Source: an uncultured Gemmatimonadaceae bacterium (GTDB taxonomy: Bacteria; Gemmatimonadota; Gemmatimonadetes; Gemmatimonadales; Gemmatimonadaceae). Taken from it: a stretch of 64,000 bases of DNA. Positions within the stretch are counted from its first letter, which is position 1, and the number at the start of each line of letters is the position of its first letter. Shown here one piece after another: positions 1 to 64,000 of the stretch. The stretch is from assembly GCA_963716745.1 (NCBI GenBank), contig OY970320.1, positions 3,136,001 to 3,200,000 of the forward strand, given 5' to 3'. Below the pieces are notes generated by a model that made no database searches, was not told the origin of the DNA, and saw only the letters and a list, made by a program, of their open reading frames with translations. Made by a program: the position numbers and the translations under genes.

Positions 1-1469
1 GGCCGCGGCCGTCGCGGCGGGCGACTATGCCCTCAATGGCTACGACACCGACTACGATAAGACCACCGCGTACGACCTCGGCGGGAACATCGACATGCTT
101 CGCCAATACTCGCTCGGCGATCACACGAGCTTCTTCAAGTTCGGCGTTCGCCTTCGCGACGACAACAAGGTGTACAACCAGAACGAGCAGAGCTTTGGTT
201 CCAACACGCCCTATGCGAATGTCGTCGTCCCTGAGTTCGTTCACCGACCCTCACTTCTATAGCCGCCTCAGCCCGAGCTACCCGCTCGGCCCGGTCCCCG
301 ATTACGGTTCGTCCCAGACGTACGAGAATTCGAATCCTGGCGCATTCGACAACCAGACCGACACGCTGGGCAATCAGCTTGCGAGCTTCACCGGCAGCGA
401 GAAGATCTACGCGGGCTACCTGATGAACACCACCGAGTTCGGCCCGCTCCTGGTGAACCTCGGTCTCCGCGTGGAGCAAACGAACGACACCTATACCGGG
501 AGCGCGGTGACGCAGAACGCGGCCGGCGACACCACGTTCGTCACGCCCGTTGCGGGGAAGTCGTCGTACGCCGACTGGTTCCCGAGTCTCCAGTTGAAGT
601 ACTCGACGGAGTCCAATTGGAATTACCAGTTCGCCATCACGCGAGGGATCGCGCGGCCGAATTATTCGGATCTTGCGCCAAGCCTGTCGGGCATCGCCGA
701 TCCGACGCTGATCAATGACTACTCGAACGTTTCCGCCGGCAATCCGGACCTCAAGGCGCAAACGGCTTGGAACTACGATATTTTCGTCGGCCACTTCTTC
801 AAGAATGTCGGCATCCTGTCGGCGGGCGTCTTCTACAAGGACATCTCGAACTTCATCTTCACGCGCAATTTCCGGTATGCGGGGCCGTATGCGCCGCTCG
901 TGGGTTACGCCGGCACGCAGCCGCAGAACGGCAACTCCGGGCATCTCTCCGGGATCGAGCTGGAGTGGATCCAGCACTTCAGCTTCCTGCCTGGTTGGAC
1001 CTCGGGATTCGGGATCGACGCGAACTACACGCACACCAACAGCTCGGCGGTCGTGCCATGCAGCGACCCCGGCGTAGGCGGCTGCTCGGTGAGCGGCGCC
1101 GACACGACCCGCAAGGCCACGCTCCCGCGGCAGGCGCCGGATATCGGGAACATCGCGCTCATCTATGACCGCGGCGTCGTGTCGGCACGCGTCGCCTGGA
1201 CGTACAACGGCGCCAGCATCTACTCTTACGGCGACGGGTCGAACTCGGGCGAGACCGGCGACACGTACTTCTATCCGCACTCGCAGTTCGACGCGTCGAT
1301 CATGTGGAACGTGACGCGCACCACGCAGCTCCAGTTCCAGGTGCTCAACATCAACAACGCGGTCTTCGGATTCAACAATGGCGTACCGGGTGACAACTAC
1401 AACATCCAGCGTGAGTACTACGGCGCCACGTTCTTCCTGGGCGTGCGCTACGGCTTCGTGGGCTACTGA
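1..1469 (+). CDS. TonB-dependent receptor, C-terminal beta-barrel part (5'-truncated; apparent frameshift near 225)
   Basis: LGLRVEQT, ARPNYSDL, GNPDLKAQTAWNYD, C-terminal FFLGVRYGF; frame 2 is open upstream of about 225. Confidence 0.85.
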   Translation, partial: PRPSRRATMPSMATTPTTIRPPRTTSAGTSTCFANTRSAITRASSSSAFAFATTTRCTTRTSRALVPTRPMRMSSSLSSFTDPHFYSRLSPSYPLGPVPDYGSSQTYENSNPGAFDNQTDTLGNQLASFTGSEKIYAGYLMNTTEFGPLLVNLGLRVEQTNDTYTGSAVTQNAAGDTTFVTPVAGKSSYADWFPSLQLKYSTESNWNYQFAITRGIARPNYSDLAPSLSGIADPTLINDYSNVSAGNPDLKAQTAWNYDIFVGHFFKNVGILSAGVFYKDISNFIFTRNFRYAGPYAPLVGYAGTQPQNGNSGHLSGIELEWIQHFSFLPGWTSGFGIDANYTHTNSSAVVPCSDPGVGGCSVSGADTTRKATLPRQAPDIGNIALIYDRGVVSARVAWTYNGASIYSYGDGSNSGETGDTYFYPHSQFDASIMWNVTRTTQLQFQVLNINNAVFGFNNGVPGDNYNIQREYYGATFFLGVRYGFVGY

Positions 1470-1471
1470 GA

Positions 1472-2419
1472 ATGCGGAGTCGCTGGAGTGCGGCGAGGAT
1501 GGCGGTCGTTGTCGTCTGCGTCATCGCGTGCGGAACATCGCGCGCGATGGCGCAGGCCCCTCAGGGGCAGCTCTCGTTCCTGGTGATGGGCGACTGGGGA
1601 CGCGACGGCGACTCCGCGCAGACGCGCGTCGCCCGGCAGATGGGCGTCACCGCGGAGGCGCTCCACGCGGCGTTCGTCCTCTCCACCGGCGACAATTTCT
1701 ATTCGGATGGCGTGAAGAGCGTCACCGACCGGCAGTGGCAGACGTCGTTCGAGCAAGTGTACACGGCCAAGTCGCTGCAGATCCCTTGGTACGTGGCGCT
1801 CGGCAATCACGACTATCACAGCGATCCGGATGTGCAGGTGCAGTACACGAAGACGAGTACGCGATGGCGGATGCCGGCTCGATATTTCTCATTCACCGAA
1901 CGCGTGGACGACACCACCAGCGCCGAATTCTTCATCATCGACACGTCACCCTTCGTCGAGAAATACTACACCGACAAGAAGATGGCGCCGCAGTTGAAGG
2001 GCATGAGCACCGCGCCACAGCTCGCGTGGCTCGACAGCGCGCTGCACGCGTCGAAGGCGCAGTGGAAGTTCGTGGCCGGGCACGGCACCATCTATTCGGC
2101 GAGCCCGGTGCACGGCAACACTTCCGAACTCATCCGCGACGTCGTGCCGCTCTTGGAGAAGTACCACGTGCAGGCGTACTTGAACGGACACGATCACGAT
2201 CTGCAGCACGCCCACGCGGGCAGCGTCGCCTACTTCACGAGTGGCGGTGGGTCCGAGACGCGCCCCACCGGCCACGATGCGCATACCGTGTTCAGCCGCG
2301 CGAGCACCGGCTTCCTCGCGGCGGTGTTGACGAGCGGCACGCTGCACGTACAGTTCATCAATGATTCGGGGCGCGTGTTGTACACCACCTCGATCAAGCG
2401 AGGCTCGCTCACCCACTGA
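1472..2419 (+). CDS. Exported purple/tartrate-resistant acid phosphatase (metallophosphoesterase)
   Basis: Signal peptide; GDWG, GDNFY, GNHD, GH, GHDH motifs. Confidence 0.88.
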   Translation: MRSRWSAARMAVVVVCVIACGTSRAMAQAPQGQLSFLVMGDWGRDGDSAQTRVARQMGVTAEALHAAFVLSTGDNFYSDGVKSVTDRQWQTSFEQVYTAKSLQIPWYVALGNHDYHSDPDVQVQYTKTSTRWRMPARYFSFTERVDDTTSAEFFIIDTSPFVEKYYTDKKMAPQLKGMSTAPQLAWLDSALHASKAQWKFVAGHGTIYSASPVHGNTSELIRDVVPLLEKYHVQAYLNGHDHDLQHAHAGSVAYFTSGGGSETRPTGHDAHTVFSRASTGFLAAVLTSGTLHVQFINDSGRVLYTTSIKRGSLTH

Positions 2420-2429
2420 GGTATCCGCC

Positions 2430-3308
2430 ATGCATCGTCATTGTCTCGTCGCAGTCCTCCTCACCACGGCGGCCGCGGCGAGCGTGGCGCAACAACCGGC
2501 GGCTGCGCCCGATTGGCACGCGGTGGAGCAGGCGCTTGGCCGCTCCGGAGCGCCGCAACCCGGCGGCGTGATCAAGTTCGCCTTCCCGCGTTCCGATCTC
2601 GCGGTGACCGTCGGCGACGTGACGGTGAAGCCTGGCTTGGCGCTCGGCACTTGGTTGGCGTTCATGCCGCAGGGGAGCGGCGCGATGGCGATGGGCGATC
2701 TCGTGCTCTTGACCGCCGAGGTCGCGCCGGTGATGCGCGCGCTCGAAGCCGGTGGCGTACACGTGGCGGCGGTGCACAACCATCTCCTTGGCGAGATGCC
2801 GCGCATCATCTACATGCACATCGTCGCCACCGGCGATCCGGCGAAGATCGCCGCCGCGGTGCACACTGCGCTCGAGCTCACCGGCACGCCGCTCGCAGCC
2901 CTGGCTCCGCCCGCCGCGATGACGTTCCCGCTCGATACCGCGGCGCTCGCGCGCGCGCTGGGGACATCGGGCAAGGTGAACGGAGGCATCTATCAGGTCA
3001 GCGCGGCGCGGAGCGCGCCGATCACGATCGGCGGCATGACCGTCCCACCGTCGATGGGGCTCGCCACCGCCATCAACATCCAGCCGCTCGATGCCGGCCG
3101 TGCCGCGGCGAGCGGAGATTTCGTGCTCACCGCGGATCAGGTGACGCCGGTGATGCAGGCGCTCACCGCGCACGGGATCGCCGTCACGGCGTTGCACAGC
3201 CACCTCATGTCATCGACGCCGTCGCTGCTGTTCATGCACTTCTGGGTGGCGGACAGCGCTTCCAAGGTCGCGGCGGGACTCGGCGCGGCGCTCGCCGCCG
3301 CGAAGTGA
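2430..3308 (+). CDS. DUF1259 (LppY/LpqO-like) exported protein with two repeats
   Basis: Signal peptide; duplicated GDLVL..AVHNHL..YMH and GDFVL..ALHSHL..FMH motifs. Confidence 0.8.
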   Translation: MHRHCLVAVLLTTAAAASVAQQPAAAPDWHAVEQALGRSGAPQPGGVIKFAFPRSDLAVTVGDVTVKPGLALGTWLAFMPQGSGAMAMGDLVLLTAEVAPVMRALEAGGVHVAAVHNHLLGEMPRIIYMHIVATGDPAKIAAAVHTALELTGTPLAALAPPAAMTFPLDTAALARALGTSGKVNGGIYQVSAARSAPITIGGMTVPPSMGLATAINIQPLDAGRAAASGDFVLTADQVTPVMQALTAHGIAVTALHSHLMSSTPSLLFMHFWVADSASKVAAGLGAALAAAK

Positions 3309-3309
3309 C

Positions 3310-4245
3310 TCAGACACCGACGAGCGGGTAGCCCAAGTCGCGCCAAGCCTTGATCCCACCCTCGAGTGGCCGCACGCGCTCCACGCCGTGCCGCTTGAGC
3401 CGCAGCGCTGATCGCGCGCTCGACGCCTCGTTGGGACACGAGCAGTAGAGCACCACTTCGCCATGCGTCGGGATCTCGGAGAAGCGGATCTCCAGTTCCT
3501 CCGGCGTCATGCGCAGCGAACCCGGGATGCCGCCCGGTTCCGCCGCGAATTCCATCGTGTGCCGCAGATCGAGCACGACCGTCGGTTCGGCCGCGTCGAG
3601 CCGGCGCTTCAGTTCCTCCGGCGTGATGCGCGCCATGCGCAGCTCGCGATACAGCAGTTGCCGTCGCACGATCTTCCATCCGATGTAGATCGCGCAGAGC
3701 ACCACGAGCAGCTGCATGCCCGACACGCCGAAGCGCACGACGAGTTGCAGTATGTCCTCCACGCTCGCGCTGAATCCGTATCCGAGCCCGACGAACGCTG
3801 CGACCCATAGGACCGCGCCGAGGAGGTTGAGCGAATAGAACCGAACGCGCGACATGCCCGCGATCGCCGCGATCGGCTGCACCACGACGCCGGCGAATCC
3901 GGGCATGAAGTTCGCGATGAGCAGCGCCGCCGCGCCCCAGCTCGTGAAGAAATCGCGCGCCCCGCGCGCGCAACGATCGGGCTCGAGCGAAAGGCGGCAC
4001 ACGAGCGTCAGCACATCCCCGCGTCCATGGCGCGCCGCCTCGTACCACACTGCGTGCGCTGCCACCGACGCGAGCACCGCGACACTCATGACAAGGAACA
4101 GATCGAGTTGGCCGCCGCGCGCGATCGCGCCCGCGGCGATCAAGAATGGAATGGCCGGCAGCGGAACGCCGAGTTGGTCGGCCAGCACCAGCGCGAAGAG
4201 CACCGCGTAGCCGTGCTGCAGGAGGAACCCGTTCGCGTCACCCAT
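3310..4245 (-). CDS. DedA/VTT membrane protein fused to a rhodanese-like domain
   Basis: QLGVPLPA DedA motif; C-terminal VLDLR, YCSCPNE, PLEGG. Confidence 0.85.
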   Translation of the reverse strand: MGDANGFLLQHGYAVLFALVLADQLGVPLPAIPFLIAAGAIARGGQLDLFLVMSVAVLASVAAHAVWYEAARHGRGDVLTLVCRLSLEPDRCARGARDFFTSWGAAALLIANFMPGFAGVVVQPIAAIAGMSRVRFYSLNLLGAVLWVAAFVGLGYGFSASVEDILQLVVRFGVSGMQLLVVLCAIYIGWKIVRRQLLYRELRMARITPEELKRRLDAAEPTVVLDLRHTMEFAAEPGGIPGSLRMTPEELEIRFSEIPTHGEVVLYCSCPNEASSARSALRLKRHGVERVRPLEGGIKAWRDLGYPLVGV

Positions 4246-4270
4246 GATGCGCGTATCATAGACCATTCTC

Positions 4271-4640
4271 GCGCTTGGTCGCGACCCGGCCTCCGGCTAG
4301 GCCGCTTTCGCTCAAACCGCTTCGAGCCTCGCGGCTGTGGGGCGCCACGAGTCTCTCGCTTTTCGCTGCCGCGGCTGCGCCGGAGGCCGGCTCGCTCCCT
4401 GCCAAGGATCGAGCTACGCGCGGGAGCTCTCACTGCGCCTAACTCCGCACAGCGCGCATACGGCGCAGAGAACTGATCTGACGCGGCATTCAGCCCGCGC
4501 GAACCGTGATCGACGTCAGGGAGCGGTGCCATCCCGGCAGAGGCGCCCCCGCGCGTAGCGAGAGACTCGCGCGCCGTTTGCGCGAGGCTCGAAGCGTGTA
4601 AGCGCGAGGGCGCCGGCGCCGGGATGGCGCCGCGACCGGC
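4271..4640. repeat. Intergenic nested inverted-repeat element (structured RNA or MITE-like)
   Basis: Pairs 4318-4333/4581-4596, 4348-4360/4557-4569, 4393-4401/4517-4525, 4417-4424/4494-4501, plus local 4286-4297/4379-4390 and 4526-4538/4618-4630. Confidence 0.7.
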
Positions 4641-4651
4641 GGCGCGCCAAC

Positions 4652-5335
4652 CTACTCCCGCGCCAACCGGTACCCGACTTTCCGCACGGTAAGAATGTGG
4701 ATCGGCCGTTCCGCGCTCGGCTCGAGTTTGCGGCGCAGTTCGGCGATGTGTGTGTCAACGGTCCGGCTCAGTACGTCCGCGCCGTACCCCCACACGCGCT
4801 CCATCAACCGGTCGCGGCTGAGCGCTGCGCCGTTCGCTTCCACCAACGCCCAGAGGAGATCGAATTCCTTGGGCGCGAGCGCCACCTCCGCGCCGGACAC
4901 GCGCACCGTCCTTGGGCCGGGATCAACCGCCACGAGTCCGAAGCGCACCACCGGACCCGACGGCCGCGCCGGCTGCGTGCGCCGGAGCAGTGCCTCAACG
5001 CGCGCCATGAGCTCCAGCACACCGAACGGCTTCGTCACATAGTCGTCGGCGCCGAGTCGCAGGCCGCGCACCTTGTCCTCCTCCTGGCCGCGCGCGGTGA
5101 GGATGAGCACGGGCGTGCGACAGCCGCGCTCGCGCAGCGCGCGCAGCACGCGAAATCCATCCAGCCCCGGCAGCATCAGGTCGAGCAGCACGAGATCGAA
5201 CGGGCCCTCGAGCGCGCGCGACAGGCCCGCGTTCCCATCCACGGCGATCTCTACATGGTAGCCATCGATCTCGAGATTGTTGCGCACGCCGAAGGCGAGG
5301 TCGGCGTTGTCCTCGATCACTAGAATGCGGCTCAT
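4652..5335 (-). CDS. OmpR/PhoB-family response regulator
   Basis: ILVIED, LLDLMLPG, GADDYVTKPF, winged helix RTVDTHI..LRRKLE. Confidence 0.93.
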   Translation of the reverse strand: MSRILVIEDNADLAFGVRNNLEIDGYHVEIAVDGNAGLSRALEGPFDLVLLDLMLPGLDGFRVLRALRERGCRTPVLILTARGQEEDKVRGLRLGADDYVTKPFGVLELMARVEALLRRTQPARPSGPVVRFGLVAVDPGPRTVRVSGAEVALAPKEFDLLWALVEANGAALSRDRLMERVWGYGADVLSRTVDTHIAELRRKLEPSAERPIHILTVRKVGYRLARE

Positions 5336-6876
5336 GCCGGCTGCCTCGGGAGCCGCAGCACGATGCGGGCGCCGCCGCCGGGTGCCGCTTCGGCCACCGA
5401 CGAGCCGCCGTGCGCGGCGACGAGATCGCTGACGATCGCGAGTCCGATCCCGGTGCCCGTCGTGTTCCCGCGGCGCGCCGCCTCGCCGCGCCAGAATCGC
5501 TCCCAGATGCGCGCGCGGGAGCCGGCGTCAATGCCGTCGCCCTGATCCTCGACCTCGATGCGCACTTCGCTCGCGTCGGACGCCAGCCGCACGGTGATCG
5601 TTTGCGGCCGGCGTCCGTACTTCAGCGCGTTGTCGAGCACGTTCAGCAGCACCTGCCGGATCGCGGCGCGGTCCACGTTCGCATGCACATCGCGCGTAAG
5701 CACCGGCTCCACGCGCGAGCCTTCCCGCTCGGCGAGCGGCGCGAATCCCGCGATCACTTCGCTGATCAGCGCCGTGAGATCGGTGGGCGTCATGTCCACC
5801 GTGAGCGCGCGGCGCTCGGCGCGTGAGAAATGCAGGAGATTCTCCACGAGATGCTCGAGGCGTTTCGCCTCGTTCTCGATGATCCCGATCGACCGTTCGC
5901 CTTCGGCGTCGGACCGCACGCGGCCGAGGCGCAGCGTCTCCGCGAAGAGCCGGATCTGCGCGAGCGGCGTTCGCAATTCGTGCGAGACGCTCGCGACGAA
6001 ATCCTCACGGAGTCGGGACAGTTCGCTCTCGCGCCGCAGCTGCGCGACCGCGAGCGCTGTGAGCAGGAGCGTGACGCCGAGCAGCGCGAGCGAGACGGGC
6101 AGGCGCGATCGCGGAAGGCCCCCGATCACGAGCGCGGGCGCGAGCGATTCACTCAAACTAACCTCGATGGCGAGATCGCCGAACGGCTGCCCGAGTGGAA
6201 GCGCGGTGTGGAACGGCGATGCGGAATCGAAGCCGCGATCGGCCAGCGCGCCGGTGGCGCTCGTGACGCGCAGTCCGACGCCCGACGTAAGCGGCGCGCC
6301 GTGCACGAGACTGGACGGAAGAACGGGATCCTGCGCGATCATGTCCTGTAGCACCGCGATGAGCGCGACGCGGGGGAGCGTGAACGCAGTGGATGGTGAA
6401 CCATTGGCGCGCAGCGGCTGGAACACGAGCAGCTCGCCACCTGCCGGCGGCGGCCACGCGAGCCCGAAGTAGGCGTAACCGGGCACATGCGTGGTCGCCT
6501 CGGCCACGAACCGCGTGATGGAATCGGCGGCGGCGGAGGAGAGCGGGGCGCCATTCGTGCGCACGGTGTTCGCATGGGGGTCGATGCGCAGGATGCGGCT
6601 CGCGCGCTCGAAGACGTCCTTCGCGCCGCCGCTCAGCGGCGCAGCGGGCGCCGCGGCGGCGAGCAGCACGGGATTGAAGCGCGCGCCGAGCTGCCCTTTG
6701 AGGCGCAGCGCCGACGCTTCCGCGCCCAGAGTCGCGTAGTCGCGAAGTACGCGCTCCGCACTCGCGCGCTGATCGCGCGCCGCCGTCACCGCCTGCACCG
6801 TGAGCAGGGCGGAGAGCAGCGCTGTGAGGCCGAGAGCGATGGCCACGAGATTCGAGGGGCGTGCGGGGTCGCGCAT
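5332..6876 (-). CDS. Membrane sensor histidine kinase
   Basis: Two TM segments; SHELRTPL H-box, NVLDNALKY, DQGDGI, GTGIGL. Confidence 0.92.
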   Translation of the reverse strand: MRDPARPSNLVAIALGLTALLSALLTVQAVTAARDQRASAERVLRDYATLGAEASALRLKGQLGARFNPVLLAAAAPAAPLSGGAKDVFERASRILRIDPHANTVRTNGAPLSSAAADSITRFVAEATTHVPGYAYFGLAWPPPAGGELLVFQPLRANGSPSTAFTLPRVALIAVLQDMIAQDPVLPSSLVHGAPLTSGVGLRVTSATGALADRGFDSASPFHTALPLGQPFGDLAIEVSLSESLAPALVIGGLPRSRLPVSLALLGVTLLLTALAVAQLRRESELSRLREDFVASVSHELRTPLAQIRLFAETLRLGRVRSDAEGERSIGIIENEAKRLEHLVENLLHFSRAERRALTVDMTPTDLTALISEVIAGFAPLAEREGSRVEPVLTRDVHANVDRAAIRQVLLNVLDNALKYGRRPQTITVRLASDASEVRIEVEDQGDGIDAGSRARIWERFWRGEAARRGNTTGTGIGLAIVSDLVAAHGGSSVAEAAPGGGARIVLRLPRQPA

Positions 6877-6986
6877 GGCGAAAGTTAACGGAACTCGCGA
6901 AAGGCCGGTTCGGGGTTCATCGATCCCTGACAATTCGCTTGCAGCATGGCCACTCGCGGATTGGCGGGTGCGCGTACCGTTCGCAC

Positions 6987-7382
6987 ATGAAGCGACCGGT
7001 CACGACGCTCAAGATGGTGCGGCTCGCCGCGGCGTGGGGAGTGGGGCTCTATCTCGCGCGCATGTACGTCGAGATGGGCTGGGTCAAGTTCGATCCCAAT
7101 GGCTTCTGGACCAAGGCATTCGAGCGGTGGGGCTATCCGGTGTGGATGCGATGGACCGTGGGCGCGATCGAGGTAACGGGCGGCATCATGCTGCTCATTC
7201 CCTGGGTGGCGTCGTACGGCGCGATCGCGGTGGCCGTCATCATGACGGGCGCGTTCTTCACCCGCATGCACGACCATCGCTACGTTGACTCGGCATGGAT
7301 CGCCGCGTATTGGGCCGGGCTCGCGTGGATCGCGTACGAGTGGTGGCCATTCCGGCGCCCGGCGCCAGGAGCTAAACGGTGA
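6987..7382 (+). CDS. DoxX-family membrane protein
   Basis: GWVKF..FERWGYP..GAIEV..G pattern; four hydrophobic segments. Confidence 0.75.
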   Translation: MKRPVTTLKMVRLAAAWGVGLYLARMYVEMGWVKFDPNGFWTKAFERWGYPVWMRWTVGAIEVTGGIMLLIPWVASYGAIAVAVIMTGAFFTRMHDHRYVDSAWIAAYWAGLAWIAYEWWPFRRPAPGAKR

Positions 7383-7888
7383 GGAACATGATCTTCGGCG
7401 CGATCTCGGCGCTCGTCGCGCTGCCCCTGTTCGCGTTCGTATATGCGGCACTCGGCGTCGGTGACGTGCGCTCCGACGTCGCGCCGGGCGCGCTCGAGAC
7501 GTCCGTCATGCGCGCCGCCGTGCACGCATCAGTGCGACGGAGCGCGAAAAACGACTCCGCGCCGCCGCCTGCGACCGATTCGCTCGTGATCGCCGGCGGC
7601 CGGCGGTACATGAATGACTGCATCGGCTGCCACGGCACGCCCGGCAAGGGGCCGAGCAAGTTCGGCCAGTCGTTCTATCCGCCGGCACCGCAGTTCCCGG
7701 ACGCGGGCACGGAGTACACTCCCACCGAGCTCATGTGGATCGCGACCCACGGCATTCGCATGACGGGCATGGATTCGAAATCGGAATACAAACCAACGAG
7801 CCGGCAGACGCTGGTGGCGTTCATCGCGGCCGTGCACACGCTGCCTCCGGCGCTGCTCGACAGCATCAACGTGGAGGCGAAGAAGTAG
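7379..7888 (+). CDS. Membrane-anchored monoheme c-type cytochrome
   Basis: N-terminal TM; CIGCH; HGIRMTGM. Confidence 0.85.
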   Translation: MRNMIFGAISALVALPLFAFVYAALGVGDVRSDVAPGALETSVMRAAVHASVRRSAKNDSAPPPATDSLVIAGGRRYMNDCIGCHGTPGKGPSKFGQSFYPPAPQFPDAGTEYTPTELMWIATHGIRMTGMDSKSEYKPTSRQTLVAFIAAVHTLPPALLDSINVEAKK

Positions 7889-8389
7889 ATGAAACGATTC
7901 GCGTTGGGTTTCTTCGGAATGCTCGCGTTGCTCGGTGTTGGCGCGCTCGCGTTCTTGCTGCTCGGATTTGCCGATGTGCGCGACGATGCACCTGCGCCCG
8001 CGGTCTACCGAGCGTTCCACGCGATGGCCGTGCGTGCCTCCGTGCACCGGCGCGCGCCGGCGGCAAGTCCGCTCGCGCCGAGCGACTCCGATCTCATCGC
8101 GGGTGGACATCTGTATCTCAACGGATGCGCCGGGTGTCACGGCACGCCCGGCAAGACGCGACCGGCGTTCACGGGATTCAACCCGCCACCGCAGCTATCG
8201 GCGTTGCAGCCGCGCTACAGCGAACCGGAGATGTTCTGGATCATCGACCACGGCGTGCGCCGCACGGGCATGTCGGCGTACGGAGTGTTCTACAAGGACA
8301 AAGAGATGTGGCAGGAGGCGGCGTTTCTCGCGCGAATACACTCGCTGCCGCCGGCGGTGGCGGATTCGTTGGGGCTGCCGCGGCAATAG
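7889..8389 (+). CDS. Membrane-anchored monoheme c-type cytochrome (paralog of upstream gene)
   Basis: N-terminal TM; CAGCH; HGVRRTGM. Confidence 0.85.
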   Translation: MKRFALGFFGMLALLGVGALAFLLLGFADVRDDAPAPAVYRAFHAMAVRASVHRRAPAASPLAPSDSDLIAGGHLYLNGCAGCHGTPGKTRPAFTGFNPPPQLSALQPRYSEPEMFWIIDHGVRRTGMSAYGVFYKDKEMWQEAAFLARIHSLPPAVADSLGLPRQ

Positions 8390-8394
8390 CGTCT

Positions 8395-8522
8395 AACAGC
8401 CGGGAACCGATTGCCGGGAACCGGTGTGGCATGACAACGCATGGCGTTACGACATCGCGCCTTGTCGTGATGCAATGCGTTCTTATGCCTCACCGGTTCC
8501 CGGCAATCGGTTCCCGGTTGTT
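8395..8522. repeat. Long imperfect palindromic repeat, copy 1
   Basis: CGGGAACCGATTGCCGGGAACCGGTG...CACCGGTTCCCGGCAATCGGTTCCCG between convergent genes; homologous to 9771-9886. Confidence 0.85.
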
Positions 8523-8533
8523 CGCAGTGTTGG

Positions 8534-8791
8534 TTACTTCGCGTTCTCCTCTCCCGCCACGATCCCCAGATTCACCTGTTTGATCGCCTGTACCACGAGA
8601 TTCTCCGCATCCGCGCGGTGACCACCCTTGTTGTGCTCGGCCTCCTTCAAGTGCATTTGCGCCTGCTTGAGCGCGTCCAGTGCGGCGTTCATATGCGGCT
8701 GATCCACATTGCGGGTCGCGGCCACGGCGGCCGGAACGAACAGCACGCCAGCGACCAGCACCGCGACGAGAATGCGAAGCGTCTTCTGCAT
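8534..8791 (-). CDS. Small exported helical protein with several His residues
   Basis: RBS GGAG; signal peptide; QPHM..KGGHR. Confidence 0.7.
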   Translation of the reverse strand: MQKTLRILVAVLVAGVLFVPAAVAATRNVDQPHMNAALDALKQAQMHLKEAEHNKGGHRADAENLVVQAIKQVNLGIVAGEENAK

Positions 8792-8934
8792 GGTGCGTAT
8801 CTCCGTTGAGGTGACCTGCCTGGCGCCGTCCCGCCCGCACGGCGCCCTCTTACAAACGTTTCGTACGCGCCGTGTGTCAATACGTTGGCGCGGCGCTTCG
8901 CCGCGTCTGTTACACTCATATTCCGGAGGGATCG

Positions 8935-9738
8935 ATGCGCAGATCGATCTTGGTGCTGGCGATGCTCGCGGTGCCCGTCGCCTTGTCGGCCCAGGCGCCC
9001 GCGCGCGCGGAGATCCTCGTCATCGGCACGTACCACATGGCCAATCCGGGGCACGACATCCACAACATGCAGGCCGACGACATGCTGTCGTCCAAACGCC
9101 AGCAGGAGATCGCGCAGTTGCTCAATGTCTTGAAGCAGTTCCATCCCACGAAGATCGCGATCGAGGCCAATGTGGGGAGCAAGAGAGTCGCGCAGCAGTA
9201 CGCGGACTATCTCGCCGGCAAATACGCGCTCACCGCGAACGAGATCGACCAGGTGGGCTATCGTCTCGCGAAAGAACTCGGCCACAAGGAAGTGTACGCC
9301 GTGGACGTCGACGGCGATTTTCCCTGGCAGCGCGTCGTGAACTACGCGAAGGCCAACGGCCGCACCGCCGAGCTCGACTCGATCAATGCGGGGTGGGGCG
9401 CGCTCGTCACGGAGGACGGCGAGTATCTGCGCACGCACACCGTGCTCGAGATGTTCCGCTTCCTCAACGCCGATGCGCGCGTGACGCGCGACATGGCCCT
9501 CTATTTCGCGGTCGACAAGTTGGGCGAGCCGTGGGAGTACGCGGGATCCGACCTCATCGCGTCGTGGTACCAGCGGAACATCCGCATCTACCACAACATC
9601 GCTGCGCTCGCGGCCGCGCCGGGCGACCGGGTGCTCGTGATCTACGGGGCAGGGCACCTTGGGTGGCTGCGGCAGGACGCGGCGAACGACACGACTGTGC
9701 GGCTACGAAAACTTTCGGAGTTCGGACAGACGCCCTGA
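8935..9738 (+). CDS. DUF5694-like exported protein (TraB/PrgY-like fold)
   Basis: Signal peptide; GTYHM, PTKIAIE, WYQRNIRI, VIYGAGHL. Confidence 0.72.
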   Translation: MRRSILVLAMLAVPVALSAQAPARAEILVIGTYHMANPGHDIHNMQADDMLSSKRQQEIAQLLNVLKQFHPTKIAIEANVGSKRVAQQYADYLAGKYALTANEIDQVGYRLAKELGHKEVYAVDVDGDFPWQRVVNYAKANGRTAELDSINAGWGALVTEDGEYLRTHTVLEMFRFLNADARVTRDMALYFAVDKLGEPWEYAGSDLIASWYQRNIRIYHNIAALAAAPGDRVLVIYGAGHLGWLRQDAANDTTVRLRKLSEFGQTP

Positions 9739-9770
9739 GAGGGCGTTAGCGCGCGAGGCACCTAAGAAAT

Positions 9771-9886
9771 CGGGAACCGGTTACCGGGAACCGGTGTGGC
9801 ACGAAAACGCATTGCATCACGACATCGCGCGATGTCGTGATGCAATGCGTTGTTATGCATCACCGGTTCCCGGTAATCGGTTCCCG
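9771..9886. repeat. Long imperfect palindromic repeat, copy 2
   Basis: CGGGAACCGGTTACCGGGAACCGGTG...CACCGGTTCCCGGTAATCGGTTCCCG between convergent genes. Confidence 0.85.
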
Positions 9887-9905
9887 GCCGCCTGCGGTAC
9901 CGCAG

Positions 9906-10844
9906 TTACGGCGCCAGTACCGCCACCGTCATCGTCGCCGTCGCGCGGTCGGTGCCCGTGTAATAGAACAGGTACACCTTGTGCGTCTTCTCATCCACCG
10001 CGCACGTGCGCGCGCCTCCGCCCGTCTTCACGGTCTCCGTGATCGTGTACGTGTCCGGCGAATCCATGTGGATCACGTTCATTGTGCTGTCCACGCGATT
10101 CGGATTGAACACCAGCTTCGTGCTCGCGTCGTAGCAATTCTGGTCGGCGCGGCTCGCCACGCGAATGCGCGTCACCACGTTGCCGTTGTCGGCGTTCACC
10201 ACCACCATGTTCGTGTCGCACGCCATGAACAGGCGGCGCGCGCTCGTGTCCATCGCGAGTCCCTGCGCGCGGCCGCAGCCCGGCACCGGCGTGTACACGG
10301 TGTCGATCGTGAGCGCCTTCGTGTCGAAGCGCTCGATCGCCCCCGCGTTCTCCACGTTCGCGAACATCTTGCCGCGCCCGTCCACCACGCCGGTCTCGAG
10401 GCCGTCGCCGATCATCATCTTCTTCTCGAGCTTGCCGGTGGTCATGTTCACCACCCAGCCGTTCTTGTCCTCCCACACGAACGCGCGGTGCGTGAACATG
10501 TCGTAGCGAATGCCGTCGCCCTTCACGTCTTCCTGGCCGGTGACCGCGAGCGTCTTGAGGTCGAACACGACACCGTTCCGCACGAGGCCTCGGTGCAGGT
10601 CGGGCGCGATCGCGTATCCGCCGCCGCCGCCCTTCACGTGACCCACCACCTCATCCTTGTCGACATCGATCACGGCGTCGGCCATGCCATAAAGGCGTCG
10701 CCCGCTCTGGTCGATGATGATGTAGTCCGAACGGACGACCCCCATCGGCATCGTCTTGATCACATGATAGTGCGTGGTCTGCACCGCGCCGGTGAATGTG
10801 GCGACGGTCAACACAGCGGTGGCAGCGATACTGGAACGGCGCAT
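9906..10844 (-). CDS. YncE/YVTN-type exported beta-propeller protein
   Basis: Signal peptide; repeated beta-blade motifs; GARTCAVD..THKVYL. Confidence 0.75.
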   Translation of the reverse strand: MRRSSIAATAVLTVATFTGAVQTTHYHVIKTMPMGVVRSDYIIIDQSGRRLYGMADAVIDVDKDEVVGHVKGGGGGYAIAPDLHRGLVRNGVVFDLKTLAVTGQEDVKGDGIRYDMFTHRAFVWEDKNGWVVNMTTGKLEKKMMIGDGLETGVVDGRGKMFANVENAGAIERFDTKALTIDTVYTPVPGCGRAQGLAMDTSARRLFMACDTNMVVVNADNGNVVTRIRVASRADQNCYDASTKLVFNPNRVDSTMNVIHMDSPDTYTITETVKTGGGARTCAVDEKTHKVYLFYYTGTDRATATMTVAVLAP

Positions 10845-10906
10845 AAGTGCTCCTGGAGGAATGCCCTGCAACGTACGAGATTGCCGGAGGCAACTCCACA
10901 CACGCG

Positions 10907-13348
10907 ATGATTACAATTCTGCAAGACACGCGCTACGCCGCTCGCACGCTGCTCAAATCGCGGGGCTTCGCCGCCACGGCGATCCTGACGCTCGCGCTCG
11001 GCATCGGCGCGAACACCGCGCTCTTTTCCGTGGTGAATGGCGTGCTGCTCGATCCGCTCGCGTATCCCGACGCGGGGCAGCTCGCCGCGATCTACGGTGA
11101 TTCGCCCGGCTTCGCCAAGGCGCCCATCAACTATCTGAATTTCCTCGACTGGCAACGCGTGTCGCACGCGTTCTCGTCCATGGCGATGTACCGCAATCAG
11201 GACTACAACTTCACCGGCTCCGAGCAGGCCGAGCGGCTGAGCGGCTTCATGGTGTCCGCCGATTTCTTCCGCACGCTGGGCCAGGCGCCGGTGCTCGGGC
11301 GCGACTTCAACGCCGCCGACGATGTGCTCGGCGCGGCGCCGGTCGCGGTCCTGGGCGGCGGGTTCTGGCAGCGCCGGTTCGGTGGTTCGCCATCGGTGCT
11401 GGGAACGGTGATCACGCTCAACGGCACGCCGTACACGGTGGTCGGCGTGATGCCACCGGCTTTCACGTTCTACGGACCGCAGCGCGAGGTGTACACGCCC
11501 ATCGGTCAATGGGCCGACAAGAATTTCCGTGACCGGCGGGTGGATGTCAGCTCGCACGGCGTGGGGCGACTGAGAACGGGGGTGACGGTCGCGGCCGCGC
11601 GCGCCGAGATGGACGCGATCGCGCGCGATCTTGCTGCGCAGTACCCGGACGCGAACAAGAATGTTGGCATCACGATCCTTCCGATGAAGGAGGACATCGT
11701 GGGCAACGTGCAGCCCTTCCTGATCGTACTGCTCGGCGCCGTGGGGTTCCTGTTGCTCATCGCCTGCGCGAACGTCGCGAACCTTCTGCTCGCGCGTTCT
11801 CTCGCGCGGTCGCACGAGTTCGCTGTGCGCGCCGCGCTCGGTGCGAGCGCGCGCCGCGTGATCCAGCAGCTGCTCACCGAGAGCGTCCTGCTCGCGATGA
11901 GCGGCGGCGCGCTGGGGATGCTGCTTGCCTGGTGGGGCACGCGCGCGATCCTCACGCTGTTGCCCGCGTCGCTGCCGCGCTCCTCGGATGTCGCGCTCGA
12001 TGCGCGTGTCCTGCTGTTCACGCTCGGCGTGTCGCTGCTGGCCGGCGTGTTGTTCGGTCTCGTGCCGGCGATCAAGGCGTCACGATCGGATCTCAACGAG
12101 GTGCTCAAGGAATCGGGGCGGGGCGGGAGCGGCGCGCGCCACCGGCTGCAGCGCGTGTTCGTGGCGGCGGAGGTCGGGCTCGCCCTGGTGCTGCTCGTTG
12201 GCGCCGGACTCATGCTGCGCAGCTTGCAGGCGCTCTGGCGCGTGGACCCCGGTTTCGAGCCGGCGCACGCGATCACATTCTCGCTCTCGCTTCCGGCCAC
12301 GCCGAACACGACGAGTGCCGAGACACGCGCGCGACTGCGCAGGTTCGACGCGGCCATGCGCGACGTGCCGGGCGTTGATGCCGTGAGCGTCACCCTCGGC
12401 TCGCGACCGATGATCCACGACACCTCGCTGCCATTCTGGATCGAGGGCACGCCCACACCGGCCACGCAGCACGACATGCCGCAGGCGATGTTCTATCTCG
12501 TGGAGAGCGGTTTCCAGCAGGCGATGGGCGTGCATCTCGTGCGCGGACGGTTCGTGGCGCCGCAGGACGACGAACATTCCCCGCTGGTCGTGGACATCGA
12601 CACCGAGTTCGCACAACGATATTTCCCGAACGCCGATCCGATCGGGCAGCGCATCAATATCGGCGGCTTCGAAGTGCAGGCGCAGATCGTGGGCGTGGTG
12701 GGCCACATCAGACAATGGCGCCTGGATGGCGATCCGTCGTCGGCGGTGGAGGCACAGGTCTACTATCCGTTCATGCAACTCCCCGAGAAGATCATGCCGC
12801 TCGCGGCCAACGCGGTGGCGGTGGTGTTGCGTACGCGCGGCGATCCGGCGGCGGCGATGAACGCCGTGCGGAAAGCCGTGCATGCTGTGGAACCGGGCGG
12901 CGTGGTGTACGCCGCGCAAACGATGAACGACGTGATCGCGACCTCGTTCGCGGCGCGTCGCCTGTCGATGATCCTGCTCAGCGTGTTCGCGGCGCTCGCA
13001 CTCATGCTCGCATGCGTGGGGATCTACGGCGTGATCTCGTATCTCGTGGGCCAGCGAACGCGCGAGATTGGCGTACGGATCGCACTTGGCGCGCAGCGAC
13101 GGGAGGTCATGCGGCTCGTGCTCGGCGAGGGCGTTCGCATGGCGTTGGCCGGAGCGGCGATCGGCACTCTTGCGGCGCTGGCGCTGGCGCGGCTCATCGC
13201 CGCGCAACTGTTCGGAGTTTCCGCGCACGATCCGGTGACCTTTGTGGGCGTCGGCGTGCTGCTCGTGGTCGTCGCGATCGGGGCGTGCTACGTTCCGGCG
13301 CGGCGCGCCATGAGTGTGGATCCGGTGGAGGCGCTACGCCACGAGTAA
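10907..13348 (+). CDS. MacB-like duplicated ABC permease (ADOP type)
   Basis: TLALGIGANTA, LLIACANVANLLL, EIGVRIALGA, PARRAMSVDPVEALRHE. Confidence 0.92.
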   Translation: MITILQDTRYAARTLLKSRGFAATAILTLALGIGANTALFSVVNGVLLDPLAYPDAGQLAAIYGDSPGFAKAPINYLNFLDWQRVSHAFSSMAMYRNQDYNFTGSEQAERLSGFMVSADFFRTLGQAPVLGRDFNAADDVLGAAPVAVLGGGFWQRRFGGSPSVLGTVITLNGTPYTVVGVMPPAFTFYGPQREVYTPIGQWADKNFRDRRVDVSSHGVGRLRTGVTVAAARAEMDAIARDLAAQYPDANKNVGITILPMKEDIVGNVQPFLIVLLGAVGFLLLIACANVANLLLARSLARSHEFAVRAALGASARRVIQQLLTESVLLAMSGGALGMLLAWWGTRAILTLLPASLPRSSDVALDARVLLFTLGVSLLAGVLFGLVPAIKASRSDLNEVLKESGRGGSGARHRLQRVFVAAEVGLALVLLVGAGLMLRSLQALWRVDPGFEPAHAITFSLSLPATPNTTSAETRARLRRFDAAMRDVPGVDAVSVTLGSRPMIHDTSLPFWIEGTPTPATQHDMPQAMFYLVESGFQQAMGVHLVRGRFVAPQDDEHSPLVVDIDTEFAQRYFPNADPIGQRINIGGFEVQAQIVGVVGHIRQWRLDGDPSSAVEAQVYYPFMQLPEKIMPLAANAVAVVLRTRGDPAAAMNAVRKAVHAVEPGGVVYAAQTMNDVIATSFAARRLSMILLSVFAALALMLACVGIYGVISYLVGQRTREIGVRIALGAQRREVMRLVLGEGVRMALAGAAIGTLAALALARLIAAQLFGVSAHDPVTFVGVGVLLVVVAIGACYVPARRAMSVDPVEALRHE

Positions 13349-13438
13349 CATTTTCGTCGTGCAAGCTGCCAAAGCCGTTGCAGGGTGCGGGCGGAATGCG
13401 GCATCGGGCAAGATGACGGCATTGGTTAAGTGCATGAG

Positions 13439-13484
13439 TACCAAGCAGTTGACGGGTGATACATCACGTGGCCGCAAACGTGCA
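13439..13484 (+). promoter_or_regulatory. Putative sigma-54 promoter with IHF-like site upstream of the pilin
   Basis: TGGCCGC-AAAC-GTGCA (13469-13484) has -24 GG/-12 GC spacing; TACCAAGCAGTTG (13439-13451) resembles WATCAANNNNTTR. Confidence 0.55.
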
Positions 13485-13562
13485 TTATTTCAGCACACCA
13501 TCGTCCGCGGCGGCCCGCTCCGGACGATTGGCGCGTTCAATACTCTCAACGGATCTCGCGCC

Positions 13563-13940
13563 ATGATGCCAGCCAGTAGGAGAGGTTTTTCGCTCATCGA
13601 GCTGATGATCGTCATCGTGATCATCGGCATCCTGGTGGCGATCGCGGCTCCGAAGTTCGCGAACACGAAGGAGAAGGCGCTCGAGGCGGCACTCAAGTCG
13701 GACTTGCGCAATCTGACGATCGCGGAGGAGGCGTACTTCGGCGACAATCAGACGTACACGAATGACCAGAACTCGATGCACTTCACGCCGTCCGAAGCGG
13801 TGGTGGTCAGCATCACCGATTTCAAGACCACCGGTTGGGCGGCGAACACCTCACATCCCGCGACGGCGTTCACGTGCGAGATCGGATTCGGATCCGACTC
13901 GATCGCAGGGGTAGGCGACGGGGTGATCAAGTGCCAATGA
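13563..13940 (+). CDS. Type IV pilin-like protein
   Basis: Prepilin site RRG|FSLIELMIVIVIIGIL; C-terminal Cys pair. Confidence 0.9.
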   Translation: MMPASRRGFSLIELMIVIVIIGILVAIAAPKFANTKEKALEAALKSDLRNLTIAEEAYFGDNQTYTNDQNSMHFTPSEAVVVSITDFKTTGWAANTSHPATAFTCEIGFGSDSIAGVGDGVIKCQ

Positions 13941-13954
13941 CCTGAACGGCAAAG

Positions 13955-14009
13955 GCAGGCTGTCGGCTGTCGGCTGTAGCAGGCAACAGCCAACAGCCGA
14001 CAGTCCGCC
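13955..14009. repeat. Hairpin built from GGCTGTC/GACAGCC-type heptamers downstream of the pilin
   Basis: ggctgtcggctgtcggctgt ... acagccaacagccgacagtcc. Confidence 0.6.
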
Positions 14010-14024
14010 GTTAGGCCTTTTGGA

Positions 14025-14053
14025 TTGCACTTGGAACCAACTCGTGCTACACT
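14025..14053 (+). promoter_or_regulatory. Sigma-70 promoter
   Basis: TTGCAC-17 nt-TACACT with TG extended -10. Confidence 0.7.
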
Positions 14054-14059
14054 AGATAT

Positions 14060-14157
14060 CAGTAAGTAGAAACACCTCGACGTCCGGGCCAACGGCCTGA
14101 AAGTCGGAGGCGCGACAGGGATCTGCAGTCATGATCCCGCGCGCCTTTTTTGTTTTT
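14060..14157 (+). ncRNA. Candidate structured leader or small RNA ending in an intrinsic terminator
   Basis: 5' stem CCTCGAC..GTCGGAGG with GGCC-AAC-GGCC hairpin; terminator GGCGCG-ACA-GGGATC..GATCCC-GCGCGCC followed by T6. Confidence 0.5.
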
Positions 14158-14183
14158 CGGGATCCCCCGCCTGGGAGGCGACC

Positions 14184-14612
14184 ATGCAAACGAATTCGAT
14201 CGCGACCGCCACGACGTCCATTCGTGCCACGCCGCGTGAGGTCTGGAAGGCGCTCATCTCGCCCGCCGCGCTCAAGGAGTACATGTTCGGCGCCGAAGTG
14301 AGATCCGATTGGGACGAGGGCAGCGTCATCACGTGGAAGGGTGAGATGAACGGAAAGCGCTACGAGGACCGGGGCGTCGTGCTCCAGTCGGTGCCGGGCA
14401 AGACGCTCCAGTACGTGCATTTCGGCCCCGCCTCCGGCGAGATGCAAAAGATCGCGAATTTCCACACGGTCACGATCACGCTCGCGGACCAAGGCGATCT
14501 GACCGCGGTCTCGCTCTCGCAGAACAACAATTCGAGCGAGGCGATGCGGAAGGAATCGGAGAGGAACTGGGCGACAATGCTGCGGGGGCTGAAGCAGTAC
14601 CTGGAGCACTAG
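14184..14612 (+). CDS. SRPBCC/AHSA1-domain protein
   Basis: IRATPREVWKAL..MFG..SDW; NWATMLRGLK. Confidence 0.85.
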   Translation: MQTNSIATATTSIRATPREVWKALISPAALKEYMFGAEVRSDWDEGSVITWKGEMNGKRYEDRGVVLQSVPGKTLQYVHFGPASGEMQKIANFHTVTITLADQGDLTAVSLSQNNNSSEAMRKESERNWATMLRGLKQYLEH

Positions 14613-16132
14613 CGCCCGGCGATCGATCGCTCGAATTCGAGTTCCGCCCGCAGTAACTCGAGATCACGCTGGATCGTGACGACGGCCAGTCGCTTGCCGC
14701 CGTCGCGATAGGTGATGGTGCAATCGCGCTTGCCCAGGTCGCCCGTGATCTCCACGCGGTCGAATTTCTCGGCGTGGCCGATGTACGACAGCTGGAAGTC
14801 GTAGTGCTCGCTCCAGAAGAACGGCACCGCGGTGTAGCGCTCGCGCATCCCGAGCATGTTGCGCGCCGCAGTCTGCCCCTGACGCTCGGCCACCACGAAG
14901 TGCTCCACACGAATGCGCTCGCCGGTGTACGGGTCGGGCCAGCGCGCGATGTCGCCGGCGGCGAACACGCCGGGAGCGCTCGTCTCGAGATATTCGTTCA
15001 CGCTCACACCCTTGTCCACGGCAATGCCGGCCTGCTCCGCGAGCGCGATCTGTGGCCGCACGCCCACGCCGATCACGACGAGATCGGCCGCGAGCCGCTC
15101 GCCATTCTTGAGTGTGACGCCCGTCTCGTCGAATGAGACGGCGGTGTTCTCGAGATGGAATACGACGCCGTGCTCTTCGTGCAGCCGCCGGATGAACGTC
15201 CCGACCTCGGGGCCGAGGATCCGCTCCATGGGGATCGCCTCGGGCGCGACCACGTGAACGGGCACGTTGCGCGTGCGCAGCGAGGCCGCGACCTCGAGTC
15301 CGATGAAGCTCGCGCCGATCACCACGGCGCTCTTGGACTTCTTCGCCTTCGCCACGAGCGCGCGACTGTCGGCGTAGGTGCGCAGGTAGTGTACGTGCGG
15401 GAGATCGGCGCCGGGGATCGGGAGTCGCACGGGATCGGCGCCGGTGGCGAGCAGCAAGCGGTCGTACGCGAGTGAGGCGCCGCTCTCGAGGCGCACTTCG
15501 CGCTTCGCCGTATCGATCGAGGCGACGCGCGTCTTCAGCTTGAGAGCGATCTTCTTCGACTTGTAGAACGCGCGCGAACGCAGCGGCACATAACTCGCGG
15601 GCCCAGTGCCCGCGAGGAAGCTCTTCGAGAGATTGGGACGATCCACCGGAACGTCGGCATCCGCGCTGAGCATCGTGATGCGGCCGCTGTATCCCTCACG
15701 CCGCAGCATTTCGGCGGCGGCATTTCCCGCCGGGCCGCCGCCGATGATCACGATCCGCTTGGGCGAATTGCTCGCCGCCGGGAATTTCTTCGCAGCCGGT
15801 CTGATCTTCGTGCCGACATACACTTTCCCGTTGCGCTGCTCCACGTGCCAGCACGCCACCGGCTTGAGCGCCGGCGCGCGGAGCGCTTCACCGGTGCGGA
15901 GACTGAAGCACGCATGATGCCACGGGCAGCGGATCGTGTCGCCGACCATCAGCCCTTCGGCGAGCGGCCCGCCGTAATGGGTGCAGTGTGCTCCCACGGC
16001 GAATACTTCATCGCCCTGTCGCGCAAGCAACACGGGCTCGCCCTTCGCATGCCCCAGAAGTGTGCCGCCATCCGCGATCTTCTCGAGTGCGACACCTCTC
16101 GTGAGATCGGGCGGCTTGATCGCTTTGCTCAT
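14609..16132 (-). CDS. Rieske [2Fe-2S] plus FAD/NAD-dependent reductase fusion (AIF3-like)
   Basis: CTHYG..CPWHH; GGGPAG, LATG, GASFIG, AAGD, VPFFWS. Confidence 0.9.
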   Translation of the reverse strand: MSKAIKPPDLTRGVALEKIADGGTLLGHAKGEPVLLARQGDEVFAVGAHCTHYGGPLAEGLMVGDTIRCPWHHACFSLRTGEALRAPALKPVACWHVEQRNGKVYVGTKIRPAAKKFPAASNSPKRIVIIGGGPAGNAAAEMLRREGYSGRITMLSADADVPVDRPNLSKSFLAGTGPASYVPLRSRAFYKSKKIALKLKTRVASIDTAKREVRLESGASLAYDRLLLATGADPVRLPIPGADLPHVHYLRTYADSRALVAKAKKSKSAVVIGASFIGLEVAASLRTRNVPVHVVAPEAIPMERILGPEVGTFIRRLHEEHGVVFHLENTAVSFDETGVTLKNGERLAADLVVIGVGVRPQIALAEQAGIAVDKGVSVNEYLETSAPGVFAAGDIARWPDPYTGERIRVEHFVVAERQGQTAARNMLGMRERYTAVPFFWSEHYDFQLSYIGHAEKFDRVEITGDLGKRDCTITYRDGGKRLAVVTIQRDLELLRAELEFERSIAGR

Positions 16133-16204
16133 GCCTAAAGAATCCGAGGAGCGGCGGCGGCGTCAAGAGCGCGATAGCTTTCCCGGCAACCAGGAGGCTC
16201 TGCG

Positions 16205-16477
16205 ATGGCGAAGTTCCTGCTGATCTACACGAATGGCGATCTCTCGAAGGCGCCCGCGAATTTCCCCGCGCACCGGGAACTCTGGCACAAGTTCGCGGGG
16301 CAGGGCACGCTGCTCATGGTCGGTCCCGTGCTCGGCTCGCCGCACGTTGGCGCGCTTGCCGTGTTCACCACGAAGGAAGCCGCCAACGACTTCGCCCGCG
16401 ACGACCCGTTCGTCACGAACGGCGTCGTCGCGAGCTGGTCCGTCGTCGAGTGGAAGGAAGCGCTCGTGCCGGGGTGA
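16205..16477 (+). CDS. YciI-family protein
   Basis: PAHR..GP..DDPFV. Confidence 0.8.
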   Translation: MAKFLLIYTNGDLSKAPANFPAHRELWHKFAGQGTLLMVGPVLGSPHVGALAVFTTKEAANDFARDDPFVTNGVVASWSVVEWKEALVPG

Positions 16478-16486
16478 TCCGCCCGG

Positions 16487-16885
16487 CTACTTCTTCCACT
16501 GATCGAGCTTCACGAGCTGCACGATGTTCCCGCACCCATCCTTCAGCATCGCGATCGTCGAGCCGGTGACCTTAGTGGGCGGCATGGTGAACTCCGCGCC
16601 GAGCGGCTTCATGCGGTCGTGCTCCTTCTGGACGTCGTCCACGTAGAAGAGCGCGGCCGGTTTGTTCTTTTCGAACATCGCTTGCTGGTAGGTTTTCGCA
16701 GCGGGATCGTCATTCAGCGCCAACTGCAACTCGGTGCCATCCGGTTCTTCGGCTGATGCGACGGTGAGCCAGCGGAACGGGCCCTGCGAGAAATCGGCTT
16801 TCTTCACGAAGCCCAGCACGTTCGTATAGAAGCGCAGGGCTCCCTCCTGATCGTTCACGTAGATGCTGGTGATCTTGATCTTCAT
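16487..16885 (-). CDS. VOC/glyoxalase-family protein
   Basis: SIYVNDQ..ALRFYT..LGF; DGCGN. Confidence 0.88.
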   Translation of the reverse strand: MKIKITSIYVNDQEGALRFYTNVLGFVKKADFSQGPFRWLTVASAEEPDGTELQLALNDDPAAKTYQQAMFEKNKPAALFYVDDVQKEHDRMKPLGAEFTMPPTKVTGSTIAMLKDGCGNIVQLVKLDQWKK

Positions 16886-16900
16886 CGGCCTATCCTCTCC

Positions 16901-17455
16901 TCAGGTGGTGGTGGGCGGGTCCATCGGTTCGATGCCGAACTGCTTGGAGTACTCGGCGTGCAAGCGCTTCCAGTCGAAGCTCATTGCGTTGCCGCCGACA
17001 ATGCGGCCGATCGTGCGTCCGGCGAGGAACCCGGCGAGCACGTCGAAGCAGATGTGCCAGCCGGCTGCGCCCATGGCGACGTAGCGGCGGCCGATGCTGT
17101 GCCAGAGTGTGAGCCGGGTGCCGGCGCCGAGTGGCGCGAGCTCCCATCGCATGTCGTTCTCGCCCCAGCGATACTCGAGGAATCGCGGCGCTTCGGCGCG
17201 GGTGATGGTGGTGTCGGAGACCTGGACCTTGGGCGTCGCGACGGTTGAGAGCTTCACGGGGCCGGTGGTGCTCATATCGCGGTCGGCGTCGAAGGGCGCC
17301 CACTCACGGAGTTCGGCGGGATCCGTGAGCGCGCGCCAGACTTTCGCGGGCGGCTGACGGAAGTCGCGCACGAGCACGAGCGTCCAGGTGTCACCCTGCT
17401 TCAACACGTTGGCGCCGGACGCGGGGCCGGGTGTGTATTTCTCGCGAGTAGTCAT
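16901..17455 (-). CDS. SRPBCC/AHSA1-domain protein
   Basis: PPAKVWRALTDP..LREW; AAGWHICFD. Confidence 0.85.
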   Translation of the reverse strand: MTTREKYTPGPASGANVLKQGDTWTLVLVRDFRQPPAKVWRALTDPAELREWAPFDADRDMSTTGPVKLSTVATPKVQVSDTTITRAEAPRFLEYRWGENDMRWELAPLGAGTRLTLWHSIGRRYVAMGAAGWHICFDVLAGFLAGRTIGRIVGGNAMSFDWKRLHAEYSKQFGIEPMDPPTTT

Positions 17456-17787
17456 TTGTTCTTCCTCTTCTTGGGAGGCTTCCGGTCCATCCGCTCCAGA
17501 TGGCGCTCGAGCTTGTCGAGGTGCGTGGACCAGAGGCGCCGGAAGGGCGCGAGCCACTCGTGGATCTCGATGAGCGGCTCCGGCCGAATGCGGTAGACGC
17601 GCCGCTGCGCGTCCACGCGGGCTTCGACGAAGCCGGCGTCCCGGAGCACCCGGAGGTGCTTGGAGACCGACGGCTGCGACATCCGGAGCCGGCGCTCGAT
17701 CTCGCTCACGGATCGTTCCGACGTGGCGAGGAGACTCAGGATGGCGCGGCGGTTCGGTTCCGCGATGATGCCGAAGGAGGATTCCAT
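17452..17787 (-). CDS. ArsR/SmtB-family transcriptional regulator
   Basis: AEPNRRAIL, SQPSVSKHLRVLRDAG, QRRVY. Confidence 0.9.
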   Translation of the reverse strand: MESSFGIIAEPNRRAILSLLATSERSVSEIERRLRMSQPSVSKHLRVLRDAGFVEARVDAQRRVYRIRPEPLIEIHEWLAPFRRLWSTHLDKLERHLERMDRKPPKKRKNK

Positions 17788-17792
17788 GGCCT

Positions 17793-17823
17793 GTATATAC
17801 CTAATGAGGTATATACTTGTCAA
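17793..17823 (-). promoter_or_regulatory. ArsR promoter with overlapping perfect palindromic operator
   Basis: GTATATACCT-AATG-AGGTATATAC (17793-17816); minus-strand TTGACA-18 nt-TATATA ends 6 nt before the ATG. Confidence 0.75.
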
Positions 17824-17874
17824 GCCATGGAACCCATCGATCCCCGGTGAGCCGCCGGGGCGGGGGTCAGCCCC

Positions 17875-18561
17875 TCAGTTGGCGGCGGTGGGCAGCGCCA
17901 GCTTGCCGTCGGACCAGAGGCGGACGGGGATCATGATCACGACCACCTGGGCATCGGGGTCCAGCTGCGAGCCGTCGATGGTGGTGTTGGTCGCGCCCCC
18001 CACGCCCCACTGCGTGACCGGCATCGACTTGTCATAGAAGAACATCAGATGCGGCACCCAATGCGGATTGGTCTCCGACAAGTGCTGATCGGGCGAGAGC
18101 ATGAAGGCCATCGCACCCGCCTCCGGCATGGTGAACTCATGCAATGCGTAGGCCTGTTTCGTGCGGAGTTCGATGTCGGCCAGGCTCACGCCGGTCACGA
18201 TCCACTCGGCGCGCTTGCGCATCTCCGGCAGCACCGTGCGCACCGCGGGAGGGTTCAGGCAGATCGGGCCGCGGCTCTTCGGATTCCAGAATCCGGGATC
18301 GCCGATCTTCCCGTCGAATGAGTGCTGCACCATGCAGGTGAATCCATTGGTCCCGCGTGCGGCCTCGATGTAGCCGGACCTGGTGAGCACGAGTACCGTG
18401 GCCGAATCTCCGACGTGCTTGGGCGCGGCGCTGCGTGCGAGCGCGATCTCCGCGGCGCGGTCGGACATGAGGTATGGCGTGAGGTCCGGAGTCTGCGCCG
18501 CGATCAATGATCCGGCGGTCACGAGACTGACGGCGGCGAGCACTGACAAGTGAGTTGGCAT
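17875..18561 (-). CDS. Exported hypothetical protein
   Basis: RBS AAGGA; signal peptide; LARSAAP, GTNGFTC, PHLMF. Confidence 0.7.
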   Translation of the reverse strand: MPTHLSVLAAVSLVTAGSLIAAQTPDLTPYLMSDRAAEIALARSAAPKHVGDSATVLVLTRSGYIEAARGTNGFTCMVQHSFDGKIGDPGFWNPKSRGPICLNPPAVRTVLPEMRKRAEWIVTGVSLADIELRTKQAYALHEFTMPEAGAMAFMLSPDQHLSETNPHWVPHLMFFYDKSMPVTQWGVGGATNTTIDGSQLDPDAQVVVIMIPVRLWSDGKLALPTAAN

Positions 18562-18667
18562 CGTCCTTCTCCTTCGTGATAGGGTGAACCGCGACTGCCG
18601 GAGCGTCCCCTTGCGTACCCCGGAACGTGGAGTTGGTTTTGGAGCGAACACTGTTCTCCAAGGAGAC

Positions 18668-19450
18668 GTGGAACTTCATTCTGCGCGTGGCGAGCACAGT
18701 ATCGCTAAGCTGTTCGATGGCGCGCCGCCCTGGTACGTGCCCGATTCGCCGCTCCCTCGCGCGTCGCGGATAGCCGTGGTCGCCCCGCATCCGGATGACT
18801 TCGACGTCATCGCCATCACGCTGCGGCACTTCCAACGAGCCTCGGCGCAGATCGCCGTCGCGGTCCTGACCTCCGGCGCATCCGGAGTCGAGGACGGATT
18901 CGTGACAGATGCCGCGCCCGACGCCAAGCGGCGCGTTCGTGAGGCCGAGCAGCAAGCGAGCTGCGCATTCTTCGGCCTGCCGGCCGAGCAGTTGCATTTC
19001 CTCCGGCTCGCCGAGGATCCTGAGGGGCATCTCGCCGAATCCGCGGACAACCGCGGGCGCGTGGACGAGTTCTTGAAGCGGTGGCAGCCGGAGTTCGTGT
19101 TCCTGCCGCACGGCAACGATCCGAATCGCGCCCACCAGCTCACCTTCGCCATGGTCGCGGAATCGCTCTCGCGTCAACTGCCCGCGGCCACTCTCTGGCT
19201 CAACCGGGACCCCAAGACCGTCGCGATGCGCGAGGACGTGTACGTCGTGTTCGACGACGAGGCCGCGGAATGGAAGCGAACGCTCCTGCGCCACCATGCC
19301 TCGCAGCAGTCGCGCAACCTGCACGCGCGCGGTCACGGATTCGATGAACGAATTCTGCGCAGCAACGCCGTCGTCGCAGCGTCCGCGGGACGTCCCGGCG
19401 CCTTCGCGGAGACATTCGAGTTGCGCTCGGCACTCCGCCCGAAGGGATGA
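18668..19450 (+). CDS. PIG-L/LmbE-family deacetylase
   Basis: RBS AGGAG and GTG start; APHPDD, REAEQ, HxSQ. Confidence 0.8.
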   Translation: MELHSARGEHSIAKLFDGAPPWYVPDSPLPRASRIAVVAPHPDDFDVIAITLRHFQRASAQIAVAVLTSGASGVEDGFVTDAAPDAKRRVREAEQQASCAFFGLPAEQLHFLRLAEDPEGHLAESADNRGRVDEFLKRWQPEFVFLPHGNDPNRAHQLTFAMVAESLSRQLPAATLWLNRDPKTVAMREDVYVVFDDEAAEWKRTLLRHHASQQSRNLHARGHGFDERILRSNAVVAASAGRPGAFAETFELRSALRPKG

Positions 19451-19609
19451 CGCATCCGGGCCTGTGCGTCCGCCTTTACTCACAACTGCCAGGGGCTGGG
19501 GCGCGGCGCCTAGAGGATTGCGACCGTGGTGGCGCGGAGTCGCGCGGAGGTCTTCGGAGGTCATCGCTTGACTTCGCTTCGACCCGCTCGCAATCTGAAC
19601 GAATCCAAC

Positions 19610-19927
19610 ATGCTTAACTCTCTCCGCATACTCGCGCTCGGCGCATCGCTCTCGCTTACCGCGCAGCTGTATGGCGACCTGCGCGAAGGCGACAAGCAGT
19701 TGCCGGGGGTCAAGATGGAGCTGGCGTGCGGATCCGAGACCGCGCGGGCGACGACCGATAGCGCCGGGGCCTTCGTGCTCTTCGTGAAGCAGCCGGGCAA
19801 GTGCGTCCTCAAGGTCGTGTACCAGGATCAGACCGCCACCTTGCCGGTGGTCCTGTACAATGAGCCGGTGCGCTATCGCCTCGCGCTCGAGCGGAAGGGT
19901 AGCGCGTTCGTACTCACACGCCGGTAG
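19610..19927 (+). CDS. Small exported beta-rich hypothetical protein
   Basis: Signal peptide; TTDSAGAF motif; two Cys; TTGACT-17 nt-CAATCT upstream. Confidence 0.65.
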   Translation: MLNSLRILALGASLSLTAQLYGDLREGDKQLPGVKMELACGSETARATTDSAGAFVLFVKQPGKCVLKVVYQDQTATLPVVLYNEPVRYRLALERKGSAFVLTRR

Positions 19928-19933
19928 GGTCGC

Positions 19934-20878
19934 ATGAGCGACTCCGCCGACAAGGCTTCGCAAAGGGACGGGTGGGGCAAGGCGGCGATCATCCTCGAGC
20001 CCGTCGGCGGTCTGTTCACGGCGCTCGCCGTCGCCGGATTGGGCTTCTTCGGATCGCAGTATCTCAATCAGCGATCGACCCGAGAGGCCAAGCTCAACCT
20101 CTACACCCAACTGCTCAGTGCGCGTGAGGAATCCGAGGCGGCCCTCCGGAAGGACATGTTCCAATCGATCATCACGTCCTTCCTCGCTGGCCAATCGCAC
20201 GCGACGGATCGGGGTGCGTCGCCGGTCTCGCAGGCGGAGGCCATGGAAGCGCAGGTACTGAACCTGGAACTGCTCGCGCAGAACTTCCACGAGTCGCTCA
20301 GCCTCACACCGCTCTTCTATCACGTGCAGCGCGAGATCATCGGCTCGAAGCTGCCGTTGGCAGCGAAGCGTGAGTTCGAGGGCCGGTTGACCGCGTTGGG
20401 CCGCGAAGTGAGCCGCCAGCAGATGGCGGCGCTGGAAGATGGCGGCGCGCGATTCGATCTCCACGTCCCGCTCGACAGCGTGCCAATGCAATTCCCTGGT
20501 GAGATCCTCACGCTGGACGGGATCACGCGCCGATTCACGGTCACGGTGGATTCCGTGGACCGGCTGCAAGGGACGCTCCGCGTCAATCTGAGAGTGGAGA
20601 AACTTGCGCCCGCCGGGACGACTGGGGAAGCGATGACGGCGTCCATCTTCGAGGTCTCGCCATTCGACGCGCCGATGATCGACAACCTGCGCCTCTCCGA
20701 CGATCAGCGCATCGCGATCGTGCTGACCCACTTCCGCAGCGGGGATGGCTCGGCGGAGCTTGCCGGACTGTTCTTCCCCGCGTCCCACGCGGGCATCCGC
20801 GAGAAACCGTACTACGAGGACATCCTGCGCAAGCTGGGAGACACCGCGCTCACGACCGGCTCGACCTCGCCGCCCTGA
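19934..20878 (+). CDS. Membrane-anchored hypothetical protein
   Basis: 314-aa ORF 6 nt after the previous gene; one N-terminal TM, a helical segment, then a beta-rich domain. Confidence 0.7.
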   Translation: MSDSADKASQRDGWGKAAIILEPVGGLFTALAVAGLGFFGSQYLNQRSTREAKLNLYTQLLSAREESEAALRKDMFQSIITSFLAGQSHATDRGASPVSQAEAMEAQVLNLELLAQNFHESLSLTPLFYHVQREIIGSKLPLAAKREFEGRLTALGREVSRQQMAALEDGGARFDLHVPLDSVPMQFPGEILTLDGITRRFTVTVDSVDRLQGTLRVNLRVEKLAPAGTTGEAMTASIFEVSPFDAPMIDNLRLSDDQRIAIVLTHFRSGDGSAELAGLFFPASHAGIREKPYYEDILRKLGDTALTTGSTSPP

Positions 20879-20893
20879 CTCCAGCGGGTGCGC

Positions 20894-21427
20894 TCAACGT
20901 TCCTGCCGCACGATGCGTGTCGTCACCGAAAGCTGCCCCACATGACGCATCGCGTGCTCCGCCCCGTGCACGAGGCAGCCGATGACCGTTGACGGGAGCT
21001 GCGCCCTCCCCACGCCTCGAAAATCGCCGAGCGTGGAGACGTCGATCGTGCGGAGTTCGGCCACAGCGGCCTGAACTCGCGCGGTCAATACATCGAGCAC
21101 CCGCGCGACGTCGGCCGCGGCAAGCGGACCGCCTTCCGCACGGATCTCCGCGAATTGTTCTTCCGAGAGCGCGTTCCCACGGGCGTACGTGAACAACCGG
21201 TCGATGACTGCGGCAATGTGTCGCACGTGGAACGCCGCCGACGCCACTCCGCCGGGCCGCGCGTTCCACTCGGCCTCAGTCAGATCCTCGACGAGGCCGC
21301 GCACACTCTCGTCGACTTGAAGCAGGATGTGCGCAACGGGCTGCAAGACGGCGGGGACGCCCTCGACGGGACCGCGCTGCCACCATTCGGTAGTTGCCGT
21401 TCTCCCCGGCTTCGCCGGCTCGCTCAT
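20894..21427 (-). CDS. DinB/YfiT-family protein
   Basis: FHVRHIAA..DRL; HGAEHAMRHVGQ. Confidence 0.82.
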   Translation of the reverse strand: MSEPAKPGRTATTEWWQRGPVEGVPAVLQPVAHILLQVDESVRGLVEDLTEAEWNARPGGVASAAFHVRHIAAVIDRLFTYARGNALSEEQFAEIRAEGGPLAAADVARVLDVLTARVQAAVAELRTIDVSTLGDFRGVGRAQLPSTVIGCLVHGAEHAMRHVGQLSVTTRIVRQER

Positions 21428-21693
21428 TTCTTGATCCGCCTCACGATCCATAGGAGCAAACAAGCCCCGATCACCGCGATGAGGATCTCGCCGATATACC
21501 CGGAGCCGTGGAGACCGATCAGGCCGAAGACGAAATTGCCGAGAAGCGCGCCGACCACGCCGACGAGGAGATCGCCGAGCAGCCCGAATCCGCTTCCCTT
21601 CATGATCTTGCCGGCGAGAAAGCCGGCGATGATGCCGACGATGACGATGTAGAGCAGCGTCTGTGCTTCGAAGCCTAGGTAGTAGTCGTGCAA
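21424..21693 (-). CDS. GlsB/YeaQ/YmgE stress-response membrane protein
   Basis: VGIIAGFLAG..GVVGALLG..AVIGA. Confidence 0.85.
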   Translation of the reverse strand: MHDYYLGFEAQTLLYIVIVGIIAGFLAGKIMKGSGFGLLGDLLVGVVGALLGNFVFGLIGLHGSGYIGEILIAVIGACLLLWIVRRIKK

Positions 21694-21810
21694 TGGGCGC
21701 TCCGCCGATTCGGATCTGGATAATCATAGGGCTTTTCGGAGTGTGGCGCTGACGGCAGGAATGGGCGGCTGGCGATCGCCCGTCGTGACCCGGGTGACGT
21801 AGATGACAGC

Positions 21811-21890
21811 CAAAGAAAAAGCCCGCGCTCCCGCGCGGGCTTTGACTGAATGACGGTGGACGCAGTCGACGGCGAAGCGGTGTCCCGCTC
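21811..21890 (-). repeat. tRNA-Ser trailer/terminator module without a tRNA (att-like junction 1)
   Basis: CAAAGAAAAAGCCCGCG..CGCGGGC-10 nt-TGACGG, same layout as at 31416 and 54815. Confidence 0.65.
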
Positions 21891-21896
21891 GTCGCG

Positions 21897-22505
21897 CTAG
21901 ATGCGGAGCGCGAGCACCATCAGCCCGACGGCGGCGATCCAGCTGCCGGCCACGCGTACGGCGATCCGTGTCCACCCCGCAGTGAGCCAGCGGACCGCGC
22001 TAATGGTGTAGGCGAGAACGAGCAGCCCGCCGATCGCGACGCCGGGGGCGAAGCGCCATATGGAGGCGCCGGCGCCGATCTCGCCACCGTTCGCGAAGCC
22101 AAGCGTGAGCCCCACGATCGCGGCGAGTGCCAGCAGCGCCGCGCGCGGCAGCGGCCACGCGCCGGCCACCAGCACGCCGAGCACCAGCATGGCGCCAAGC
22201 TCCAGTACTCCGAGGTCGGGCACGCGCCCGAGCGCGGCGCCGATCGCTGCGCCGGCGAGTAGCGCGAGCGGCGCGATGCCGAGCACGCGCACTGCTGCAT
22301 CGCGTCCCTGCTGCGCCGCGAGCATGCCGAGCGCGATGGTGGGGGTGAGCGTCTCCAGCGCGGAGAGCATGTGAAGCATGCCGCCGTAGAAATCGCCGGC
22401 GCCGGGAAATGCGTGCGCATGCGCCGTGGCTGGCAGAGCCGCCAAGAGCACCATCGCCGCGCGCACACTCCGCGCGGTTGGTCGCCAGTAGGCCGCGCGT
22501 CTCAC
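21897..22505 (-). CDS. HupE/UreJ-family membrane protein (divergent)
   Basis: AHAH..GGMLH; NGGE; RVAGSWIAAVG; GTGA overlap with upstream gene. Confidence 0.72.
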   Translation of the reverse strand: MRRAAYWRPTARSVRAAMVLLAALPATAHAHAFPGAGDFYGGMLHMLSALETLTPTIALGMLAAQQGRDAAVRVLGIAPLALLAGAAIGAALGRVPDLGVLELGAMLVLGVLVAGAWPLPRAALLALAAIVGLTLGFANGGEIGAGASIWRFAPGVAIGGLLVLAYTISAVRWLTAGWTRIAVRVAGSWIAAVGLMVLALRI

Positions 22506-23092
22506 AGCGCGAGCACCAAGTAGTACACGCCGCCGGCGGCGATCGCCGCGCCGAGCGTGCGGAGCAATCGATCTCCCCATGACCAACGGTGCACGAGGGC
22601 GATCGCGATCCCGGTGACGTGCAGCAAGCCGGTGGCGAGCACGAATCCCAAGCCGTAGGCCAGCGGCGCCGCCGCCTTGGGCAGCTCGAGCCCATGCGCG
22701 TAGCCGTGAAAAATGGCGAAGATCCCGACGAGGATCGCCGCCGCCCACAGCGGCGGCTTGAGCGCGAAGAGGATCGCGGCGCCGAGGAGCAACGCCGACG
22801 CCGCCACGCCGATCTCCACGCCGGGGAGATACACGCCGCGAACACCGAGCGCGCCGCCTACGGACATCACGAGTGGGAACGTGACCGGCAGCAGCCAGAT
22901 GGCCGGCGCGCCGAGCTGCGAACCCCAAATGCCCACCGCGATCATCGCGAGCATGTGATCGGGCCCCGTGAGCGGATGCAGGAATCCGCTCGCGAATCCT
23001 GTCGCTACGCCGCCGGTGTGCGCGCTCGCCGGGGCCGCAGCCAGCGCGAGCGCCAGCAGCGCGAACGCGAGCACCGAGCCGCGCGGCCTCAC
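22502..23092 (-). CDS. HupE/UreJ-family Ni/Co permease-like protein
   Basis: GFLHPLTGPDHMLAM, FHGYAHG, LLHVTG. Confidence 0.88.
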   Translation of the reverse strand: MRPRGSVLAFALLALALAAAPASAHTGGVATGFASGFLHPLTGPDHMLAMIAVGIWGSQLGAPAIWLLPVTFPLVMSVGGALGVRGVYLPGVEIGVAASALLLGAAILFALKPPLWAAAILVGIFAIFHGYAHGLELPKAAAPLAYGLGFVLATGLLHVTGIAIALVHRWSWGDRLLRTLGAAIAAGGVYYLVLAL

Positions 23093-24114
23093 CAAAACCC
23101 CACGACCCGCTGAATGAACCAACTCGCCGCGATGATCCCAATGGCGTACGCCGGCACGGGGCGCGTCCATCGCGGCCACTTGATGGCGAGCGATCGCAGC
23201 GACCACACGAACGACAGGACCACCGTCACGAACACCAGTTGTCCGAGCTCCACGCCCACGTTGAACGTGAACAGCGCCAACGGAATGTCGCCGCGCGGAA
23301 GCCCGACGCGCGTGAGCGTACCGGCGAATCCGAAGCCGTGCAGCAGTCCGAAGGCGAATGCGATCACCCATGGATGGCGCTGCGCCAAGCCCACCTCGCC
23401 GCGCGCCTGCTTCGCCAGCTCGGTGGCGAGGAACACAATGCTGAGCGCGATCACCGCCTCGACCGGCGGTGGCGGAACGCGCACCAGTCCCAGCGCCGCC
23501 ACCGCGAGCGTGATGCTATGCGCCACGGTGAACGCCGTGATGGTCTTGAGCAGCGGGATCGCGCCGTGCACGAGCAGGAGCAGCCCGAGCACGAAGAGCA
23601 GGTGATCGATGCCGAAGAGGATGTGCTGCATGCCGTACTCGATGTACGTCGCCGACAGCTCGGCGAGCCCGCTCCGCGCCGCCACCACGAGATAGGGGCG
23701 CGACGGATGGACGAGCGTCACGAATCGCGTGCCGTCCTGGAACTCAATGCGCACCAGGACATCGGTGATCGTCATCGCGAGGCCGGGGAAGGCGATCCGC
23801 AATCCCTCGAGCGAACCGGTGGTCGACATCACCACCCATCGCGTGAGATACGAGTCGCCGAGGTCCTGCTCAATGGGCTGTGTCTCGTTGCGCAGCTGGG
23901 CGGGCAGCACCACTGCCACCGGCAGCCGCATTCCCGAGAGCTGCGGCGTGCGCCAGAGCACGGTGTAACGTCCAGGCGCCGTCTCCTTGATCTCGAGGTA
24001 CGCGGGCCGTGACTCGTGCGCATCGAGTGGGCGAGCGCCCACGAGCAGACCGATCGCGGTGAGCAACACCAGCGCGGCGAGGCGCGTGAACGCGCCGGAT
24101 GAGGAACGGATCAT
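23089..24114 (-). CDS. HupE/UreJ-like protein with N-terminal periplasmic domain
   Basis: AHE after signal; HILFGIDHLLFV, TAFTVAHSITL, FGLLHGFGFA, FNVGVELGQ. Confidence 0.88.
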   Translation of the reverse strand: MIRSSSGAFTRLAALVLLTAIGLLVGARPLDAHESRPAYLEIKETAPGRYTVLWRTPQLSGMRLPVAVVLPAQLRNETQPIEQDLGDSYLTRWVVMSTTGSLEGLRIAFPGLAMTITDVLVRIEFQDGTRFVTLVHPSRPYLVVAARSGLAELSATYIEYGMQHILFGIDHLLFVLGLLLLVHGAIPLLKTITAFTVAHSITLAVAALGLVRVPPPPVEAVIALSIVFLATELAKQARGEVGLAQRHPWVIAFAFGLLHGFGFAGTLTRVGLPRGDIPLALFTFNVGVELGQLVFVTVVLSFVWSLRSLAIKWPRWTRPVPAYAIGIIAASWFIQRVVGFW

Positions 24115-25040
24115 GTGGGCGGCGGCCCCTCATCCAGCGCGCCGGCCGGGAGCCGGTAATGCTCCCATCCCGAAGGGAGCACTACCTCGTAGCGGGATCG
24201 CATTTCCTGATACAGCCGATCCCGGATCTTCGCCCGCTCCTCTGCCATGAACTGATCTCGCACGTCTGCGCCGGCCTCTTCGTACGTGGGGACGCGCCCC
24301 GCCGCGAGCGATTCGATGAACACGAGGTGCCAACCCAATCCGGACTCCACCGGGCCGCGCCACGCACCGGGCGCGAGCACGAAGAGGGAATCCGCGAAGT
24401 CGCGCCCGAAAACGCTGGCAACGTTCTGCGGCGTGCGGTCGGCGTAGTAGTCCTGCAGCGCGAACTGGTCGCCGAGCGCCGCGGCACCGCTCCAGCCCGC
24501 CGGCTTCCCCTTGAGCGTCGCGAGCGCCGCCGCCGCGTCAGCTCTTGCGTGTGCACGGCGCGCGTCCGGCGAGAAGTAGATGTGCCGGAAGGAGATGCGC
24601 GGCGGGAAAGCGAATTGCGCAGCGTGAGCCGCGAAGTACGCGCGCAGCGCCGAGTCGGTGGGGATTTCCAGCTTGGACAGATCCTCGGCCAGGAAATCCA
24701 TCTTCTGCACCATCCGGCGCTTGAGGATCTCGTCGCCCTGATCGAGGCCCAGCGCGATCGCTTCGCGATAGAGCACTTCCTCGCGCACGCGCTCGTCCAC
24801 GAGCGAGCGCATCTGTTCGGGCGTGGGAGCCGGGCGCCCTTCCGCCAAGAACGCGACGGTCATCTGGCGCAGGTCGTCGTTCGTGAGTTCGATGCGGCCG
24901 GTGCGGTGCGCGGCATCGCCCCGGTGCACGATCGCATACGCCGCGAAGACCACGAGCCCCCCGGCCAGGAAATGGACGAGGGGCTCGCGCGACCACTGTT
25001 TCGCGAGCTGCCGCAGCCGCGCGGCGCGTGTGCCGCTCAG
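24111..25040 (-). CDS. PpiC/parvulin-like peptidyl-prolyl isomerase (start uncertain)
   Basis: REPLVHF, REEVLYREA..LGLD, GPVESGLGWHLV. Confidence 0.82.
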   Translation of the reverse strand: MSGTRAARLRQLAKQWSREPLVHFLAGGLVVFAAYAIVHRGDAAHRTGRIELTNDDLRQMTVAFLAEGRPAPTPEQMRSLVDERVREEVLYREAIALGLDQGDEILKRRMVQKMDFLAEDLSKLEIPTDSALRAYFAAHAAQFAFPPRISFRHIYFSPDARRAHARADAAAALATLKGKPAGWSGAAALGDQFALQDYYADRTPQNVASVFGRDFADSLFVLAPGAWRGPVESGLGWHLVFIESLAAGRVPTYEEAGADVRDQFMAEERAKIRDRLYQEMRSRYEVVLPSGWEHYRLPAGALDEGPPPT

Positions 25041-27349
25041 GGAGTCGCGCCCGCCGGCTTCCCCGCGGCGGCCTTCATCTTCGCCATCACCGATGGGGCG
25101 AGAAACTGCGGCTCGGCCACCACCTCGTAGTTGGCGTAGCCGAATTCGTTGCTGCGCGCGAGGTAGACCTTCTTGTCGAGCTTGTAGAGCGTGTACGAGA
25201 ATGGCGCGTTGCCGACCATGGTGTTGATCCGGCCATCCTTGATCTCGTAGTGCGCGCCGTCGCCGGCAGTGCCGCGCATCGTGACTTCGCCGAAATCGCT
25301 GGGCTGCGGCACCGCGGGATCGGCGAAGAAGATCATGAAGTTCCCATTCGGCGCCGCGCTCACTTGCACCACGCCGCCGGTGACGTCGTTCTTGATCCAC
25401 GTGGCCTTGTTCACGAACATCGCCGCGAGTTCGGCGTCCATCACCTGCGTGTAGCCCTTGGCCTTGAGATCGGCCACGCTCATCCCCGCGGCGGGGGCGG
25501 CCTTTCGCGCGTCGGTGCTCGGCGTGTACCAGATCGGGGAGCCCCACGCGCGCTCCTGCACTGTTGCCGCCACGATCTCGGGGGGCGCGATGCCGAGGTC
25601 TTTCGCCTGGATGGTGGTCCACCGCGGAGTGGGGATCTCGAGCACGCGGGCATAGTAGAATGCGTGAACGCCGGGCTCGAAGTTCGGATCGGTCCACACC
25701 GCCTTGAGCTCGACGTTGCCGATGGTGTTCGTATACGTGGCGTTCGCGATATCCACCGTGCTGCCCACCGGCCCCACGCGGCCGGTGAACTTGTTCGGCC
25801 TCCGATTACCCGACCACGCGACGTCGTAGATTCGTTCGAAGCTCTGGCCGCTCTTGGACCATCCTTTCACGATCTGTAGCCGGTCGAGATTGCCCGACGC
25901 CGGATCTTTCATGGCCCACACCATAATGGTGGGCGCCCTGCCGGCCATGGCGGGAAGATCGCTCCCCATGGGCACTCCCATCGTGTAGCCCTTGTCGGCC
26001 CAATCTCTCGCGCCGAGCATGGCGGCGGTGTACTTCCACCCGCCGAACATGCGGATCTTGATATGCGGACCGCTGGTGCCGAACGTCTCGCGGCGCTGCA
26101 TCGCGTCGAAGATCGACGCGCGCGTGTTCTCCTCCGCCCACACGCCCGCGATACCGCCGGGGTTCATGTAGCGCACGTCCATCCCGCCGAAGTAGAAGCC
26201 TGCCATGCGCGTCTCGGGCGTCCCATTGAGACCGGCATGTCCGCCGAAGAAGTTCGATTGGCGATATGGCGACGCGCTGTTGTGCGAGTCGGACCCGGCG
26301 GTGAATCCGGTCTTGTACGGATTGAACCCCCAGACGTCCTGCATCGTGATGCCATCCTTCAGCGCCTGGCGCACGTAGCTGCCCGGGATAGCGGGCACCC
26401 CCTGCGGGGTGGCGATGAGCCAACTCATGATCTCGTAGTTCGCGAACTCGTCGTTCGGCGAGAGCAGCGGATGGGCTTCCGATTGCCCCTTGATCTGCTT
26501 GATCTCGATCAGCCGCTCATTGCGCTCACGCGAGGCGGCCCACGCCGCGTCGATGGGACGTCCCTTCTCGTCCACATCGATCGGATACATATGGCCGTCG
26601 GACAGATTGGCGTTGTGCGAAATGGCGAGCAACTCGTTCCCTTGGCTGCGCTGGCCGTCCATCCAGTTCCAGAGATCGGAGGGATCCTGCGAATCGAGCG
26701 CACTGAACGGTTGCGCTGGCAGCTTCGCGCAATCCCGGAAGAAGACATTGCGGTGCATGTTGCGGGCCTGCGGCGCCGAGGTCCACTCGTAGGAGCAGAA
26801 GGCGGTGAACTTGCCGGGCTTGTTGGCGGCATTGGCGGCGGCGTTGTTGGCCTGCCACACCGTGCCGGCCACCTCCGGCGACACGAGCGACTTGATCGGC
26901 TTGTTCTCTATCATCGTCGTGCCGAGCATGAGATAGATGCGCGCCACATTGTCCGGGGTCCGCACCTTGAGCGATTCCGCCACCGGCAGCTTGCTGATGG
27001 CGGACGATGGATCGTTCGCCAGCCGCACAACTCCGGCGTACTCGGCGTGGTCGGTGACGCCCATCCAGTCCAGCGGCGTCTCGATCTTGATCATGAAGCC
27101 GAGCGGGTGCTTGATGGCTTTCCCTTGCGCGTACTCGTAGGCCTCCGCAGGACCGGTGATGCGGTTGCCGAACACATACGCGTCGAAGGACCAGCTCGTA
27201 TGCAGGTGGGTTTCGCCGAAGTAGGGGTTGCGATGCGGTACCTTCGCGGCCGCCGGCTTGGCGGGCGGGTTCGCCTGCGCGAACGATGTGACCGCGCCGA
27301 GCGCGAGCGCGAGCGATGCGGCAGTGATGCGGCGACGAATGCGTGGCAT
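25037..27349 (-). CDS. DUF3604-domain exported putative metallohydrolase
   Basis: GETHLHTSWSFDA, VTDHAEY, HRNV, HNANLS, GSDSHN, QERAWGSPIWYTP. Confidence 0.88.
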   Translation of the reverse strand: MPRIRRRITAASLALALGAVTSFAQANPPAKPAAAKVPHRNPYFGETHLHTSWSFDAYVFGNRITGPAEAYEYAQGKAIKHPLGFMIKIETPLDWMGVTDHAEYAGVVRLANDPSSAISKLPVAESLKVRTPDNVARIYLMLGTTMIENKPIKSLVSPEVAGTVWQANNAAANAANKPGKFTAFCSYEWTSAPQARNMHRNVFFRDCAKLPAQPFSALDSQDPSDLWNWMDGQRSQGNELLAISHNANLSDGHMYPIDVDEKGRPIDAAWAASRERNERLIEIKQIKGQSEAHPLLSPNDEFANYEIMSWLIATPQGVPAIPGSYVRQALKDGITMQDVWGFNPYKTGFTAGSDSHNSASPYRQSNFFGGHAGLNGTPETRMAGFYFGGMDVRYMNPGGIAGVWAEENTRASIFDAMQRRETFGTSGPHIKIRMFGGWKYTAAMLGARDWADKGYTMGVPMGSDLPAMAGRAPTIMVWAMKDPASGNLDRLQIVKGWSKSGQSFERIYDVAWSGNRRPNKFTGRVGPVGSTVDIANATYTNTIGNVELKAVWTDPNFEPGVHAFYYARVLEIPTPRWTTIQAKDLGIAPPEIVAATVQERAWGSPIWYTPSTDARKAAPAAGMSVADLKAKGYTQVMDAELAAMFVNKATWIKNDVTGGVVQVSAAPNGNFMIFFADPAVPQPSDFGEVTMRGTAGDGAHYEIKDGRINTMVGNAPFSYTLYKLDKKVYLARSNEFGYANYEVVAEPQFLAPSVMAKMKAAAGKPAGATP

Positions 27350-27544
27350 GCGTGGGGCTCCAGCGCTGAGGCGTGCGGTTCGTGGGACAGCGCGAGTTGC
27401 CGTATGCCGAGAATGTGGGTCACGGCGTGCGGGCGTGCAATGGGGAGTAGGGAGCGGGGCGAGGTCGCCGCCGCTCGGCGCGCCGCGGCGCGCTATCGCG
27501 GAGCTAAGGGCGGGGGGGGCGTGCACAATTGCACGGCAAGCACG

Positions 27545-27660
27545 AAAGAAAAAGCCCGCACTTCGCGCGGGATTTTTTTCGTTGTGACGGTGAAAGGAGT
27601 CCGGGCCGACCCCGTCTCAAGCGCGAATTCCCATCATTACGGAATTCATCAGGGAGTTTC
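27545..27660 (-). repeat. tRNA-Ser trailer/terminator module without a tRNA (att-like junction 2)
   Basis: AAAGAAAAAGCCCGCAC..CGCGGG..TGACGGTG..AGTC..GTCTC, then GAATTCCC..AGGGAGTTTC. Confidence 0.65.
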
Positions 27661-27817
27661 CTAGGAATGTGCACGGACTCATGCGAGGAGGCTGCTGATT
27701 CTTGGGGACTCGCCTCGCACGCACGAATCGTTGGCCGCTGACCAGGGAATGGTAGGTCGTGTGAATAGACAATGGTGGCCGCGGAGCAGGGATCGCGGCC
27801 TCTTCATTTTGCGCGCC

Positions 27818-30243
27818 TTACTCAGCCCGGATCGCTTCCAGCGGATCGATACGCATTGCGCGAGCGGCAGGCGCGGCAGTGGCGACGAGTCCAACGGCGA
27901 GCAGTCCCGCCGCGACTGCCACGAGCGTGACAGGATCATCCGGTCCGATGCCGAATAGCACGCTCGCCAAGAGCCGATTCGCGGCGAGGGCGAGACCGGC
28001 GCCGAGCGCGAGGCCGGCGCTCACCGGCACGAGGCTCTGCCGCACGACGAGTCCCGCCACCGCGCCATTCGGCGCCCCCAATGCCCGGCGGATCCCGATC
28101 TCGGGGGCGCGCCGCGCCACGTTATACGATGCCGCGCCGAAGATGCCGATCGCCGAGAGCGCGATCGCGAGGAGCCCGAATGCACCGAGTATGATGGCCC
28201 GGTCCCGCTCCGGTGCGACGGAATCAATGCGCACTTGGCCGAATGATCGGATCCGGAAAACCGGAGCGGTGTTGTCCAGTCCGTGTACGGATGCACGGAT
28301 CGTCGCCGCTATGCTCGTCTCGCTGGCGGAACCTCTCACGACAATGCTGAGGTATTCCGACGGCTGCTGTGCGAAGGGATAGTAGACCTGTGGCACCGGC
28401 CTACTCCTGAGCGAGAACGAGTGGATCGTGTGAACGACCCCGACGATCGTTCGCGGATCGCCCCCGACGGACACCGTCTCGCCGAGCGGATTCGCCCCGG
28501 CCCAGTAGCGCTTCGCCATCTCGTCGCTGATGATCGCGACGGAGGGTGCGCCCATCCCATCCCGCTCATCGAAGTCGCGTCCGCGAACGAGCGCGAGTCC
28601 CATGGTTCGAAAGTAGCCTGGCGAGATCGGCTCGAGATCGGCGAAAAGATCCTGCAGTTCCGCCGCCGGAACGGTCGAGCCGCTGATCTGTGCTTGGATC
28701 ATGAGTGACGCTTGACCACCCAACGGGAGATTGCTCACCAATCCCGCCGAAGTGACTCCCGGCGTCCGTCGGATCCTGGCAAGGATGTCGTTCGCGAATG
28801 CCGCGCGCAGCGCCACCGTCGGATACTTCACGGGCGACATGCTGATCTCGGCTGTGACAACGCTCGCGGGCAGCACGCGATCTTGATCGAGCATTCTTGA
28901 AAGGCTCTGGATCACGAGCACGGCGCCGGTCAAAAGGACGAAGCAGAGCGCGACCTGCGCCGTGAGAACGACTTGACGCGTCCTGAGCCCCATTCGAGAA
29001 AGCCCAGCCCGAGCGGCGCCTGGAATACCCTGCGCCTGGCGGCGCAAGATCCCGGCCGCGATCGCTCCCGCAACGAGGCCGGAGAACAGCGAGATCCCCA
29101 GTGTAATGGCATACGCCCGCACGCCGAGTTGTACGTCGCCGAGATCTGAATGTTCAACGACCCCCGAGGCGACCAGGCTGCGCGCGCAAATGAGAGCGAT
29201 CACGAGCCCGGCCAGCCCCCCGAACAGCGACAAGACGAGCGGCTCCGCCATCAGCTGCGCTCTGAATCCGGGCCGGCGTGCCGCCGAGTGCGATGCGAAC
29301 TCTCATCTCGTCCAGGCGCGAACTCGCGCGCGCGAGGAGGAGGCTCGTCACGTTCGCCGTCGCGATCAGCAGAAGGAGACCGGCCATGGTCGCCAACAGG
29401 CGCAAGCTGTCCAACCGATCGTGAGAGAGACTGGAGCGAAGAAGGGTCACCAGCACTCGGGCATCGTACCTCGGCTTGGGGTTCATCAGCCCCGCAATTT
29501 GTGCGGCGAGGAGGTCGACCCGGCGCTGCGCTTGCTGCGATTGAACTCCGGGCCGCAGGCGCGCAACGATCGTCTCGAGGAGCGCGATCTTCAGGAAGCT
29601 TACCTGTGACGGGTCGAACGGCACCGACAGCGGGATCCAGGCCTCCGTCTCGCCGGGAAAGCGGAAGTCCCGGCGGCATGATGCCGACGACCGTGAACGA
29701 TCCGCCGCTCAGCTGGATCACGCTGCCGATAGTGCTCGTTGCGCCTCCGAAATCGCGCCGCCACAGCCCGTCACTGATCACGACGACGTTTCCGTGAATG
29801 CGGCACACGGTCTTCCGGCAGGAACGCGCGGCCGGCGGCGGGTGCGACCCCGAGCACCGAAAAGAAGCCTGGCGTCGCCAGAGTGATCTTGATCCGCTCG
29901 GCACCATCCGCAGACTGGAGATTGGCTGCGCCGGGGGCATATGAGGCGACGCTCTCGAACACATCGCTCTGCGCTTCCCAATCGAGGAGATCGGGAACTG
30001 ATCGCGAGGCGCGATCAGGGTCGCCCGAGCCGTTCGCATTCTCGAGCACCACGATCCGATCCGGTTGGCTCAGAGGCCCCGATTGAAAGAGGACCGTATC
30101 GGCAACGAGAAAGACTGCGACATTCGCGCCGATCCCGAGCGCGAGCGTGGCGATCGTCGCCAGCGCGAAGCCGGGCTGTCGCGCTAGGCGACGGGCGGAG
30201 TCATAGAGGTCGGAGACGAGTCCGCCCGGCAACTGCGGCCATG
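27818..30243 (-). CDS. MacB-like duplicated ABC permease (ADOP type), several frameshifts
   Basis: TLALGIGANVAVF, LLIATANV, EIGIRRALGA, RIDPLEAIRAE spread over four ORF pieces. Confidence 0.8.
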
Positions 30244-30344
30244 TCCAAGAAAACTTCCAGCTCAAAGAAGCTCCCTACGGTGCGGACGCACGGATCGACG
30301 GGCGCGAGGTGCTGAGGTCTCTTCCACACGGATCGCCGCGGTCG

Positions 30345-30743
30345 CTAGTGGTCGCGAATCGAGAGGCCGGTCGCGGTGGAGGCGATCTCCACTCGGGCGC
30401 CGTCGGCCCAAAGGCGCGTCTGCTCGCGCCACGGCAGTGACGTCCAACTTTCCATCACCGAGCGCGCGGAAGTCGGCTGTCTTTATCCCGGGGCCGAGGA
30501 CTACGTTTGCGGGGGTCGATGCCTCGAGCCGTGCGTCGGTGGCCCATCCGCGCATTTCGCGGGGCGACCAGCCGCGCCTCACCGCCGGTGACATCGAGCG
30601 TAAAGCGGACGGGCGTGGCTGGGGTCGGTGGATTTGACGCGGACGGTCACTTGTTCGCCGATCGGCCGCGGCACTGGAGTGAAGCAACCGATCAAGAGGG
30701 TGCCGAGCAATACGCCGATGATGTGCGCGAATCTCTGAGGCAC
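30345..30743 (-). CDS. Putative lipoprotein (frameshifted)
   Basis: RBS GGAGGT, GTG start, MPQRFAHIIGVLLGTLLIG-C lipobox; frame breaks downstream. Confidence 0.45.
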
Positions 30744-30912
30744 GGCTCACCTCCCGGTCGAGATGTCGATGGCGACGCCATAAGATTATGCAGTGCTCGC
30801 TCCGTCGTCGCAATGAACACATTCGAGAATGTCCGGTTCTTTGGGCCAAATTTGGATGCGGACTGTCGTTGGCGGAGGCTCGCTATTCCCCGCTTCCTTG
30901 ATGGGTCAATCA

Positions 30913-31357
30913 ATGTCGACTGCTCGCCATTTCCTGATCGCTTTTGCTCTGCTCGTGCCAGTTGCCGCTCTGCGGCCAGTGTCAGTGCGGAACCTCGCGA
31001 CATCGAACCTCCTGTGCAGCCGCGACCAATTCAACCGACGGCGTGGGGTACCATATTAAGGAGATTGTTTCAAGCACTGACACGGCAACGGCGCGCTACC
31101 GCGCACTCCTCGGCCTCCCGCAGATGGCGAAGACTGCGGTAACCGTTGACGTCGCGAGCTCGGATTGCGGCCGGCTCTTGACCGCGTATCAAGCCGCAGG
31201 CGGATACCCTGCCGCGCATGGGCAGCTTTTCGTGTGGCGGCTCGCGAATGGGATTTACTACGCCGCGTACGATCCATACGGCGTTCCCGGCACCAGAGCG
31301 GTGCTCTTCTTTCGAGCGGATTGGACCTTCCTCAGCATGATGCCGACCGACTACTGA
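30913..31357 (+). CDS. Exported hypothetical protein (frameshift near 31020)
   Basis: MSTARHFLIAFALLVPVAA signal in one frame; body continues in ORF 30944-31357. Confidence 0.5.
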
Positions 31358-31415
31358 GTATCGCGGGCATCCATACCTAAGTCGCCGCGGTCCCAGGGCG
31401 AAATCGATGGCCACC

Positions 31416-31446
31416 CAAGAAAAAGCCCGCACTTTCGCGCGGGCTC
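31416..31446 (-). terminator. Intrinsic terminator of tRNA-Ser(GCT)
   Basis: Minus strand AGCCCGCGCGAAAGTGCGGGCTTTTTCTT. Confidence 0.75.
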
Positions 31447-31457
31447 AGACTTCCTGA

Positions 31458-31548
31458 CGGAGCGGGAGGGATTCGAACCCTCGATAGAGGTTTAAGCCCC
31501 TATGCCGGTTTAGCAAACCGGTGCCTTCAGCCTCTCGGCCACCGCTCC
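31458..31548 (-). tRNA. tRNA-Ser (anticodon GCT); TCA in place of encoded CCA
   Basis: GGAGCGG..CCGCTCC-G acceptor; CCGGT-TTGCTAA-ACCGG anticodon arm; long variable arm; GGTTCGAATCC. Confidence 0.95.
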
Positions 31549-31644
31549 TATGTGCCAGACGCTATACGCGCCTTTTTTTGTAGTTGCATGGCGTTGCCGA
31601 GCGGCGAAGTCTAGCCGCCCGACACCACTTGGGCAACGACTTAA

Positions 31645-32718
31645 CTACTTCCTCACGCACACCGTCAGCGTATGCGCCAGCCCGATATGGTCGGTCTCGC
31701 TGCTCGATCCGTAGCCCCGCGCGCTCGATACAATCGTGCATCACCTTCGAATGGTACAGCTGACTATTCCCATTGGCGATGCACGTGAAGTACAGCGAGA
31801 TCTGCTGCAGGCAGAACGCGGCGTTCTCGAAGAGCTGGCGGTCCCAGTACGTCTCGAGGATCAGCAGTTTCGCCTCTGCTGACATCGCATTCACTGTCTT
31901 CCGCAGGATGGAGACGATCTCATCCTCGGAGAAACAGTCGAGGAACTGGCTCATCCAGATCACGTCGTGGCCGGAGGGCAGGGCGCTGCTCTCCAAGAGT
32001 ATGTCCACTGGATAGCCGCTGATGCGCGACGACAATCCGTGCTGCGACACGTTGTCGATCGCGAGATCCAGCTGCGCCGGCAAGTCGCACATCGTGACGG
32101 CGACATTGGGCGAATGGGCCGCGCACGCCAGCGCCCACTTTCCGGTATTCGCCCCCACGTCGAGCAGCCGTTGCACCGGCCGCTCGAATACCAGCGGCAG
32201 CGCCTCCTCGAATGCCTGCGTCGAACAGAAGTGCTCGAACGCGAACCAGCTGCGGCGCACCGGCTCCGGCAGCGTCGCGAGCGCCGCGTACACGGTCGCA
32301 TGATCTCCGTCGAGCTCGCGCAATCCCACCGGCGTGCCCTGCGTGATCGCTTCCGTCAGGTGATATAGCCCCTTGTAGTTGACATCGTGAACGAAATCCA
32401 TGTTCACGCGAGTCATCCTGTCGTGCAGCACGAACTGCGCCGTGCGCGTGGTGCTGTACCGCCCATCGTTCACGATGAGCAGGCCGATCCCGAGACCCGC
32501 CTCGAGGAGCACGCGCACGCCGTACGGCGGGAGCCGCAAGTTGCGCAGACGATCTCCTCCTGCGTGGCGCCGGCCCGCCTGCGCGTCGACGGCCTCGAGG
32601 ATGCCGAGATCGCGCAGCGCCTGCGACGCCTGGAACACGATCGGCGCGAACGCGATGTGCTGCGCCGCCGCGTGATCGACTCCGCCGCCGATCGCGTGTC
32701 CTTCTCGAAGAAGCGCAT
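31645..32718 (-). CDS. SAM-dependent methyltransferase, ApeB-like (frameshifts near both ends)
   Basis: IAFAP..FQ; LLDVGANTG; WMSQFLDCF; ETYWDRQ. Confidence 0.8.
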
Positions 32719-33960
32719 CCGCGCTCGTAGCGCTTGAAGATCAGCGACGTGTTGATGCCGCCGAACGCGAAGTTGTTGCTCATCACGTGCTCGCACTCGA
32801 TGCGGCGGCCCGTCGCCGACAACGATAGTCGAGCGCGGCGCACTCGGGATCGACGTTCTCGAGGTTGATCGTTCGGCGCGAACCAGCCGTCGCGCATCAT
32901 CTCGATGCTCATCCACGCCTCCAGCGCGCCGCACGCGCCGAGCGTGTGCCCCATGTAGCTCTTCAGCGTGCTGACCGGCGTCCGCCCGCCGAACACGGCG
33001 CATGTCGCCACGCTCTCGGCGACATCGCCCTGATCGGTCGCGGTGCCGTGCGCGTTCACGTAGCCGATCGCCTCCGGCGGCAGCTCGCGCGTCGTCGAGC
33101 GCGAGCTCCATCGCCGCCTGCATCGTTTCTGCGTTCGGGGAGGTGACGTGGCTGCCGTCGCAGTTCGTGCCGAACCCCACGATCTCCGCGTGAATCCGCG
33201 CGCCGCGCGCGAGCGCGTGCTCGAGATCCTCGAGAATCAGCGTGCCCGCGCCCTCGCCAAGCACGAGACCGTCGCGGTCGCGCGTCGAACGGCCGCGGCG
33301 TGGTCGCCGGCGCGTCGTTCCGTCCGCTCGTGGCGAAGAGCGTGTCGAAGATCGCCGACCTCGCGCGCGTCGAGCTCCTCCGCGCCGCCGGCGACCATCA
33401 CGGTCTGACTTGCCGCTTCCTTGATCGTCTCGTACGCATAGCCGATCCCCTGGCTTCCCGACGTGCACGCGCTGCGACGTGGGGATGATGCGGCCCGTGA
33501 TGCCGAAGAAGCACGCCGATGTTCACCGCCGCCGTGTGGCTCATCATCTTGAGATACGTGGTGGCGCTGATCGCCGTCCCCGTTCTTGTCCTAGAGCATG
33601 CGCGTGAAGTCGCCGAGCGCCGATCGGCGATCCCGACGACGATCCGTACGCGATCCCCGTGCGGCCGCTCGTCAGGACCGGGTCGCCGAGCAGCCCGGCG
33701 TCGGCGAGCGCCCACTCGGTGGCGAGCGTCGCCATGAGCGCCACGCGCCCCATGCTGCGCGTGAGTCTTGCGCTTGAAGTGCGGCGGCAGATCGAACGCG
33801 GCGACGCGGCGCGCCAAGGCGCGCGTTCAGCCCCTCGTACTGCGTCCCATTCCTTCATGTATGCGACCGCGTTGCGAAGCTCTCGAGCTGGCGCGCACGG
33901 TGGGCCAGTCGTGGCCGAGCGGGCTGATGCCCGCCATGCCGGTGACGACGACGCGCCGGC

Positions 33961-33964
<4 letters not shown>
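32715..33964 (-). CDS. Beta-ketoacyl-ACP synthase, FabF/ApeR-like (multiple frameshifts)
   Basis: RRVVVTGMAGISPLG, GEGAG, NAHGTAT, KSYMGHTLGACG, NNFAFGG. Confidence 0.82.
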
Positions 33965-34689
<725 letters not shown>

Positions 34690-34700
<11 letters not shown>

Positions 34701-35139
34701 CTCCCGCGAGGAGCGTTTCGATCGCAGCTCCGTGATAGATGCTGATCGTCGCCGAGGCGTTCACGCCTTCGCCGGTGATCCGGCATTCGAACACGGAGAG
34801 CTCCGCATCGCGAGGCGCGGAACGCCGCGCCGTCACGCGCAGCACGCAGCCCAGCGGAAAACACGGCCGATCGCACGCGTAGCGACGCGTCCCGAGCAGT
34901 ACGCCCGAACGCACGGCGCCGCCTGCCGCCGCGCCTCCAGTCCGGCGAGCGCGGCGACCGCCTGCGCCATGTATTCGAGCCCGACCCACGCGCCGACGCC
35001 GCCACTCTCACGCGTACCGCGCGTCGTCGCGAACAGTGACCTCGGCGGTGAGCTCGTCCGCGTCCGCCGTGAGCAGCCGGTCGAGCAGCACGCTCCGGCC
35101 CGAGTGGGGGAGGAGCGTCCGAATGTCGGCTGTGCTCAT
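34690..35139 (-). CDS. Hotdog-fold dehydratase subunit, ApeP-like (frameshifted)
   Basis: LLPHSG..LLD; EYMAQ; GVLLGTR. Confidence 0.75.
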
Positions 35140-35143
35140 CGCG

Positions 35144-36329
35144 CTACTCACGTCCCAGGAGCAGCACCGCGTTCGCGCCGCCGAACGCGAAGGAATTCGA
35201 TAGCGTGAAGCGCGGCGGGTGGCCGAGCGTCTCGCCCGGCGCGACCGGGCGCAGCACCGGCAGTGCCGGATCGGCGACGCCATCCCAGAGATGCGGCGGG
35301 AGCCTCCCGGCGCGATTCTCGTCTTGCATCGTGAGCCAGCAGAAGGCCGCCTCGAGCGCGCCCGCCGCGCCGAGCGCGTGTCCGCTGAGTGGCTTCGTGG
35401 AACTCATCAGGATCGCATCGCCGAGCGTGGCGTGGATGCTCATGCTCTCGGCGGCGTCGTTCTGCGGCGTGCCCGTGCCATGGAGATTGAGATATTCGAT
35501 GTCGCTCGCCGACGCACCGCCTCGAGCGAGCGCTTGCTCGATCGCTTCGCGCGCGCCGAGTCCCTGCGGATCGGGCGCCGAGAAGTGATAGCCGTCGGTC
35601 GTCTCACCCCATCCGCGCAAGCTCACCGTACGCCGGTTCGCGGGTCATGAGGAAGATCGCGGCGGCCTCGCCGAGATTGATGCCGTTGCGATTCGCGGAG
35701 AGCGGATTGCAGCGAGTGGCGCTCACCAATTGCAGCGAGTCGAAGCCGGCGAGCGTGAAGGCGCCGAGCGTGTCCACGCCGCCGGTCACGACGGCGTCAG
35801 CGACGCCGAGCTGGAGCAGGCGCGCGGCGCTCGCGAGCGCCTTCGCGCTCGAGGCGCACGCGCTCGAGATCACGTGCGCGGGTCCCGTGATTCCCAGCGC
35901 ATGCGCGAGCATGCGCGCCGGCGACGCGAGTTCCTGCTGCGCGAGATGGAATCCGGCGGGGAGTCGGCCGTTCGCGAGGAGGCAGCGGATCGCGCCCTCG
36001 CTCTCGCTGATCCCCGAGGTGCTGCTGCCGATGGTCACCGCGACGCGGTGCGCGCCGTAGCGCTCGACGGCGGCGGCCACCGCCGGCGCGATCTGCTCCG
36101 CCGCGGCGGCGGCGAACGCGTTGTTGCGGCTGCGCAGCTCGATCGGCAGCCCATCGAGCGACGGCCGCGGACCATCGTACACGCCGAGCGGCGTCGCGCG
36201 GCCGCGGGAGTGGCGATCGTCCACGACGAGTCCGCTCTCGCCGGCGAAGAGCCGCGCCGCGACGTCATCGGCGCCGGCGCCGAGGGCGCAGACGATGCCG
36301 AGCGCGTTCAGGAACGCGGGGCTCTTCAC
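35144..36329 (-). CDS. Beta-ketoacyl-ACP synthase, ApeO-like (frameshift near 35620)
   Basis: SSACASSAKA active Cys; GINLGE; NLHGTGT; TKPLSGH; SNSFAFGG. Confidence 0.85.
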
Positions 36330-36910
36330 GGCGAATCCACGACGGAATTGATCACGAGGGAATAATCATACTCCGAATTCCGGAGCGTGATGCGCCCCAC
36401 CCACCGCGGCGTGCCGGAGTACGCGATGACCTCCACCTCGCGACCGCTGTTCGTGAGTGTCCGGCGAGTGCCATCGTCGGCGAGCGCCCAACCGGAGGGG
36501 AGTGCCGCGCGGATGGCGTCGATCGGCCAGAGCGCCAGCTGCAGGTCCGTCAGGATGTCCGCGCCCCGGATCTCGGCGGGCAACTTCGCGTGACGCCGCT
36601 CGCACAACGTGCCGTTCGCGAGGGTGAGCGTGAGCACGCGTTGGTCGAATCGCAGCGCGACGAGCGTGAGACTGTCGGGCGCGATGGCGAGCACGGCGTC
36701 GAGGTCCACCGTGTGGCCCGCGGCGGTGATCTGAAGCTGCTGCCGCAGGCCGAGCGAGCGGCCGAAGGTTTTCGGCGCGAGCGCGAGCTGCGAGGCGGCC
36801 GGATGTCGGCGCGGGCGCCGCGCACGGTGCGAGCGCACTCTCGGGAGGCGCCGCACCGGCACAGCCGGCGAGCGCTCCGGCCAGCAGGAGCGCGGTGGCA
36901 CGGCCGATGC
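36326..36910 (-). CDS. DUF3261/ApeN-like protein (5' end frameshifted)
   Basis: ILTDLQLALWP..LPSGW; position in the cluster. Confidence 0.7.
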   Translation of the reverse strand, partial: ASAVPPRSCWPERSPAVPVRRLPRVRSHRARRPRRHPAASQLALAPKTFGRSLGLRQQLQITAAGHTVDLDAVLAIAPDSLTLVALRFDQRVLTLTLANGTLCERRHAKLPAEIRGADILTDLQLALWPIDAIRAALPSGWALADDGTRRTLTNSGREVEVIAYSGTPRWVGRITLRNSEYDYSLVINSVVDSP

Positions 36911-36913
36911 GGC

Positions 36914-38147
36914 TCAGGTGCAGATCTCCGCGAGCGCGGCGAGCCGCCGCTTTGGCTCTCGCACATACGCATTGCTCTCATCCCACGCATAGCCCGCGAG
37001 GATGGCGCAGATCTTCCGCCGGACCTCCGGCTGCGCTCCCTCGTGGAAGAGGATCCGCTGGAATTCGCCCGCGTACCACGAGTCGACGAACGCGCGAAAG
37101 GTGTCGACGCCCTTCTTGAGCGCGCGAGCATAGTCAGCGTCCCAATCCACCGTCTCGCCCGCGAATTGGCGCGCGAGGCAGCCGGCGGCCAGGCTCGCGG
37201 ACTTGAAGGCGATCGTGACGCCGCTCGAGAAGACGGGATCGAGGAACTCGCCGGCGTTGCCGAGCAGCGCGAAGCCGCGGCCGCAGAGGGCGCTCACGTT
37301 CGAGGCGTAGCCGGTGATGTGCCTGGCGGGCGTGTCCCAGATGGCGCGTTCGAGCAGCGCGCGCGACGCCGGATCCTCGAAGAGCAGTTCGCGCAGGCCG
37401 GTCCGTGTCATCGCCGGCATAGCGCGCCAGGAATTCCTGCGAGGCGACGACGCCAATCGACGAGCGGCCGTTGGAGAACGGGATGAGCCAGTACCAGACG
37501 TCCGCATGGATCGGATGCACGATGATCCGGATCTTGTCGCGGTCGAAGGCATCTCGAGCGATCCCGTCTTCGATATGCGTGAAGATCGCGCCGCGCACCG
37601 GGAAATCGGAGGGCCGCTCGAGCTTGAGCAGCCGCGGCAGGATGCGTCCGAAGCCGCTCGCATCCAGCAGGAACGCGGCCTCGACGGCGTAGTCCTCGCC
37701 GTCCGGCGAACGCACGCCCACGACGGGCTGCTCTCCCGCGACATCGACGGAAACGACCTCGTGGCGGAAGCGCACCTCGGCACCGAGCCGTTCCGCTTCG
37801 CGCGCGAGCAGATGGTCGAAGGGCGCGCGCTGCACCTGGTAGGTGGTCCCCCAGCCCTCGGAGTGCTTCTCGCGGAAATCGAAGGACGTGATCCGGCCGC
37901 CGCGCGCGAAGACGGCGCCGTTCTTGTGCTGGAATCCCGCCTCGACCACCGCGCGCAGCATGCCTGCCTCCTCGAGATACGTCATGCTCTGCGGGAGCAG
38001 GCTCTCCCCGATGCTGAAGCGGGGGAAGGTCTCGCGCTCGAGGACGAGGACCTGGCGTCCCTGGCGGCGCAGCATGCCGGCGGCCACCGAGCCGGCCGGG
38101 CCCGCGCCGATGATCAGGATCTCCGTGCGTTCGCGGCGCTGGGGCAT
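36914..38147 (-). CDS. Flavin-dependent halogenase-like oxidoreductase (frameshift near 37400)
   Basis: GAGPAG, FPRFSIGESLLP, WYWLIP, GNAGEFLDPVFSSGV. Confidence 0.82.
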
Positions 38148-38295
38148 CGGGAGTCGCGGATGTCTCGGTGGACGGCGGAGCGAGATCGCGGAGAGCGGCG
38201 GATCGGGACACCATATTATACACGCTGGATTCCGCGCTTGCGCAGCGCGCGCGCGTGCGTGAATCTCTACTGCGCACCCCCGCACTCAGAGGCGA

Positions 38296-39057
38296 ATGCA
38301 TCGCGTGACCCCCGGCACGGCTCAGGAAGTGCGGTTCTCCATCGCGCGCATCGCCGCGTGGGCGCCGGGCATCGAGTCGCCCGCCGAATGGGACGAGTGG
38401 GCGCGGGGCGAGCGCGTCCCGATCGGCGAGACCGTGCCCGCGCTCCGCCAAATGCCGGCGGCGCTCCGGCGGCACGCCGGTCCGATCGGGCGCCTCGCGT
38501 GCGACGTCGCTTATCGCGCGCTCGACGGCGCTATGGACGTGCCGCTGATCTTCTGTTCGCGCTATGGCGAGGCCGCGCGATCGGTGGAGCTGCTCACGCA
38601 GCTCGCGCACGACGAGGTGCTCTCACCCACGTCGTTCAGCCTCTCGGTGCACAACGCGGCGGCCGGCCTCTTCTCGATCGCGCGCCGCGACTCCGCCAAC
38701 TCGGTCGCGATCGCCGCGGGCGAGGCGTCGGCTGCGCTCGGCGTGATCGAGGCCTGCGGCCTGCTCGCGGAAGGGGCGCCGCGGGTCGGGGTCGTGGCGG
38801 TGGACTGGGTCCTCCCCGAGATCTACCATGCGTTCGAGGAACGGGAGCGCGTGCCCTACGCGTGGGCGGCGCTCATCACGCCGCCCAATGCTGGCCGCGT
38901 GTCGCTGCGATGGGAGCCGGCGACCAGCGAAGAGGCGCCGGCGAACGAAAAGCGGCTGCCGGCCGCGCTCGAAGTACTTCGCTTCCTGTTGCGCGATGAT
39001 GCGGATCTCGTGCACACCGAGGAGAATCTGAAATTCACCTGGAGCCGGCGTGGTTAG
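38296..39057 (+). CDS. Ketosynthase chain-length factor, ApeC-like
   Basis: AWAPG, SRYGE, SPTSFSLSVHNA. Confidence 0.85.
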   Translation: MHRVTPGTAQEVRFSIARIAAWAPGIESPAEWDEWARGERVPIGETVPALRQMPAALRRHAGPIGRLACDVAYRALDGAMDVPLIFCSRYGEAARSVELLTQLAHDEVLSPTSFSLSVHNAAAGLFSIARRDSANSVAIAAGEASAALGVIEACGLLAEGAPRVGVVAVDWVLPEIYHAFEERERVPYAWAALITPPNAGRVSLRWEPATSEEAPANEKRLPAALEVLRFLLRDDADLVHTEENLKFTWSRRG

Positions 39058-39832
39058 CAGGCTCGGCCGCTACTGGCGGGTGGTCGGCACCGGCTTCAGT
39101 TTCTTCGTATTCGGGCTCGCCGGATTGGTGCTCGGATTCCTCGTCTTCCCGATCCTGCGCGTGGCGATCCCGGACGCGCAGCGCCGCCGGGCGATGTCGC
39201 GCGAATTGCTCCGCTGGTGCTTCCGGTGCCATATCGCCGTGATGCGCGGCGTGGGCATCATCCGCTACTCGTTCAGGGGGCTGGAGCGTCTGGACCGGCG
39301 CGGTCTCTTGATCGTGTCCAACCACCCGTCGCTCATCGATGCGGTATTGCTGATGGCCTTCATCCGGAATGCGGATTGTGTTATCAATGCGGCGTTGTTC
39401 GACAACAAGTACACGCGCAGCGCGGTGCGCGCGGCGGGCTATATACCGAATCAGCCGTCTGGATTGCCGTTGGTGGATGCGTGCCTCGCTTCGCTCGACC
39501 GCGGAGGGAATCTCCTCTTCTTCCCTGAGTCGCGGCGGACGACCCCGGGGGAACCGCTCCAACTGACGCGGGGCGCGGCGCAGGTGGCGGTCCGCGGAGG
39601 GCGCGATCTCACGCCGGTGGTCATTCACTGCACGCCGCCGCATCTTACCCGGGGCGCGAAGTGGTGGCGTGTACCGTCGCGTCGCGCACAATATACGATC
39701 AGTGTGCAGGAAGACATCCCGGTGCGTCCGTTCGTGGCGCAGTTCGGCGAGCCGGCGCTATCCGCTCGCGCGCTCACCGACCATTTGCACGATTACTTCT
39801 CCAAGGAACTCCTGTCGCATGCCGTCGCTTGA
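39050..39832 (+). CDS. Lysophospholipid acyltransferase, PlsC/ApeD-like
   Basis: NHPSLID (HX4D); FPESRR. Confidence 0.87.
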   Translation: MVSRLGRYWRVVGTGFSFFVFGLAGLVLGFLVFPILRVAIPDAQRRRAMSRELLRWCFRCHIAVMRGVGIIRYSFRGLERLDRRGLLIVSNHPSLIDAVLLMAFIRNADCVINAALFDNKYTRSAVRAAGYIPNQPSGLPLVDACLASLDRGGNLLFFPESRRTTPGEPLQLTRGAAQVAVRGGRDLTPVVIHCTPPHLTRGAKWWRVPSRRAQYTISVQEDIPVRPFVAQFGEPALSARALTDHLHDYFSKELLSHAVA

Positions 39833-40085
39833 AGAGGAAGTGAAGCGTTTGATCATTGAGGCGCTGCAATTGGAGGACGTCACCCCCGGCGACATCGACA
39901 CCGATGCGCCGCTCTTCGGCGACGGCTTGGGGCTCGACTCGATCGACGCGCTGGAGCTCGGCGTCGCGATCCGGAAGCGCTATCGGGTAGAGTTCTCCGC
40001 CGAGGCGAACGACACGCGGCGGCACTTCGCGTCGGTGCGCGCGCTCATGGCGCTCATCGAGGGTTCGCGCGGCGCGGCGACGTGA
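39819..40085 (+). CDS. Acyl carrier protein, ApeE-like
   Basis: GLGLDSIDALEL. Confidence 0.9.
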   Translation: MPSLEEEVKRLIIEALQLEDVTPGDIDTDAPLFGDGLGLDSIDALELGVAIRKRYRVEFSAEANDTRRHFASVRALMALIEGSRGAAT

Positions 40086-40086
40086 G

Positions 40087-40332
40087 ATGACGTCGGACGA
40101 GGCATACGCGATGCTCGTGACCGGCCTCGAGCAGACCTTCGGACTCGACCCGTCGCGGATCACGCGGGAGTCGCGGTTGAGCGAGGATCTCGATCTCGAC
40201 AGCATCGATGCCGTCGATCTCGCCGTGAAGCTGCAAAAGGCGAGTGGCACGCGGATCGCGCCGGACGTCTTCAAGCGCGTGCGAACGGTCGGCGATGTGG
40301 TGGACGCCCTCGCCGCCGCGCCCGTGAGGTAG
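40087..40332 (+). CDS. Acyl carrier protein, ApeF-like
   Basis: DLDLDSIDAVDL..VRTVGDVV. Confidence 0.9.
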   Translation: MTSDEAYAMLVTGLEQTFGLDPSRITRESRLSEDLDLDSIDAVDLAVKLQKASGTRIAPDVFKRVRTVGDVVDALAAAPVR

Positions 40333-40338
40333 GCGGCC

Positions 40339-40879
40339 GTGCGTGCCGCGCTCATCATTGCGATCGCGATCCTCTATCCATTCGCGGTCTACGCCGGGTT
40401 GGGAGTGGTCGAACCGCGGATCCTTGGCGGCGGCGCTCGGCGTGGCCGCGGTCGCTCGCTTCGCCTTCGGGAAGGCGGGATTCGTGCGCGGAGTGTCCGT
40501 GGTAGTCTTCGCACTCGCGGTGGTGGTGGTGCTCAGCAACAAAGCGTTCCCCTTGAAGCTGTATCCCGTGGTGGTGAATGCGAGCTTCTTCGCGGTGTTC
40601 GCTTGGAGCCTGTACGCGCCGCCCACCGTGATCGAGCGGATGGTGCGTTTACGCACGCCGGATCTCCCGCCCGCCGCGGTCGCCTATATCAACAAAGTGA
40701 CGGTGGTGTGGTGCGCGTTCTTCATCGTGAACGGCGCGATCGCGTACATCACCGCGCGATACGCGAGTACGGCGATCTGGTCGCTATACAACGGCCTGAT
40801 CGCCTACGGACTCATGGGGCTGCTGTTCGCCGCCGAGTACATGGTGCGCCGCCGGGTGATCCGTCGCGTCCATGCGTGA
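40339..40879 (+). CDS. COG4648/ApeG-like membrane protein (frameshift near 40425)
   Basis: YPFAVY; LYPVVVN; WSLYNGLIAY. Confidence 0.8.
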
Positions 40880-42569
40880 ATCGCTCCGGCTGCTCTCGCG
40901 CCTGGCGTCGGCGGACGACATGGCGCGCCCGGTCGCGTGGCGTGGACGGATCGCGGTGAACGAAGCGGAGTTCCGCGTGCGGGTGCGATGCTGGATGCGC
41001 GCGTGCGAGCGGTGTCGGGACGGCCCGGTTGCATTGCATCATGGTGATGGCGTGGAGTTCGCGGCGGCGCTGCTGGGCGCGTGGCATAGCGGGCGCGCGG
41101 TGTACCTTGCCGCCGATGATCTTCCGGAAACGCGGCGGAGACTCGCACCTCACGTGACCGCCTTCCTGGGCGAGTGGTCGCACGAGTCGAACGCGGTCGC
41201 AGCTGCCGAGGAGGCCGGCTCCGGAACGTTCGCGGCTCTCGATGCCGGTTTCCTGGGGCTCATCGTGTTCACGTCCGGTTCCACCGGCGATGCGCAGGCC
41301 ATCCCGAAGCGTCTCGCGCAACTCGCTCATGAGGTGGAGACTCTGGAGCGGACGTTCGGCGACGAGATCGGCGACGCGGACTTCGTGGCCACCGTCTCGC
41401 ACCAGCACATTTACGGATTGCTCTACAAGATCCTGTGGCCGATCGCCACGAAGAGGAGCTTCCTCTCGCGAACGATCGAATATCCCGAGGAGCTGGCGGA
41501 GGCGCTGACGGGGCGCCGGTCGGCGGTGGTGTCGAGCCCTGCGCTCCTGCGACGGCTGCCACACGCGATCGATTGGAGCGCCGCGCGCGCCGGAGTTCGG
41601 GCGGTGTTCTCTTCGGGCGGCCCGTTGCCGGCAGAGGCCGCGCACACCACCGAACGGTTGCTCGGCAGGAGACCGATCGAAGTGCTCGGCAGTTCCGAGA
41701 CGGGCGGCATCGCGACGCGGCGACAACGCGAAGGCACCGACGCGCCGTGGAGCGTATTTCCCGGCATCGCGGTGCGCATCGAGGACGGCCGACTCGCGGT
41801 GCGGTCGGCGTATCTGGCCAATGACGATTGGTTCGTCACCGCCGATCTCGCGGCGTTGGATCCAAACGGCACATTCAGACTCGGCGGCCGCGCCGACCGC
41901 ATCGCGAAGGTCGAGGGCAAGCGCGTGTCTCTGGACGGCATCGAGCGGGGGCTCACTGCTTCGCCATGGGTGCGAGAAGCGCGCGTGGTCGCGCTGAACG
42001 CGCCGCGCGAACAGTTGGCGGCGGTGATCGTCCTGAGCGATGAAGGCGCGGCGGCGCTCGCGCGCGATGGGAAGGCCACGCTCTCACACGCACTCCGCGA
42101 ACTGCTCGCTCAGGGAACGGAGCGCGTCGCGCTGCCGCGCCGCTGGCGCTTCGTGGAAGAGTTGCCGATGGACTCGCAGGGCAAGACGACTACCGCCGCG
42201 CTCGCGGCGCTTTTCGCCGACGCGGCGCCGGTGCTGCCGGTGGCAGCGCTCACCTCGCGCTCCGCGGCCGACGCCGTATTCGAGCTTCGCATCCCCGCGG
42301 GCCTCGCACACTTCGACGGGCATTTCGACGGCGCTCCGATCCTGCCCGGCGTCGCGCAGATCCAGTGGGCGATCCATTTCGCGCGCGCGCAATTCGGCGT
42401 CGGGCGTGGCTTCACTCGCATCGAGGCGCTCAAGTTCCAGCGGCCGATCCGGCCGGATTCGGTCGTGCGTCTGTCCCTGCGTTGGAGCGCTGAACGCGCG
42501 TCGCTCGCGTTCGTCTACGATTCGGACACTGGCCGGCATTCGAGCGGGCGGATCATCTTCGCCACATGA
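40872..42569 (+). CDS. Acyl-ACP synthetase (ApeH-like) fused to a dehydratase domain (ApeI-like)
   Basis: FTSGSTG, HQHIYG, GSSETGGIA, GRADRIAKVEGKR; C-terminal FDGHFDGAPILPGVAQ. Confidence 0.85.
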   Translation: MRESLRLLSRLASADDMARPVAWRGRIAVNEAEFRVRVRCWMRACERCRDGPVALHHGDGVEFAAALLGAWHSGRAVYLAADDLPETRRRLAPHVTAFLGEWSHESNAVAAAEEAGSGTFAALDAGFLGLIVFTSGSTGDAQAIPKRLAQLAHEVETLERTFGDEIGDADFVATVSHQHIYGLLYKILWPIATKRSFLSRTIEYPEELAEALTGRRSAVVSSPALLRRLPHAIDWSAARAGVRAVFSSGGPLPAEAAHTTERLLGRRPIEVLGSSETGGIATRRQREGTDAPWSVFPGIAVRIEDGRLAVRSAYLANDDWFVTADLAALDPNGTFRLGGRADRIAKVEGKRVSLDGIERGLTASPWVREARVVALNAPREQLAAVIVLSDEGAAALARDGKATLSHALRELLAQGTERVALPRRWRFVEELPMDSQGKTTTAALAALFADAAPVLPVAALTSRSAADAVFELRIPAGLAHFDGHFDGAPILPGVAQIQWAIHFARAQFGVGRGFTRIEALKFQRPIRPDSVVRLSLRWSAERASLAFVYDSDTGRHSSGRIIFAT

Positions 42570-43316
42570 CCGAGATCCGAATCACGGCCGTGATCCCCGT
42601 GTTCGACCACGCGACGACCGTGGGCGACATGGTGCGGAGCGTCGGCGACGCCGGCTTGCATTGCATCGTCGTCGACGACGGCAGCGGCGCCGAGTGTGCG
42701 CGGGCGCTGGATGCGATCGCCGCGGCCGCTGGCGAGCGTGTGACGCTCGTGCGCCGCGCGCAGAACGGAGGGAAGGGAGCGGCAGTGCTCGATGGCCTCG
42801 TGCGGGCGAGAGCGCTCGGCTACACGCACGCACTGCAGATCGATGCCGACGGCCAGCATGACAGCGCGGACATCCCGGCGTTCCTCGCCCTCGCGCGCGA
42901 ACATCCCACCGCGGTGATACTCGGCCGCCCGATCTTCGACGCGTCGATGCCGAGGTATCGGGCGGTCGGGCGGTGGGTGACGCACATCCTCACCTGGGTG
43001 CACACGCTATCGTTCGAGATCCGCGATACGATGTGCGGCTTTCGCGTGTATCCCGTCGAGACCGTACTCGCGCTCGATGCGGCCACGCCGATCGGGCGTC
43101 ACATGGAGTTCGACATCGAACTGCTGATCCGGCTGCATTGGCGCGGATGCGAATTCGTCACGCTCCCGACGAGAGTCCGCTATCCCGGCCGACGGCATCT
43201 CGCACTATCGTATGGGGTGGGACAACCTGCTGGTGATGTTCATGCATCTTCGCCTGTTCCTCGGGATGATCGTTCGCTTGCCGTGGTTGCTCGCCAGGAA
43301 ATGGAGGGCCGCATGA
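42566..43316 (+). CDS. GT2 glycosyltransferase (frameshift near 43190)
   Basis: VIPVF, VDDGS, GKGAA, DADGQH, CGFRVYP; DGISHYR..DN continues in another frame to TGA 43316. Confidence 0.8.
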
Positions 43317-44269
43317 CCGCGCGCGCCCTGCCGAACCATTGGGCGCGCGCGGATGAGCGGACCTTCGCCGCCGGGATTCGATTCCTGCTGTGGGTGTACC
43401 GGCTCTTCGGGCGCACGATGTTCCGTCTCGTGGTGTTCCCGACGGTGGTCTTCTACATCGCGACCAACTCGCGCGCGCGCGCGGCATCGCGTGCGTATCT
43501 CGCCAGAGTGAATCGTACGCTGGGCCGCGCACCTGAGAAGGCGGGTGCGCTGGAAGTCCTCCATCATTTCAGCTCCTATGCGGAGTGCATCATCGACAAG
43601 GTGCGCATCTGGAGCGACACCGTCGACACGTTCCCCGTGGAGTTCCACGGACGCGAAGCTGTCGCGGCCCAGATCGAACTCGGGCGCGGCGGCCTGATCA
43701 TCACGTCGCACCTTGGCAACATCGAGCTCTGTCGCGTGCTTTCGAAGCGGCGCCCGGGGCTTCGCATCACGGTGCTGGTCCATACCAAGCACGCGCGCGT
43801 GTTCAACCAGATGCTCGCCGAGCTGAATCCGGAGAGTGCGCTCAACTTGATGCAGGTGACCGATCTCACGCCGGAGGCCGCGATCCTGATCGGGCAGAAG
43901 GTGGACGCCGGGGAATTCGTCGTCATGGCGGGCGACCGCGTGCCGGTGTCGGCGCATCCGCGCGTCGCATTCGCCGAGCTGCTGGGCGATCGCGCCGCGT
44001 TCCCCGTGGGTCCGTACATTCTGGGGAGCTTGCTCCGCTGCCCGATCTATCTGATGTTCTGCCTCAGGCGCGGGGCGGAGTATCATGTGTACTACGAGCT
44101 CTTCCGCGACCAGATCGACTTGCCGCGACGGGACCGAGACCGTGCGCTCGCGGCGCTCGCGAGCGAGTACGCCGCGCGATTGCAGCACTACTGCCTTGAG
44201 GCGCCGTTCGAATGGTTCAACTTCTATGACTTCTGGGCGGAACCGGAGTCCGGGCGGAACAGTGAGTGA
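43313..44269 (+). CDS. LpxL/LpxP-like acyltransferase (ApeJ acyltransferase part)
   Basis: SHLGNIE, AGDR, FPVGP, WFNFYDFW. Confidence 0.82.
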   Translation: MTARALPNHWARADERTFAAGIRFLLWVYRLFGRTMFRLVVFPTVVFYIATNSRARAASRAYLARVNRTLGRAPEKAGALEVLHHFSSYAECIIDKVRIWSDTVDTFPVEFHGREAVAAQIELGRGGLIITSHLGNIELCRVLSKRRPGLRITVLVHTKHARVFNQMLAELNPESALNLMQVTDLTPEAAILIGQKVDAGEFVVMAGDRVPVSAHPRVAFAELLGDRAAFPVGPYILGSLLRCPIYLMFCLRRGAEYHVYYELFRDQIDLPRRDRDRALAALASEYAARLQHYCLEAPFEWFNFYDFWAEPESGRNSE

Positions 44270-44688
44270 GCCAGCGCGGCATTTCGCGGAGGTCGAGATC
44301 CAGGTGCAGTTCTACGACGTGGATGCGCTCCAAGTGGTGTGGCATGGCCACTACGCGAAATACTTCGAGGACGCGCGCTGTGCGCTGATGGATGGCATCG
44401 GATACGGCTACGCGCAGATGCGCGATTCCGGATTCGCGTGGCCGGTGATCGATCTCCATGTGCGCTACGCGCAGCCCGCAGTCCTCGGCCAACGGATCAT
44501 CGTGCGCGCCGAGCTCGTGGAATGGGAGCAGCGGCTGCGGATCGAGTATCGTCATCACCGACGCGGCGAGCGGAGCGCGGCTGAGCAAGGGGAGCACGAC
44601 GCAGGTCGCGGTGAGCATGGAGACGCAGGAGATGTGCTTCGTGTCGCCGCCGATCCTGTTCGAGAGACTCGGGCTCCCGTCCGCATGA
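44262..44688 (+). CDS. 4HBT-family thioesterase, ApeK-like (frameshift near 44550)
   Basis: FYDVD..VVWHGHYAKYFEDAR; QVAV. Confidence 0.85.
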
Positions 44689-45299
44689 CGCGAGCGTCCG
44701 CGACGGCCATCGCGCTGTGCGTCGTCGCCGCGCGAATCCCGGCGCAAGACAGCGTGGCGCTCGCGCGGATCCAGCGGCAGCTCGCCTCGCCGTCCATTTT
44801 CTGTGGAACGTTCGAACAGAGCAAAGCGCTGGTGGGGGTGAAGCAGCCCGTGAAGTCCTCCGGCCGTTTCTGCGTTTCCGCGGGGAAGGGAATCCTCTGG
44901 CGCACGCTGCGGCCCTTCGCGACTTCGCTGCTGGTCACGCGCGAAGGGATCACCGAGTCGCGCGCCGGCGAGGCGCCGCAGCGGCTGTCGGCGCAGCAGG
45001 AGCCCGGTGTGCGCGCGATCAATGATCTGCTGTTCTCCCTGTTCGGCGGCGATCTGAGCCGGCTCGCCGCGAGCTTCGCGGTGTCCGCCAAGACCGACGG
45101 CGCGAATTGGAGCGCGGCGCTCTCGCCGCGCACGGCGGGCATGCGCGCGACGATCGCGGGGATCGAACTGCAGGGCGGTGCATACGTGCGGCGCATCGCG
45201 CTTCACGATGCCGGCGGCGACGTGACGGTCATCGTCTTCTCCGGCATCGCGACCGGCGCCGCGGCAATGCAACCGGAGGAGGCACGCGAGCTTGAGTAG
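44685..45299 (+). CDS. LolA-like carrier protein, ApeL-like
   Basis: Signal peptide; FEQSK..SSGRF..GILW..PF. Confidence 0.8.
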   Translation: MTRASATAIALCVVAARIPAQDSVALARIQRQLASPSIFCGTFEQSKALVGVKQPVKSSGRFCVSAGKGILWRTLRPFATSLLVTREGITESRAGEAPQRLSAQQEPGVRAINDLLFSLFGGDLSRLAASFAVSAKTDGANWSAALSPRTAGMRATIAGIELQGGAYVRRIALHDAGGDVTVIVFSGIATGAAAMQPEEARELE

Positions 45300-47676
45300 C
45301 GCATCCCCCGGTCTGCGCCGCTGGCTCGCGTTGGGCTGGTTGGGGGTCGTAGTTGTTCGCGCTCGCGCACGTGCTGTGGTTCTCGCTCATCGAGCGGCGT
45401 TCGCTCGAGACGAACATCCTCGCGCTCCTCCCCGCGCCGGAGCGCGATCTCGCGCTGCAGGAGGCGCTGAACAAGGTATCCGCTCTCGGACAGTCGCGCG
45501 TGATCGTGCTCGTCGGCGCTCGCGATTGGGACGCGGCGCGACGGGCCGCCGATGCGTATCGGCGCGTGGTCGCCGCTCACCCCGAATGGCTGAGCCTCGA
45601 ACACGCCGACGACAGCGGCCGGAGTGACGCGCTCGCCCCGTGGTGGATGCATCGTGCGGGTTTGCTCACGGCTGCCGATCGGCGCGCGCTCACCGAGCGT
45701 ACGAGCGAGGATTGGGCGGGCGCGGCGCTGAGCGATCTCTCGAGTCCTTTGGCTGTTGGGCGCATGGGCAACTGGCGGGACGACCCCTTCGGCCTCTTCC
45801 GCCGTTGGTTGCTCGCGCGCGCGCAGGAGACACCCGCGCGGCCGGTGGACGGCGAACTGCAGGTGGTGGACAGCGGGATCTCCTACGTCGTGCTCACGAT
45901 GCGGCTCGCGGCCCCGTCGTTCGCCATCCGCGCACAACGCGAGATCGTCCCAGTACTCGACGCGGCGCGTGATTCGGCGCGCGCCGCCGAGCTGAATATC
46001 CGCGTGATGACCGCCGGCGTGATCCTCTTCGCTCACGATGCGGCTCAGACGGCGCAGCGGGAGATGGCGATCATCGGGTGGGGATCGATCGCCGGGATCC
46101 TCCTCCTGCTGTGGGTCACCTTCCGTTCCCTCGCGCCGCTCGTTCTGGTCGGCCTCTCGCTCGCGGTCGGACTCGTGGGCGCGCTCTCGGTTAGCGGGCT
46201 CGTCTTCGATCGGATCCATCTGATCACGCTCGTGTTCGGCGCGAGCTTGCTCGGTGTCGCGCAGGACTACGGAGTGCTCTACTTCTCACACCGGATCGGC
46301 GATGCGGGCAAGGGCGACGCGATGATGCGCGCACTGCTGCCCGCGCTGCTGTTCGCGGTGGGCACGACCGCACTCGGCTACCTCGGTCTCGCGTTGACAC
46401 CGTTCCCGGGGCTCCGCCAAATGGCGGTCTTCTCGATCGCGGGATTGTTCTTCGCGTGGATCACCGTGGTGCTGTGGTTCCCCTGGCTCGATCGTCGCCC
46501 GCCGGGCGAGACGGCGGCGGCGAAGTGGCTCGGACGCTCCATCACGCGCTGGCCCTCCGCGCGGCGAGCCGGTTCGGTCGGAGCGATCGTCGTGATCGGC
46601 GGCATCATCGTGGTCGCCATCGGACTTTCGCGCGTCACCTTCGATGATGACATCCGCCTGCTGGTGAACGCACCGGCCACGCTCGTCGATGAGCAACGCG
46701 AGGTAGCGCGCATTATGCGCGTCGCGGCGCCAGCGCAATTCCTGCTCATGCATGCTCCCGATGCCGAGACGCTGCTGGAGCGCGAAGAGGCGGTGCGCGT
46801 GCCGCTCGACAGTCTCGCCGCGACCGGAGCGCTCGCGGGCTATAACGCCGTATCGCTGTGGGTACCATCGCACAGAGCACAGGCGACGGACCGGTGCGCT
46901 CGCCGATGCGCGGCTATACCGTGTGGGCGGCGCGCTTGACCTGCTTTCGTCGCGTTTGGGAGAGCGGCAGGTCGTGGGCCGACAGTGTACGACGCGAGGT
47001 CGCCGCCACCAACGGCGACGTCACGATCGATGCGTGGCTCGCGAGCCCGATCTCCGAATGCGGGGCGTCATCGCTGGCTCGGGCGCATTGGCGATGACTG
47101 GGTCAGCGTGGTCGATCTCGAGGGAGTGAACGCCGCCAACGTCGCGCGATTGCGCGCGATCGCCTCCACGGTTGCCGGGGCGCAGTGGATCGACAACGTC
47201 GCCGCGCAGTCTGCTCTGCTAGGGCGTTACCGGCGGCAGATGCTCGGCGTGGTCATCGTCAGCTTCGTGCTGCTTTGGGGCGTGCTGCTGCCACGCTATG
47301 GACGCCGGGCTTGGCGCGTGCTCGCGCCAACGGGCGACGGGGATCCTCTTCACAGTGGCGGTGCTCGGCGATGATCGGGCAGCCGGTGCAACTCATGCAC
47401 GTGCTGGCCCTGCTGTTGCTCCTCGGCATGGGCGTGGACTACGGGATCTTCCTCGAGGAGGCGCACGGCGCGAGACGCGCGCGCGGATGGCTGGCCGTGG
47501 TGCTCGCCTCGACGAGCGCACTGCTCTCCTTCGGCCTGCTCGGTTTGAGCGCGACGCCCGCGTTGCACTTCTTCGGAGTGACGATGCTCATCGGCATCAC
47601 GAGCATCGCGCTCCTCACGCCGCTGTTCTCCCCGTCCGAGGACGGAGGCGTGACGGTTAAGGGACGGGGTGATTGA
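45292..47676 (+). CDS. MMPL/RND-type exporter, ApeM-like (several frameshifts)
   Basis: ETNILALLP, FGASLLGVAQDY, PFPGLRQ, LGMGVDY, SFGLL. Confidence 0.82.
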
Positions 47677-47745
47677 CTCTGGAAGTTGCCTGGTCGTCCC
47701 TCAGCGGGGATCGATGATTTCTACCTTTTGCGCTGGGGGAATACG

Positions 47746-48268
47746 TTGAGAGTGAGACTTGCGACTGCCGCTATGGTTGCTATCGGAATCATGGGGTGCA
47801 CTGCCACGTATCATGTGAATAGTCTGTCGGGAACGGGGAAAGTCACCCTCGACCCGGCATTGGGCGTGTATGTGGCCGTACCCGCGGACGGCACCTATGA
47901 GACGAAGACCTACGCCGGCTCCGGACAGTCAGCGGCAACGGCGGTAGCCATCGCATTCGGCAAGAAGGCGGCGACGCTCCACGTTGCCGCGAGTGTGCAA
48001 CCGCTGGACAGCACCATGGCGGCCGCGCGGGCACTTAACGTCGGGTACGTCGTAATTCCTACGGTCGCACATTGGGAACAAAGAGCGACGGAGTGGTCCG
48101 GAAAGCCTAGCGAATGAGATTCGACTCGAGATACTCGACGCGAAGACCGGGCATCAGCTTGCGGCGGCGTCGATCGAAGGGGAGAGCCGGACGATGACCC
48201 TAACGTCCACAAGCCCTGAGTCCTTGCTAGAGGACCCGCTGGACAGCTACGTCGCGACTCTCTATTAG
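47746..48268 (+). CDS. DUF4823-like lipoprotein (frameshift near 48112)
   Basis: Lipobox IMG-C; DGTY..YAGSG; HWEQRATEWSGKP; continues in another frame to TAG 48268. Confidence 0.65.
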
Positions 48269-48281
48269 CGAGTCGTGAGTT

Positions 48282-48983
48282 CTATTGCGTCGCCCGCCTT
48301 AACGAGTCCACGCGCGGCGGGCCGCTGTCGCGTTCCCAAACGAGACTGAGCGCGACACCCGGCCGGACTTCGGTGTGATACCAACCGGCTGCAGGCGCGG
48401 GCGCTTCAATGAGCGATCCATCGACGACCAAGGCGCCAGTCGCGCCGGCCGGTGAACCGAGCTCAGCGGCGAGCTTGATCAGCGCCTCGCGCCCGGTCCA
48501 CAGGCGATAGAACGCGGAGGTCATCAATGGCTGGCGGATGAGCCACGAATGCTCGTCAGCGCCGAATGTCAGCGAACTGATGGCGATGAGATCGCGTGTC
48601 GCATCCATGCACTCGACATCGAGCCCGATCGCGATACTCGGGTGCACTGCACATGCGATCCAATCGCCGCTATGCGAGAGACTGAACTTCGGCACGAAAC
48701 CATGCCGGTGCCGTCACCTGCGCGCGCCCATCGGCGTGACTCGTGATATCGAGCGAGGCTGGTTCGCAGTCCATCGCGTGCGCCGCCGCGCGGCGGAGCA
48801 GCGCGCGGCCGAGCGTGAATTGCTCCTGGCGCTCGGGCCGCCGGAAGGCGGCATGTCGCGCGCGATCCTCCGGCGAGAGCTGCCGCTCCGCGGCCGCGAG
48901 CGCACTGCACGCGACGTCGCGTCGGTCGAGCAGATAGACGACGGGACCGGTCACGCGGAGCACCTGCGACGGATGGCGGCATA
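48282..48983 (-). CDS. Sfp-type 4'-phosphopantetheinyl transferase (frameshifted; start approximate)
   Basis: FTLGRALLR, FSLSHSG, IGLDVE, FYRLWTGREALIK. Confidence 0.8.
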
Positions 48984-49737
48984 TGAACGGAGTCTCGATC
49001 ACCCGCGATCTCCCGCAAGATCCATTGCCACCGCGCAACTTCAAGCAGTTCTCGGGAAGCATGCTGAAGTCGCCTGAGCGGATGCTTTTGATTCATGGAG
49101 TTTCGCTGTGCGTGTAGGAATAAGTGTGCGCCACTAACCACGGATTTCTTGTGAGCGCCGAATACGGAGTCCTGTCGGCGGAGCAGGGAACGCATTCGCG
49201 CGGGGATCGCTGGCGTCTCCGCGGCGGGCATTAGCCCTGCGGAGTGGAACGGCCCTGTCACACTCCTTTGATAGCGTTCTTGCGTAACTGCTGGGAGACG
49301 TCAGGCCAATTCACGCTAGAAAACTCCAATCTCATGCGGCTTGCATTTAGCTATTAAGTTGACGAATGTGATATACCTGACAGTCACGCGCTCCCAGGGA
49401 GCCGGCGCGAAGAGAATCCTTCGAACCTCCTCCGCATGTACCCCTTACGCATGCATCCACGCGTTTCGCCAGTGCCTTCTCCTGCTCCGTGTGCCTCGCT
49501 CAGGACTGCGTCCCGGTCTCGTGTGAATCGCCGGTGCGCGAGAGGACTGTCGACACCCGGCTCGTCGAGACATTGGGGAACTGCGCTTCGCGCCACGCCC
49601 TACCGCAGTCCGCGGCTTTGGATCGCTGGTCCGGATCGGGGGCACGTGCTTAGGCCCCTCGATCGCCGCAAGCCTGGAATCAGCGCGCGGTCGCGCGGTC
49701 GCGATTGCCTCGTGTCAAGACGCAGTCGAGTAACCGC

Positions 49738-50418
49738 ATGACGAACTCGCTCCGTCGGATCACGGTAGTTCTGGTCGACGACAATCAGCTCGTGCGCGAA
49801 GGTATCGCCTCACTAGTTACGAGTGTGCCCGGTTTTGAGGTTGTGGGCGCATCCGGAGATGTGGAGGACACACTCCTCAAGATTCCAGTCGTCCTCCCGG
49901 ACATTGTCTTGCTCGACTACGGTCTTTCCGACCGCAATAGTCTGACTGTGACCTCGAATATTCATGCTGACGTGCCAGCATTGAAGATCATTCTCATGGG
50001 CTTGCTTCCCCTGTTCGATGAATTCGCAGCCTACCTTGATGCGGGAGCGACTGCATTTATCGCGAAGGACGCGTCGTTCGAGGAATTCCTCGCTTCACTG
50101 CAAAGCGTGGCGAAGGGGCAGGAATCCTCACTGAATCGGATGAAGACTTCAGTCTTTGAGCGCGCCGCGGCCCTCGCAGCGAGCAAGCCCCCACCCGACG
50201 TCCTCGGAGCGATCCGACTCACGAGCCGAGAGCGTGAGGTAATTGATCTGCTGAAGGAGGGGCTCAGCAATCGAGAGATCGCGAGTCGTCTCAATCTCGC
50301 CATTCACACGGTGAAGAGTCACGTGCACAACATCCTTGAAAAGCTCGCCCTTAGGAGCCGTCTAGAAGTTGTCGCCTACTCGCACTCTGTGGGCAAGTCC
50401 GACGGATCGATGGCTTAG
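49738..50418 (+). CDS. NarL/LuxR-family response regulator (no adjacent kinase)
   Basis: LVDDN..VREG, PDIVLLD, LTSREREV..SNREIA..TVKSHVHNILEKL. Confidence 0.9.
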   Translation: MTNSLRRITVVLVDDNQLVREGIASLVTSVPGFEVVGASGDVEDTLLKIPVVLPDIVLLDYGLSDRNSLTVTSNIHADVPALKIILMGLLPLFDEFAAYLDAGATAFIAKDASFEEFLASLQSVAKGQESSLNRMKTSVFERAAALAASKPPPDVLGAIRLTSREREVIDLLKEGLSNREIASRLNLAIHTVKSHVHNILEKLALRSRLEVVAYSHSVGKSDGSMA

Positions 50419-50859
50419 ATTCTCTCGCTGTTGCGCGCCTGTCGCGCGGCGCGCGGATGAGGGCGACGTGCCGTAAGTCTTTGCTCGCTCGGATGAGCGA
50501 ACTGGGACGCCGCTCTACGAGGCTCGATCGTGCTGCGTAGATCGTCGTCCTTGATCTGCTCCTGAGGTTCGCCACCTGCTCGCTCCGGACGAGAACGTCC
50601 GGTTATGGCTCCCGAACCTTTACGCTTGCGGCGAGCGTTCGGCGCCGAATTACGAATGCGCGATAGACGCTCGGAGCGCACCAGTCGACGCGCATTGCGA
50701 TTGATGAAGGGAGCTCTGATTCGATATCGCTCCTTGGGCTGAGAGGCGCCCAAGTCAACCGTTAGAGCGATTGTAGGCTCGTTCCTGCGAGCATAGACTG
50801 CTGACCAGCAGAAGGTCGAGTCACGCAGTTTGCGAACTCTCCTAGGCGATCGAGTGTCG

Positions 50860-51340
50860 ACCGACACCATTCGCGGGACCTCTTATGCCTCAATTGCGAT
50901 TGTGGTTAGTGCCTCTCGGACGTGCCATACAGGCCAACGAGGACGCAACTCCTCTCACCGCTGACGCGTGGCCGGTTCGCGCGCACGGCAGCTATGTGAA
51001 TGCGCGTCTCGTGCGAGCTCCATGCTCGATAGTGGCGCTTCTCGTTGATGCGGGCGACATAGCGCGGCTTTCGGCAGCGGCAGCGTCTCAGGGCGCGATC
51101 GGTATACGAAGTTGGAACGAGATGGCTACTGATGCGCGCGTGCCGGACCTCACCGATTTCCAACTCTGCCTCAGCGACTCGCGGGATAGTACCGCGATCT
51201 TGGCGGACGAAGCCGCCGGTGCGTTGCTAACGATACACGGGACACCAACGATTGTGATTAATGGCCGTCTCTTTGAGGGCGCGCTGTCGCCGGTCGATCT
51301 CGAGAAGGAGGTGCAGCGGGCGCTGGCTCGCAAAAGCTGA
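50860..51340 (+). CDS. DsbA/thioredoxin-like protein, degenerate or frameshifted
   Basis: C-terminal IHGTPTIVINGR..G; no intact CxxC seen. Confidence 0.45.
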
Positions 51341-52038
51341 TCGACCCTACTGACGAACATCAATAGCACGACTTCCACCGCTCGCCGCAATTCGCCATAG
51401 AATGTGATACATCACCGAACCTGAGGCTTAGGTTGAAAATGATAGACACAGGAGTCGGCGTTTAGGTCGCTAGTCGCGCGGGGTGGCGGCATTAGTCCAG
51501 TGCACGCCATTCCAGGCCTCCCAGCTACCAGTTGACGCTGTGGGGCGATCCGATTGCCTGCCGGTCGCGTCGACTGAACGGTCGCCTTTGATCGTGACGC
51601 ATGAGGGCATTCAGTCGCTACTCTCACGCGATTACCCGGCCGCATTCAACTGGACTCGGGAGTTGCGAGTTGGTACTGGTTCGTCCTCAGTCCTGAACTC
51701 GAGGTCGTGGCAACAAGATCGACGTCTGCGGGCGAAACGATTCCAAAGGGGGTCGACGTTCAGCGAGCCTTTCCAGCAGTTGCTGGCGTGACCACGGCGC
51801 AAGTGCAGCTCTGGAATGAGCCACTCGGCGATCGTCACACGGATGTGGTGGTGGTCCTCCTTCGGAGCAGTGACCAACAGGCCACCGCGGCCTGCAGCTC
51901 GCACACGAGCGCGGTGCGGTAGAGGAATTGCTGCTGCTTGAGGAATTCGCGGCGCGACGCAGATCAGCGACTCTGCGTCGATTGCCGCGAACGCTCGCCG
52001 GCTGTAGTCGTAGAGCCGTGCCTTAGCTGGAGAAGAGC

Positions 52039-54469
52039 ATGAGGGAGCAATCCGAGCCTGGCCGCTGGGTCACAGCTTTGCAGGATTTCCGGTTCGTTCT
52101 CAGAATGAGCCGCCGTGCACCAGCGTCAGCTATCGCGATCGTGCTCACGATTGCGACTGGAGTCGGCGTAAACACAGTTTTGTTCGACGTGGTCGATCGC
52201 CTCCTCTTGCGCTCTCCACCCGGAATCAGCTCTCCCGAGAGCGTCTTTCATCTCGAGCTTTGCCGGAGACCAGCCTGCCGAGTTCTTCACATCCTACCCC
52301 CGCTTCCTCGACCTGCGAAGCGGTGTGCACGCTTTCACGTCAATTGCAGCCACGGGTAGGATCGATCTGTCGCTCGGGATTGGCGCAGCGTCTCGAATGG
52401 CGCACATCGAGATCGTGACCGCAAGCTATTTCAACGTCTTGAATGCGAAGCCGACCATGGGCGATTCTTCGCCTCGAACGAGGACCGGTTCGGAGGGGAG
52501 CGTGTCACTGATACTGCCTTCGGCGCCTTGCGGGCGAGTCTCGCGCGGGCGACGGAGTGCGTGCAGAGCGCCGTACGAGCATTGGTGTGGCGCCCATGGG
52601 ATTCGCTGGCATTGACATTGAGAAGACGGATGCTTGGATTCCTTTCAGCGTCGGCGCTGCTTACCACAGCGGCAGCGAATGGTATTCCGATGAACGCTCT
52701 GCATGGTATGAGGTGGTCGCCAGAGTTGGGCCTAATCATCCGCGTCCCAAGCTGCCGTCCAAAGCACGATTGTCGAACGCCGCGGGATGGCACATCGTCC
52801 TTGGCTAGGCGCGAAGCCAAGAGTGACTCCGTGCCCATCGCCGGTTCGCGCTTCGCAGACGGATCGACGAGCATTCGTGCCAGGGTCGCGGCTTGGCTGT
52901 TTGGCGTGTCGTTCGCCGTGCTGCTGATTGCTGTCGCGAACGTCGGCAACCTTGTCGTTGCACGAACGATTCGGCGACGAAGAGAGCTCGGAATTCGCGT
53001 AGCCCTTGGCGCGACCCGCGCGCGAATCGCGCAGATATTCCTCATAGAGGGACTCGCGCTAAGCATTACAGGTTGGTTTGTGGCTCTGGCAATCGCATCT
53101 GGCGGCACAATGTTGGTTCGGCGCATGCTTCTGCCCGACGTGGAGTGGGGCAGTGTATTTCTCGGCCATCGCGCGTCATTGTTCGCCGCTGCCGCAGCGG
53201 TGGTGATCGGAATCTCGTCGGACTACTGCCCTAGCCCGCCTGGGGTTGTCCGAGTTTACGTCCCTGCTCGGTGGATCAATACACGAGCGAGCCGTCGAAG
53301 CGACAATCTACGCCGCGGCCTTGTCTTACTTCAGGCGAGTCTCGTGGCTGCGCTACTGGTGGGCGCGGGCCTGTTCTCGCGAAGCCTTCAGCAGATTCGC
53401 ATTCTCGATCTGGGCTTTTCCGTGGATCGCCTTCTGATCGCCACCATACAATCACGATGGGATTCATGTCAAGCAATTAGACCAAGTTCTGCGGCGCACT
53501 CAGGGCATCTTCAGGGCACATCCGGCGTGGATGCAACAAGTCTCTCACTTTACTGCCCCTTTCACGTGGAATATTTCGATGCCCGTCCACCTTCCTGGCG
53601 TGCGGGGCACCGCCGTTATTGGAGGGACGCGCGCAATTGGCAACGGAATCTCCGCGGATTTTTTTGGGGCACTTGGTATCCTGCTCCGTGGAGGTCGCGG
53701 CTTCGCGCGCGGTGACGTGGTAGGAGCGCCGCTTGTCGCAGTTGTGAATGAGAAGATGGCTTCTACTCTGTGGCCCGGTGAGAATGCGATCGGCCGCTGC
53801 GTCCTTTTCAGGGCCGACACAACGTGTTCGACAGTAGTCGGCGTTGTGGCGGACACTCGGCTTCGAGCACTTCACGAAGAACAAGAGGCACAGTTCTACG
53901 TACCGCTCGAGCAACGCGCCGATCTATTCACGGCTACCACTCTCATGGTTCGTACCTCCGGTGAACCGTCTCAAGTCATCGCGATGGTACGGCGTGCCTT
54001 CTTCCAGGTCGATCCGACCCTCGTGGGCGTGGACGTGCGCACAATGCGCCGACAGCTTGAGCCACTGATCCGCCCCTGGCGGCTGTCGGCGACATCTTCG
54101 ACCTACAGGACCACTCGCCATGGCAGTAGCCGCGATTGGATTGTATGGATTGGTCGCTTATGGCGTGACCAACCGCGCCGGAGAGTCTCCGTGCGCGCAG
54201 CGCTGGGCGCTTCACCAGCGAAGCTCGTCCTTCTCGCGTCTCGCGAAGCCGTGCTATTGACGCTCCTAGGAATTCTAATTGGTTTCGGTGTCGCGGTCTC
54301 CGTGGGGGGTGAGGTGGGGCCATTGCTGTTCGACGTGTCGCCGTGGGACCCAGTGGTGTACGCGCAGGTCGCCGCTTGCATGCTCGGTATCGCGGTGCTT
54401 GCGGCAGCGGGTCCCTCTTGGCGCGCCTCGCACACGAATCCGAGTACAGCGTTGCGGGCTGAATCCTAG
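52039..54469 (+). CDS. MacB-like duplicated ABC permease (ADOP type), many frameshifts
   Basis: LQDFRFVLR, TIATGVGVNT, LLIAVANVGNL, ELGIRVALGA, NPSTALRAE. Confidence 0.75.
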
Positions 54470-54814
54470 CCCAAAAGAAACGTCCGCGCTCTCGCCCGGG
54501 CAGCGTAATGAGGGACGTTGGTTCCAATTTGTCGGACCGTCTTCCTCAACGAGTTGAGGTGTAATGGATGAATTCCCGCCGGCTGCGGGTGAGACAAAGA
54601 TACGGGTCTCAACTGTCACAACTCCTGCTGCTACGTGATCACATTCGTGAATTCAACGACTGGCGCCGAGGCGGATTATGCGTTGCCCTAGCGACATCTG
54701 AAACTGGTACTGCCCAGCGCGCTGACTGAGAAGGCGGTCCTAAGCGGGCCGAAATCTGGCAGGATCGTGGCTCGTGGTGCGCCGCAGAGAACCGGGCAGG
54801 GATGGCCAGTCCCC

Positions 54815-54845
54815 CAAGAAAGAGCCCGCACTCGCGCGCGGGCTC
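54815..54845 (-). terminator. Intrinsic terminator of tRNA-Ser(TGA)
   Basis: Minus strand AGCCCGCGCGCGAGTGCGGGCTCTTTCTT. Confidence 0.7.
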
Positions 54846-54856
54846 AGACTTGCTGA

Positions 54857-54945
54857 CGGAGCGGGAGGGATTCGAACCCCCGGAACCCTTGCGGGTCCTC
54901 CAGTTTTCAAGACTGGCGCAATAAACCAGACTCTGCCACCGCTCC
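54857..54945 (-). tRNA. tRNA-Ser (anticodon TGA); TCA in place of encoded CCA
   Basis: GGAGCGG..CCGCTCC-G acceptor; CCAGT-CTTGAAA-ACTGG anticodon arm; long variable arm; GGTTCGAATCC. Confidence 0.95.
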
Positions 54946-55037
54946 TGTGTACCATACGCTATACGCGCCGTCTGTTGCAGTAGACGCTAGACACGCCTCC
55001 AGTACTACTCCCGCTAACGCACTCGTATTGCTCGCCG

Positions 55038-57281
55038 TTACTGATCCTTCCCCCTCGGCACCATCTGGAACAGCCCTTCCAGATCCGTCGCCTTCACCAC
55101 CTGCCTCGCCGTCCCCATCATCTTGAGCGCCGCCGCAGTATCGCCCCGCTGCGCCAGGATCTGCGAGAGGTTCACTGCCGTCGCGGCGTAGATATACGGG
55201 ATCCCCACGCTCGCGCGATCCACCCACAGCCCGCGCTTGACCACGGCCGCCGGTCCCAGGAAATCGTTGTTCCACAGATCGAGCGTCGTCTTGAGATCGA
55301 GCCATCCGTCTTGCGCGCGCAGCGTGTCCGGCGACGCCTTCGGGATGGTGGGCATCAACTTTCGCGCGAGGCCCTGGCCGAGCAAGTACTGCTCGAGCCC
55401 GAGCTGCGTTGGCGTATTCCCCATGGTGCGGCTGAAATACAGCGGACGCGCCGGATAGTCATCCTTGATGATCCGAAGGATCACGATGTTCGCACGCTCC
55501 AGGATCTGCGGCTGCAACCGTGCCTTGATGCTGTCCTTCGTGAACATCTGCGGCTCGCGCAGCTCCAGATACTCGGGCAGCGCGTTCGCCTCGTCCATCG
55601 TCATCTTGATCGGCGAACCGTTCGGCTTGATCCACGTCTTGCCGCGATAGAGCGACGGTCCCTTCGCCGCATCGTAATCGTACACCGGGCGGCGGATCAT
55701 CTGCCGGATGTACCAATCGGTGTTCAACAGCGATGTGCAGAGCACGAGCACATCCTTGCGGATCCCTCCACTTCCTGCGCGTACCAGAGCGGGAAGGTGT
55801 CGTTGTCGCCGGCGGTGATGAGCACGCCGTACGGTTCGACTGAATCCAGCAGATCGTGCGCGAAGTCACGCGTGTCGGTCTGATGTGCGCGCGACGCGGC
55901 CTTGTAATTCAGGAAGAGCGGCACGAACGCGATCGCGAGCACCGGCATCGCGAGCAGCCAACTCTGTCGCACCGGGATCTCCATCGTCTCGCGGCCGATC
56001 TTCACTTGCTCGACGCCGAAGATCTCGGCGATGCCCTTCCCACACCCACACGAGTCCGAGCGCGGCCCACACGCCCCACGCCGCGAAGCTCACCATGAAG
56101 AAATAATCGCGGTCGCGCACTTCGCGTGGGATGCTCTCGCCGAGTTCGGGCGCCTGCGAATTGCCGAACTTGAAATTGAGGTAGAAGATGAGCACCAGCG
56201 TGATCGTGAACATGAACGTCGCGAAGTACCACCAGCTGCGCCGGTCGCGCTTGAAGTGCACCCAGCCGCCGAACATGCCCAGAATGAAGAACACGCCCGC
56301 GAGGGTGCTCTGCCACATCGCGCTGGCCGCCGTGGGGATCGGATCGCGGAACCACTGCCACTTGAAGTAGAACCAGTACATGCCGAGCTGGCCGTACAGA
56401 TGCGCGGCGATGGGCGGCATGGTGAATCCGTTCCACTTGAAATCGAAGCCGAAGAACGGCGCCTGCCGGTCGAGCAGCGGCGGCTTCGCGTACTGCACGC
56501 GATTGAAATTGTCCCAGAAGGCGTTCCACGTGGTGGGCTCGCCCTCGTTGATCGGCGGGAAGTGCGCCGCGCGGATCGGCTGCGTGAGGAAGGGCGACAT
56601 GCCGAGCAGCAGCGCGCCGACGCAGGCGAGCACGAGCTTCCACTGCATGATCTTCGCGGGGCGCCGCGTGAAGACCGCCGCGAGCACCGCCGGCCCCGCG
56701 AGGAACCCCATCATGTGGTTCGCGTAGCCGAGCCCGCCCAGGTACGCGATGAGCACGAGCGTCTTGTCGGCGTTCGGACTGTCGGGATCGTCGCTCCAGC
56801 GCACGGTGAGCCACGAGATGATCGCGAGCCCGAGCGCCGCCACGGTGTACACCTTCTCGTTGACGACGCTCTGGTTCCACACCGTGAACGCCGTTGCGCC
56901 GATCACGGCCGCGAGCACGCCGCCGGTGATCCGCTCCCATCGCTCGGGCAGCCAATTCACCAGCACACGCTCGGCGATCAGGAACCACATCATGGCGCTG
57001 AGCGCGCTGCAAATGGCGGCGAGGAGATTCACCTTCACCGCGACGCTGAGGCCGCCGAGCGGCAGGATCGCGAAGGTGCGTCCGAGCAGAACGAAGAGTG
57101 GATTGCCGGGCGGGTGGGGAAGGCCGAAGACGTACGCCGCCGAGATGTACTCACTCGTATCCCACATCGCCGTGCTCGGCGCGAGGGTCAGACAGTAGAG
57201 TATGAAAACGGCCAGCGCAGTGAGTGCGGCGGCCAGATAACTGGGGCGGTAGTCGAGCTCCGCGGAATTTTCGGGGGGCAT
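55038..57281 (-). CDS. DUF2723 (TMEM260-like, GT-C fold) membrane protein; frameshifts near 56030 and 55765
   Basis: WDTSEY..LPHPPGNPLF; EKVY; REVRDRDYFF; GDNDTFPLWYAQEVEG. Confidence 0.82.
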
Positions 57282-57340
57282 TCCCTAAAGATGACTCGCC
57301 GCTCGCGTTCGGTCTAGCTCCAGCTACCTGGCTGCGGATT

Positions 57341-57480
57341 TGGTACCGCGACGGGCGGGGTTAGTACCGCTGAGGGCGTGCGTGGCGTTGGCGTTGGGAT
57401 GCGCGCGCGTCGCAGTCAACTGTATCCAACGCCAACGCTAACGCGCCGTCTGCGGTACCACCACGCCGTTCGCGGTACCA
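57341..57480. repeat. Long imperfect palindromic intergenic element
   Basis: TGGTACCGCGA...TCGCGGTACCA ends; inner GCGTTGGCGTTGG/CCAACGCCAACGC. Confidence 0.7.
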
Positions 57481-57498
57481 TCGACGCGGTTCATGCTC

Positions 57499-59033
57499 CT
57501 AGTGGCGGAAGAGCCGCGTTCCCGTGAATACCATTGCGATCCCCTTCTCATTCGCTGCGCCAATGACTTCATCATCCCGCACGGAGCCTCCCGGCTGCAC
57601 GATGGCCGTGATCCCCGGCTTCCGCCGCGGCGTCCACTCCATCGCGGAATGGGAAGAACGCATCCGAGCCCAGCACCGCGCCCGCCGTCGCGTGTCCCGC
57701 GTTGCGTGCTTTGTGCACCGCCAGGAAACTCGCGTCCACCCGCGACATTTGCCCCGCGCCGATGCCGATGGTCGCGCCGTCGCGCGTGAGCACGATCGCA
57801 TTCGATTTCACACTCGCAACGGCGCGCCAGGCGAATAGGAGATCGGTGCGCTCCGCTTCCGACGGTGCGCGGCGCGTCACGACTTGCCAGGTGTCGGCGT
57901 TGGTCTCGGTCGACGGCCGCTCCTGCACGAGCACGCCGGCGCGCACGCGTTTGAAATCGAGTGCGGGCTCGCCCCATTTCGCTTTGCCCTCGAGCACGCG
58001 CAGGTTCTTCTTGCGGCCGAGGATCTCGATGGCGGCGTCGCTGAACTTGGGCGCGACCACGCACTCCACGAAGAGCGCGGCCACTGCGTCAGCGGCCGCT
58101 TCGTCCACCGGAACGGTGAACGAGATCACGCTGCCGAACGCGCTCTGCGGGTCGCAGGCGAGCGCCTTCTGGTACGCCTCGAGCGCGCTCTCGCCCGTGG
58201 CGAGTCCGCACGGCGTGGTGTGCTTGATGATCGCGCAGCACGGCTCGTCGCCGAACATGTCACTCGCGAGCAGTGCGCCTTCGAGATCCAGCAGATTGTT
58301 GAAGCTCAACTCCTTGCCGCCCTTCTGCACGAGACCCGCGAGGCCGGCGCCTTTCCGCTCCGTGTAGAACGCGGCCTTCTGGTGCGGATTCTCTCCATAC
58401 CGAAGCCCCTGTGCGCGCTCGAAGCTCAACACCACGCGCTCGGGAAACAGTTCGCCGCGCGTGCGCGCGAACCATGCTGCGATCGCGCCGTCGTAGGACC
58501 CCGTGTGCGCGTACGCCTTCTCCGCGAGCATCCGGCGCAGCTCGAGATCATCATCCTTGGCCGCGACGGTCGCGAGTACGCGCGTATAGTCCGCCGGATC
58601 CACTACCACGTACACGCTCGCGAAGTTCTTCGCGGCCGACCGCAGCATGCTCGGCCCGCCGATGTCGATATTCTCGATCACCTCGTGCTCGGCCACACCC
58701 GGCTTGGCCGCCGTCTCGCGGAACGGATACAGATTCACCACCACGAGATCGATCGGCGTGATCTTGTGCTCGGCGAGGGCTTTCATGTGCTCCGGCACGT
58801 CGCGCCGCGCAAGCAAGCCGCCATGCACCGCGGGATGCAGTGTCTTCACGCGGCCGTCGAGCATCTCGGGGAATCCGGTGACCTCGCTGACGTCGCGCAC
58901 GGCGAGATTCGGCCTCGCGCAACACGCGCGCGGTGCCGCCGGTGGAGATGAGTTCCCAGCCCAGGCCGGTGAGCGCCCGCGCGAAGTCGACGAGTCCGGT
59001 CTTGTCGGAAACGGAGAGCAGGGCGCGGGGCAT
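57499..59033 (-). CDS. purH: AICAR transformylase/IMP cyclohydrolase (frameshifts near 58915 and 57625)
   Basis: [59 protein letters not shown]. Confidence 0.95.
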
Positions 59034-59040
59034 GGAAGTC

Positions 59041-61144
59041 CTAAGGTGTGGTGGCGAGCGTCTGGACGACGCGTCCGAGCGCGAGGATGTCGGCGAGATC
59101 GACCACTTCGGCAGGCGAGTGCGCATAGCGAAGCGGCCACGCCACGGGAACATCGACCGTTCCAAAGCGAACGTACTCACTCCCGTCATTCCCGCCGTTG
59201 GTGGTCCCATACTGGAAGGGGATGTTCGCCGCTCTCACGATCTTCATGAGGCGCGCGAGTTCATCCGGCGGCGTGACGCTCGAATTGTCGAGCGCGCGCG
59301 CCACCGCGCCGGCGCCCAGTGGGGCGTACGCGAAACGCTGGTTCTCGAGGGGAGAATCGCTGCTCACGAACGTATCCACGGCGTACACACGCTTCACACC
59401 CCGCGGATGATCGTTGGCGAACGCGCGCGCGCCCTCGAGACCTACTTCTTCGCGCGTGCTGAACACCCAGTACGTCTTCCGTGTGAGCGTCGAGGGCTCG
59501 AATGTGCCGCAGCGCGAGAATGAAACTCGTGCAGCCCGCGCGATCGTCGATGCTGCGCGCCGTGAAGCGCGACGAGGCGAGACGCGTCGCGGCCTTCACG
59601 CCGGTGATCGTCGTGCCCACGGTCACTCCCTTTGCCATGAGCGCGGCGGAATCCATGCCGAACCACGCCTGCATGGACGGCGGCTGCTTGGTCGTGCCCG
59701 TCTTGCGCGGCAGGAACACGCCGTTCATCGGCGCACCCTTCGCCACGTGCATGATCGCGGGCTGTCCTTCCCAGAGCGAGCGGAAGAATCCGCCGCGGTT
59801 CGCGAGCGTGATCGTGCCGTCATGGTCGATCTTCTGCACCGTGAAGCCGATCTCGTCCATGTGCGCGATGAACACCACGGTGTCTCTCTCGGGGCCGGCG
59901 GCCACGATCAAGTTGCCCGCGCTGTCCACGGTCGCGACATCCTGCGCCCACTTCGGGAGCAGCTTCTTCACGGCGTCGCGCATCAGCCCTTCGTTGCCCG
60001 ACACCGAGTACACGTTCGTGAACGTCGCGAGCACATCCGCCGCCTCGGTGAGCGAGTCCTTTCGGATCGCATCGTTGGGCATGCGCGGCGTGAGCGCGAG
60101 GATCGACGCCGGCGCGTTCACGCCCGCGGCCTTCGCGACCGCGGCCGCGTACGCCATCACGTCCTGATCGCGCACCGTTTCCGCGAGCGAGTTCGGGTTC
60201 ATCGGCCGCATCGCGATCACGGTCACGACGCCCTTCGATCCGGCCGCGCCCGTGTACGTCGCCCCATAGGGCGGCGGCGCCATGCGCATGACGAACGGTG
60301 ACGTGCTGTCGCCCATGTAGGCCTTCGCCGTATCCGCGCGACCCACGCTCGGCGCCGCGATGAAGACCGAATCGACGTTGCCGAGCTGGAATGTGACCGC
60401 GCCGAGTCCGGCCCACGCGAATCCGCCTTGCACCGTGAGCGCGAATATCGTTTCGCCGGTCTTCGGCGCGGCGCCCATCGCGAGCGTCGCCACCGCCGCG
60501 CATCCCGCGCGCGCCGCGGCGAACGGGCCCGACGTGTATCCATTGAAGGTCATCTTCGGCCAATCGCGCACCACGCCATCGAGCAACCCGATCCCCATCT
60601 GCGCGACCTCGGCGCGGTTCTTCGCGCCGACATCCACCCACAATTCCTCCACCGTGGCCGGAGCGTCCGACGGCAACCGGCCGCGCCAGAGGTGCGTGCT
60701 GCGCACCGCCGTCACCGCGGGGAGCCAGCCGCCGTTGGTCACAATGCGTACGCGCTGTCCTTCGAAATATTGGTCCCACATGATGCCGCGCGGGCCCCAG
60801 TTGCCCGCTTCGTGCAGGCGCAGATAGCCGTCATCGGTGATCTCGCTCACCGCGAACGTCGGCGTGTCCATCGCGCAGGCGACCACACGGCGCGGACGGC
60901 CCTTGCCCTTGCGCATGATGAGATTGCCGAGGCCATCGCGCGTCCACCCTTGCTGCGTCTGCTGTACGATCTGCATCGCGGTCGCTTCGCGGCCGGTGGG
61001 TGCGTCGAGGCCGATCCAGCTGGCGAGGGCGTCGCCGGCGCCCTGCGCATTCGCGCGTGCCGTGGCGATGGTGAATAGGGCGGCGAGCGCCGCCACGAAT
61101 GCGCTACGGAACGAGCGCGGAATCGATCTCATTGGCGAGCTCAT
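59041..61144 (-). CDS. Exported M42-family peptidase with two tandem M42 domains (frameshift near 59490)
   Basis: Signal peptide; GNL..ACAMD then [31 protein letters not shown]. Confidence 0.8.
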
Positions 61145-61808
61145 CGTCCTCCTGCGGTTGTATCGCGAATGCCGCGCGGCTCACCGCGTGGCGCAACGTG
61201 CCGGTGACTTTCCCGTCGGGACCGAGCCCGATCTGCTTGCGTCCCACCGCCGCGACCACGCGCGGCAGCAGCAGATGTTCTACGCGCAGCACACGCGCGG
61301 CGAGCGTGTCCACAGTGTCATCGCCGAACACCGGCACGGGCCACTGCGCGATGATCGGCCCGCGATCGTAGTGCTCGTCCACGAAATGTATGGTGACACC
61401 GGTGACGCGCGCGCCCGATGCGAGCACCGCCTCGTGGATCTTCTTGCCATACATCCCCTTGCCGCCGAACGCGGGCAGCAGCGACGGATGCACGTTGATC
61501 ATCGCGCCCTTGTACGCCTTCACGACGCCGCTGGGCACGAGCTTCAGGAATCCGGCGAGCACGACGAGATCGATCTCGGCCTGTTGCAGCTGCATCGCGA
61601 GACCCACGCTCTCACCGGTGCCCTCGTCCATCGTGACCGCATGGATCTTGTGCTCTTGCGCCCACGTGAGCGCGCCGGCGTCGGGACGGTCGGCGAGCAC
61701 GAGCATGACACGAACGCCGCGGGAGCGGCTGTCGTGCGAGAGATATTCGTGCAATGCGCGGAGATTGGACCCGCGCCCGGATGCCAGCACCGCGACTCGG
61801 GTCGCCAT
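61104..61808 (-). CDS. purN: Phosphoribosylglycinamide formyltransferase
   Basis: VLASGRGSNL, LAGF, INVHPSLLP, GVTIHFVD..YDRGPII. Confidence 0.95.
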   Translation of the reverse strand: MATRVAVLASGRGSNLRALHEYLSHDSRSRGVRVMLVLADRPDAGALTWAQEHKIHAVTMDEGTGESVGLAMQLQQAEIDLVVLAGFLKLVPSGVVKAYKGAMINVHPSLLPAFGGKGMYGKKIHEAVLASGARVTGVTIHFVDEHYDRGPIIAQWPVPVFGDDTVDTLAARVLRVEHLLLPRVVAAVGRKQIGLGPDGKVTGTLRHAVSRAAFAIQPQEDDELANEIDSALVP

Positions 61809-61819
61809 GGGGCGTGATG

Positions 61820-62374
61820 TTAGCGGGTGGCGCGCAGGCTGTCGAGTGCGCGCGTGACCGCCGCGTCGAGCGTCGTCGCGACGAAGAATCGTTCGCCCGC
61901 GGTGACGACATCGGCGCTCGGCGTCTGCAGCCGCGGCACGAGGATGCCGTGCGCGCCGAACGCGGCCGCGGGCTCGATGTCGCGCAGCCGGTCGCCGATG
62001 AACCATGAGCGCGCGAGATCGAGATCGTGATCCTTTGCCGCCTGGCGGAAGAGCAGGGTGCCGGGCTTGCGGCACTCGCATTCCGTTTCGGGCGCATGCG
62101 GGCAATGATACGTGGCGTCAATGTGCCCGCCGCGCGGCAAGAGCAGCTCGAGGACGCGTTTGTTCACGTTCTCGTAGTCGGCCTCGGTGTAGCGTCCGCG
62201 TCCGATCCCGCTCTGGTTCGTGACGACGATGAGCGGCACGCCCGCTTCATTGATGCGCGCGATCGGGATCGACACGCCCTCGAGCAGGGACACGTCCTCG
62301 CGCCGCGAGATGTAGCCGGTATCCGTGATGATCGTGCCGTCACGGTCGAGGAAGATGGCGGGCTGCGGGCTCAT
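61820..62374 (-). CDS. gmhB: D-glycero-D-manno-heptose 1,7-bisphosphate phosphatase (HAD IIIA)
   Basis: FLDRDGT, TNQSGIGRG, CPH..CECRKPG, IGD. Confidence 0.8.
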   Translation of the reverse strand: MSPQPAIFLDRDGTIITDTGYISRREDVSLLEGVSIPIARINEAGVPLIVVTNQSGIGRGRYTEADYENVNKRVLELLLPRGGHIDATYHCPHAPETECECRKPGTLLFRQAAKDHDLDLARSWFIGDRLRDIEPAAAFGAHGILVPRLQTPSADVVTAGERFFVATTLDAAVTRALDSLRATR

Positions 62375-63729
62375 GCGAGGGCGCGGGCGAGCGCGTCGGC
62401 GAGGAGGGCGTCGTCGCCCGGTGGCACCGAGCGACAGTCGAGCAGGAGCTGACCATCCATGATACGGCCGATCACCGGCACGTGTTGGGCGCGCAGCCGC
62501 GCCTCGAGCGCGTCGGCGTCGCCGCGGATCGCGATCGCGGCGCTCGGGATCCGCGCCGCGGGAAACGCGCCGCCACCCACACTGGCTTCGCTCTCGATCA
62601 CGGTCGCTTGCTTGCCCAGCTTCGCGGCAATCGCCTGCGCGCGAGGGCGGATCTCTTCCACCGCCGTGGTGAGCATCGCGAGCGCGGGGATCTCCCGCCG
62701 TGCGCGCTCAGGCTCGCGATACAACCGCAGCGTCGACTCGAGTGCGGCGAGCGTGAGCTTGTCCACACGCAAGGCGCGCGTGAGCGGGTTGGATCTAAGG
62801 CGCGACACCATTGCCGCGCGGCCGAGGATGATCCCCGCCTGCGGGCCGCCGAGCAGTTTGTCGCCGCTCATCGTGATGACATCGGCACCAGCGCGCACGG
62901 CTTCGAACGCGATCGGCTCGCCGGTGAGTCCCCACGGCGACAGGTCGATGAAGAGCCCGCTGCCCAGGTCGTGGATGAGCGCGGCGCCTCGCGACTGCGC
63001 GAGCGGCGCGAGCTGCCTGACGTCTACCTCCGCTGTGAATCCCTCCATGGAGAAATTCGAACGGTGCACCTTCACGATCGCGCCGGCGTGCGCGCCGAGT
63101 CCGCGCGAATAATCCTCGAGATGGGTGCGGTTCGTCGTGCCCACTTCCACGAGGCGCGCGCCGCTGCGCGCCATGATGTCGGGAATGCGGAAGCTGCCGC
63201 CGATCTCCACCAGTTCCCCGCGGCTCACGATCGCGTCGCGCCCGTCCGCGAGGGTATTGAGCGCCAGCAACAGCGCCGCGGCGCCGTTGTTCACCACGAG
63301 GGCGTCCTCGGCGCCCGTGAGTTCGCGCAGCAGCGACACACAGTGCGAGTAACGGCTGCCGCGCTCGCCACGCGCGAGATCGTATTCGAGGTTCGCGTAG
63401 CCGGCGGCGGCCTGCGCAACCGCTTCGATCGCGGCAGGCGCGAGCGGCGCGCGGCCGAGGTTCGTGTGGAGGATCACGCCAGTGGCGTTGATCACGCGGC
63501 GAAGGGAAGGGCGTTCGCGCGCGGCGAGCGCGTCGCGCACGGCGGCCGACCACGCGGCGTCGGTGGCGGGGGCGTTCGCGACCGAGGCGCGCGCGGCGTC
63601 GATGGCATCGCGCACGGCTGCGGTGACGACTTCCCGTGGCGAGTTCGCGAGCAGCGTCTGCACGCCGTCGCTCTCGAGCAGCGTGCTCACGCTCGGCAAT
63701 CCGCGCCGCTCGTCGCCGTCGCGCTTCAT
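62371..63729 (-). CDS. selA: L-seryl-tRNA(Sec) selenium transferase
   Basis: VINATGVILHTNLGRAPL, SRGELVEIGGSFRIP, EVGTTNRT, SGDKLLGGPQAG. Confidence 0.95.
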   Translation of the reverse strand: MKRDGDERRGLPSVSTLLESDGVQTLLANSPREVVTAAVRDAIDAARASVANAPATDAAWSAAVRDALAARERPSLRRVINATGVILHTNLGRAPLAPAAIEAVAQAAAGYANLEYDLARGERGSRYSHCVSLLRELTGAEDALVVNNGAAALLLALNTLADGRDAIVSRGELVEIGGSFRIPDIMARSGARLVEVGTTNRTHLEDYSRGLGAHAGAIVKVHRSNFSMEGFTAEVDVRQLAPLAQSRGAALIHDLGSGLFIDLSPWGLTGEPIAFEAVRAGADVITMSGDKLLGGPQAGIILGRAAMVSRLRSNPLTRALRVDKLTLAALESTLRLYREPERARREIPALAMLTTAVEEIRPRAQAIAAKLGKQATVIESEASVGGGAFPAARIPSAAIAIRGDADALEARLRAQHVPVIGRIMDGQLLLDCRSVPPGDDALLADALARALA

Positions 63730-64000
63730 TGTGTTGGCGGCTTCACGGGCGGCGGTCCGGGTGGTGCGATCCCTTTCAACTTGCCGGTGCTGTCGCGCCC
63801 GAGGCCCGTCTTCGTCGTGTCCTTCGGCACCGGCTTGGGATACTGCACCGTGCGCAACGAACTCGCCGTGTCACCAAGGAGGTTCTTCACGTCGTGCGCT
63901 TCGAGGCGGTACCACGTGCCCGTCGCGAGCGCCTTGGCCGGCGCGATGAGGTACTCGCTGTTCGGCAGCGCGCGCGTCGGCACGGGCGGCGGGACCTTGG
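63726..64000 (-). CDS. C-terminal part of a probable Ig-like-domain protein (truncated by window edge)
   Basis: Open frame to the edge; LATGTWYRLEAHDVKNLLG; Pro-rich tail; stop overlaps selA start. Confidence 0.5.
   Translation of the reverse strand, partial: KVPPPVPTRALPNSEYLIAPAKALATGTWYRLEAHDVKNLLGDTASSLRTVQYPKPVPKDTTKTGLGRDSTGKLKGIAPPGPPPVKPPTQ

Follow-up and report, generated by a model that had tools for sequence, protein, structure and literature searches.

Gene cassettes with a common pair of long conserved ends are stacked behind tRNA-Ser genes in an uncultured Gemmatimonadaceae bacterium from soil, and we think it likely that they form a family of non-autonomous, site-specifically integrating, att-flanked elements that is moved in trans and, as searched, is restricted to one genus. 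The window, that is the whole stretch of DNA analysed, comprises 64,000 nt of a genome of 3,292,296 bases (G000). An earlier note on this DNA had pointed to a module that follows both tRNA-Ser genes and recurs at two orphan positions; this observation is confirmed, and its subject is larger than described, the modules being inner parts of long conserved cassette ends. Below, LE and RE denote the proximal and distal ends of a cassette, with the order given on the tRNA-sense strand, and sites 1 and 2 are the orphan modules at 21811 and 27545, respectively.

Results

The two tRNA-Ser genes that ARAGORN places in the window, tRNA-Ser(GCU) at 31458-31548(-) and tRNA-Ser(UGA) at 54857-54945(-) (reported as gct and tga), are the first and second putative integration targets, and both are intact according to ARAGORN and Rfam, with an Rfam tRNA score of 59.2 bits for the former. 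When up to two mismatches are allowed AAGAAAAAGCCCGC matches six times in the window versus 0.14 times by expectation, a count reached in 0 of 100 shuffles. Four of the six are the modules of the earlier note, with the sequences given there (exact at 21813, 27546 and 31417, one mismatch at 54816), and the others, at 46439 on the minus strand and at 56287, have two mismatches each. The hexamer TGACGG lies at 21851-21856, 27585-27590, 31455-31460 and 54854-54859, and on the minus strand each module reads CCG|TCA, spacer, GC hairpin and then TTTTTCTT. A GC-rich hairpin and T-run 3′ of a transcription unit are the marks of an intrinsic terminator, and a terminator scan of positions 20000-33000 scores all three minus-strand copies in that range (21818-21843, 27555-27571 and 31423-31446), from which the modules are predicted to function as rho-independent terminators. 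The exact 14-mer is found only four times in 3,292,296 bases, three of them inside the window, which excludes a general-purpose terminator repeated at many non-tRNA loci of the genome, the case that the earlier note had set against its own reading. The orphans in G000 and in two genomes of the same genus, G002 and G004, are confined to arrays behind tRNA-Ser genes. A hairpin-only copy lies 3′ of a gene at 1,602,014.

The conserved ends reach well beyond the modules. The LE (∼180 nt) consists of TCA, a spacer GGAAGTC.GAG, the GC hairpin, TTTTTCTTTGG and further conserved motifs, while the RE (∼210 nt) contains TTCCCTG repeats, a 10-bp hairpin, a decayed copy of a tRNA-Ser T-arm and acceptor, to which its inner 28 nt bear resemblance, and a terminal CCG. 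TTCCCTG occurs in direct orientation at -209, -188, -165, -69 and -57 and inverted at -47; its density in the 7 distal ends is 2-6 copies per 240 nt, as against 0.012 per 250 nt genome-wide. Pairwise blast of 22 segments centred on junctions gave dozens of pairs in which homology between tRNA-attached and orphan copies begins at -3 or within 9 nt; upstream homology among orphans extends up to ∼210 nt and downstream homology among copies ∼180 nt, the cargo being unrelated. The arms of the two orphans are indeed related to each other, as had been claimed, site 2 fitting the distal-end profile over 235 nt and the arm of site 1 aligning with other distal ends ∼30 nt past CCG. As direct repeats the cassette ends measure 45-400 nt with 75-98% identity. 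The tRNA is restored and its 3′ part is directly repeated at the far end, the exact repeat amounting to 3-5 nt plus the decayed 28-nt tRNA-like arm, apart from a 43-nt case in G004 described below. The sequence common to all junctions, CCGTCA, is short, but the "very short core" of the earlier note is in part illusory, the conservation of the ends reaching ∼210 and ∼180 nt.

The final bases ...CTCCG of tRNA-Ser(GCU) adjoin the first cassette, A. Its LE at 31257-31457(-), comprising TCA, the spacer GGAAGTCTGAG, the terminator hairpin and a T-tract, appears to serve as the trailer and predicted terminator of this tRNA; in blast its homology with other copies spans -3 to about +76, and it scores in the terminator scan and matches the nhmmer LE profile with E 1.1e-28, this copy being in the training set. 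Several LE and RE profile scores are inflated, since copies from the window itself stood in the training alignments. The cargo, 27823-31256(-), was annotated with Pfam and NCBIfam and holds a duplicated permease of the ADOP family that is divided between two ORFs (27818-29251 and 29251-30039) and unannotated ORFs at 30262-30849(-) and 30944-31357(+); it is also found in G004 (88%) and G002 (95.6%). The RE, at 27588-27822(-), has TTCCCTG-type repeats, a hairpin GAATTCC/GGAATTC and a decayed tRNA-like 3′ end terminating in CCG at 27588-27590. It matches profile positions 6-243 with E 1.2e-52 (again a copy in the training set) and is 70-79% identical across 117-214 nt to the RE of unrelated contigs.

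Cassette B follows with an LE at 27381-27587(-) that has a diverged spacer and a hairpin (27555-27571) with T-runs on both sides, scored by the terminator scan on both strands (nhmmer E 1e-12, in training set). Pfam assigns to its cargo, 21897-27526(-), a DUF3604 protein (25037-27526; DUF3604 is present in 2 of 31 related genomes), a PPIase-domain protein (frame 24111-25697), HupE_UreJ_2 (23089-24114) and HupE_UreJ (21897-23141). The units bracketed by the modules are therefore as the earlier note stated, a DUF3604 operon and a permease with other ORFs. A remnant RE at 21854-21890(-), with its terminal CCG at 21854-21856, aligns in blast with other RE copies 11-32 nt past CCG (-14 to -35) and was missed by the nhmmer RE profile. 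The array closes with a terminal LE copy at 21644-21853(-) (nhmmer E 4.2e-25, in training set; terminator scan positive), which adjoins a conserved flank carrying a DinB-family gene (20894-21727) and, together with this flank, is 97% identical in G004.

A 5.9-kb unit, 21860-27812, is absent from both G004 and G002, where 44 nt stand in its place. These genomes have one site here, in which the left half of site 1 passes into the right arm of site 2 inside TGACGGTG, and the junctions are thereby supported as attL/attR-type boundaries of serially integrated units, in agreement with the earlier note. Deletion between directly repeated ends could equally well explain the absence of cassette B.

A third cassette, C, of 5.9 kb lies behind tRNA-Ser(UGA). 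Its LE is at 54672-54856(-) (nhmmer E 1e-32, in training set) and its cargo with a distal remnant at 48993-54671, as delineated by Pfam, composition, the RE match and the junction sequences. The cargo comprises a LuxR-type response regulator (49705-50418+), a thioredoxin-like fragment and an FtsX permease in two frames (52528-54469+); a partial RE at 49070-49201(-) is an independent nhmmer match (E 5.5e-11). The GC content of the cassette is 59-60% versus 65-70% around it, and in G000 it is flanked by a 5-bp CTCCG repeat whose distal copy lies at 48988-48992. Window positions 48993-54855 are absent from G004 and replaced in G002. In G004 tRNA-Ser(UGA) is unoccupied, lacks the trailer module and continues directly into the sequence at window position ∼48992, unlike in G000, where module and cassette are both present; as had been proposed, a new tRNA trailer and predicted terminator come with every unit.

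Other sites in the relatives, all incomplete MAGs of the same genus (63-83% complete), vary as well. An extra cassette of 2.07 kb in G004 encodes an NHL-repeat protein and has the full tRNA on one side and, on the other, a partial tRNA of 43 nt with its trailer, and G002 has other arrangements on contigs C10 and C9. Behind tRNA-Ser(CGA) three genomes have three different inserts, with a canonical proximal-end start in G002 only and a canonical distal end in 0 of 3; as these inserts mostly lack canonical ends, the evidence from that slot is weaker. The comparison across strains that the earlier note had called for thus finds whole cassettes missing or swapped between genomes of one genus with breakpoints at CCG|TCA, and not the colinear relatives that would have spoken against it: cassette B is absent from G004 and G002, and cassette C is absent from G004 and replaced in G002.

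Among the 201 family genomes searched 2 have the ends, which were seen in a single genus. True copies make up 13 of 17 metagenome loci and 10 of 43 loci from the genome collection. On metagenome contigs the same ends surround unrelated cargo (metal efflux, chromate resistance, defence-like genes), the true copies enclosing, among others, CDF efflux, patatin, ChrA/ChrB, TOTE primase-helicase, TIR and Fic genes; distal and proximal ends can also be contiguous there with unrelated genes on the flanks. Searches of viral, genome and metagenome collections gave no autonomous relative and no related ICE, IME or phage with these ends, and the available runs, which consisted of short contigs of low depth, yielded no circular form or empty-site read.

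That no recombinase is encoded in the window, as the earlier note had it, agrees with the lack of any PF00589 or PF00239 match there; none was found in any cassette examined either (A, B, C, the extra one of G004 and those of related contigs, the latter with 66 ORFs scanned). Among the genus genomes screened, which are 63-90% complete, PF00239 matched 0 of 4 (12 of 14 known genomes matched as a control) and PF07508 0 of 3. The full complement of G000 consists of XerD, XerC, one integrase, which adjoins tRNA-Leu/Gly and has no TTCCCTG motif nearby, and one frameshifted integron-integrase-like gene. In G000, G002 and G004 the latter gene is in fragments; an intact copy (414 bits) is present only in G005, a genome in which the cassette ends were not found. 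In G000 the gene accompanies an attC-type array at 2.776 Mb, 360 kb from the window, with attC-like repeats GCCTAAC...GTTA of ∼95 nt that are unrelated to the cassette ends. The dif site of G000, at 278,177 and the GC-skew maximum, is canonical (ATAA-N6-TTAT) and unlike CTTCC-N7-GGAAG. PF01797 and PF01548 (IS200/IS605- and IS110-type) had no match in G000, and the PF04986 search, a test for IS91-type elements, is uninformative, having matched no control genome. The architecture of the ends, a core with a 7-bp centre between 5-bp inverted repeats together with repeated arm motifs, suits a tyrosine recombinase with arm-type sites, inverted repeats round a 6-8-bp centre and many arm-type repeats being the features that point to this type. 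With this architecture and the PF00239 and PF07508 results the serine recombinase proposed in the earlier note is not upheld, and the recombinase of the cassettes is probably of the tyrosine type.

Discussion

On our favoured reading of a family moved in trans, a circular form would join distal to proximal end, creating an attP-like site with the core CTTCC-ACCGTCA-GGAAG. Recombination within the 7-bp centre with ...CTCCG|T.. at a tRNA-Ser 3′ end would insert the unit, the junction of a resident cassette being an alternative target, and the tyrosine recombinase would act in trans from a helper that the genomes examined lack. The sites show that the tRNA is kept intact, the incoming proximal end becoming its new trailer and predicted terminator, and that older units are pushed outward so that their genes are followed by the predicted terminator of the next unit. 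Against this reading it counts that the searches yielded no recombinase able to move the cassettes, no circular form and no autonomous relative, and that the genomes compared are incomplete.

Parallels exist in other bacteria. At Dehalococcoides ssrA, 16 islands have an integration module with serine recombinases and 15 lack one, which the authors suggest are possible CIMEs, according to the part of that article used here (PMC3146451). As far as this part goes, those islands and the present cassettes share a tandem arrangement 3′ of one small-RNA gene, strain-specific cargo and bounding repeats of the gene's 3′ end, and differ in that 0 of the cassettes examined here have an integration module. 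As in CIMEs, the cassettes have flanks of attL and attR type without integration or transfer genes, conserved junctions lying on both sides and no recombinase being found in cassettes A, B and C or in the 66 ORFs of related contigs. In contrast to Dehalococcoides and CIMEs, however, the crossover would lie at the extreme 3′ end of the tRNA rather than in the T-loop, the repeated unit includes trailer and predicted terminator, long ends (∼180 and ∼210 nt) show conservation around unrelated cargo, and three tRNA-Ser isoacceptor genes are used. CIMEs arise by deletion from an ICE or IME and are mobilized in cis once a functional element has joined them by accretion; such uniform ends would not be expected of randomly decayed ICEs or IMEs and argue, though not decisively, against that origin. 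Prochlorococcus tycheposons are cargo elements at tRNA genes, flanked by partial tRNAs, with tRNA-Ser(TGA) named in a figure legend; successive integrations push older elements deeper into the island, degenerate remnants are common and many carry replication genes, in the sections of the preprint drawn upon (bioRxiv 10.1101/2020.12.28.424599). Within the scope of those sections tRNA-gene integration, partial tRNA flanks, stacking and remnants are common to both, while the cassettes here lack integrase and replication genes of their own, are smaller (2-6 kb) and share one end pair. A tRNA-targeting island with its own tyrosine integrase, the class to which tycheposons belong, does not fit, there being no integrase gene inside any cassette examined, and an ssrA-GI/SCC-type serine-recombinase island was rejected on the PF00239 and PF07508 results for four and three genomes, respectively.

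The resemblance to integrons is one of organization. Integrons hold arrays of integrase-less cassettes with structured sites and a single entry point, the recombinase gene lies outside the cassettes, and cassette turnover is fast between close relatives. The attC consensus has paired R″/R′ boxes, RYYYAAC ... GTTRRRY. Integrase-less cassettes stacked at one entry point and turned over rapidly are seen here too; unlike in integrons, a cassette may consist of an operon of several genes, in either orientation, and entry is at the 3′ end of a tRNA. With no intI beside it, the IntI-like gene being 360 kb away, and with junctions that have neither attC layout nor GTTRRRY boxes, the locus is not an integron cassette array, and the earlier "integron-style array served in trans" holds as an analogy only, the sites not being attC-like and the genome's own integron forming a separate locus. 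IMEX elements and Acinetobacter pdif modules are likewise units without their own recombinase, have short sites and are moved by a host enzyme. The cassettes resemble such Xer-dependent modules in being gene units bounded by recombination sites and differ in ends far longer than the 28-bp Xer site and in boundaries unlike the host dif, for which reason this class, too, was rejected.

Several rival explanations have to be weighed. The ends might be homology patches through which RecA-dependent recombination or slippage acts after DNA uptake, the arrays being old fossils with no dedicated recombinase. Direct repeats of their length and identity suffice for homologous exchange, removal of cassette B by exchange between the two orphan sites would leave exactly the G004/G002 site and no recombinase was found; nevertheless we regard this as unlikely, because the empty tRNA-Ser(UGA) site of G004 has just 5-6 nt in common with the cassette distal junction, which is too little, and because it leaves unexplained both the placement of every boundary at CCG|TCA and the attachment to many unrelated cargos of a single conserved distal end whose repeats are positioned and whose core is an inverted repeat. 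The enzyme acting in trans might instead be the chromosomal integron integrase or XerCD, in an integron-like or IMEX/pdif-like manner. Both enzyme types are known to move integrase-less units, and G000 has XerC, XerD and, accompanied by a real attC-type array, an integron-integrase-like gene, but the unrelated attC-like repeats, the fragmented gene (intact only where the ends were not found) and the canonical dif make it very unlikely.

Still more doubtful is the serine recombinase of the earlier note, acting in trans with a 2-bp crossover; the shortness of CCGTCA and the serine recombinases at the tandem Dehalococcoides ssrA 3′-end islands, in the part of PMC3146451 used here, speak in its favour, yet it is highly improbable given the negative family searches and the long ends, arm-type repeats and inverted repeat round a 7-bp centre, which are unlike the usual serine-integrase attP. 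We give the least credence to orphans that are a MITE-like repeat of ∼390 nt (distal plus proximal end), decayed tRNA-Ser duplicates or, in the extreme, convergent generic terminators. The contiguous ends with unrelated flanks in metagenomes, the tRNA-like inner 28 nt, the good terminator score of the hairpin and its solitary copy at 1,602,014 would fit, whereas genomes differ by indels that are bounded by the internal CCG|TCA joint and not by the outer edges of the 390-nt unit, full orphans are never dispersed outside the arrays, homology reaches far past the hairpin and the motif is rare in the genome.

It is a more tentative proposal that the likely trans-moved family amounts to a cassette-capture platform of its own kind, a genus-wide system of trans-served gene shuffling and not a pile of decayed islands; we consider this doubtful at present. 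If true, the recombinase would belong outside the families tested or be an integrase that is carried by a helper and never moves together with the cargo. The 3′ ends of tRNA-Ser genes would then be entry sites in the role of an integron attI, and a standard end pair of ∼200 nt would make any gene set a mobile cassette that also re-terminates the tRNA.

Modules at the tRNA-Ser Genes

The two tRNA genes that ARAGORN predicts in the window, tRNA-Ser(gct) (31458-31548) and tRNA-Ser(tga) (54857-54945), are both read from the minus strand. An earlier note on this DNA had described a module behind both genes and at two orphan positions, and all four copies are indeed present, at 21813 (site 1), 27546 (site 2), 31417 and 54816. 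They make up four of the six matches in the window to the 14-mer from that first reading, allowing up to 2 mismatches, where 0.14 matches are expected and none of 100 shuffled windows reached six. The two remaining matches, with 2 mismatches each, lie at 46439-46452 (minus strand) and 56287-56300 (plus strand). Read along the minus strand the module consists of CCG (the last bases of the tRNA or of the orphan arm), TCA, a 10-13-nt spacer, a GC hairpin with a loop of 3-4 nt, and TTTTTCTT; the three copies inside the range covered by the terminator scan scored as terminators. The tRNA was the sole true match in an Rfam scan, weak Leu_leader matches being terminator look-alikes.

The earlier note had set its proposal against the possibility that the module is a generic terminator found at many loci. 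This is ruled out by homology that reaches far past the hairpin and by the genome-wide count, the exact 14-mer occurring only four times, three of them in the window, in the whole source genome G000 (3,292,296 bases, 67% GC). Among the four tRNA-Ser genes of this genome the module is found at gct and tga, with a related hairpin at cga and none at gga. A hairpin-only copy of the proximal (tRNA-side) cassette end, comprising spacer, hairpin and T-tract without the CCG arm, lies outside the window at 1,602,014-1,602,056 (plus strand), directly after the stop codon of a gene, with a convergent tRNA-Gln ∼90 nt away. The same-genus genomes G004 (L027) and G002 (L028) have it at the same position, and it may be a relic or else the origin of the terminator part.

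Cassette Presence and Absence in Same-Genus Genomes

With the tRNA and its trailer as query, 38 of 41 related genomes gave a match, via the tRNA (G012, flagged as unpublished, is counted only in this tally). Orphan, trailer-only matches were found essentially only in G002 and G004, in each case a few kb downstream from the tRNA-Ser(GCU) gene. The comparison genomes are metagenome-assembled and 63-83% complete. To the left of site 1, G004 and G002 (contig C20) both align with the window at 96-97% identity up to 21859, and the alignment resumes at 27813, so that the 5,953-nt DUF3604 unit (cassette B) is replaced by just 44 nt. Base by base, the single site of these relatives consists of the site 1 flank and hairpin, TGACGGTG, and then the arm that follows site 2 in G000. 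As judged from the aligned sequences, this is the geometry of a putative empty site, with sites 1 and 2 of G000 as the corresponding attL/attR pair, and the attL/attR-type junctions proposed in the earlier note thus find support across strains: the unit is absent and the two junction halves are joined. G004 and G002 also lack the window segment 27636-27812, ∼170 nt that in G000 separate the permease stop from the inner part of the distal end (the far end of a cassette, closing in CCG). The outer TTCCCTG-type repeats lie in this segment, together with the 5' half of the distal hairpin, so that the distal end of the relatives is truncated.

Other arrangements exist at tRNA-Ser(GCU). In G004 the full tRNA is separated by an extra 2,073 nt, coding for a 621-aa NHL-repeat protein, from a partial copy in which the 3'-terminal 43 nt of the tRNA are joined to a trailer, and further arrangements are seen on contigs C10 and C9 of G002. 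A stretch of ∼500 nt, window 30878-31372, containing an unannotated ORF (30944-31357, plus strand) convergent on the tRNA, moves along with the proximal end; it adjoins tRNA-Ser(GCU) in G000 and tRNA-Ser(UGA) in G002 (C20:271488-271984), and is also present on contigs C10 and C9.

The order of events may be read in one of two ways. The permease unit (cassette A) is common to G000, G002 and G004 at 88-96% identity, while cassette B is found in G000 only, yet lies farther from the tRNA than A; DUF3604 itself occurs in two of 31 relatives, G000 and, as a 43%-identical homologue, G005. Cassette B may have entered the internal A/terminal junction, which has the better inverted repeat, in the G000 lineage, or it may be old and have been lost elsewhere through recombination between its ends.

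Comparison of the whole window revealed a third cassette that the first reading had not listed, cassette C at 48993-54855, directly downstream of tRNA-Ser(UGA), which is missing in G004 and has a different 2.2 kb in its place in G002. The tRNA-Ser(UGA) gene of G004 has no trailer module, its ...CTCCG leading directly into the sequence found at window position 48992 in G000, and in G000 a 5-bp CTCCG repeat stands on either side of the insert; cassette C therefore brought the trailer and predicted terminator along, in keeping with the suggestion of the earlier note that each unit brings a new tRNA trailer and terminator. The space from the end of tRNA-Ser(CGA) to a common flank is filled differently in each of three genomes, by inserts of 3.75, 2.27 and 3.15 kb. 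A canonical start of the proximal end is found in the G002 insert only and a canonical distal end in none of the three, so that these inserts are weaker evidence for the cassette family.

Differences are also seen away from modules. Two other large ones with respect to G004 lie near 4292-8396, a rearranged 4-kb stretch, and near 18639-19481, where G004 has 6.9 kb extra; the latter falls within an 883-aa ORF without a family match. G002 has 2.7 kb extra at window 17836-17869, with no module there.

Conserved Cassette Ends around Unrelated Cargo

The junction motif, spanning the CCG|TCA point where a distal end or tRNA meets a proximal end, gave 43 loci in the genome collection, 10 of them true copies, which lie on contigs of G002 and G004 and, in addition, on the Gemmatimonadaceae contig L068, and 33 of them chance matches in coding-like DNA. 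Of 17 metagenome loci, 13 proved genuine, 5 of these joined to a tRNA and 8 orphan, with some redundancy, as L092, L097 and L099 share one junction sequence and L095 and L102 another; about nine independent orphan contexts are obtained from metagenomes and genus genomes together. Viral contigs gave no match to either the junction motif or the tRNA-like arm motif.

We compared 22 junction-centred segments by pairwise blast. Between tRNA-attached and orphan copies homology starts at -3 (CCG), or at most 9 nt off, in dozens of pairs; orphans have up to about 210 nt in common upstream of the junction, and copies of all kinds up to about 175-182 nt downstream. Cargo genes next to these ends are unrelated between contigs and include CDF efflux, patatin, ChrA/ChrB, MFS, trypsin-like protease, AhpC, TOTE primase-helicase, TIR, Fic and PD40 proteins, with no recombinase family match among 66 ORFs scanned.

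Within the distal end TTCCCTG recurs at set positions, direct at -209, -188, -165, -69 and -57 and inverted at -47, with 2-6 copies per 240 nt in seven distal ends vs 0.012 per 250 nt genome-wide. The distal end also holds a 10-bp hairpin, closed at its outer edge by an A-T pair in most copies and by G-C in L098 and at site 2 of G000, and a decayed likeness of the T-arm and acceptor end of tRNA-Ser. Where distal and proximal ends meet, CTTCC-ACCGTCA-GGAAG forms a 5-bp inverted repeat around a 7-bp centre that holds the putative crossover. Profiles of the ends, in which the scores of the window's own copies are inflated by their presence in the training sets, located one independent, partial distal end within cassette C (49070-49201, E 5.5e-11) and no full copy in G000 outside the window. 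A DNA search of 201 family genomes over 77 genera, a draw that did not contain G002, found the ends in two, G000 and G004. A TTCCCTG cluster at 3,290,135 proved to be an unrelated purine-rich run.

Gene Content of the Window Cassettes

Cassette B codes for DUF3604, a PPIase-domain protein and two HupE/UreJ proteins, and cassette A for an ADOP-family duplicated permease in two ORFs, with a break at 29251, plus unannotated ORFs. Cassette C, at 59-60% GC in surroundings of 65-70%, holds a LuxR-type response regulator, a thioredoxin-like fragment and pieces of an FtsX permease. No NCBIfam or Pfam family was found for the ORFs at 18137-20788 (883 aa), 30262-30849, 30944-31357 and others, and an atlas search with the 883-aa ORF gave no usable match. 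Several cargo genes read in pieces: the ADOP permease at 27818-30039, split at 29251, the FtsX permease at 52528-54469, in two frames, and TonB-receptor fragments in G002 (L060 10204-11628). These are either pseudogenes or products of assembly indel errors, which may account for frameshifted cassette genes.

Search for the Recombinase

The window contains no match to PF00589 or PF00239, in agreement with the first reading, which had seen no recombinase there. Its choice of a serine recombinase finds no support, as PF00239 is found in none of four genus genomes and PF07508 in none of three. No fitting recombinase emerged from the families tried, PF00589, PF00239, PF07508, PF01797, PF01548, TIGR02249 and PF04986 (Y2), the last in a search where the control was also silent; Y1 (PF01797) and IS110-type (PF01548) transposases gave no match in G000.

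Tyrosine recombinases of G000 comprise XerD and XerC, an integrase encoded next to tRNA-Leu/Gly, and an integron-integrase-like gene spread over three frames. The dif site (278,177-278,204), at the cumulative GC-skew maximum and 22 kb from xerD, is canonical, with an ATAA-N6-TTAT core unlike that of the junction. The tRNA-Leu/Gly integrase has no counterpart among those listed for G002, G004 and G005, and its surroundings are free of the TTCCCTG motif. Behind the integron-integrase-like gene come four attC-like repeats of ∼95 nt, which start with GCCTAAC, end with CGTTA, are spaced by 1384, 687 and 322 nt, and are unrelated to the cassette ends. The integrase is fragmentary in G002 and G004 as well and full-length (414 bits) only in G005, where cassette ends were not found. 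The integron itself, at 2,775,635-2,779,810 of G000 (L084 5636-9810) and outside the window, is of the classical chromosomal type.

Among viral contigs the distal hairpin motif gave one match, L104 (7,390 nt), a prophage end with phage genes for a ParB-methylase, large terminase, YqaJ and ERF. At about 6990-7160, between the start of a cellular oxidoreductase-like gene and the phage genes, it contains at least seven copies of AATTCCCTG/CAGGGAATT, the same motif as in the cassette distal ends. The cluster stands where an attP arm would lie, and we regard it as a lead; L104 has no core, a GC content of 59% and no relative in G000. From the site architecture, and not as a result, we infer that the cassette recombinase would be of the tyrosine type and supplied in trans. 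Of the sequencing runs, four from soil contained parts of the stretch, at most 0.25 of its sampled words, as short contigs; their pieces (150-870 nt at depth 2-7) have joints with 21-29-nt sides, none at a cassette junction, and speak neither for nor against cassette movement.

Relation to Known Systems and Significance

The ssrA islands of Dehalococcoides and CIMEs are described as tandem islands bounded by repeats of the 3' end of a small-RNA gene, some without integration genes, and tycheposons as integrating serially at tRNAs, leaving partial-tRNA scars. Among the titles and abstracts listed in a search on genomic islands, tRNAs and integrases of Gemmatimonadetes, none mentions a system of this kind in the phylum, and one may nevertheless be in print. 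The cassettes described here differ from these elements in that none of those examined has a recombinase, the long pair of ends is uniform around unrelated cargo, the putative crossover is at the last bases of the tRNA, the predicted terminator of the tRNA is supplied by the cassette, and three isoacceptor genes serve as targets.

Gemmatimonadota, abundant soil bacteria, have been little studied, and to our knowledge almost nothing is known about gene exchange among them. The locus appears to be a compact, recognisable system that moves accessory genes, for metal and chromate resistance, permeases, two-component regulators and defence-like functions, between close relatives, with three tRNA-Ser genes as its docking points. 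Its conserved ends offer a handle both for mining the flexible gene pool of the lineage in metagenomes and for finding the missing recombinase. If that enzyme is never encoded in cis, the cassettes would be a second dedicated platform served in trans, beside integrons, with the added twist that each cassette provides the terminator of an essential tRNA gene.
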